44,124 nucleotides of DNA, filler included, from Sphacelaria rigidula (GCA_964200075.2; 2 parts of 2 records of this genome joined end to end with filler, not necessarily neighbours in it), one strand, 5' to 3'; counted from the first letter of the whole stretch, positions 1 through 44,124 are shown. Program-made: numbers and translations. The notes: generated by a model from the letters alone, not told the origin.

Positions 1-138
1 TGCATCCTGCTTAGATTGTTCGGCCCGAAGCCTGCGGATTATCTTGCATTTCGATGACGGCCAACGATGAGTTGCTTTATTCTGTGGTATCGTCACTTCC
101 AGAGACAGTCATGGCTTATATTGTACACTGCCTCATGG
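1..138 (-). mobile_element. SINE-like dispersed repeat family A, partial copy
   Basis: Reverse complement of the central part of the copies at 33193-33692 and 35041-35582. Confidence 0.8.
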
Positions 139-199
139 GTATGGGGTGGAAAGGTGGTGAGAGGGAAGATATTGCATCCATACGACGTCTTGGGATAAT

Positions 200-1990
200 T
201 TCCGTCTGGTGCGAAAACGCCCCATGTTATCTCCGGTAGTGGTCGACGGTCGGATGCAAGAGTGGTCACACTGTTAACGAACGTGTGACCCATGAGATTT
301 TCCCTCACCTCCCCAAAGGTGTATGGAGGGCGAGAAGTGCACTAGTCATGGAAAAGTTTGGAAGCGAACGCAAAAAAGGATCGATGCCGTTGTACCGAGG
401 AATTGTCGTTTTGTGCAGAAGCGGGAGAATTTCCAGGCAAGGTTTGGTCGGTTGAAATGACGGGGGGTATTCCAGAACACTGCTGTTTGAAACGGAGGCA
501 TGGCTGATGACTTACCTCAGGCCCGTTTCATGTCAGAGCGACAAGCAGACATCAGCTCATAGGGCAGGGGCAAGCGTTTCTGACAGTTGGTACACACGGA
601 AGGAGATAGTAAGATCGGGTGAATATTCAAGTCAAAGTCTGGCGAGTAAACGGAAGCAGGTGTGGTGCGGTTACCAAGCCGCTGAATCGTGGTTGTCGCG
701 AGAAGATAATTCCCTGTTTTTCTGTCGTTAAATTCCCTGTCCTCCGACAAGTGGTGGGTATATGGGGTGGGTGTCATTATATGTCGAATTTCTGAGGGAT
801 TATTTCCCGTCCTTTACACCAAGTAGTGGCAGGTCAGGGTGGAGGTGTTATTCTGTTCATGTTGCGTTTCGAGGCGCAAAGCGTTGATGTCAAGGTTTAT
901 CGTCCCGCGAATCGGCTTCTTCTCACGGGGGCGTTTACCGATGGCTGTTTTTTTTCGAAGAGGAAGTTGTTTTCAAGACACCTTTCCTGACCACCCACCC
1001 ACTGGGGCCTTCGACGTTGGAAGTGGCACGGGAGAGATCGTTTCATGACAAAAATTGGCAGGCGATATATCATTCCGAAGCCAGCCTTCCCCGCGGGGTT
1101 TACATACCCCCTCGGTAGGCTGCTGGTATGGTTCCTGCGGTTGCCACTGCTACTGCGGTGTTTTAATGACAGCGTGTATCAGCGCATGGATGTGTCATCC
1201 CCACCCTCCGATCACGGTAGTAGCATGTGGAGCGGGGTATCGTACGACCATGTTCATTTGTTTAGAGGCGCATAGCGCTACTGCCGAGGATTCCCTCCTG
1301 GGAAGCAGGTTTTCCTCACAGAGATTTTAACCCAGGACGGGGTTTTTCCGAGGCAGCATCAGTAACCGTGCATTTCCGCCTTTTGAACTCCTTTCGAACA
1401 TCTCATAACCAACGCCCGAGCGACTGAGGAAGTCGGGCGGGGGGGGTCGTTCATGGCAGGATTTTTAACAGGGTGGTGTGCTGCCTGCATCCCTTGCAGT
1501 GTGTGTATACACATCTCCGTCCCGGCAAAAATGGACAGGGGAGCACGTGATCATGCGGGAACCTCATCCGATTTTTATGGGTGTCATGCGTGTCGTTCGC
1601 ACCATGCTGTGGGGGGAGAGGCATGAAGTGGGCTGACGGTACTCTGAGTTACCGCTGTTCTTTGGAGTTCCCGTAAACAGGACTTTAGCTGAAGCGGCAT
1701 GCGTACACTACAAAAGTAAGTGTGTGTGCCAGATGCTCGAGAGAGTATGATGCCATGAGCTTTGAGGCTGGGGCAAATGCGCTCAGCGCAAGCTACAGGT
1801 GCTACTCGACGGTCGGATGCGCCAGGTTACACTGTTTTTGAAAGAGTGATCCACGAGGCTCTTCATTTCCTTGGCCCAAAGTGTATAAGGGGCAGGAAGT
1901 GGACCACGAATGGCAAAATGTGACAATGACTGAAAAATTGCGTCCATGCCGATCCTCAAGACAAGGTTTCGAGCCCTCACTTGGATCACC
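200..1990 (-). pseudogene. Highly decayed LINE-like (possibly APE endonuclease) coding relics; two diverged overlapping-homology fragments
   Basis: ~227-395 and ~1795-1960 are homologous. Broken minus-strand frames give GTINLDINAL, LLGVKDGK and IGMDA...GP..PYTLG..N, reminiscent of APE motifs. Confidence 0.3.
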
Positions 1991-3039
1991 ACTCCATCAG
2001 CGGGCCACTATACTGCACTGTTGTAGTATACGGCACCACAACTGTAATATAGTAGCTGTACTGGAATATTTCACTTTGGTTTGGGGCATATTCGAATGTT
2101 GGTGATGCGGAGAGATTTCGGACCGCCTGTCGAGACACCGCACGATAAATCCGGAGCGTGAAACAGGATATGGCCTGAAGGGGAACGAACAAAGCCAGCG
2201 ACCATGGCACTGAGGGACGTATCCATCATCAAGTGGTGGTGATGGGACATACATTTTTTTCACAACTTCTGAACGAACGATGCTTTCAGATGGCAAACAC
2301 GAAGTGCACTCAGACCGACCGTTGACCCGCTGGTTGCTGCACCGCTCCCGAGATACTGTTGGACTGGGTACTCGTACAACTCGTACCACAGCACGGTCTG
2401 CACGCCGCAGATCTACGTTGCAATTTCATGCGCAAAACGCACCTCATCGGACTATGCACTTAGATGTTCCGGCGCCCTGCCCTGCCACAGCTCGCGACAG
2501 GACCCTCCCTCAGGTTTGGTGCAAGTATCACTTGAATCATATGTTGGTACGGTCATCACCGGTCCATTTTCGAAACGTCTCCGTTCCCGTCCGCGAAGCA
2601 AAATCATCACATTCTTCTTCTGTCAACAATATCAAACATCAACAAGGTAAACTTAGACTATACGGGGAACATAAACAGAGTGAAATCCAAGCCTCCAGTG
2701 GGTATAGTCATTCAACGCTTTAGATTGCCCCCAGTTGCCCCTAATGACGAAAGCGAAATGGTCACGCGACCAATGCTTACAATAATGGGTATGACCAGCA
2801 CACGATTTAGGCGAATAGTACAGATGAAAAAAGACACATACTGTCATGAGCAGCAACGACATGTAATGGCGGTGTAGCACCGCACGACGCCACTGTATTG
2901 CACTGCACAACTGTGGCGCGCAAGGCCAAACCGTCGCGAACATCAGCAGGGATAACGGTGCTGTGATTCTACAGTGAGCTGGAGCAATAAGTGAAGCTGG
3001 TTTTGCCGTTGGTTTTGGGCGGGAGAGACTCGAAAGAGC

Positions 3040-3159
3040 ATGGGCGAAAGCATAGTCCTTCAGCGGAAGAGCGTCAAGGTTGCAGTGTCTCTGGCCCAGG
3101 TTGGGTCGTTCAAAGCCTTGGAGAAACATGTCCGAGATATCTTCAAGCTGGAGGATGAG
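3040..3159 (+). CDS. SMCHD1: SMCHD1-like protein, exon 1 (N-terminal ubiquitin-like domain)
   Basis: ATG at 3040 reads MGESIVLQRKSVKVAVSLAQVGSFKALEKHVRDIFKLEDE, then donor GAG|GTGAGG (phase 0). It joins in frame to 17393. The join ...DIFKLEDE|ATFVVTDFDREI resembles the SMCHD1 UBL segment recalled as LGISPEEKFVITTTSRKEI. Confidence 0.65.
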
Positions 3160-3988
3160 GTGAGGCTGGTTGCACCGCTTATATCGCGATGAGAGTGTGC
3201 GAGAACGAGACTAGAAACTTTGTGCAGTACTCAAGTGATGGCTTTGTTTCATGGCCGACGACAACGATGTCCAAATGCCATAAAACGTGGGAAAATCGCC
3301 ATCTTTCTCGCGTATTATAGCTTCCATCTATGATATGAGTCGGGTTTTGTATGCTTCCTCTAGTCGCTCCTGGTCCTACAAACAATGCCTGCGACCGTCA
3401 CTCATCTTCACGGCTCACAACTACTGCAGTCAGTGCGATACAGAGTTCCTGTCCCAATAGATTGTCAGAGTGCGCCGTACGGGATGCAGTTCTATCTTCA
3501 TGTATACACGTAGCTGCACAACAAGCGGCGAGTATGGTCGGGAAAAAGAGACGCACACTCCTGCCCCTTCGTCCAACAACATGATTTTCAAATTCGAGAG
3601 TGTCTCTCTCTCAGAGAGCGAGCGGTATGCTTATCCGTACACAGGTATACTGACTGTTGCAGAGGAAATCGCATCAATGATGCACGGTATTTCATGGCGC
3701 GAAAGATACATCGCGTACAGTATCAAGCGACCACGATGCCGTATTCCTCGGCGCGTGATCTACTATGTTTATAATCTTCGAGTGCTTCGTAGCAGGGTGT
3801 GCGCATTGGCCGCCACACGAAGGTCTGAAGGTCTGTTGGCGGTTAATCGGCCATTTCCCCACCACTCTTCATGTCAGGTCCGGTTCAGCGTATGATGTTT
3901 TTGAAAAATATTGACCATTTGACCTCCGGAGATCCATTCGTTGAATTGGCACTCTCTCACGTTCCTTTTCGAGTGAAAATGATGCCGA

Positions 3989-4203
3989 TTAACCCTTTGA
4001 CCACGAGGGTCGGTCGCCTCCGAAATCGGCATCAACTTCACTCGGAAAAGTATTTGTGACTCGGATGGACTACCCGTGTCGCGGCATAAGGGTTAACCCT
4101 TTGAACGCGAGGATAGGTCACCTGCTGAATCGTCAAAAATTTTCACTCGAAAAACGTATGCGTGATCTAGATAGGGTTACTGGCACTGCGGTCTAAGAGT
4201 AAA
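3989..4203. mobile_element. Two tandem ~105-bp piggyBac-like mini-elements sharing a TTAA
   Basis: TTAA-CCCTTTGACC...GCATAAGGG-TTAA-CCCTTTGAAC...GTCTAAGAG-TAAA, with homologous interiors. Confidence 0.55.
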
Positions 4204-4341
4204 AAAAAGACAGCCGTCACGAGGGATCGAAAATGACTGCGCGTTCGTGTCTGTGGAATAGCAAGGGTCGTATAAGAAAATCGCCCTGGACCCCGAGACA
4301 ATCGTTTCATTTTCGTCGCTGCAGGGGCGGTGGGGGGGGGG

Positions 4342-4530
4342 GTCCTCATTTGTTGCTTGCCTCAGTCTTTTGACCATTGACCACGCACCCCTTTCGAGAC
4401 GGAGCAAGGAGTGGGGGGGAGGGGAGGGAGGGGGGGGTACTCATTTTGCATCCCATAGTATGGCCATTGACCTCGTATCACTACAAAGCCGGGACGGAGC
4501 ACGCCCGATTTTTCGCCGAACTAGGCTCGT
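4342..4530 (-). mobile_element. LINE 3'-tail fragment (4342-4407) plus 3' part of repeat family A (4436-4530)
   Basis: Reverse complement matches to 21775-21840 and 17830-17922. Both end in G-runs on the plus strand. Confidence 0.75.
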
Positions 4531-4545
4531 CATCAGGGCGTATCT

Positions 4546-6058
4546 TACAGGCTGGTTCACACTTATCACCCGAAATTGTGTCACCAGCACATGCCTTTCG
4601 CAATATCTACCCAATAGTCGCAAGCATTATATCATACTGACCGCCATGAACAGCTGAAGAGCGTGACATGGCCGGATTTGTGTGTAGGGCCATAGTGGTA
4701 GCGCCGAGGGCTAACAGGTGTATCGATCAATCAGCGCCCGTCAAACTGTTCCGAGATCGAAATTACGAATTCCAAGCCCAATTTTCGCCCAATCTCCACA
4801 TGCTATAAATCGTAGTAATCGTCATCGGCTCGGCAATCTGACGAAAAAGAAAATCTTATAACGGTTTCTATGGGGGTCGATTCACACCCGAAACTGTGAT
4901 GTTTCGGTGATTTCGGCTGTTGGCGTCGTCTAATTTCCACGAATGATACGCACGAAAAACCGAGGGAGCTTCGTGACAGTGTTCCCTATATCTGTTGTAG
5001 CAAAGCTCAGATCGCCCTCAAACTTGTCAGTTCCGTAGGTATTGATGCTCCAAATGCAAAAAAAAAAATGTATTCTTGACTATAATTCATGGTTTCTCCG
5101 TTCTCTGCCGGCCCGGGGATCCCAGTATGAAGACCCCCGGAAGGCGATACATAATGCCCTAGAAGAAAAATAATGAAATGATGCGTCCCGGGATAGTCCA
5201 AGAAACACATGTACAAAGTTTGGTGGAGGAGCTCGAAAACCTCATACAGTTTTTCTTGCCTTGGCGTGAAATTCACCCCAAAAGCCGTCTCCATACTAAA
5301 ACTAAACCCACGTCCTCCACAAACGCGCAAACCTTCACGCCGTTATTAGGAGTTAGATCCTTTAACTTTGCACAAATATGCTATGTATCATTACGCAACC
5401 TTCTATGGACGATGCTTTTTCACTTTTTGAGTTCTTCACCGTTTTTCGGGGATCCAACGGGATCCAAGTCGTTCTTCGAAGTAGTCTCCATTCTGGGACC
5501 CCGGAAAACCGGCACGACGATATTTTTTTCATTTTTCCGTGAACAATCTGTCGCCGCATAACCCAAGGAAGGGCCCCACAAAATTCGTCGCAAAAATCGA
5601 TTAAATGATGCTTGAATTTTTATGTTCACGTGAAGGAAGGCCCAAAAACGCCGTTTTGGTACTGTAATCAAGTAGTTTGCGGTTTCACCGCGGCACGTCA
5701 AAGTTCACTTCACAGTGTAAGAGAAAAATACCTCACGCCGTTTGAAGTTTTAAGGAGTGCGACCCTGAAATGTTGCACACCTGTGCTATGGGTGATTTTG
5801 CAACTACGAAAGAATGCTTTTTTAAAATATTTTTTTCTTCACCGTTTTCGGGGGTTCGATTGAATCGATGTTTCCCGCAAAAAACTGGGACCCCGGAAAA
5901 ACGGTGGAAAATGTCAAAAAGCCGAGAAATCTCCACCTTCGAAAGGTGTGTAATGCCCCATAGAATATCTGTGCAAAATTTCAGGGTTTAACTCCTCAAA
6001 ACGGCGTGAGGTTCTGCCGATAAATGTTTTTTGGGTGATGGACGTGAACCAGTCTGTA
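4546..6058. mobile_element. Non-autonomous TA-flanked TIR element (Tc1/mariner-type ends) with internal foldback
   Basis: Left TA-CAGGCTGGTTCACACTTATCACCC versus right (rc) TA-CAGACTGGTTCACGTCCATCACCC. Internal inverted arms at ~5731-6012. Related copy at ~34545-34873. Confidence 0.6.
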
Positions 6059-6927
6059 GCATATTTTTTTGGACCGAAGAAGTGCGGTCGGAGTTTCTTT
6101 TACCGATCTGATAGGTCCACCGCATTTCTGTTCCTAGGAGGCTTAAACTAAATTTTTTAATTAGTGTCGCGCGGAGAAAACTATCAGCGCCTAGTACGAA
6201 TATTTCCGATCGAAAACATGCGGTCGAAAGGCACGAAGCGGCACTTGACTCCTATCTTGCAAGACCACCACGCCTGATAACACCCATTTACAAAACTGTG
6301 CAAACTCTATCCAACTCATTCTCAGCTACCACCGCAACCCTGCAGTAGAGAGCACGAGTTGAGCACAGGGATAAATACATTGCAGTAGTTGGGTATGTTT
6401 GTTTGTTTAGCATGGAGCACGAGTTGAGCACAGGGATAACTGCATTGCAGTAGTTGGGTATGCTTCGTTCATTTTTGTGGGCGAAAGCTTGCCCATCTTC
6501 TTTCATGGTGGGTATCAGCGACGGAATTGCGTGGTAGGGTGGGCAACTGGCTTACGTACACGGTCATGGACAGTGCAGGCAGTACAAAGCTGCACGTTGT
6601 CCAAGCCCTTCTCACGTCGCATTGTAGTCAGAGAGAACAGATAGTCCTGCGCTGTCTGAACCGCACGTTGCTCGCTCCTCCTTCACGCATCCTACTGCTC
6701 GAAACACGCACGCACTCACTCGGACACACTGCATGCAAACAGGGTAGACAGTACAGGCACAGACTGTTCATACTGTACACGAGGGACCAAGTACCGTTTC
6801 ACGACTTTCACTGCCTTTTCGATCGAAAACTTGAAAATTCTCGTGGACCCAACTCGACAAAAATGAGCGACTTTCGCTGATCTCAATTCCTCCGCCCCAG
6901 TTTTTTCGATCGAAAAAATATGTGCTA
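6057..6927. mobile_element. Degenerate TIR element containing a ~65-bp tandem duplication (6350-6462)
   Basis: Left TAGCATATTTTTTTTGGACCGAAGAA versus right (rc) TAGCACATATTTTTTCGATCGAAAAA. Repeated CGATCGAAAA subterminal motifs. Confidence 0.5.
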
Positions 6928-6935
6928 AGGAACGC

Positions 6936-7362
6936 TCTCAATCACCAAGCGCGAAGCGCCGTGGTGTGTTCAGCGAGTCGCATGAACGGTGAGCCGCATC
7001 CTGATGAGATTGTTCCGCCCGAAGCGTGCTGATTATCTTGCATTTGAATTACATCCTCAAATGAGTTGCTTCATTCTCTGGTAAGGCCACTTCAAGAGAC
7101 AGCGACGGCTCATACACGGCCTCATGGGTGTCTCACCATTTAAAGACTACGTAGTACGATCATCTCTGCGCGGAGTTGAGGTTCTCCCACCTCGCACAAA
7201 ATGATCTAGCTCGACTACCATCATGGTTAGCGCAAAAAAACGCAAGCGCGCCAAAAAATCGGTGACCTGCTTCCGTAGTGAGTGACGTGTTTTACAGAGT
7301 CATCGCCAACCGACGCCAACCCCCTAGGGGGTCCGCCCCTACAAAGCCGGGACGAAGCACTG
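6936..7362 (-). mobile_element. SINE-like repeat family A copy
   Basis: Colinear reverse complement of 35080-35480. Confidence 0.85.
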
Positions 7363-8877
7363 GAGGGGGGGGATGGGTATGCTACAGTGCTGGGCGCCTG
7401 AACTATGAGCCCTTTCGGGACTGAAGCTCAGTAACAAGGGGTTCACCATGTATTGGTGAAATAATAATGGACAAGTCTGGGAGTGACCTGCCCAATCAGG
7501 GCGAGGCGAAATTTATCGACCACAACCGAACGGCCAGTGGGGGGGGCTGTCACCGGGAGTGATGTTACTGCCAAGTTGGTATGTGTACCCTGTCCCTGGC
7601 CCGCAAAAAGCCTTCGAAGCAAGAAAAAGCCCAAGTAGTCGGGGCTCGGTTTCCCGTTTTTTTTCATCATTTACGTGCATTTTATATAGGTCCGACCTCC
7701 ACTGCCCCGATTTTTTGGGGGGTCACCATTCCATAGTAAAACCTAATTGATTACACTAACACGTCGTACTCGGGGGAAATTCGAGAATAGACGTAACCTA
7801 CTATATATGTTGTCATGTTTACAAGGCGACTGAATCCAGCAACACGCTGTGGGATGAGAGATGAAGCGAAAAGGCTTGGATTCTGTGTATCCCTCTGTCG
7901 AAGCGGTGCAAGCGGCGGTGAGGTCGTATGTCATCGACGGGAACGAGCAAGCTGTGTACAGGCAGCTGATCTCCGTCGCGGAGAACTGCCCTGAACATGT
8001 AAGGGAGTAAGAGTATGCAGCGGCAGCTGCTGCTGCATTCGAAGAGGCGTACTGTACTTTATCTGCTGCGCAACGCCCGTGCCGTTCGCAGAGAAAGTTT
8101 CCCGATCGCCACAAGGAGGGAAATTGCGGCCCACCCCGACCACAAAGGGCTGTGTGGCAAGGTGATGGAGACAATATCCAAGGCCACAAGTGGCGGACGG
8201 CGGTTGCCACATCCTGTTGAAATCTTTCCTCGGCGACTCATACTGCTTGAAACATCTGTACATTACCTGATGTGCACAACACCCGAATTATAATTGATTG
8301 GATGTAACTTTTGGTGTTCCTCTAACCCTGTGGTTACATAAATACGTGGATATTTAGCAACATGAATCCACAGTTTCATGCATATGTAGGACACGTCATT
8401 CCCGATCAGCCTCAATGGTCGTTCTGGAGGCCCCGTCTCAAAAATGTTGAGTGATTTACGGGCTGATCAGTCATCGGGGGCGTTGTCACGTTTCAGCCCA
8501 GATTCTGTCTCTTCGGTTTTTCGGTCGATCGAGCCTGTCCCGATCGTATTTATGAAGAAATTTACAGGATTTGTTTTTCAATATTTTGCGTACGCATTGC
8601 ACTAGAGCCGAGTTACTGTATTTCACGGTCAATAACACTCTCCTGATAAACAGGGTATCTATCGTATGGTCCGGTTACACCATGAAACACCAACTTGGGC
8701 TCAGGCGGGGCAAGATGATCTGTTTATTTTACAAAAATCTACCGACGCTGGCACTTTCGAGTTCTATCGAAGAGTAGTCGCGAGAGAAAACCCTTCTACA
8801 CCATTCGACAGTTTAGGCGCCCAGTACTGTAAATTCTTTTGTAAAGCTAGTTCTTCACTAATTCCTACACGAAACAT

Positions 8878-9228
8878 TCACTTGATATTCAAGTGGTGGA
8901 GGCAAGTTTCTTGAACTGAGTATAGATGAAACTCGTCCCTTGATTTTGGACCAGCTGAGGCAGGTTACTTGATTGAAGTGTAGGTCAACCGCATCACTTG
9001 ATTTGGACTAATCGAGGTAAGTTACTTGACCTCAGTATAGGTCATCCGCATCACTTGGTTTTAGACTATCTGAGGCAAGTGACTGAACTGAATGTAGGTA
9101 AACCATGTCACTTGATATTAGCCTAGGTGAGGAAGCTACGTGAACTGGGTATAGGTCGATTCAATCAGTTGACATCAGACAAGCTGAGCAATTTACTTGA
9201 AATGAGTATGGTTGAACCACATCACTCC
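8878..9228. repeat. Degenerate tandem array, ~57-58 bp period, about 6 units
   Basis: Recurrent CACTTGA...GAGGCAAGTTACTTGA...GTATAGGTCA at ~8879, 8938, 8995, 9052, 9109 and 9166. Confidence 0.75.
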
Positions 9229-9440
9229 ACGGAGTTGAATTCCTGTCAGGTGTACTTTCCGGAGCCAGTTTGTTAGGATAGTTGACGCCCAGAGTCCGGA
9301 CGAAACGAGAGATAGTTTTTGTGTTTGATGTTTCAAAATGATGTTTGATATTGATGACACTGGGTTGTTGGGTCGATTCCATCGAGCCGAATAGAAATTC
9401 TGCCTTCGAGGTCTTATGCACGGTCGGATCGGATAGGTTA

Positions 9441-9637
9441 TAGTATGTACCTCTGAGTTCGGCGGTAATATGTACTATAATACGTCGTACATGATACCCA
9501 GATGTTTACTCAATCCTAGTTTGCTCAAACTGGTTATAGGGTGTAGTATGTACCTCTGAGTACCTCGGTAACATATACTATAAGACGTCATACATGATGA
9601 CCAGATGTTTACTCCATCCAAGGTTGCTTAAACTGGG
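9441..9637. repeat. Tandem duplication of ~103 bp
   Basis: TAGTATGTACCTCTGAGT...CCAGATGTTTACTC...AAACTGG occurs twice. Confidence 0.8.
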
Positions 9638-9763
9638 CAAGACCTTGCTTCAGGCTGGGCCGCCGAAGAAACGGACTTTCCTTCAGCCCGTTCTAAATGA
9701 CGGTATATAGTGAGTTATGCTTACTATGACACATCGTGGTGGTCTGCGAATCGGCGCGCGTCT

Positions 9764-11259
9764 TTAACCCTTTTTGAAGCCACCCCTCCTGTCCCCTGGC
9801 CAAACGCCTTATTATGAGAAGCCCTGACGAAGAGGAAAACATGGAAACAGAATATGCCGACGGCAACCATTTTTATAATGGAAGCCCGAAGAAGAATGTC
9901 CTCCCTGGAGAATTTGGGTAAGGTCTCTCCAATCATACCACGCAACGGATGAAGTATGTCCAATTATATCCATCGACAATAACTAGCAAAACCACTATGA
10001 AACATTCCATTAAAAAAATAGCAATGGGCCCCAGGGTCCAACCTGGCACGTATATTAGCATTTGTACATGAGGGAAGCACCGCTTTGACGGGCTGCAGCA
10101 TCGGATGGCGAGTTTGCCAAGCCACACCGTACATACAGCATAGTGTGGCTAAACCCGGCGAAATCCCGTCACCACATGTGGAAGGCACAGTGGGTTGTTC
10201 GGGTGGTACATGGCGGGCGTAATCGCAGGCGTCCGAACAAGCGGTATATATGTACACGGGAGGGAGCCAACGGACACCGCCTACCGCAATCAGGCCAGAT
10301 GAAGAACACTGCAGTCAGTAAATACAGTAGGTTACAGTATTGACTTGCGGCTAGACTCCGTGCAAGATAAATATGGGCATGTCGTGAAAAGTCGGCCATG
10401 AGAGTAGACGGCACGAGACGATAGCGGTAGCCGGCGTCATGAATCTCATGCAGCACGAAGTATGTCTGTGCAACGGCCGGGAACGATCAACCCGCGGTAT
10501 AGATGTGGTGGGGCAACTGTGCTTTTCGCTACGCCGTCGTGTAATAGTCAGCCCGAAGTATGATGTTGTCGGCACGTACTTGGTAGAGCGCAGTTCCGTG
10601 CATGCCCCGCGTTTTACAGAGATATTTCCAAAATACAATACAGACATGACACGAAGCAGTAAGGTATGACCCCTGGGGCGACGGCACGTGGCAGACTCTA
10701 CACCACAGTGACGGTGCATGACTGCAGGGCACATGGCGTCTGCGTCGCCTTTACCCATTTTTCAAAGGGCGGGATGGTGCTGTCGGAACGTGCATGAGCG
10801 CGAGATGACCCCAAACTGCTGTGAACACACCCAGTACTGTACAGGGTAGTGTCGCAGCACCCCCGGCGGCACGGAAAGGTGACTGCCTGGGATTGTATTA
10901 CACCGCCAGTTCATAAATTTAGCGAATGTGCCATCGGCGTTGCCCTTGTTGCTATGACACTGCCAAGAGTATAAACCGCAGTGGGCAGGGCGTGCAGGTC
11001 AAGCGGGAAGCATGCTTCACAGAGGCCTGCCGCGCACTGTGGCCGGGGCAGGAACTCATGAGAGTAGAAAAAAACGCCGACGGGTCGCAGCAAGAAAATA
11101 GGAAGCCTTCTCTTGTTCCACTTGTCACTCGTACTGGTCTGAAAAATACGCGTTTGGCCAAAATTGTTGCGTCTAAGCTGTGAACCAGCAACCATATCTT
11201 GCTCAAAAACCGTCAATTGCAAATGATCAATTTTCCATTGTGAGTTCCAAAAGGGTTAA
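9764..11259. mobile_element. Non-autonomous piggyBac-like element
   Basis: TTAA-CCCTTTTTGAAGCCAC on the left and (rc) TTAA-CCCTTTTGGAACTCAC on the right. No transposase ORF recognised. Confidence 0.55.
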
Positions 11260-11763
11260 TGTACGTAGCACCGCGATTCCACGAGTTCCCATCAAACGAA
11301 ATACCAAAGTGTAGGCAGCTGCGAAGTGTAGAGAGTTGATGGTGATATGTGCAACGGAATTAGGGCAAAAAAACGACTGAAATCGTATTTTCGGTTACAG
11401 TCGGTTGTGCCACGGCCGCAAAGTGGTGGTGCTTCACAAGTTATGATTGTACAACAACGCATGTCGTACTGCCGGCGTGCAGTGTTTGAGATGGCACGCA
11501 GACGAGGCCTCCAGCGCGCCCAGGTGTCTGGTAGTGTTGTGCAAATCGGTAAGCAGTGGGTGAAATAAGCTTGTAGAGAATGAGAGTCAAAGTTCAGGCT
11601 GAGGTTGTTGGACTCTAAAAGCAAGTCAATCGGTTCTCAACAGGAAATCGCGGTTGCGCTGCTCAATTTTGAGTCGTTCATTTTGATATTTTGACACGAT
11701 GTGCATACGGTATGTGCAAAACCCCTGTTATCCCTTCACCTTTTGCTTTTTTTCCTTGAGTTG

Positions 11764-13216
11764 TCCAAGGGCAGGTCGAGTAGAGTATACTCAATACTCA
11801 GTATGTTCGAAAAGTCATAGTTGCAGTACTCAAAATTTGGGTAGTGTATTTGAGGTCGTACTCAATCTACTCAAAATTTTGAGTAGAGTATTGAGGTCAT
11901 ACTCAAGTGATACTCTGTACTCAAGTATCTCTGAGAGTGCTTACTCCATATTTGAGTAGAGTATTGGAGGTTATACTCAATTTCCACAAAAAAAATGAGT
12001 GGAGTATTTGAGGCCATACTCGACTTACTCAAAATTTGAGTGGAGTATTCGAGGTCGTACTTGACCTACTCGAAATGTGGGTAGAGCATGTGAGGCCGTA
12101 CTCGACCTACGCAACTTTGAGTAAAGTACTTGAGGTCGAACTCGACCTACTCTAAACTTTGAGTAGAGTATTTGAGGCCACACTCGGCCTACTCAAAATT
12201 TGAGTAGAGTACTTGAGGTCATACCTAATTTACCCGAAAGTTGGGTAGAGTAGCTGAGGCCGGACCCGATTTACCGACAGACTAAAACTTCAACTTCAGT
12301 GTTCAAGTTCGTAGGCAAGATACTCAAAGTTGGGTGGAGGAAATACCGAGGTATTCCCAGAGTTGCCCACCCATGATCAGTGCTGGTTCAAGATCAAACA
12401 TCAGCAAACGGATACAGTATATTTGAGAAAGCATTTCGGTCAGAACCAGATGGTTCAAAACGAGTGTAAAACCAATATTGGGGGTCGAAGGGCGTTCGGA
12501 TTGTACCGTGTAAACTGGTGGGGGTACTGGAAAGCGAAAAAATCATATCGAAGTATTGGGCAGTCGAAGTCTTACTCTGTTCATTCACCTACACGCTTTT
12601 TTTTTTTTCATGGCATTTGCTCATACTCCTTGTAGCCTGTAACGTAACGCCACCCATCTGATTGATGGTCATCGTTCGCCCATGTATTCAACATGGTCTG
12701 TGAAGTGACGTCGCGAAGTCGCCGACGGTCACGGATAGTAACAATACCTAAGTAATACTCTATATTGAAGTAGTACTGAGAGTGCTTACTCAACATTTAA
12801 GTAGAGTACCTGAGGTCGTACTCGATATACTCGAAATTAGAGTATTGGGGTCATGCTCAAGTGATACTCTATACTCAAGTATCACTGAGAGTGCTAACTC
12901 AATATTTGAGTACAGTACCTGAAGTCGTACTCGATCTACTCAAATTTTGAGTAGAGTATTGGAGGCCGTACTCGACCTACTCGAAATTTGAGCAGAGTAT
13001 TTGAGGCCATGCTCGACCTACTCAGAATTTGAGTGGAGTATTGAGGTCATACCCAGGTTATACTCTATACTCAACTACTACTGAGGATGCGTACTCAAAT
13101 TTTGAGTAGAGTATTGGAGGTCGTACTCGACCTACTCAAACTTTTGAGTAGAGTAAATACTCGAGTGTTTTACTCGAGTACTCAAAAGTACATACTCTAC
13201 TCGACCTGCCCTTGGA
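11764..13216. mobile_element. TIR element with two arrays of ~40-bp self-complementary units
   Basis: Perfect 25-bp TIR TCCAAGGGCAGGTCGAGTAGAGTAT. Arrays of TTTGAGTAGAGTATTGAGGTCGTACTCGACCTACTCAAAA at ~11820-12280 and ~12760-13190 surround a unique core. Confidence 0.85.
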
Positions 13217-13454
13217 GATTTCGGTAATCTAAATTTCGCAACAGATTTTCTCCCCGGGACAAAATATTCGATGAATACTCATTGAAAAAACAAGTCAAGG
13301 GAGGGAAATGAGCGTGTTCCAAGATCGCTCGACCACATCGTCTCAAAACTTTAGGGAAAACAACTTGAAATTGAACAGGTAACCGCGGTTCAGAGTTTCC
13401 GGTTCGCGTCGTGGTTGGAACACCTCCACATGGGAACCAGTTTTCTACACCAAA

Positions 13455-13721
13455 ACGCGATTATCTGCTCAATTTTGGGTCATTCACTATGAAGTTTTGA
13501 CACGATGTACAGGACGTGTGTGCGAAGACCCCATTTTCTCCCCCCTACAACCTTTTTCTTCGTGAGTTATGAGCGACGGATATTTTTTTTCGGATCGCAA
13601 ATAGCTCACAAAAAAAAAGAAGAAAATGTAGGGGAGAAAAAATGAAGTCTTCGCACATACGTCCTGTGCATCGTTTCGAAATTTCATTGCAAACGACACA
13701 AAATTGAGCAGCATTATCGTG
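13455..13721. mobile_element. Foldback MITE; a related copy (arms ~11647-11750 and ~13296-13390) is split by the 11764-13216 element
   Basis: Inverted arms CTGCTCAATTTTG...ACGATGTACAGGACGTGTGTGCGAAGAC / GTCTTCGCACATACGTCCTGTGCATCGT...CAAAATTGAGCAG. Confidence 0.7.
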
Positions 13722-16700
13722 TCAACTTTCCTGTCCGCCTCTTTTGTGGCCCAGCCTGAACGAGCTGGACCAGCTGAGAGTGATTTTTCGTGTTTCGGGG
13801 CCTGGCTGTGAGGAATTCAAGGAGGTTGAACGCTGAAAACTGCTGTACTCTGATGCTTGGTCAAACATCATGGACACCAAAAGCGTTGTGGCGAAAAATC
13901 CACATGTACATGCCAGCGTTTCACCCAGCACATTCAATTCGATCTTCCTCGCAAAAACTACCAGGCATCATGCGTGCTAACCAGAGCAGCACAGCACGCA
14001 GATCCCAATCATCCACGTGCCAGCATTTTACCGAGCGCACGCGATGCGATCATCTCGCTCATTCTCCATGCTTCATTCGCAAACATAACCACGAATCACA
14101 CAAAAAAAACTACAATCATCCTCAAGAATTGTTGACAAATATCGGTCATCATGTCCTTCTTCATCCTCAACAAGCACACAACTATACCAGCATTTGCTCC
14201 TCAACAATATCACCCAACCTTGCGTTCATCACAACAGTAGGCACCTCACGTAATGCCTCCTTGTAGTCCTACAACCCGCTCCGCAGAAACAGCAGCACTC
14301 AAACCACAACCTGGTGCACACCATGGAGCAGCGTTTCCACTCAAACACGCGCCGCTCGTATCAGTACAGCTGCAGCTCATACCCCCACAGTGCCGCTCAG
14401 CTCGCCACCAAGCGGTATCCTCGCACCGCCAAAGCAATACGACAAACCATCTACCGACATATATTTTGCGCAGTACCGAGCACCTGTTCTTCAGTCAGTT
14501 TCAACGAGGCAGCGAGATGCAGGACGAGAACAGCTACACAGTCCCGCACAGTAGCACATCCCGATGACATCACACCACCTTTGACCATCCCACAGCGCAA
14601 CGGTAGAGACACCCTCGTCATCACCGCCAAACAGGCGAATTTTTTCCGTCTACATGGCAGTGCTTGCGACCAGCTCAGCGCTACACGACGCTCGACGTCG
14701 GCATAGTAATTGCGACCGCCGAGAGCATCACAAGCCTGAAACTCACTCTGCCTACCCGCTTCACACGGGTCATACTCCCCCGCTGCTTCGAGCACGCAAG
14801 GTGCGTCCCCAGCTACACCCTCGTCATCGACTGACAGTCGGTCCAGCGAATCCACACCCGCGATCCCGGCATCCACTTCTCCTTCAAGCAGGCACCCGTG
14901 TGAATCATCTGAGCAAGCTCCCGCCGTGTCACTGGAGTAGATAGATTAGCCATGAGCATGGCGAGCCCCAAGCCCGCTCTGCTCGCTCGCATGACGCAGA
15001 TAACACTCTCCTGCAGCTCCGAGCATGCAAGGGGTGTGTACTCAGCTACACCCTGGTATGGCGGCAAGATGCATCTGGAACCTTCGCCTCTCAGCGCTTG
15101 CTCATCCGCCGAGGTAGTCTCGACCCTTTCAACATCAGCGACAGCAGCAGTCAACGAAACTCACTTGAGCTCCCACGTGCTGCCCGGCTCGCTTCTTGAC
15201 GACAACATCAGCGGCTCTACTACCTCCAGAGCTCTCGTGCTTGTACCCTCGAACTGACAAGTGCAGCGTGACATGGTCCCCCTCTTCAGCAGCACCATCA
15301 GCAACCCCGCGTCGTTGCTTCAGACGCGTGCGCGGTGTGCGCTTCCGGGAACGACCAACATCCCGACCACCACTATCTGTTGTCCCAGCATCATGCACCA
15401 CGCCCGAAGACGCATGCTTGCGCAACGCGAATAACAATTGCTGATGGCCAACATTACCGGCATGATTGAAGAACATGGCACTCAGATACCTCTCAATATA
15501 TTGTGGCGTAAGATCAGAAACCGCTGGCACCTCAAGAACGTTCCAGTCTATCGCACGCGCGTTCATCTCTTGAACTCGACACACTACGGTTCGGTCATTC
15601 CGCACTACCTTTTGCCCACCCAAATGTATTGCTTTGGGGCTGAGGTTGAAAACTCCACTACGTTGGGCCAACTCTTTGTGGAACAAAATCGAGATCAATA
15701 TTACGACCAATCCTGATCTTTTCTCAACAAAGTTGGCCAGCGTCACGACCTTTATATCGAAACTGCGCGACGTGAATACTTTTTTTCCAGCTCGTGAGAA
15801 CTATGAAAAAGGAACGGAGATTAGAAAAAGAAAATGATTTCATGGTTGGAAGTCGTCCGGCTATCTTCGTCCACAAGAACAGCTGAAGATAACGTAATAC
15901 TTCGCAGCTGTTGGCGCATTTGAAAAATCAACGAGGCATATTCTTGTGTTTGCCTCGAAAGCGGGGTGTTCTGTTTTCATAAGAGTTTATTCCAAAAGCT
16001 GCATAGCCAAGATGATACTGACTGTACAGTCGAACACAATTCCTGGAATGAGATGGGATCATACAAACATGGAAACGAGGAGGGCTCATTGTGGTCCGAA
16101 TGGCTTTATTCTCACTTTCTTACTAGACAACTGGCTCGCAGCGTAAACACGACCGCGTGGGTCCATTTTTTCTGTTGTGCGCGTGCCACTCTTGGATCTC
16201 GAGAAAAGTGCAGGTACCACTTTTCATGCTCGTCGGGTAGACTAGCCTGTACAGAAGCGTGCACCTAGCTTAGTCGGCGCGTCCGCCTTCCCTTCGCTAC
16301 AAAAATATTTGAGCAGTGAAGGAACATAGCACAAGGCAGTGGTGGTGCGGTGATGCAAGAACACAGTACAGTAGACAGGAATTTTCGGATCACCTAAAAG
16401 CACAGGTGATGCTTTCCTGGCCTTGAAAAAATATTGCCCACTTCAGTACCAGTGTATTCAATTCAATTTTTGGCTGGCCATTTATGGGTATAGCTCTCGG
16501 AAGGGAACAGGTCGGGATCGTTACACCTGATAGTTTGAGTAAAGTCATGAATGCCTTGTGTAGAAGCACGGGCGAGATTATGGGTCTCTTTTGGCGATCA
16601 AGCCGTGCGGCAAGAGATTTAGAATTACTATAGGATGAACATAACATTACATCCACCGCCGTGCGAGCTCTAACTACGCGCGCGATGCAACAATACAATA

Positions 16701-17392
16701 TGCGCATCGGCTTGAAGCTCATCGAGAACCGAATGCGATATGATTCGTTCGGGTCGGATACACTGGAGCTGAAACATAGACGGTGCTTTCAGGAGCCGTG
16801 CGCTCAGTCAAAACTACGCAAACGGCAAGCAGTCCGATTTGTTTTTTTTTGCTCTGTTGGTCGACCGGTGAACTGATTGCCGTGAGCTAGAGCTCCTGCT
16901 GTGTCGCAGCCGTGGGGTCATTATTTGATCTAGAGCGCCTGTGCTTCTGGCACTCCCATAGTACAGGGACGCGCAGTTGTACGTGAATAAATCTTAATAC
17001 CTGCGTAGAATTATGGAACATGGAACATTTTACAAATCTGTGTCTTGTGCCTTGTAGCACCTTGCTCGGTCAAGTCTCTGTTCGTTTCCCTGGTTGTATC
17101 CGTTGTTTCCGGGTAAAATCACATGTACTCGAAATATAGGAAAAAAAACTCGCCAAAACTTGACCTCCCATGAAGATACAACCGATCGTACTCGACGTGT
17201 ATTGATGAACTTCCATCGAAAAGTTGTCGTCTTGACGTGTGTTGATCATGGTAGTCGTCGCCTTCTTCCACAAGTCGATGTACATGAATCTCTGCCGTTG
17301 TTCGCGTGTCTGTCTGTCTGTCTGTCCATGTCTTACATCCCCGTCTTCTGTCTGCTCCCCGACTGTGTGGCGTCGCTCTCTTCGCTCAAAAG

Positions 17393-17532
17393 GCCACCTT
17401 CGTGGTAACCGACTTCGATCGTGAGATCGTCATCGATGCTAAGGTCTACGGGGAGATGCGATCAGGGAACTTCTGGCGACGCAACCCTGCAGCGAACCGT
17501 CAGTTTCTCGTGCTCGACAATATTTCGTCCAC
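17393..17532 (+). CDS. SMCHD1: SMCHD1-like protein, exon 2 (UBL domain)
   Basis: Pyrimidine-rich tract and AAAG| acceptor. Reads ATFVVTDFDREIVIDAKVYGEMRSGNFWRRNPAANRQFLVLDNISS, then AC|GTAAGT donor (phase 2), compatible with exon 3. Confidence 0.75.
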
Positions 17533-17655
17533 GTAAGTTCGATCTACGGTACAACAGAGATGTAGGGCAATATCCTAAGCAGCCAGGCTGCTGCATGACA
17601 AAGCGACCGCCCCCTGCCCCCCTCCCTCCCCTGGACACCCACGAGGCAGTGTGTA

Positions 17656-17950
17656 ATCCATGGCTGTCTGAAAATTGTGATACCAGAAATTGAAGCCACT
17701 TACTATAGGCTGTCCATGTGCAAGATAATCAGTACGCTTCGGGCTGAGTAATCAGCAGGGTGCAGCTCACCCGTCATGCGGTCGCCGAATACACTACGGT
17801 GCTTCGGGCTTGATGATTGGTTGCGAGGCTAGCCCAGCGAAAATCGGGCGAGCTCCGTCCCTGCTTCGTAGGGATGCGAAGTCAATGGCCATACGACTGC
17901 TGCATGCAAGATCATGAGTACCCCCCCTCCCCCCCCCCCCCCCCCCCCTC
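17656..17950 (+). mobile_element. SINE-like repeat family A, 5'-truncated copy with poly-C tail (intron 2 of the SMCHD1-like gene)
   Basis: Matches the family 3' half and ends GATCATGAGTAC(C)n. Confidence 0.85.
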
Positions 17951-18664
17951 TTGATGCCAGGGGTATAGTTCATGTGTGTCCGATGCCTGATTGTAGCCTC
18001 TGCGACGTGAGACACTTGCAAGTTCGATTGTTTCTGTTACTACACTATCTCGTGCAATATAAATATACATGGAGTATGCCCATGTTCTGATGAACGGGGT
18101 TGTTCTTGAAGAGAACGAGATACTTCATGTCGAGACAAACGTATTTGAAAAATATCTTCATCGGCGATAACAAGGAGCAGTGGGGAGGCACTATATCTCC
18201 ACCTTCACCTGCCTCGTAGTTCCCGAATGTTGCCACCACGAGTAGTCAGTATCTGCTTGGTTCGAGTCGGGTCAATTACTACTTGACACAAGTGCACTCT
18301 GAAACTGGATTTGGTATTACTTTGTAGTCAAGTAACAACTTGGTTCCTGGTTCCAGTTAGGGACCAATTCATGTTGGCTTACTACTTGGTTTCAGTATCT
18401 CTACCCCCCTCCGCCCCTCCCCCCGCCCCCTCAGCTTCTCGTATCATAAAGTGTCGAGTCCAAAGAGGAGGGGGGTAGTCTGCGTTTCGTAGGGTCCCTG
18501 GGCAACGATGGTCTCATGAAAGTATTTGCTGCACATATTGTATCTTCGTATAAGCTGCAAGAAAACAGTTGATAATTTATACTCTTTCCCGAAAATATCA
18601 GCACGAAAAGGTCATTTTGGTATGTTATGGATTGCCCCTGCGTGATTTCGTGATGTTTTCATAG

Positions 18665-18791
18665 GCTGGAAGGTGACGTGGAGCTGGAGGTATCCTATCA
18701 GCCTCACTATAACACTATCACCAAGACGGGTGAGGCCAACTTCAGCAAGGTGCCTCACGCCGTGGCGGAGCTTATTGACAACTCAATCCAG
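18665..18791 (+). CDS. SMCHD1: SMCHD1-like protein, exon 3 (start of GHKL ATPase, motif I); gene continues beyond contig
   Basis: ATAG|G acceptor completes the phase-2 codon. Reads (T)LEGDVELEVSYQPHYNTITKTGEANFSKVPHAVAELIDNSIQ, donor CAG|GTCGGA. AELIDNS is the GHKL N-box, and PHYxTxxKxG precedes it in SMCHD1. Confidence 0.8.
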
Positions 18792-19339
18792 GTCGGAACG
18801 TATGAAGATGTACAAGCGGCGGGGTAGAATGGTGTGCTCACGTGCACAATATTAGCAGTACATTCAACCTGTGTGACATATTTCTAACCGCACACCCTGA
18901 AAACCGTAAATTTCGTCCATGGGTCATGACCTGCTGTGTCTCACGTACAGAAATGGATACAAGCAACTCGAGAACGTTATGGTTGTCTCCGTGGTTCAGA
19001 CACACACCCGAACCCAAAACATGGAAACACAAACGGGATGGGGGCGAGGTCGAAGGAATGGTATCACCGGTCAACTTTTGACGACGGTAGAAGTTGTGCA
19101 GTCAGCGTGCGATCAGCTGAGAGGGAAGGGGCGTATCTTTGTTCAGGTCAGGGTGGATGGTAGTAATGCACTACATCAGCAGTGATGCCCACCCTTGATG
19201 GGGGCGTCTTTTTGTGCTATTGATATCGATCACTATCGCCCCCCTTACGGGGCAAGGCTTCAAGTAGGAAAGTAGTCAAACGAAGCAGGGTTCAAATCCT
19301 AGTGTAGTGAAGGAGGGGTTTGTGAAGTGATGAGAATGT

Positions 19340-21845
19340 TTGTGCGTATACACTGGGTAAGATCGTTCGGGGTAGGAAAGACGCCGGGCTGACAACGTAC
19401 TGTTTTTTTCTGGACATGCAAAGGCGTATGACACAATATGGAGAAATGGGCTGCGGAAACAGTTGTGGGAAGCTGGGATCAGAGGAAAGATGTGGAGAAT
19501 GGTGAAGGAGATGACATAATGTGTCAAAAGTGCCATGATGCTAGATGGGGAAATAACGAAATATTCTAATACTTTACAAGGAGTTGCACAAGGATATACG
19601 TTATCACCCTCTTTGTTCGAAGTATTTATTCATGACTTGATTCTAGCAATATAAGCAGAAAAGAAAGGGGCCAAGGTGGGTGAAGAGAGGGTACCAGGAT
19701 TGATGTTGCGCGGATGATTTTGTGGGGATTTCAGAAACACCAAAGGGACTACAGATACAGATAGACAAGGCGCCTGAATACGCCAGGGAATGGAGAGTGA
19801 CAGCGAACGTTAACAAATGCGTGGTACTTGTCGGTAACGAAGATAAGAAAAATCCGGCAGAGTCCAAATGGAAGTGGGGATAAGAGGAATTGCCGATCGT
19901 AGACCAGTATACATACCTTGGTCTAGAGATATAAAAAAAACTGTTCTTGGGACACATGAACAAAGTAATAGAAAAGGGTAGGGCACAGGTAGGAAGGATG
20001 GACGTGATCCTCAGAGACTCGCATCTAGACTCTAGGATTAAGAGATGTTTACTGATGAACGTGATCGTACCGGAGCTGGAATGTGCAGGAGAAGTATGGG
20101 AGGGGAACGTGAAGTTGGTGGAGAAGTTGGAAACATTACAGATGGCAGCAGCTAAGAAGATACTCGGACGCTCGAAAACGACGAGTATTACAGCATTGAG
20201 AGCAGAGTTGGGAATGTACTCACTTAAAACAGAGACATGAGGAAATTGAGGTGGCAATATTGCAGCTATATTCTTTAGGGCTGTATGGAAGAAAACTACG
20301 AAAGGGCGGGCTGGAATAAGATGGGATAGAGAAGTTGAGAAAGTATCGAAGGAGGTACGAGCTGGGCCAGCCGAAAAGCGATTCTGCAATTTGCAGGCCC
20401 ATTATACGGCCAATACTTGGCGCTGGACCCTGAAATTTGGTACGGACAATGAGTAGGGCATAAAAAAAAATACTGGCATACACAATTTTTTTTTCATGAG
20501 TTAATGGCATTTTACCGTTATCTGAAAACTGATTATTGCCCTTAACTCATGAAAAAAACAAAAAAAACCTTTTGTACGCCAGTAATTTTTTTATTATGCC
20601 CTTCTCATTGTCCATACCAAATTTCAGGGTCCAACTTCAAGTATTAACCGTATAATGGGCCGTGTAGTGACAGGGTTAGAAGAAATTCGGAACAGTATTT
20701 TGCAGGCTATTTACCGGCCCACGTTTGGTGTTTGTGTATTGAAACTTCGAGTGGGGCGTGGCTAGGGCATAAACAACAAATTAAAGTGGGTCAGGTTGAT
20801 TTTTTAAAATTTTTTTCCACTGATTTAGGGCGTTCTACTATGGTTAATACCATATTTCACGAGAACGCCCTACCCCTATGAAAAAAAACAACAGTGAAAG
20901 GCTCTTTTTTTTTTGTGGTTCTCCACACCAAAATTCGTCGCCATTCGCTAAATGCATCGATCGGGAGTTTCATGGAGATTTTAGTATTGGCGCTATCTCC
21001 CTCAGGTATGGGAATTACTAGACATGGGTTCAATCAACGAGAAAATATGGGCCCAAACTTTTGAGCAGATGGGCACCTTCCCTTTGATTAGACGATTAAT
21101 ACGATATGCGCATCACGGCCCAACTCGTCTGTGTCGATGAGCTATTGCTTTTAGAGCTTAAATCCGTGATTAGGCTGGCCCAGCTCGTAGGTGGAGACCA
21201 GGACGAAATACTCTCCATAGATGAGGACGCGGGGTACAAGGCAAGAGTAACAGACATGATAAAAATAAGGGAAAAAGGAGCGCTGAGACAAAGTAGCCGA
21301 GGAAGAACACCTGAAGGTATACGGGGGGTTGAGAGAGGCGATCGGGATGAAAACATATCTGCATGGCCCCATGGACGCGGCGATAAAAGTGAAACTGCGA
21401 TTTCGGGTGGGGGACCTGTACCTGCCAGAAATAAGAAATAGATATACCAGCAGTCGAGAGGAGGAAGTAGATGGACAGAACTGCCTCTGTGGCAAAGCAA
21501 TAAAGAGCAGAAGTCATATACTTGGAGAATGTGAACTATACAAGGAGGAACGGGGCGTGCCAGAGGGAAATGCGGGACGTGAACGAAGATGGCATGAAAT
21601 CGTTTGATGCATTAGACAATAGCGAGAAAACGATGGTTGTACTAGGGGATAGATGGTGCCCACAGACAGCAAAACAAGATGAGGATAAGATATGTGAAAG
21701 GTTTTTTTGTAATGTATGGAAAAAACGTAATGAGCACCAGAATGTTGGAGGTGTCTCTGTTAGGAGTAGAAACGGTGCTCCGTCTCGAAAAGGGTGCGTG
21801 GTTAATGGTCAAACGACTAAGACAACCAACAAATGAGTACGCCTC
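19340..21845 (+). mobile_element. Decayed, 5'-truncated non-LTR retrotransposon (LINE) ORF2: reverse transcriptase, CCHC-like finger and 3' end
   Basis: Broken frames read YTLGKIVRGRKDAGLTTYCFFLDMQ/AYDTIWRNG, QGVAQGYTLSPSLF, a decayed FADD region (DDFVG), NVNKC, YTYLG, LRAELG and CLCGKAIKSRSHILGEC. Multiple stops and frameshifts. 3' end ...AAATGAGTAC followed by a C-rich tail. Confidence 0.9.
20358..21187. mobile_element. Non-autonomous TIR element with TA target duplication, inserted in the LINE
   Basis: Perfect 15-bp TIRs CGAGCTGGGCCAGCC (20358-20372 / 21173-21187) flanked by TA on both sides. Internal foldback at ~20396-20661. Confidence 0.85.
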
Positions 21846-21867
21846 CCACCCCCCGCTGGCTAGACAC

Positions 21868-22022
21868 CTATGAGGCAGCGTAAAAGCCGTGGCTGTCTCT
21901 GGAAGTGACGATACCACAAAATAAAGTAACTCACTATTGGCTGTAGGCTTCGCGCCGAACACACGACGGCGCTTCGCGCTTGGTGGTTTGAGTGCAGGCC
22001 TGGTCCGGCGAAAACCCGGCGT
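21868..22022 (+). mobile_element. SINE-like repeat family A, partial copy at contig end
   Basis: Contains ATGAGGCAGCG...CTCTGGAAGTGACGATACCA...CTGGTCCGGCGAAAACCCGGCGT. Confidence 0.75.
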
Positions 22023-22122
22023 NNNNNNNNNNNNNNNNNNNNNNNNNNNNNNNNNNNNNNNNNNNNTTAATTAATTAANNNNNNNNNNNNNNNNNNNNNN
22101 NNNNNNNNNNNNNNNNNNNNNN
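22023..22122. other. Artificial contig-joining spacer (Ns with six-frame stop TTAATTAATTAA)
   Basis: Exactly 100 nt with TTAATTAATTAA at 22067-22078. The flanking contigs are of near-identical length (22022 and 22002 nt). Confidence 0.95.
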
Positions 22123-22228
22123 CCCCCCCCCCCCCCCCCCGTCTCGAAAGGCCGGAGGGGTTAAGGCGCAAACGGCCGGGGCCAGCACCAAAAAAGACGC
22201 CCCCCCCCCCCCCCCCCCCCCTGCACTC

Positions 22229-22725
22229 CAAGGGTTAGCTTCGGTTGGCAACGACGCTGTAAAAAACGCCACTCCCTGCGTGAACTAGGCGACCAGGTCA
22301 CCATTTTTTTGTCGCCTGCGTTTTTTTGCGGTAACCATGATGGTGGTCGAGTTGAAAATATTTTGCAGGATAGAGAACCTGAACTCCGCGCAAAGGGGAT
22401 GATCCTACTACGTACTGTTTGAAACATGAGATACCCATGAGGCAGCGTAAACCGTGGTTGCCTCTGGAAGTGGCGATGCCAGAAAATGAAGTAAGTGACT
22501 GTAGGCTGTCGTCCATATGCCGAATAATTAGCACGCTCCGGGTCGAACAATCTAAGCAGGATGCAGGTCACCCCTCATGCGTCTCGCCGAACACATCACG
22601 GCGCTTCGCGCTTAGTGATTGCGAGCGTGGTCCGTCAGAAACCCGGCGTGCTTCGTCCCGGCTGTGTAGCGATGCGAGGTCACTGGTCTTGGACTACGGT
22701 GTGCACGATCATAGATACCCCCCCA
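22229..22725 (+). mobile_element. SINE-like repeat family A copy
   Basis: Colinear with 33193-33692, flanked by C-runs. Confidence 0.85.
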
Positions 22726-22873
22726 CCCTGTCCACCCCGTCCTCCCACTCACCCACCCACCCCCGCGCCCCCCTGCCGTAGTCCATCAACCACGTAAGAC
22801 CCGGCTATTTACTTGATGATCGCTCATATACGGATCCGTACGGCCGCACCCAATTCCTCAAATCTACTGACAG

Positions 22874-23629
22874 CGTCCTCTCCCGGAGAGTACAGCGACA
22901 AACACAGGACAGCTCCCGCCAGAGGTGGTGGAAGGCGTAAGCCTGGACCACGGCGGCAGCAACGGGGGCAATACGCCGGGTGGGGAGCAGGTGGCTGCCA
23001 CTCAAGACAAAGCCAAGGGCCTGACACGACTGCACTCCGATCTCGGTAGTGTCGTCGGCGAGGAAGAAAAGGGCAATTCATCGTCGAACAGGCGGAGCTC
23101 CCTCGTACACCAAGTTGCTTCTGTTCGGGGCAGGGATAACGAGTCCCGGGGAGTGAGAATCGGGCAGGAGGTCAAGCAAGACGGGATATTTCATCCATTC
23201 CAACACTCAGCACCACCTCCGCCGCCGCCGCCGCCGCCGCTGCAGGATGAGGTTCAGGGTGACAGCGGCACTACCCATAACGGTGCGCCAGCACGGCTAG
23301 GGCGGGCACGAGTGAGGGAAGATGACCTAGGCACAGAAAGACGACGGCGAGAAACGAGGGCGGAGTTGATCTCTGTGCCCTCTTCGACCCCGTCAGAAGC
23401 GGCACCCGTATCAGCGCGAGCGGCGGCGGCAAGTTGTGGGCTAGGGGACAACAGCGGGAGGATATGCGGCGTCCGCGATGGGGGTGAAAGGAGGAAATGG
23501 GGTGCGAAACAGGCCCGTATTGCGTTGCAGCTCTGGTGGCCGTTGCTAGCAGGGCTTTCGGGAGGAGCTGGAGACCCGAGGTTGGATTGTAGATCGGCGG
23601 CGCTCTCAACGCTGCAAGATGTGCTCCAG
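22874..23629 (+). CDS. Sec7/BIG-type ARF guanine-nucleotide exchange factor, C-terminal (HDS) region, first visible exon (5' partial)
   Basis: CTGACAG| acceptor, open frame to CAG|GTGAGA. Ends in LQLWWPLLAGLSGGAGDPRLDCRSAALSTLQDVLQ, matching the BIG/Sec7 HDS motif W.P.L.GLS....D.R..vR..AL..LF..L. Confidence 0.75.
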
Positions 23630-23963
23630 GTGAGAAGGGGCAGTTTCGCAGGTATCCGTCGGTAGTTTCATCACGTTGGGAAAACGAATTCTGAGGTTAT
23701 GCTGCGGCGTCCACTTCGTCGCGTTTCAGCAGAGGCATGCGCGACTGATACACGCGCGCTTCTGAGTATTCTCCAGCTAGTCTGAGTTGTGGAAAACACC
23801 CTCAATATCAAAATCCACACGTCACATCAGATTCCGTACGCAATGCGGACACGTTTGTAACAGTGCCAACGTGTGTACCGGTGTGTGTGCAAAGGTTTAC
23901 TGCCAACAACCACGCTCGTATCGAAGTGTCCTCCCACCCTTCCGCTTCTCCGCCGCCCCACAG

Positions 23964-24830
23964 GAATTTGGATCGTCACCGGAATTCTCTGTGCGTGTGT
24001 GGCCATTTTTGCTGTCACGCGTGCTCCTTCCGGCTACATGGCACGCCGAGCAGGCGCCCGCCAGCGTCGCTCCTCCTCCGGCGCCGGCTCCGCCCGCCCG
24101 TCACCATCCGACCCCGCCCTCAACGCCCTCAGCCCACCGACGCTCCGCGGCGGCGTTGACAAACACCAGCTTTCACAACAGTAGTCTTCACCACTCCGCA
24201 AACAACAGCACGCACTCTTCGGTAGGTTTCTCTTCGACTGCTGTCGGCGTCTCTGTTTACAAGGGAACGAGCAGCTCGTGCTTGACGCACCCGTCATCAC
24301 CACCGTCAGCATTCGTGCTGCCCGCGGCGCGTGGTGTTTTCCCGCTCGACGTTACGTCCTGGGTGCACACGACATTACCACAGCTTTTCAGGGCAGCCGC
24401 CGTGGTGATCACCGCAAATTCCTCTTCGGCCGCCCCGTTGGGAGTTCCTACCCTCCTGGCGTTCATGAAGCCGCACGTCTGCTGTTGCCGCGTCGCCAGC
24501 TGTCGCCGACAGCGCTCACCGGCGGTTGCACCAGCAAGCACGGCCACAGGGGTGCCAGAGGTGGGGGCGGCTGGAAACCGGGCTGCTGTGGGATCAGGGC
24601 ATGTGTCGAGTGTTGAGGGAAGTTTGCGGCCGGATGATGTTGATGGATCCGAGAGGAATTCAGGCGCTGCTGTGGAAGATGACAGGGTAGTGAAGAAGAC
24701 GGATATGGAGGCGGCAGCGGCGGCCGGTGCAGCGGTTGCGGGAGAGTGTGGGAGCACGGGAGATCAGTTAGTGTCGCGTGTGGCGCTCGAGGCCCTCGGG
24801 TTGCTGGTAGAAGGACTGGCTACACATCAG
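23964..24830 (+). CDS. Sec7/BIG-type ARF-GEF C-terminal region, exon
   Basis: CACAG|GAA acceptor, CAG|GTAGGG donor, phase 0/0. Contains EFG...FSVRVWPFLLSRVLLP, SWVHTTL and LVSRVALEALGLLV. Confidence 0.75.
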
Positions 24831-25045
24831 GTAGGGCTCATGCCGTCCACTCCGTGAACTTTAGTGTCGTCGATTTGTCTTGGTGCTGGCCTATTTTATC
24901 CTGTCCCTGAAATCTCAACCCGTTGACAGGGTCAGATGCGCGCGTGTGTCTCCTGCTGGCTACATCGTCGAAGATCCCTAAAATGATGATTACCCCCCAT
25001 TATGTCCCCCCCCCTCCGCCCGCACACTGTACATATGGTTGTCAG

Positions 25046-25671
25046 ACTCCTCCGGAGGTCCTCACTTGCTTGTGTAGCTCACTTGTCGGGATGCTGCGAA
25101 GTTGCTTGCCCGACAGCTTCGGCGCAGCGGGGCGCGTGTATGATGCTGAATCTCCCACACAAATACCGCGAGCGGGTGGTGACATCGAGAGCGTAAGTAG
25201 CAGCAGCAGCAGCGACGATGAAGATGGCGATGAAGGATGGGGAGAAGGCTCGCGCAGCTCTGTTGGAAGGCGAAAACGGCCGCCGGCGATGACGTTAGAC
25301 TCAGCTGCTTCGAATAATACTTTCGTTGATTCCGGCACACAACAACAGCAACAACAACACCAAGGACCCCCAGTAGAAAATTGTGAGGAGATTCCGCAGC
25401 AGCATGAACAACCGTCATCTGCGTTGAATGCAAAGCCTGCGTTGTCGGTAGATAAGGACTCGGATACGAAAATCGACGCGGCGCGGACGGTGGGAAGGTT
25501 AGCGGCGGCCCTGCGTCTGCAGCGACTGTTGTACGGGGTGGCGAGGGCCAACCTACGAGCGCTCGGGGAAGGACAGACCCGGGTGGTGCTGGACGGACTG
25601 TCGGCGGGGTTGCAGTACGCGCGGGCGTTTCAGGGGCGATGGGAGTTGAGGACGACGCTATTCCAAACAGG
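25046..25671 (+). CDS. Sec7/BIG-type ARF-GEF C-terminal region, exon
   Basis: GTCAG|ACT acceptor, GG|GTGAGC donor (phase 2). Contains LQRLLYGV...LDGLSAGLQYARAFQGRWELRTTLFQTG, matching the BIG motif FA..FN....LR..L...G. Confidence 0.75.
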
Positions 25672-25970
25672 GTGAGCATGTTGACGCCGTTATATGCAAT
25701 ATCGTGGCGCTGAGAGTGATGAGTCGGCTGCCACGTTCGATGTGTAAATTGGTGTCGCAATCGTTTACCAGAATTGCACGTGAGCTGGTCACAACACAAG
25801 ATGAGGCGCTGCCGGTGTTATCTGTTGCCCGTCGGTTCTTGCTGCGGTCTATGCTTTTCTTGACTGCTAACTTGCTCCATGTATCCCTGCCCTAACAATG
25901 ACTAACAACCATTCAACAGACGCTGTTCCACTTGCTATAAGCTTAGCCCCGACCCCCCACCCGGCTGATG

Positions 25971-26162
25971 TATTAGGAGTAGAGGCGGTGCTCCGTCTCG
26001 AAATGGATACGGATACGTGGTCAATGGTCGAATGACTAAGGCAAGCAACGAATGAGTAACTACACCCATCCCGCCCCCCCACCGTGCTCCGTCTCGAAAG
26101 GGATGCGTGGTCAATGGTCAAACGACTAAGGCAAGCAACAAATGAGTACGCCCCGCCCCCCT
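25971..26162 (+). mobile_element. Two tandem extreme-3' LINE tail fragments in an intron of the Sec7/BIG-like gene
   Basis: 25971-26062 and 26082-26150 match LINE 21757-21845 (GTGCTCCGTCTCGAAA...CGACTAAGGCAAGCAACAAATGAGTAC). Confidence 0.85.
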
Positions 26163-26195
26163 CCACCCGGCCGATGTCCCTATAAATCAAAACAG

Positions 26196-26963
26196 CCGAC
26201 TCATCCCGAGGAGCGGCCCGGGTTCGGGCGAGCTGCCGCACTTGCTAGAACAAGAAAGCGAGGGTCTGTGCTACACATTTGCCATCTGCTTCCGGTTGCT
26301 GGGGGTGCGATGGCCGACTCGAGCGCCACCTGTCGCCCCCGCCGCCGACGCGAAGACAACATGCGAAAAAAGTGCCACCACCTTTGCCACAGCAGCAGAG
26401 ATGAGAAATATCAATGGCAGAAAAGCCTCTGCTTCTGGAACAGCCGACACTGCCGATTCCATCGCGTCCTCGCCAATAACCACTACCCTGTGGCCGCACC
26501 CACGAGCGTTTGACACAAACGTACGGGCACTTTTCAACTCAGCACCCACGGTGGGATCTACAGCGGCCGGACACGGGTCCTACAGCAACCAAGCGACACG
26601 GCGAGCGCCTCGTCGATCACGCTCGGACGCATCGGCATCAGCGGTAGCCGCGGCAATCAAGCGAGGCCTTTATGCTTCGACGGGGGGGAGCGGCAGTGGG
26701 GGCGCTACAGGTAGGTCAGCATCGGCTTCTTCTGGGCCAGTGCTAGTGGTGGATGACTTGTTGGAGTGGAGCGGAGAGGGCGACGCGGGGCCGATAGGGG
26801 ATGGAGCTGGTGGGGGTGATGGAAAGGATGCGGAAGGCCATGCAGAGCGGGGTGGTGGTGCCGCTTGGGACGGGACTGGGCTTGCCCGGGAGTATCTGCG
26901 TGCTGAGGGAAGCGTACTATTGAGCAAATACTTTCAGACTGACGGGGAGGTTCAACGGGCAAG
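26196..26963 (+). CDS. Sec7/BIG-type ARF-GEF C-terminal region, exon
   Basis: AACAG|C acceptor completes Gly. Contains ELPHLLEQES (BIG motif PnLL.QE). AG|GTGAGC donor (phase 2). Confidence 0.75.
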
Positions 26964-27567
26964 GTGAGCAAAGCTAGGTCAAACAAGAGGTGTGGGGAGT
27001 TTTCTTCGCTGTATGATGTGGAGTAATGAATTCCGAATCTCCCTCGAAGAAGTTTACTACGGAGTTTCCCGTTTGAGTTTTCATCACCTAATGCCTGACT
27101 GGTGGTGCTTTTGTCCGAGAGGGGTTTATTGCTGAGTTGTCTCAAGTGAACCCGGTCTCTACTGTACCCCTAGCCATAGTGTTGTCGAATATCAACCTTG
27201 CGAATACCCAATTGCCGTTACCTGCCCCGGCGCTCGCTGCTGTGGTTCGCGACCGCAGTGCCGCTCTCATGGCCAAGGCGAGGGGGTGGGTGGGTGAGGT
27301 GGGTTAGGTGGGTGAGTGCGGCAAACAGAACATATGCCACGTGTGCAGTAACGTAACGTTCCATCGCCATTGCCGCTGTCTTGCTAACATGTGCGGATAT
27401 TTTGCAGGATTAAAAAGGTGCTCAACTGCCACCTTTTTGGTCCTTGGCAATTGGTATACCGTGCCACCGTTTCTCGAAAATCGTGCAGGGTAGATAGAAC
27501 ATACCTCGCGGTCGTCCGCCTCCCCCCCAACCGCCTTCCCGTTGCCGCATCGTTGCACACGCTCTAG

Positions 27568-28261
27568 GTTCGAGGAAGGCGATGACGAACTGTGGACCCT
27601 GAATGAAGAATCCGCGACCTCTCCACACTCGATGCCGCCGCCGATGAGCCCAGCCCACACTCCTACACCCACGCGCAGGAGCAGCGCTTCGCAGTTTGGG
27701 TGGGACAGGGACAGTGAGGTCGGTGTGCCCGCGTCGCCTTCGGCACATCGGAATGCGTCCTCGCTTCAGCTGTGGCCACGAGGAACTGGCAACAGTAGTC
27801 ATGGTAGTCAGAAGCATCAGCCTGTGCCGCGAACTCCCAGCAAACGTAACCATCATCAACAGCTGGGCCGTTTGGGAGGAGGGGGCACTGTGCCAGGTGG
27901 GGGACTGGTACGGCGGAGGGAACCGGATTTTTTGGCTACCATGGAATCTGAGATTCGGTACCTCACGCCACCCCTGCTTCTGCTACTGCGAGGTCTTTTG
28001 CACATGGAACCTGGTTCATTTGCAAAGGAGGCAAGCTGGGTGTACCCTGCCCTCGCCGATCTTGTCGTCGTTAGGAATTTAGAAGTTCGAGCAACTGTGC
28101 GAGAGCTATTGTGTTCACGTGTCGCCCATATTTTGACTGTTCCGGTGGCTACTGCCATCGTTACTGGCACGGATGATGGTTCGACAACACTAGCAATGCC
28201 CCCTTCCGCGTCCTTGCGCAGGGGTGGTGATGGTTCCCAGGCGGCTGATCACACCGAGTGA
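27568..28261 (+). CDS. Sec7/BIG-type ARF-GEF, last exon
   Basis: CTAG|G acceptor. Contains LLLLLRGLLHMEPGSFAKEASWVYPALADLVVVRNLEVRATVRELL, the typical terminal helix pair of BIG/Sec7 (F......YP.L..L......vR..l...f). Stop TGA at 28259-28261. Confidence 0.8.
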
Positions 28262-29396
28262 GTGTTGTCTTTGTATCTGGTCGATCGTGTGTTTCGTGTG
28301 ACTTTGCTTAATTTCATATTTTGTTTCTCTTATGTCTGCTTTTGTTTATGTTAGCAGGGAGTTCCGCGCTACCGATTTTCAGAGTATTCGTGTAGGCATG
28401 CCGCTTCCGACAGGGTTCGGCCCTGTCCTGTGTTTTTCTCAGGACTTTCCTCTAGCACCCCTCTGTACGCTTCTCGTGCACCGTAAAAATGCTTTCACAC
28501 GCTATGAGCCAGTAGGGACGTGGCGAAGGTGGATTTCTATCACCACAAACGGGAGCATGCGAGGGAATGCTAGCATAGGAAACGGGGGAAGGCGCCCGCT
28601 CTTGGATTGTTGTGGTTCTCTGCGAGACAGTGGTTCATTTTATTGTATTTATCTCTCGCCTCTTTATTGGTGAGTGCGGTCTGCACTAACTTGGAGGTAT
28701 CTGTCTGACACTTGAGACGCCCATGGGAGGGAGGGGAACAGCGTTCTTGACGCAAAACGTGGCTAGGCCGGCTAGAAATATCATGTTTTTTGTGTATTGC
28801 ATCCATGGGAGAGGCAAAGGGCACTACAGAATTTGACCCTTGATCGGCCCTGATGCAGGTGTCCGACGGAAAATGTCCATGCGCACGACATTGTGAGTCC
28901 GCGCTCAGAATAACGAAGGTGCCAGCAGATTCAATGTTCTGTGCTCTCAACCCATCAATTTCATGCAGTTTTGTAGAGTTGTACCCCCCAAGATAATGAA
29001 GCTAGATTAGGTGTATTACTACAGTGTAGTGTCGTGCAGCGGGTTGTGTTTGTTCTTGCATCGCGATGTAGAAGCATGTCAACAAAGATTATCAGTGGGC
29101 TGGGCATATCTTCGCATGTGCCTGATGGATCGACATGCAAAGGTCCTAATCGAGAAGTAGCTGCTCTGGAAGCAGGGTAGAACGGCAGGTGGCAGCCTGT
29201 TTGTACGCATAGCGTCCTGTCTACCGTCGTGTCAGTGTGTGTTTTTACTTCCTTTAAGCGCCGCTGTCGCAGTTAGGGGGCACAGACGAAGAAGAAATCG
29301 AGTGGATCGAACCCAAGGTACGTGTATCCGCTAACCACTCTAGCAATCCGAGTCCTACCCCATTACCAGTGCTGCTAGTTCGCTCCAATATTGTCA

Positions 29397-29583
29397 TCAT
29401 CGCGAAGTCGCGACATCGCCGTGCTTGTGATGTTGAGCAGCCATCATTTCCTTAGCCAGGGCCTCTACATCTTCCATCCTGAGCTGTTTCTTTTGCATGA
29501 GGCCTACGGGGTACTCGTCGAATGGAGGCTCGCCCGTGAACGATAGCTGATAGTTGGTCTCCCCGCCTTGTGATCCAGGCATT
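29397..29583 (-). CDS. C20orf85/CIMIP-like protein, exon 2 (protein ~122 aa)
   Basis: AACAG|A acceptor completes Arg (CG|A). Reads MPGSQGGETNYQLSFTGEPPFDEYPV...ATSR stop. Confidence 0.65.
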
Positions 29584-30237
29584 CTGTTTTCAATCGACGA
29601 AGAAAATTGCGCGGTACAAAAGTAGTGAGGGTATTTATGTTCGACTGGCTGTGACCCACCTATCCCGATAGACGTGGCTGTTTGGCGACAAGGTGTGCGA
29701 CTTGAGCTCTATTTCTGCGTCGATGGAAATTGTTCGTACAAACCCCCTTCCGTGTGGTCCCAAGCTACCACACGACAAACTTGCTGCACATATTTTGATC
29801 CTGTCAAGTGTACCACACGATACACTGTAAATAATGTCTACACAGCATACTGTATATACGCGCACGCGCCATGCGTGAACAACGATCGTTTGGCTCGACC
29901 ATCTCACTGGGTACGCACGTAGTCTCGCAGCAGTACTTATCTTGAGAGGTTGAAAGCATGAACTTACGTTTCTTTGCTTGATCTGGACAATCCGGACCGA
30001 CGGATGGACGGCGCGCAGAGCGTTAACCGCACACATATCGATTGGCTACACAACGGCGAAATCAAACCTCGCCTACGTTCTAGGCCGAGGTTTACATCCT
30101 GCTCCAGCTGATACCCATTGTCGGCTGCCACGAAACGAGAGCACCGCACCCCCACGATTATAATACAACAGCGCTGGACGGAACTGTGATACTTTGGAAT
30201 GCGGGAAACATCGATCGCGCACAAATTTCGCACCCAC

Positions 30238-30419
30238 CGCTGAAGCTTATCTTCCAAGCTGGCGATCTGTTGCTGCTGTGTGGTAGCCCCATCGAACAAG
30301 GACCCCCAGTTATCGCACCACACCTTCGCGACCTCGAGTTCAGACGTGACTCGCTGTTCCCAATTTTTCTGGTCCCCGACAACGTTAGTCTCTTGCTTTC
30401 GTGATACCTGAGCCGCCAT
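30238..30419 (-). CDS. Small C20orf85/CIMIP1 (LLC1)-like putative ciliary microtubule inner protein, exon 1
   Basis: ATG at 30419 reads MAAQVSRKQETNVVGDQKNWEQRVTSELEVAKVWCDNWGSLF...LEDKLQ, donor CG|GTGGGT (phase 2). The pattern N.V..d..W..R...E......W..NWG resembles the C20orf85/C2orf50 family. Confidence 0.65.
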
Positions 30420-30996
30420 AGTTTTGAACAACTCTTTAGTGCTCGGGTATTAGCTGCCAGATGAACCGTGTACCTTAGGCGCCCTAAACCCTGGTGTGTG
30501 ATGAGCTAATGGATTATATTTACCCCCAGAATACAGCTGTAGTGTTCTGCGTTGGCTGGCTGTGACTGGCTCACCGTCAGTGCGGAGCAACTGTGTTTAT
30601 ATGCGGAGAAATTAAGATCCTAACAGAAACAAAATTAACACGAAACGGAACACACTGCGGAGGAAATGCTACCCCGACGACCTCGCTGACAGTATGTGTC
30701 ACTCCAAAACCCCAGTAGCCTTGCTGCCCCGACCACCAGGCGAAGTGCTGGAGTGCTTGCACTAGTATGTCGATGTTGCGGCATTCCTTCCGTGCTAGAC
30801 CGTTCATACCCTGATGGCAGCTTGAACAACACGATTCCACAGCGTTGCGTGCATGAAGGAAGCAATACGTGCCCCATGCTTTTACCGGAGGAGGGTGAAA
30901 GGCACGAAGCGTGATATATACAGGGTAGTCCTCCCTGCAGCCACGCCTCAAACCTATCCCTCACCAATTGATACTGCCAAGGTTTTACACGTCAGT

Positions 30997-31244
30997 ATGG
31001 GCAACGCGGTTGGTTTTTTGTGGCCCTCGTCGACTGTCATTCCGTCCGAGGGGGGCGGAGTAAAGGAAGGAGGGATTGGCGGAGTTGCAAACAAGGGAGG
31101 GGGACCGGCCGAGGGAGTAGCATGCGCCGACGTTGGCAGTAGCCGACAAGCGTTGGAGTGTGCACACGAGCCGCCTACGAGCATCATGGAGGTGTTGCTG
31201 AATGCTTTGTATGCCATGGAGTTCCACAAGCACTTGGCGATGAC
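30997..31244 (+). CDS. Tandem RGS (regulator of G-protein signalling) domain protein, exon 1
   Basis: ATG at 30997 reads MGNAVG...SIMEVLLNALYAMEFHKHLAM, donor AC|GTGAGT (phase 2). Supplies RGS helices 1-3. Confidence 0.75.
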
Positions 31245-31550
31245 GTGAGTATTGTACCGTGGGGAGTACGCATGCCGACGGAACACGTGGAATCAGAGGA
31301 GTTGTGCTGATTGTTTTGTAGGGCACGAGCATCCTGGTGAATCTGACCCTGTCGGCGCCAAGCCGAACAACCATATCGCCTAAAGACATCGGTACAAAGT
31401 ATACTATAATTGAATATGTTCACCACAACACATGCTACTCGTGTAGAGGGGAAACGCACATTTTGTACCGAGAGTGGATATGGATCCCCGTGTTGTTTCA
31501 TGCCGGTCGTCGTGTGTGGGTGCTCGCCTCATGTCACAAAGTATGGAAAT

Positions 31551-32020
31551 GTTGCGCATGCAACAAGGGATTTTACAAACTGAGTATATATTTTTTTTCG
31601 AGGGTGAGAACCCGGAGAATTCAAATCTTCGTATCCACACCAAATCTTCGAAATATAGCTCCACTCCTTCACCTACTGGTAGTTATTGACAACTACTACA
31701 CGCCATACAAATTCGGATCATGATAACCAACACGTTGGGGTCCTAGGTGAAGACACAAATTTGGGGAATTTAGATGATCCGATCAGATCGCCGAAATTCC
31801 CCAAAAATGTTTTTTCACCTAGGACCCCAATATTTCGGTTATCGAAATCCAAATTTGTATGGCGTGTAGTATTGTCAATAACTACCAGCGAGTGAAGAGA
31901 TGAAACCATGCTGTATCTCGAAGATTTGGCGCGGGTACGAAGATTTTAGTTCTCCGGGTTTCTCATCCTTCATAAAAATCCATCCCCAATTGGTAAAATC
32001 CCGTGTTATGTACAGTGTAA
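31551..32020. mobile_element. Foldback MITE (~470-bp imperfect palindrome) in RGS intron 1
   Basis: Arms pair around ~31782, e.g. CTGGTAGTTATTGACAA / TTGTCAATAACTACCAG and TTGGGGTCCTAGGTGAA / TTCACCTAGGACCCCAA. Confidence 0.85.
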
Positions 32021-33192
32021 CACACCCCTACAGTCGCGTTGTACGTAATGATGGCTATGGCTCTTTCAGACCAGTACTGCCCCGCGGGTAGTTGGATGGC
32101 TTTCGCGCTCGCCAAGGCCTGTAGTGTTCTAAACGTGGCATTCGTCAGGTAGTAGCTGAAAGTTATCCACACACAAGTCCTGCAGTTCGTCGCAGGCAGG
32201 ACTGGTGAAATTGTGCTGTACTCTACCAACTACACATCCAGCTCTCGCCGCGCTTTACGCGACTACTGCTGTTGCACGATTCATGTAAAGATGACCATAT
32301 TGTACATGATAGGGTACTGCATGGCGACATGCCCCAACCCCCGCCATAGCCGCGCATGAATAGCAGGATGTACAACCGGCCGTGGACAACATGCCCAAGA
32401 ATAGGAAGTACTGCCATACATATGTAAACATCAGAGACTCTGATCGGCAGAATAACCAGGGGTGCATACCGATAGAAGTATAATCGACAGAATAACCGGG
32501 GGTGCCCGTAGACTCGAACCGGAGGCACACCTCTCCCCTTCTGGGATAAAGGTTTAGCACGACAGTAATGAAGCAATCCAGGGTTCAAATCACGGTCTCA
32601 TGTGGGAGGGGTTGGAGTCAGGGAAAAGTTTGTGTTTGTGCGAGCAAATGATGTGTGTATTATAGTCCGTACGCGCTGCACTGGGCTATTGGACCACCTT
32701 TAATTTCGTGTGAGAAACATGAATGGCAGCTTCTACATTGAATTCTGCTTTCAACTTCGCCTTAGCCACACAGCCGATCGCCCCGGCAATTCAGTTTGTA
32801 ATCTTTAAAACCTTTTGACGGTGAGATCGTGACTACGATCCTCGGTGATGTCACACAGGTGTTTGTTTTTCACAATATGCCCAGAAGTGCAAATTTCGCG
32901 AGAAAGCAATTTTCGACTGAACTATCGAATGAAAAGGGCGGTCGAACCCTTCTCGCGATAAAACATAAGGTGGCACCGCGAAAGAAAGATCACAGCGTCC
33001 CCTTTTCCCTAAAAGCGCACAGGTTCAGCAGATGATTGTAACTAAACGCTTTATACGTAATGAAATGTGGTACGAATGATCAACTGCTGTTGGATAGCCA
33101 CACTTCATAGGCACGCCAAAAATCATGAACCATACCTGCGACTTGATGCGGAGGCACAGCCCTCCTGCCCCCCCACGGCATCACCCCTTCCC

Positions 33193-33700
33193 TGAGGGTT
33201 GGCGTCGGTTGACAACGATGCTGTAAAACACGCCGCTCACTGCGTAAGCTAGGCAATCAGGGCACCGGGGCGTTTTTCGCTTGCGTCTCTGCGGTTACCA
33301 TAGTGTTGGTCGAGCTAGATCATATTCAGCGGGGTGGGGAACCTAAATCCCGCGTAAAGGGGATGATATTACTGCGTAGAATTCAAATGGTGAGACACCC
33401 CATGAGGCACTGTAACCCGTCGCTGCCTCGGGAAGTGGCGATACCAGAAAATGAAGCAACTCATTCGAGGCTGTCATCCACATGCAAGAAAATCGGTACG
33501 GTTCGGGCCGAACATTCTTAGCAGGATGCAGCGCATCCTTCATGCGACTCGCCGAATAAATCACGGCGCTTTGCGCTTGGTGATTGAGCGCGAACCTGGT
33601 CCGGTGAGAACCCGGCATGCTCCGTCCCGGCTTCGTAGGGGTTCGAGATCAATGTTCTTATGACTATGGCATGTAGAATCATGAGTACACCCCTCCCTCC
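33193..33700 (+). mobile_element. SINE-like repeat family A copy (intron 1 of the RGS gene)
   Basis: Near full length, ends AATCATGAGTACACCCC. Confidence 0.85.
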
Positions 33701-34544
33701 CCACGGCAGGAGAGGGGGGGTGATTTTCACCCTTTGGGCACTCGAAAGTTGAGTTTAAGAAAAACCGCACCAAGTCTATATTCGGTACCTCGGTTGGTTT
33801 ATATGTATTTCGCGTCTCTTTGCATAGTACCGTGCACCCTCTACTTCTATTACGCAAAACCGACCACCCTGCCCAGTAGCACCGTGTCGTACTGGCTGTG
33901 TGGATCACAACACGCGAAGTCGACAAGGATACCGGTAGGTGTCGCAAAATATACGGCCCCAACGCCTGGCGGGTTCATGACGATTGCCTGTGAAGATAGC
34001 AAGTCGGCACTATATGGCACTACGTGAAAAACCTCCATAAGAACACTCTTCGAAAGGTTGAACTACATAACGAGCCCATACCCATGGTCTCGGTTCCAAC
34101 TGTACAGTTAGTTTCGCGAGGTAGCAACCAGCTAGACATCCGGATGAGGTCTGGTGTGTGCGCGGAAGATTTCGTCAGGCTGCAGAAAGATGCGGTGGAG
34201 ATGTTGTTGGTTCTGTGATGCTCTGCAGTGCGGTGGCGTGGTGGGTAAATTTTGAGTAGTGGGACCCATTCCGTTCTCGGACTGAAGGAGGCCTCATGCG
34301 CAGCCCTTGTTGCCCGTGGAAGTGTATTAGTCCGTAGGCGCGCCCGAAAGTTCGTGAAAGTCGACTCCCCGTGCTGATGCCCACGCCGTGGTCGACCTTC
34401 CGTCGCGTAAGAATTGGATTTCGATCGATTTCAGAGGAGGCCGGAAGAAGCACGTACCTTTGTTTTGCCGATACCCACTTGTGGCTGAAAAGGGCGTGGG
34501 TCGACCCATTCTCGTCTATGCCCCTAGTATGTACTTTGTGAGCT

Positions 34545-34873
34545 CACTTCATCGCATAAAAATGGAAACTTTCACGCCGTTTTCTGAAGTTCGAGACTCT
34601 GAAACTTTGCGCACATGTTCTTTGGTTCATTGTGAAAGTTCTGATGTATGGGGTATTGCGATTGTTTTCACGGGTTCACGGGGTCCCAGAAGCGCATGTG
34701 ATCCCTCATGATCCTTGGATCCCCGATAGCCGGTGAAACAAAATCAAAAGACACCATCCTTCGAAACTTTCATCATGACCCATGCTATACGCATTTCAGA
34801 GTTTATCTCGAGAAATCGGCGTGAAGTTTTGCGGATGAATGAGTTTTGGGCGGTGAACGTGAACAATCCTGTA
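34545..34873. mobile_element. Foldback MITE related to the 4546-6058 family
   Basis: TTCACGCCG... / ...CGGCGTGAA arms. Right end GGTGAACGTGAACAATCCTG-TA. Confidence 0.65.
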
Positions 34874-35040
34874 CTCGCATCTTCACGCTTTCAACGACGG
34901 AACCAAATTCTGCTCGAAATAATCTGCATATGTCGCGACGCGGCGGCATTTGTTTTTCTTCCACACTTCCAGCACCTTTCCTTCCCCGGAATGAGTCCGT
35001 GGTCCCACGGGATCAACCCGTTTCCCCCCCGGTATGCACC

Positions 35041-35590
35041 GGTAGCCTATAGCTAGACTGGTCCGGCGAAACCCGGCGTGCTCCATCCCGGCTTTGTAGG
35101 GTCGGGCCTCCTATGGGGTTGGCGTCGGTTGGCAATGGCGCTGCAAAACACGCAACTCACTGCGCAAGCTAGGCAACCAGGTTACCGATGTTTTTGCGCA
35201 CTTACGTTCTTTCGCGGTAACCATGATGATGGCCCAGCTAGATCGTATTGTGCGGGGTAGGAGAACCTCGATTCCGCGCAAAGGGGATGATTGTACCACG
35301 AAGTGTTTGAATGGGTGAGTGTCTCTGGAATTGGCGACACCAGAAAATGAAGCAACTCATTGTAGGCTGTTATCCACATGTAAGATAATCAGTGCGCTTC
35401 GGGCCGAACAATCTTAGCTAGATGCAGCTCACCCCTCATGCGACCCGCCGAACACACCACCGCGCTCTTGATGATTGGTTGCGAGCCTGGTCCGGCGAAT
35501 AGCCGGCGTGCTCCATCCCGGCTTCGTAGGGATGCGAGATCAACGGTCGTATGACTACGGCATGCAAGATCATGAATACACCCCCCTCCC
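35041..35590 (+). mobile_element. SINE-like repeat family A, most complete copy
   Basis: Includes the 5' head, an internal 45-bp direct repeat (35058-35101 / 35487-35531) and a flanking CCCC(G)GTATGCACC duplication. Confidence 0.85.
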
Positions 35591-36834
35591 CCGTATGCAC
35601 CTAACGCTTTGGTATCACGGATGGAATCAGCATTGTCGCGCTTCATCCACTTTCGTCAAACAAGATTTTTTTCGCTACTCACGTCCTTACACTTGATAAC
35701 GGCAGGAGTCGAACTCACATTATTTCGCCCTAACTGATCCCAGTTGTACAATCTGAACTACCGGGGCGGGGCGGCAGCATGTACATGTCGTAGCAATATC
35801 TGTTCCGACCGTGGGATGGAGAAGACGAACCTGAGAGAGTCCGTTCTCTCGCACCCTGTCCAATCTTGCGACCCTAGGTATCCTCATGCGCCACCCACAA
35901 GGAGTGCCATGGCACGATGTCAGGGTGCAAGGGGGCGAACGAGCTGTTCTGACCTCCTTCTTGCTCATCCACCACGAACAACGTTTTTCGGCGGCATATA
36001 CAACCTCATCATAGGACCTCCACAAGCATGTCATCCAACGATTCGTGCAATGTTACATCAGTGCACATGCACAGCCCATCGCATCTTTGCCGTGCTGGAT
36101 TTCATCTCAAACTGTTTCAAACCTGTGACATCCCCGTGCATGAATAGTATTGTAAGTCACATCTCTTCTCCGCGCCCGACCGCCGCCCGACTGGGACCGG
36201 TTGTGTCGGGGCAAGCTGTCTCGATCCCGCAACCTTACGACACAACCATACATGTAGAGGAAAGTAAGATGACCTACAGACCGGTCTGTGTACTGTGTCG
36301 CCGATGATGAAACGCACAGACTAGCCGGTAGGCCGTGTCAACGGTGCTGCACTCGAAGTTAAACCCTGCAGGCGGATTTACCCCGTACGGAGACCCAGAG
36401 TTGAGACACTGCCACAGAAACATGCCGGTGGAGATGAGACCTGTGTGAGTAACCGCCAGACTTGTGATTGCGACTGGATGCTTCGGGGAACGTTTAATGT
36501 GCGATAGTCAATCTATTAGTAAATCAATACTTTACTCAGCTTCAGGTATTGATTTTCTTATCCCACACCGACTGAACCTACTGCGTGTAATCGTGTCTTA
36601 ATGTGGAGAAGGCTCTCAGCACCTGCACAGCAGTAGAGTTACAAAATCAGCGGGTGCTCGCGGGGACCCATTATCTCGCTGAACCAGCGGTACATATATT
36701 ATTGAATTCCCGCCAAATCTATGTATCCACCTATTTAACCACCACTGCAACCGTCGGGAGCAACAGCATTTCTGTGCACTCCGCCTCAGCCCTAGTTTTA
36801 GTCGCACGGATGTTTCTCCTTGCTCGCCCTGTAG

Positions 36835-37009
36835 GAACCGAAGCGAGAACTACGAGTTTTTTCAGGCTGTCTCCCACTTCACGCAAGACACATCAACCTG
36901 CACGCGGGCTACTTGCGATGAAGCCAAAAAGATCTACAACCTTTACGTGTCGGATGCAGCTCCGTTGAGGGTATCTCTTGGAGAAAACATATCCGCACAA
37001 ATCAAGCAG
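36835..37009 (+). CDS. Tandem RGS protein, exon 2 (RGS domain 1)
   Basis: GTAG|G acceptor. Reads NRSENYEFFQAVSHF...AKKIYNLYVSDAAPLRVSLGENISAQIKQ, canonical RGS motifs. Donor CAG|GTGAAC. Confidence 0.85.
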
Positions 37010-37263
37010 GTGAACATCCAAACTCGACATCGGTGTTGTGCCATATGTTGAGAATGTATGTATATATATATGTGTGAGTATATATTCCTCTCCATTTTTT
37101 TATACTACTCTGGCCTTCGAATGTAGCAGTAACAAGCTTGTGGCGTAACACGCAAGGTTTCCAACCGCGTTTCTACGGTGCCGACATAGTCCTGCTCGCT
37201 AGGTCGATATGGGTCGGCAGAACAGTAGTCTACCGACAGCGTTTGGAAATAGTGTTCGGTGCT

Positions 37264-37266
<3 letters not shown>

Positions 37267-37305
<39 letters not shown>
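37267..37305. repeat. (CT)n microsatellite in RGS intron 2
   Basis: About 19 CT units read directly from the sequence. Confidence 0.95.
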
Positions 37306-37308
<3 letters not shown>

Positions 37309-37390
37309 CCTGTCTCTATCTTTGTCTGTCTGTCCTTCTCAATGCCGCTGAGAAACGTATATTTTCCCATCAATTGCAACGGAACGCCAG

Positions 37391-37567
37391 ACCTTTGATA
37401 CAGGAGAGGTTCCGAAGCAAACCTTCGACGCAGCAAAGGAGGAAGTCGTTAAGCTCATGGAGAAAGAGTCTCTCCAGGACTTCCTTACTTCGGATCTGTA
37501 CTCCAACTTACAGCGAAGAATCCATGCAGGAGAGCTGGAAGCCTTGATACAGGAAGACATTGACACT
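37391..37567 (+). CDS. Tandem RGS protein, exon 3 (end of RGS domain 1)
   Basis: CCAG|ACC acceptor. Reads TFDTGEVPKQTFDAAKEEVVKLMEKESLQDFLTSDLY (RGS FD.A...V..LM...S...FL.S..Y). Donor ACT|GTTAGG. Confidence 0.85.
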
Positions 37568-38204
37568 GTTAGGGACATCATGTCGAAAGAGGCAAGACGT
37601 GGCGTAATGTATCCATTTCAGTAACCTGCGTCCGCATCGGGGGTTGCGCGCGGGGGGTGGGGGTATGCTCGCTTGCTTTGACTTGTTGACGAGTCGAAGC
37701 TGATACGTATCCTGACAGATGAAGCACTGGGAAAGATCCTTGCAGTAAAGAACGTGGGCGCATGCTCAAAGTCGCCAACTAGGCGCAACAGTACATGGGT
37801 GTCCCCTGTACAAGGGTAGGAGCAAGATATCCTCAAGAGGACTGACCTACCGTGCACGATATGGACGGGGACGTGTTTGGTGTGTGTAAGCGGATGTGGG
37901 GCTAGATAATTTTCCGAGCGTTTCGGGACGCTTGGTGTTGTAGCTCCGGCACAGTGCAATGCTTGTCTGAAAAGAACTGGCAAACTCGGAAGGAGCGATC
38001 AGGGTTTTGAACCCGATATTGCAGCACATGGAAAATGGCGCACCTTCCTGCGAAGTCCACGTACAAGTAGCTGGCCATCAGCTACCTATCCGAGTTTCTC
38101 TCTTCTTACGCATAACGCGACAAGAACATACCGAAAATTAGTTTCCTACTGCTCACCCCTGTCCCTATTCATACCCACGCGCGCGCGATTTTACTCTCTC
38201 GCAG

Positions 38205-38666
38205 TTGATAGAGTTTTTGGGAGACCCAGACCTGAAGACGGTTCTTTCCTCTCAGATGGGGATTGATTGGTTCCGGAAGTACCTCGTCACAGAATTTGCA
38301 GAAGAGGGGCTAGATCTTTGGAAGGTCGTTCACGACATGCTGATGCCAGAATCCTCGTCATCCTCCGAGAGGAGGTCGGGCAGCGGTAAGGAACACGGCG
38401 TGGTGGGTTCGGCGGCGGCGGAAGAAGCCTACGCAACACCGGAGGCGACGGCGGCGCTGACGGCGGCGCTGGCAACACCCGAAGGCGAAGAAGCGGGGAG
38501 TGGAGATGGGGGGGGCGGAGACGGGGGGAGCAGAGAGGGTGGTGGCAACGGAGAGGGGTGGGGGGATCAATATGATATTCGAAAGAGCGGGCAGGAGATA
38601 TACACACGATTCATCAAGAGCGGTTGTGGAGCGGAGTGCAACTTACCGGGGACTGTCGTTCGAAAG
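38205..38666 (+). CDS. Tandem RGS protein, exon 4 (RGS domain 2)
   Basis: CTCTCTCGCAG|TTG acceptor. Contains LKTVLSSQMGIDWFRKYLVTEFAEEGLDLWKVV, a Gly/Glu/Ala-rich insert, then GQEIYTRFIKSGCGAECNLPGTVVRK. Donor AAG|GTATTA. Confidence 0.85.
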
Positions 38667-38852
38667 GTATTACAGCACCACGAGAATATTTCGTTCCATT
38701 CAAGTGGTCCGGGATTGTGTGTATTTCCCCGCTCCTCCACATTGATAGCATATGCGCATGGGTTTCCCCTAGCCCGACGTAGTCATTTTCCATTATAATG
38801 CGGGAGATGAATATAATATGATGATCATGTAATTCGCCCTGTACTTGAGAAG

Positions 38853-38999
38853 GTTGTGGCGGCGCTAGACGACCCGGAGAGCAGCCCTGAAGCTATTCGG
38901 AAAGCATTCGAGCAGGTAGAAGTGGAGATTTTCAAGCTACTTGCTTACGACCCGTTTCTTCGTTTCAAAAGGCAAGTCACTCGGTGCGGGGGGACCTGA
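38853..38999 (+). CDS. Tandem RGS protein, exon 5 (end of RGS domain 2)
   Basis: GAAG|GTT acceptor. Reads VVAALDDPESSPEAIRKAFEQVEVEIFKLLAYDPFLRFKR. Either stops at TGA 38997-38999 or splices at a GC donor after 38971. Confidence 0.75.
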   Translation, partial: VVAALDDPESSPEAIRKAFEQVEVEIFKLLAYDPFLRFKRQVTRCGGT

Positions 39000-39925
39000 A
39001 CACAGTTGGATGTGTGCGTACTGGTACTGACCCAAGGATACCCCCAAGTATTCATCCAAAGCAGCTTTAAGGAATACGTTCTTAGTGTGGTACAATAAAT
39101 GACCACGCATGACACTTTCACGCCTGATATTTCTTTCACAACAGCGCGATTTTTTTTGCAAACTACGGAGGCCACGCCGGTGATCATTTTGTCTTTGAAA
39201 CGGCTTCGTCGAGAATTTTCGATACATTCGACCTTTTGGCAGCCCAGGCCCCCTGTTATGGAGACAAGCATGGTTGAAAGGCTCTACCGCCTAAAGATGC
39301 TACGCTCCTTCACCACCGATGGACATGTATTACATGGATTGACCCGTAGTTTCCGTCGGTGGCCAACCCACTAAGTTTTCATCGATATGCGTACATCAAC
39401 ATTCGATACGTAAATGCCCGAGTGCCGCCTGCGTCTGCTGCATTGTCTGCGATGGCCTTGAAACCTCTATATATTGGCATATGGCTCACGCACTGACTGC
39501 GGTGGCAGTGTGTAACGTACAGTAAGTAGCAAGCGCGGAACTCACGCTCGCGGGGCAGCAGCATCGAGCTTGCCTACAACCTGTGTACTTTTGCAGAAAG
39601 CATCTCGTACCTGACTTCACGGTAGGTACTATAGGGGGACATAGTGTGCGAACCACAGAGATAAAACGTGTCATCGGGGGATCTAATTCGCAGCATACGC
39701 TCTACCGTGTGACGGTACCACTGCCGCATATAAAAACAAAACAGACAATGAGAATGTGGGGGCGCATTTCGCACGGGATCGAAGGGGACGAACCATTGTA
39801 GCTAGCCTTACACTCCTTTCTACATCCGAAATTAGACAGCACACACGAAGCATCAACAATAACGGGCTCGTGAAACAGGTTGAACATCACAAGTGTGTAT
39901 GCATGATATAATGCTATTCAAAACA

Positions 39926-40385
39926 TACTTCCTCTGCCCCATAGTAAAGGTACATAAGGTTGTACGGGCTCTCAACGATGTCCGATCGTTTTCTTTTTTT
40001 CAATGAACTCTACGGTTTATTTTGGGCTGAGAAAATGTCTTTAAAACTTGCAGCTCGTGCTCGAACCATGCCGCCGAACGGCTGCAAAAAAGTAGTCGGC
40101 CCAAAAATGGCCGTTTTTGTCCCTTTCCGAGGGGAAAAAAAAGAGTCGTTTTTTTTTTAATCTCTCCCGCCTCCACTGGGGTTTGCTGCCAGGAAATCCT
40201 ACGCGATTAAAAAAAAAAAAACGACACTTTTTTTTCCCTCGGAAAGGGGCGAAAAACGGCCATTTTCGGGCCGACTACTTTTTTTGCAGCCGTTTGGCGG
40301 CATGGTTCAAGCACGAGCTGCAAATTTTAAACACATTTTCTTGACCCTAGATTTAGGTACCTTTACTCATGGGACAGAGGAAGTG
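39926..40385. mobile_element. Stowaway-like (Tc1/mariner-derived) foldback MITE
   Basis: Left TA-CTTCCTCTGCCCCATAGTAAAGGTAC versus right GTACCTTTACTCATGGGACAGAGGAAG-TG. Long near-perfect arms at 40030-40165 / 40205-40341. Confidence 0.85.
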
Positions 40386-43300
40386 TAGCGTGGAGTGTCT
40401 AAACCTTCACTCTACGGTATAATAATCCTCAGAACATACGTTCCCTGCCCTGCCGCCTAAGCCATACAATGTAGTGACGAGCAACTCATGTGACATCCGA
40501 TCGACGATGGGCAGGCACTTCGTAAAGTATTCGGTAGACATCCTACATCGTATCTTGCAACTTGTTCATGGTCTCGCTATTCTTGCATCTCACACTCACT
40601 CGCTTACTCGTCTTATACGCGAACTCGTTGATCGGACGGCAGGTCTGGCTTGTACACCAAGTATTGCATGAAAACGCGACTGAAAACGTAGCGATGTGCC
40701 CTTTCTACGGCGGGTGCGGAAGAAGACCAGACATGAGCTGGGGAGGACAGGGAAGCAGTCCCTTCATACAAAGCGGACCGACCAACAACAAGCGAGGCAG
40801 CTTCCGCTCCATTCCTGACCCCCAGTGAAGCCATATTGGACAGGCTTGGAGCGCTCTACTTTCTGTTTCGACGGTCACACTTTCTCATTAACCAGGATTC
40901 CTCCGGGAAACCTATGTACAATGTGTCTGATCTTGAGAATTTTCGGAACGTTTACTAGCAAACACAACACTGGGAACTGAGCGCGTGTCAAGCGACTGCA
41001 AACCAAACCTTATGGTCTGCCTTAAACGTTTATCGCATCAAGTAGCCTGCGCAGCCGTCGATTGGACGAGATCAATCAAGTGGAAGCACCAGAACTGACG
41101 AAATAATGTTATGCCCCGGTTGCCGCAAGTAGAACGTGAGATAATATCTCTGCCTCTCGACACGCGACCGAAAATAGTACACTGTTAGTTGGTGGCTCAC
41201 CAGTGATTCGTGCGGGAAAAATCCTCTGCACGAGTTATTTACGAATCGTTCGTACAGATCTTCCGCCTGGGAACATAACCTTCTCGAAGGGTACTGATCC
41301 CCGCCCATGATTGGGCGAGACGAATTGAGTTTTCAGCTGTCCCACCTGTGATTGGTACATGGCACGGGCGGATTATGTACGTTCCTCGACTGAAGTACGT
41401 TGTTCGTGATGCTTGTGACAATAATGTATATGAAATTTTGTGTTTTATGCCCACCTGCAATTCTTACATTCTGTCCGCAGCTGATTCGTGTGTGACAGAT
41501 GTTACGAGTCTTGATTCGTTTGTGTCTCTATTTTAGGATATTGTCCTAGGGTAGGTATGATTTCACATAAGTGCTTCGTTTCGGTACATTCCCTCACATC
41601 TTTTTTTTCGTCCATCAGGATATATCGTATGTTGGCAGTTAAGGGGACTGGAAGCAATGCACCCTGTTGCCGTTGTTGTTTATTCCCATACCGGCCACAG
41701 TGTCGTTGAAGTGCTTCCGCGTGTATCACGCGCTGACCAAGAAGTGAAGCCAGTGACGCGCCACTCGGTGCTATCTTCTTCGTGCGTATGTTTACCTCTG
41801 CGTATAATATATCGTAGATGTTGGAGATATACTCTGCGCACTTGACCCCCACTTGATCAGGGCAAACTACACCACCCGGCGAGCGCATTCGACAGTGGAA
41901 ACAACTGTAGTAATGTATCCTACAGGTGGGAGGAAAAGTCTGATCGATGTTTCGGAGCAAATCGAAGACTGTGGGACGACGGAGGGCGGAGTCTATCGCT
42001 ACTTCGGTGTTCAGCACTGCCCCGCACCGACCTCCTTCATGGTGTTGGGAGAAGCTACCGCTCTTGTACTACATCGCTTCCCACGCCTTTTGAGACAGTG
42101 TCTGCAACCTCAGGGTCACTACCGTTTTGTCGCAAACGTTGTGGTGGTTTTACATGATAAACCTCGTCAACGAAACACCTCGGTTGTAGTCGGAGGATAT
42201 GTCAATCCAAGGCTTGTCACATAGCCGGTGGTGGTATCGTGTTTTTCTTGTGTCCATGTTCCCTGTGAACTGGGTCAAAAACGTTCATCGTGTGAGCATT
42301 TTTCCCGGTTGAGAGGCAGGAATGCGAGGTTTTAAGTTTTTTCGCCCAGATAAAGATGGCCATTTCTGATGTCCATCGGCAAAGTCGATCAGTTGTCAAG
42401 ATAATATTGACGTTGAGTACGCGCGGCTTCGTTTGGATGAAACGTTCCACTCGTACAGGTGCAGGTAGAAGCCACAATTAAACCTTTTTGATTCCAACAA
42501 GATATTGTTCGTGATACAAGAGACAAATGTTTTTCAGGGGCGAAACGCGAAGTATTTTAAGAGCACTCGGCCGATTCGACCAGCCGATAGCTCAGACGGA
42601 AGCTCTCATCTATAGAATCACCTTCAGTAGCAGATGCCCTGTATGATAGTGTCTGACGCGTTGATCACGAGGTATGACATGCATGTTGAGCGATTGGGAG
42701 CAACCGCGCTGTTGCGAACTATAGACTCGCTCTCGAGGAAGACACAATAAAGTGGCGCAAACGTTCCTCGAGTTGGTCAATCGGATCGGCAAAACTCCGG
42801 GCTTGGAACTATTATATCTGACTCGACACATTCGATATGCTAGGTGGTCAGCGTGAATCCGAGCAAACGCATCCCTGAAAACGAGTCGGTACCCCATTTC
42901 ACGGACGTCTTTTTGTTTGTTATTGGGGAGTAGTTACGTCATGGTTCGGGTCAACTGTCTTTAGACTCGAGACACTCAACACATTTCCAGTGGTTCACAC
43001 GTGACGCAGCAGAATTATGCGCGTGTTTTTCATGTTTAGTCCTAGTGACTACGTAGATCTTGACAGTCTACAGTCCCAAGTAGGTACCGTTTTGTGTGGG
43101 GTTTGGTATCAGCACACTGATGGAGGGCTTGTGTGTTGTGGTGTAGGTAGACGGACCTATCTCAATGGGAAGGAATGCAGAGAGTGTGTGGACAGTAGCT
43201 GTGAGGCTTACTTGCGTGTGCTGTAAAATGAGTAAATTTGTTGTTCACGGGCCCCTGTGCGGCCAAGAAAGAACAAGACACACACTCTCTTCCGAAGGCA

Positions 43301-44004
43301 GAGAACCAACAAATGTCGAAAAATGAGGAGAGAAGGGGGGAAGTCGAGAGCTTCACCTCCGAGCTGCCATCTCTCGTGAAGCCCAAAACGATTCCCTGTC
43401 ACCGGACGTACGTCAAGTCAGTTTGTTTATCTGATTGAACCTGTTACTGACGCGACTAACGCGTCAGCTGTTGAACTAGATATTGTACCGAACGCTACGT
43501 ATGCTACCAGTTGCTTAGCTACGGTACCCTACCGGAATCGACTATGTAGACGAGCTATGTCGGCATATTATTTATCCTGTATGTGCCGATTATTCCCTTT
43601 CCTAAAATAATAAAGGTCAAATATATGTATATGTAGCCAACGGTTCGAAGATTCAAGGTTCCGCTGAACTGTCACAAGTTGTACCGCAATTTGATATAGT
43701 ACTGAAATTCACACAGACAAGATGCTGTATAGACTATTGTATGTAGTAAGAAGAAGCGGAAGCAGAAGCAGAAATGATGATACGCTGTACATAATAATGG
43801 CGAACCGCCGGAGAAACCCTGACTGGTTCTAAGTAACAACTATATAATATGTATTATTACTAGAGCCCGGCATCAATATACCCCTCCCTTACGAATATGA
43901 TATATATTTCCACATGACTTACGTATTACTAGTCATGTTTTTCGAAATGATATACGAATATACTCCTTGTCAAGGGGCCCCACATCGAAATGTCACGGCA
44001 CCAG

Positions 44005-44054
<50 letters not shown>

Positions 44055-44124
44055 CCGGCGGCCGGGGCGGGGGGGGGGCGACCAAACCAAAACAACACCA
44101 AAAAAAAAAAAAAAAACACACCAA
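44005..44124. repeat. Poly-C run and low-complexity contig end
   Basis: About 49 C followed by G- and A-rich low-complexity sequence, probably unreliable. Confidence 0.85.

Follow-up and report, generated by a model that had tools for sequence, protein, structure and literature searches.

The transcribed 5' end of a probable SMCHD1 ortholog in the brown alga Sphacelaria rigidula

To our knowledge, SMCHD1 has been studied almost only in mammals, in X inactivation, in imprinting and at the D4Z4 repeat in FSHD. In mammals the protein acts either after Polycomb marks have been set or together with H3K9me3 and DNA methylation. Plant GMI1, a non-animal member of the SMCHD1 family that combines a GHKL ATPase with an SMC hinge, acts in DNA repair rather than silencing. 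The MORC proteins, which are not known to have an N-terminal ubiquitin-like domain (UBL) or an SMC hinge, resemble the family in having a GHKL and S5 module, in dimerizing upon ATP binding and in compacting or silencing chromatin. As described in PMC6620310, the head of SMCHD1 is structurally similar to MORC, its UBL (residues 25-109) is required for ATP-dependent dimerization, E147 and N151 lie within motif I, and the hinge homodimerizes. The gene described here is a further member of the SMCHD1 family, of which orthologs in other brown algae have been predicted but not named.

Three short exons with compatible splice phases had been proposed in a first-pass annotation of the window (the whole 44,124-nt stretch of Sphacelaria rigidula DNA analyzed), and all three were recovered at exactly those positions with an open frame (Table 1). 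All are bordered by GT..AG, their 387 nt make 129 codons free of stops, and the splice phases are 0 and 2, the split codon AC/G encoding T. Exons 1 and 2 encode the first and second halves of the ubiquitin-like domain, and exon 3 adds a linker strand along with GHKL motif I (AVAELIDNS), in which the catalytic Glu and the Mg-binding Asn lie. The 5' UTR has no ATG, and stops occur in frame upstream of the start codon. Within intron 1, two stretches (4024-4690 and 6692-7358) rise to a summed word depth of 6e5-8e5 in X1, a DNA-like run in which the exons stand at about 30, and repeat families D1-D3 are found at 11826-13155.

Table 1. Features of the SMCHD1-like locus and of the contig join, in window coordinates
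Feature	Position	Strand	Details
5' UTR of exon 1, minimum extent	2875..3039	+	spliced contigs start at 2875 (X6), 2877 (X8) and 2939 (X7)
Exon 1, coding part	3040..3159	+	120 nt, 40 codons; ATG start; donor GAG/gtgagg, GT at 3160
Intron 1	3160..17392	+	14,233 nt; dense in high-copy repeats, with a 41-nt tandem array; skipped in spliced contigs
Exon 2	17393..17532	+	140 nt; acceptor aaaag/GCC, donor CAC/gtaagt
Intron 2	17533..18664	+	1,132 nt; skipped in X8 record 25; kept in X1 DNA contigs (records 7 and 8)
Exon 3	18665..18791	+	127 nt; acceptor catag/GCT, donor CAG/gtcgga
Start of intron 3	18792..22022	+	GT donor at 18792; runs into the repeat in which the left contig ends
Artificial separator	22023..22122	.	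100 nt: 44 N, TTAATTAATTAA, 44 N; gene model interrupted

When the Pylaiella homolog P0014 was searched against the whole window with tblastn, three collinear plus-strand matches were obtained, corresponding exactly to exon 1 (P0014 residues 1-39, E = 2.1e-05), exon 2 (64% identity to residues 35-84, E = 7.6e-16) and exon 3 (87% identity, E = 1.4e-18). Because the three are collinear and every other match in the window has E > 2, the exon set is more than chance. The 129-residue product could be aligned over residues 1-129 with the orthologs P0012, P0014, P0017 and P0018 at 65-71% identity (65% for P0012), and over residues 3-129 with P0019 at 68%; the exon-3 peptide by itself matches brown-algal proteins at 88-95% identity. 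A starfish SMCHD1-like protein shares 28% identity over 119 columns (pairwise E = 3e-12).

All three of the small-share runs (X6, X7 and X8, which belong to one study and are only presumed to be RNA) yielded spliced contigs, with 0-1 mismatches, and contigs of the DNA run retain the introns. Record 25 of X8 (4448 nt, depth 33) carries 2877-3157, 17391-17532 and 18665-18792 at adjoining record coordinates with 0 mismatches, record 18 of X7 (4388 nt) connects 2939-3157 with 17391-17532, and record 9 of X6 (4450 nt) spans 2875-3157. Both of the predicted junctions, 3159/17393 and 17532/18665, are thereby seen in spliced contigs; the first appears offset by 2 nt (3157/17391) because the AG at 3158-3159 is identical to the AG at 17391-17392. 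The start of intron 3 is covered by unspliced, low-depth X6 contigs over 18769-19123 and by an X1 DNA contig over 17959-19399. The 15 rows listed of the joint table (1262 further rows) do not include the exon junctions. In short, all three exons are genuine and form the start, as transcribed, of a brown-algal SMCHD1 relative.

No exon past codon ~130 was found by tblastn in the whole window, which, since the downstream GHKL, S5 and hinge exons lie outside it, shows just 129 codons. Some 600 nt beyond exon 3 begins a repeat of high copy number, degraded and retroelement-like (about 19365-22022), with an X1 depth of 5e5-1.3e6 from 19365 onward and a weak RVT_1 match at 19704-19880 (E = 0.011, below cut-off). 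The spacer that follows, N44-TTAATTAATTAA-N44, has the look of a separator with stops in all six frames, placed between unlinked contigs; in 10.1101/2023.02.08.527609, a spacer with this six-frame-stop core serves to separate contigs in pseudochromosomes, the published spacer being similar, not identical. On the far side, a BIG-type ArfGEF is present by its C-terminal domain only. The remaining ~2,200 codons would be absent because the left contig ends in the high-copy repeat and was apparently glued there to an unrelated contig. A practical lesson for this assembly is that, with the gene spread across two or more contigs, any annotation of it yields a fragment.

Taken together, the region 2875-18791 (+) is very probably the transcribed 5' end of a brown-algal SMCHD1 ortholog, the remainder of which lies off the window through the contig join. 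It is improbable that the locus instead ends after exon 3 by retroelement insertion or rearrangement, so that the exons would be a transcribed piece of a pseudogene or would begin a chimeric transcript, and that the intact gene lies elsewhere or is lost. Such a truncation would fit the absence of exon 4 onward from all 44 kb and the proximity of the high-copy repeat to exon 3. However, the exon-bearing contigs of 4388-4450 nt in the three runs have a depth of 30-39, compared with 2-3 for intronic pieces, and 3897 nt of the 4448-nt contig are placed nowhere in 2023-22022, that is, the transcript extends ~3.9 kb past the exons. Moreover, the frame is intact, the peptide is as close to its orthologs as given above, motif I is unchanged, and a break at the spacer, exactly 100 nt long, with the ArfGEF beyond it reduced to its C-terminal domain, is the pattern of two glued contig ends.

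The gene had been assigned in the first-pass annotation to the SMCHD1 family, with a UBL and a GHKL ATPase, and not to MORC, Hsp90 or MutL, and this assignment stands. When the orthologs and a profile (A1) were compared with 177,635 distinct PDB sequences, 6mw7 (human SMCHD1) was the sole GHKL chain at E ≤ 1 (3e-32 and 7e-31 from orthologs, 1e-35 from the profile), and no MORC, Hsp90 or MutL chain was found at that threshold. P0014 and A1 matched no other PDB sequence at E ≤ 1, and P0017 matched one antibody fragment in addition (E = 0.57). The family-specific Pfam domain SMCHD1_S5 (PF22899), which lies outside the window, was found in P0014 (2.2e-26), P0017 (2.9e-24), P0018 (1.5e-24) and P0019 (2.5e-23) at 83-93 bits against a cut-off of 27 bits. 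AVAELIDNS of exon 3 is matched by ALAALIDNS in the crystallized E147A construct, with Glu at the E147A position and Asn at N151, and DNGKGM and FGVGA of the orthologs (GHKL motifs II-IV, outside the window) also align to 6mw7. Beyond the brown algae, the best database relatives either bear the name SMCHD1 or contain SMCHD1_S5.

These results make it very improbable that the gene encodes another GHKL ATPase (MORC, Hsp90, MutL or sacsin-like) with an SMCHD1 likeness confined to the surroundings of the ExxxNS motif, although motif I is common to all GHKL ATPases, the orthologs match the general family HATPase_c and pass HATPase_c_3, no single exon matches Pfam, and exon 3 alone, for which 6mw7 is the sole PDB match at E ≤ 10, reaches it at only E = 0.94. 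The two ends of the protein also argue against it, the N-terminus by a UBL ahead of the ATPase and the C-terminus by collinearity with the SMCHD1 hinge region. An AF2 model of 160 residues of the ortholog P0012, with pLDDT 84-94 over residues 1-80 and the order beta-beta-alpha-beta-alpha-beta, retrieved the four chains of 6mw7 at Foldseek ranks 1-4 (E = 1.4e-4 to 3.5e-3), followed by ISG15, PB1, Elongin B and UBL folds. Low TM-scores were obtained against 6mw7 (TMq 0.41-0.43, rmsd about 18 A), since a broken portion of the ATPase fold is included in the model. The alignment of profile A1 reaches into the UBL region of 6mw7, starting at chain position 53, and the modelled N-terminus is a predicted ubiquitin-like beta-grasp domain directly ahead of the ATPase, as in SMCHD1.

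The S5, the hinge and the overall architecture are known from orthologs of other species, the window carrying 129 of about 2,370 codons. Pfam SMC_hinge was recognized, below cut-off, in one of the three full-length orthologs (P0019, residues 2059-2191, E = 0.026, 15.4 versus 22.5 bits) and was absent at E ≤ 1 in P0017 and P0018; no PDB hinge structure was found by sequence search. By hhalign, the C-terminal 600 residues of the brown-algal proteins were collinear with animal and Naegleria SMCHD1 C-termini over 413 columns including the hinge (probability 97.35, E = 1.6e-11). The animal middle-domain families PF26194-PF26201, annotated in the animal matches, were not recorded for P0014, P0017, P0018, P0019 or P0034, in which they may be too divergent for detection; because they are mostly missing in Naegleria and other protist members, they are treated as a feature of the animal branch and not of the family.

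An origin by animal contamination or recent transfer is scarcely credible: although the named relatives outside the brown algae are mostly animal SMCHD1, identity to the animal proteins is only 22-30%, four brown-algal proteins form one clade (SH-aLRT 100) apart from 10 animal rows (98) and beside unnamed protist sequences in a tree made by a quick method from the first 900 residues, the introns share repeat families with the rest of the window, and the DNA and spliced contigs carry the same organism label. A fifth brown-algal row in this tree, P0034, is on a very long branch, probably because the cut of its 3304-residue merged model missed the homologous part.

Like human and mouse SMCHD1 (6mw7; PMC6620310), the orthologs have, in order, a UBL, a GHKL ATPase, an SMCHD1-type S5, a long middle region, and a coiled coil with a hinge-like C-terminus; the Glu and Asn of motif I are conserved in exon 3, and 6mw7 heads the fold matches besides being the one solved structure related by sequence. 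However, the brown-algal proteins are just 22-30% identical to SMCHD1 and ~350 residues longer (2368-2394 versus about 2005-2030), PF26194-26201 are undetected in them, and their hinge falls under the Pfam cut-off. Membership of the MORC family was considered and rejected, as no MORC chain was matched at E ≤ 1 by the brown-algal orthologs or the profile, a UBL is present and the C-terminus is hinge-like.

By analogy with human SMCHD1, the following mechanism may be proposed. The 129 codons would provide the N-terminal UBL and the first GHKL ATPase motif with its catalytic Glu and Mg-binding Asn, and the rest of the protein, to judge from full-length orthologs, would provide GHKL motifs II-IV, the S5 transducer, the long middle region, and the coiled coil and SMC-hinge-like C-terminus. 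The hinge would keep the protein dimeric, and ATP binding would close both N-terminal GHKL heads with the assistance of the UBL, so as to form an ATP-gated clamp on chromatin or DNA. The foremost, if tentative, candidate for its role is compaction and silencing of repeats or heterochromatin as by SMCHD1; double-strand-break repair, as by plant GMI1, is the next most likely, and the probability left by these two falls to something else or to silencing and repair together.

The brown-algal host has no X inactivation. Ectocarpus is described as having neither PRC1/PRC2 nor H3K27me3 (PMC7784034) and no DNA methylation (10.1101/2024.02.19.579948), and therefore any targeting pathway must differ from that of SMCHD1. 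The lineage in which this clear ortholog is expressed is multicellular and complex, and has lost both 5mC and the two Polycomb complexes. In a recent study of Ectocarpus transposons (PMC12477816), the silencing machinery is described as still to be uncovered, and the brown-algal ortholog offers a concrete candidate gene there, as a putative chromatin silencer. A more far-reaching idea, which we consider rather unlikely, is that this conserved, expressed ortholog is a core part of the missing chromatin-level silencing of brown algae, an ATP-gated hinge-dimer clamp compacting transposon-rich islands or U/V sex-chromosome regions and perhaps recognizing, in place of H3K9me3 or H2AK119ub, H3K79me2 or chromatin marked by small RNAs. 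If this were true, SMCHD1-type compaction would be an ancient layer of silencing that depends on neither 5mC nor Polycomb.

In the literature searched, no paper linked SMCHD1 to brown algae or stramenopiles, the sole match being on Marchantia, and the main text of a 60-genome brown-algal preprint makes no mention of SMCHD, GHKL, MORC or hinge. The gene had at first been called hidden, which was overstated because existing gene predictions from Ectocarpus, Pylaiella, Scytosiphon, Ascophyllum and Laminaria contain orthologs, N-terminal exons included, entered as "unnamed protein product". Outside the brown algae, Naegleria gruberi P0033 and the unnamed protist proteins P0064-P0069 are similar in having about 1,900-3,000 residues with HATPase_c_3 and SMCHD1_S5, but are very divergent (21-30% identity), unnamed and unstudied. 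From the presence of these two domains in them, the family is widespread in eukaryotes, and two of these proteins, P0033 and P0066, pass SMC_hinge too.

The three plus-strand exons that the first-pass annotation had placed at the 5' end of an SMCHD1-like gene lie at the proposed positions (table). Joined in phases 0 and 2, they form a stop-free frame of 387 nt, or 129 codons; their single-exon translations are P0001-P0003. A tblastn search of the whole 44-kb window with the ortholog of Pylaiella littoralis (P0014) gave three collinear matches exactly on E1, E2 and E3 (E = 2.1e-05, 7.6e-16 and 1.4e-18, respectively), and all remaining matches had E > 2; the correspondence is not a chance one.

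Coordinates of the features in the window
Feature	Position	Strand	Description
Short dispersed repeat	1-120, 6928-7108, 22448-22628, 33417-33597, 35316-35466	both	76-84% alike; on both sides of the spacer
Copies of this repeat	4024-4690, 6692-7358		enormous depth in all runs
End of an X7 contig	2442-2707	-	contig of 3379 nt, depth 49
E1	3040-3159	+	120 nt; ATG start; donor GAG/gtgagg
Tandem array	11826-13155		inside intron 1; unit of ~41 nt; two blocks with, in all, 13 copies (60-89% alike) of a 65-nt reference
E2	17393-17532	+	140 nt; acceptor aaaag/; donor CAC/gtaagt
E3	18665-18791	+	127 nt; acceptor catag/; donor CAG/gtcgga
Spacer	22023-22122		exactly 100 nt: 44 N, TTAATTAATTAA, 44 N
BIG-type Sec7 ArfGEF C-terminal domain	26146-28258	+	right of the spacer
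Frame with LLC1 match	29967-30449	-	near threshold: E 1.7e-05, 25.8 vs 27.3 bits
Gene with RGS (regulator of G-protein signalling) pieces	36683-38795	+	three frames/exons, E 1e-08 to 1e-04

A sequencing-run search with 17000-19300 found five strong DNA-like runs, and four that the tool took for RNA and that contain 8-14% of the sampled words, which is what E2 and E3 make of this stretch (267 of 2301 nt). Contigs of three of the latter (X6, X7 and X8, with shares of 0.08-0.14, all from one study, their RNA nature being the tool's guess and carrying no RNA label on record) and of a DNA-like run, X1, were placed on 2023-22022. Record 25 of X8 (4448 nt, depth 33) matches 2877-3157, 17391-17532 and 18665-18792 without a single mismatch; these segments occupy its positions 4168-4448, 4026-4167 and 3898-4025, so that the exons adjoin. 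Record 18 of X7 (4388 nt, depth 38.9) links 2939-3157 to 17391-17532, and record 9 of X6 (4450 nt) spans 2875-3157; the 2-nt offset at the E1/E2 joint arises because AG is common to both sides. The X1 contigs (2023-4169, 15519-17669 and 17959-19399), in contrast, keep the introns, and both predicted junctions are therefore used, X8 containing the two of them and X7 the first. Short of RNA, it would be difficult to account for contigs that skip 14.2 kb and 1.1 kb between GT..AG borders; the contigs are evidence of splicing, and an expression level cannot be read from them. According to the spliced contigs, the 5'UTR extends to at least 2875, with no ATG in 2875-3039, and the transcript continues for about 3.9 kb past the three exons. 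The minus-strand X7 contig that ends just upstream of the gene may represent a divergently transcribed neighbour.

As to the family, a search with the E3 peptide yielded, from 19 candidates, 13 proteins at E <= 10 and at identities of 76-95%; those with names come from Laminaria digitata, Ectocarpus sp. and Pylaiella littoralis. The three exon products are contiguous in P0012 (Ectocarpus, partial) and P0014 (1449 residues). Over all 129 positions, the residues of the window align with P0012, P0014, P0017 and P0018 at 65-71% identity, and over 3-129 with P0019 at 68%; they share 28% identity across 119 columns with a starfish SMCHD1-like protein (pairwise E = 3e-12). The full-length orthologs P0017 (Scytosiphon, 2394 residues), P0018 (2375) and P0019 (Ascophyllum, 2368) exceed the cut-off of Pfam SMCHD1_S5 (83-93 bits vs 27), and they also pass HATPase_c_3. 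Among 177,635 distinct PDB sequences, P0014 matched solely 6mw7, the SMCHD1 ATPase module (E = 3.3e-32); P0017 matched it at 6.7e-31, with an antibody fragment (E = 0.57) as its one further match, and A1, a profile of four sequences, at 1.2e-35. No MORC, Hsp90 or MutL chain appeared at E <= 1 with any of these three queries, which, 6mw7 being the sole GHKL chain at that level, supports membership in the SMCHD1 family over those three, as had been proposed. E3 alone also matched solely 6mw7, at an E of 0.94 that is not significant by itself, and Pfam gave nothing real on the single exon peptides (only DUF4807 for E1, E = 0.11).

The E3 sequence AVAELIDNS aligns on ALAALIDNS of 6mw7, whose crystal construct is described as human SMCHD1 24-580 with E147A (PMC6620310). 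In the same report on the human protein, E147 activates water and N151 binds the metal, so both of these motif I residues, Glu and Asn, are present in the window, the Glu falling on the E147A position and the Asn on N151.

The N-terminal ubiquitin-like (UBL) domain was assessed on a folding model of the 160-residue Ectocarpus ortholog P0012 (17-row alignment), standing in for the spliced product of the window. The model has a mean pLDDT of 76 (84-94 over residues 1-80, below 50 for residues 95-114) and its predicted order of elements, strand, strand, helix, strand, helices, strand, is that of a beta-grasp. The top four Foldseek matches in PDB were the four chains of 6mw7 (E = 1.4e-4 to 3.5e-3), followed by ISG15, PB1 domains, Elongin B and several UBL domains; the TM-scores to 6mw7 are only 0.41-0.43, low values explained by the model stopping within the ATPase fold. 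The alignment of A1 to 6mw7 also covers UBL sequence, beginning at chain position 53. Together, these results argue for a UBL domain, as modelled on an ortholog.

At the other end of the orthologs, Pfam SMC_hinge matched residues 2059-2191 of P0019 below threshold (E = 0.026) and was absent from P0017 and P0018 at E <= 1, and sequence searches of PDB with P0017 and A1 found no hinge structure; the Naegleria gruberi protein P0033 passes SMC_hinge. A profile-profile comparison of the last 600 residues of P0017, P0018 and P0019 with the C-termini of six animal SMCHD1 proteins and Naegleria gave a probability of 97.35 (E = 1.6e-11) over 413 columns, which take in the final middle domain together with the coiled coil and the hinge. 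None of the brown-algal proteins has a record of the animal middle-domain families PF26194-26201. When eight diverse members were combined into a profile, a search with it returned 46 proteins, mostly animal SMCHD1, along with several unnamed protist proteins that have SMCHD1_S5.

In a tree of the first 900 residues, made by a quick method only, four brown-algal proteins group together in a single clade (SH-aLRT 100), apart from ten animal rows (98) and adjoining unnamed protist rows. On this placement, the gene looks native and old rather than a product of animal contamination. A fifth brown-algal row, P0034, has a very long branch, probably because the cut missed the homologous part of a merged model: this brown-algal-like eukprot entry (3304 residues), in which the SMCHD1-like part is joined with ankyrin and other domains, is probably a fused gene model.

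If the brown-algal protein works as human SMCHD1 is described to do, its hinge would dimerise constitutively and ATP would drive dimerisation of the GHKL heads, with the UBL required (PMC6620310). The hinge dimer and the ATP-closed heads would together make an ATP-gated clamp on chromatin, a mechanism that we infer from the human protein. Chromatin silencing, as proposed for the gene, would be a candidate role; the rival one would be in DNA repair, in which plant GMI1 reportedly acts. Some interest attaches to the SMCHD1-like gene from its context: Ectocarpus is described as having neither PRC1/PRC2 nor H3K27me3 (PMC7784034), DNA methylation is stated to be lacking or nearly so in most brown algae (10.1101/2024.02.19.579948), and according to a 2025 transposon study, silencing there operates with no machinery comparable to what animals or plants have (PMC12477816). 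The literature searched yielded no paper that treats SMCHD1 in brown algae or stramenopiles; the brown-algal genome preprint entered this search by its main text, and its supplements may list the gene. The gene had been called hidden. Public proteomes already list its orthologs under the label "unnamed protein product", so that predictors in general do not miss it; in this assembly, however, the gene is probably split.

The window contains only the first 129 codons. Beyond ortholog residue ~130, tblastn with P0014, P0011 and P0012 gave only chance matches in the window (E > 0.1), and no GHKL, S5 or hinge family was found by Pfam in its 262 stop-to-stop frames of at least 70 residues on both strands, the sole matches being BIG2_C, LLC1, RGS and a weak Srw. 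The DNA past E3 is unique to ~19.4 kb (X1 contig 17959-19399 and low-depth, unspliced X6 pieces); from there to 22022 lies a very high-copy, degraded retroelement-like repeat (depth 5e5-1.3e6) with a weak RVT_1 match (E = 0.011). A spacer sharing the core of the one that follows, with stops in six frames and with flanks that differ from those seen here, is described as gluing contigs into pseudochromosomes (10.1101/2023.02.08.527609). We infer that two unlinked contig ends are joined at the spacer, with exon 4 and all later exons on a different contig. The spacer is of the contig-gluing kind, and features on its two sides are not to be read as neighbours. On its right, in G+C-rich DNA (56-59% GC over 22-28 kb), the ArfGEF piece matches BIG2_C profile positions 56-111 at 26146-26964, more weakly, and 118-176 at 27494-28258 (E = 2e-06); no Sec7 domain was seen in the long frames, nor the N-terminal parts of a BIG-type ArfGEF in the window. 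The RGS gene and the LLC1-matching frame follow farther to the right.
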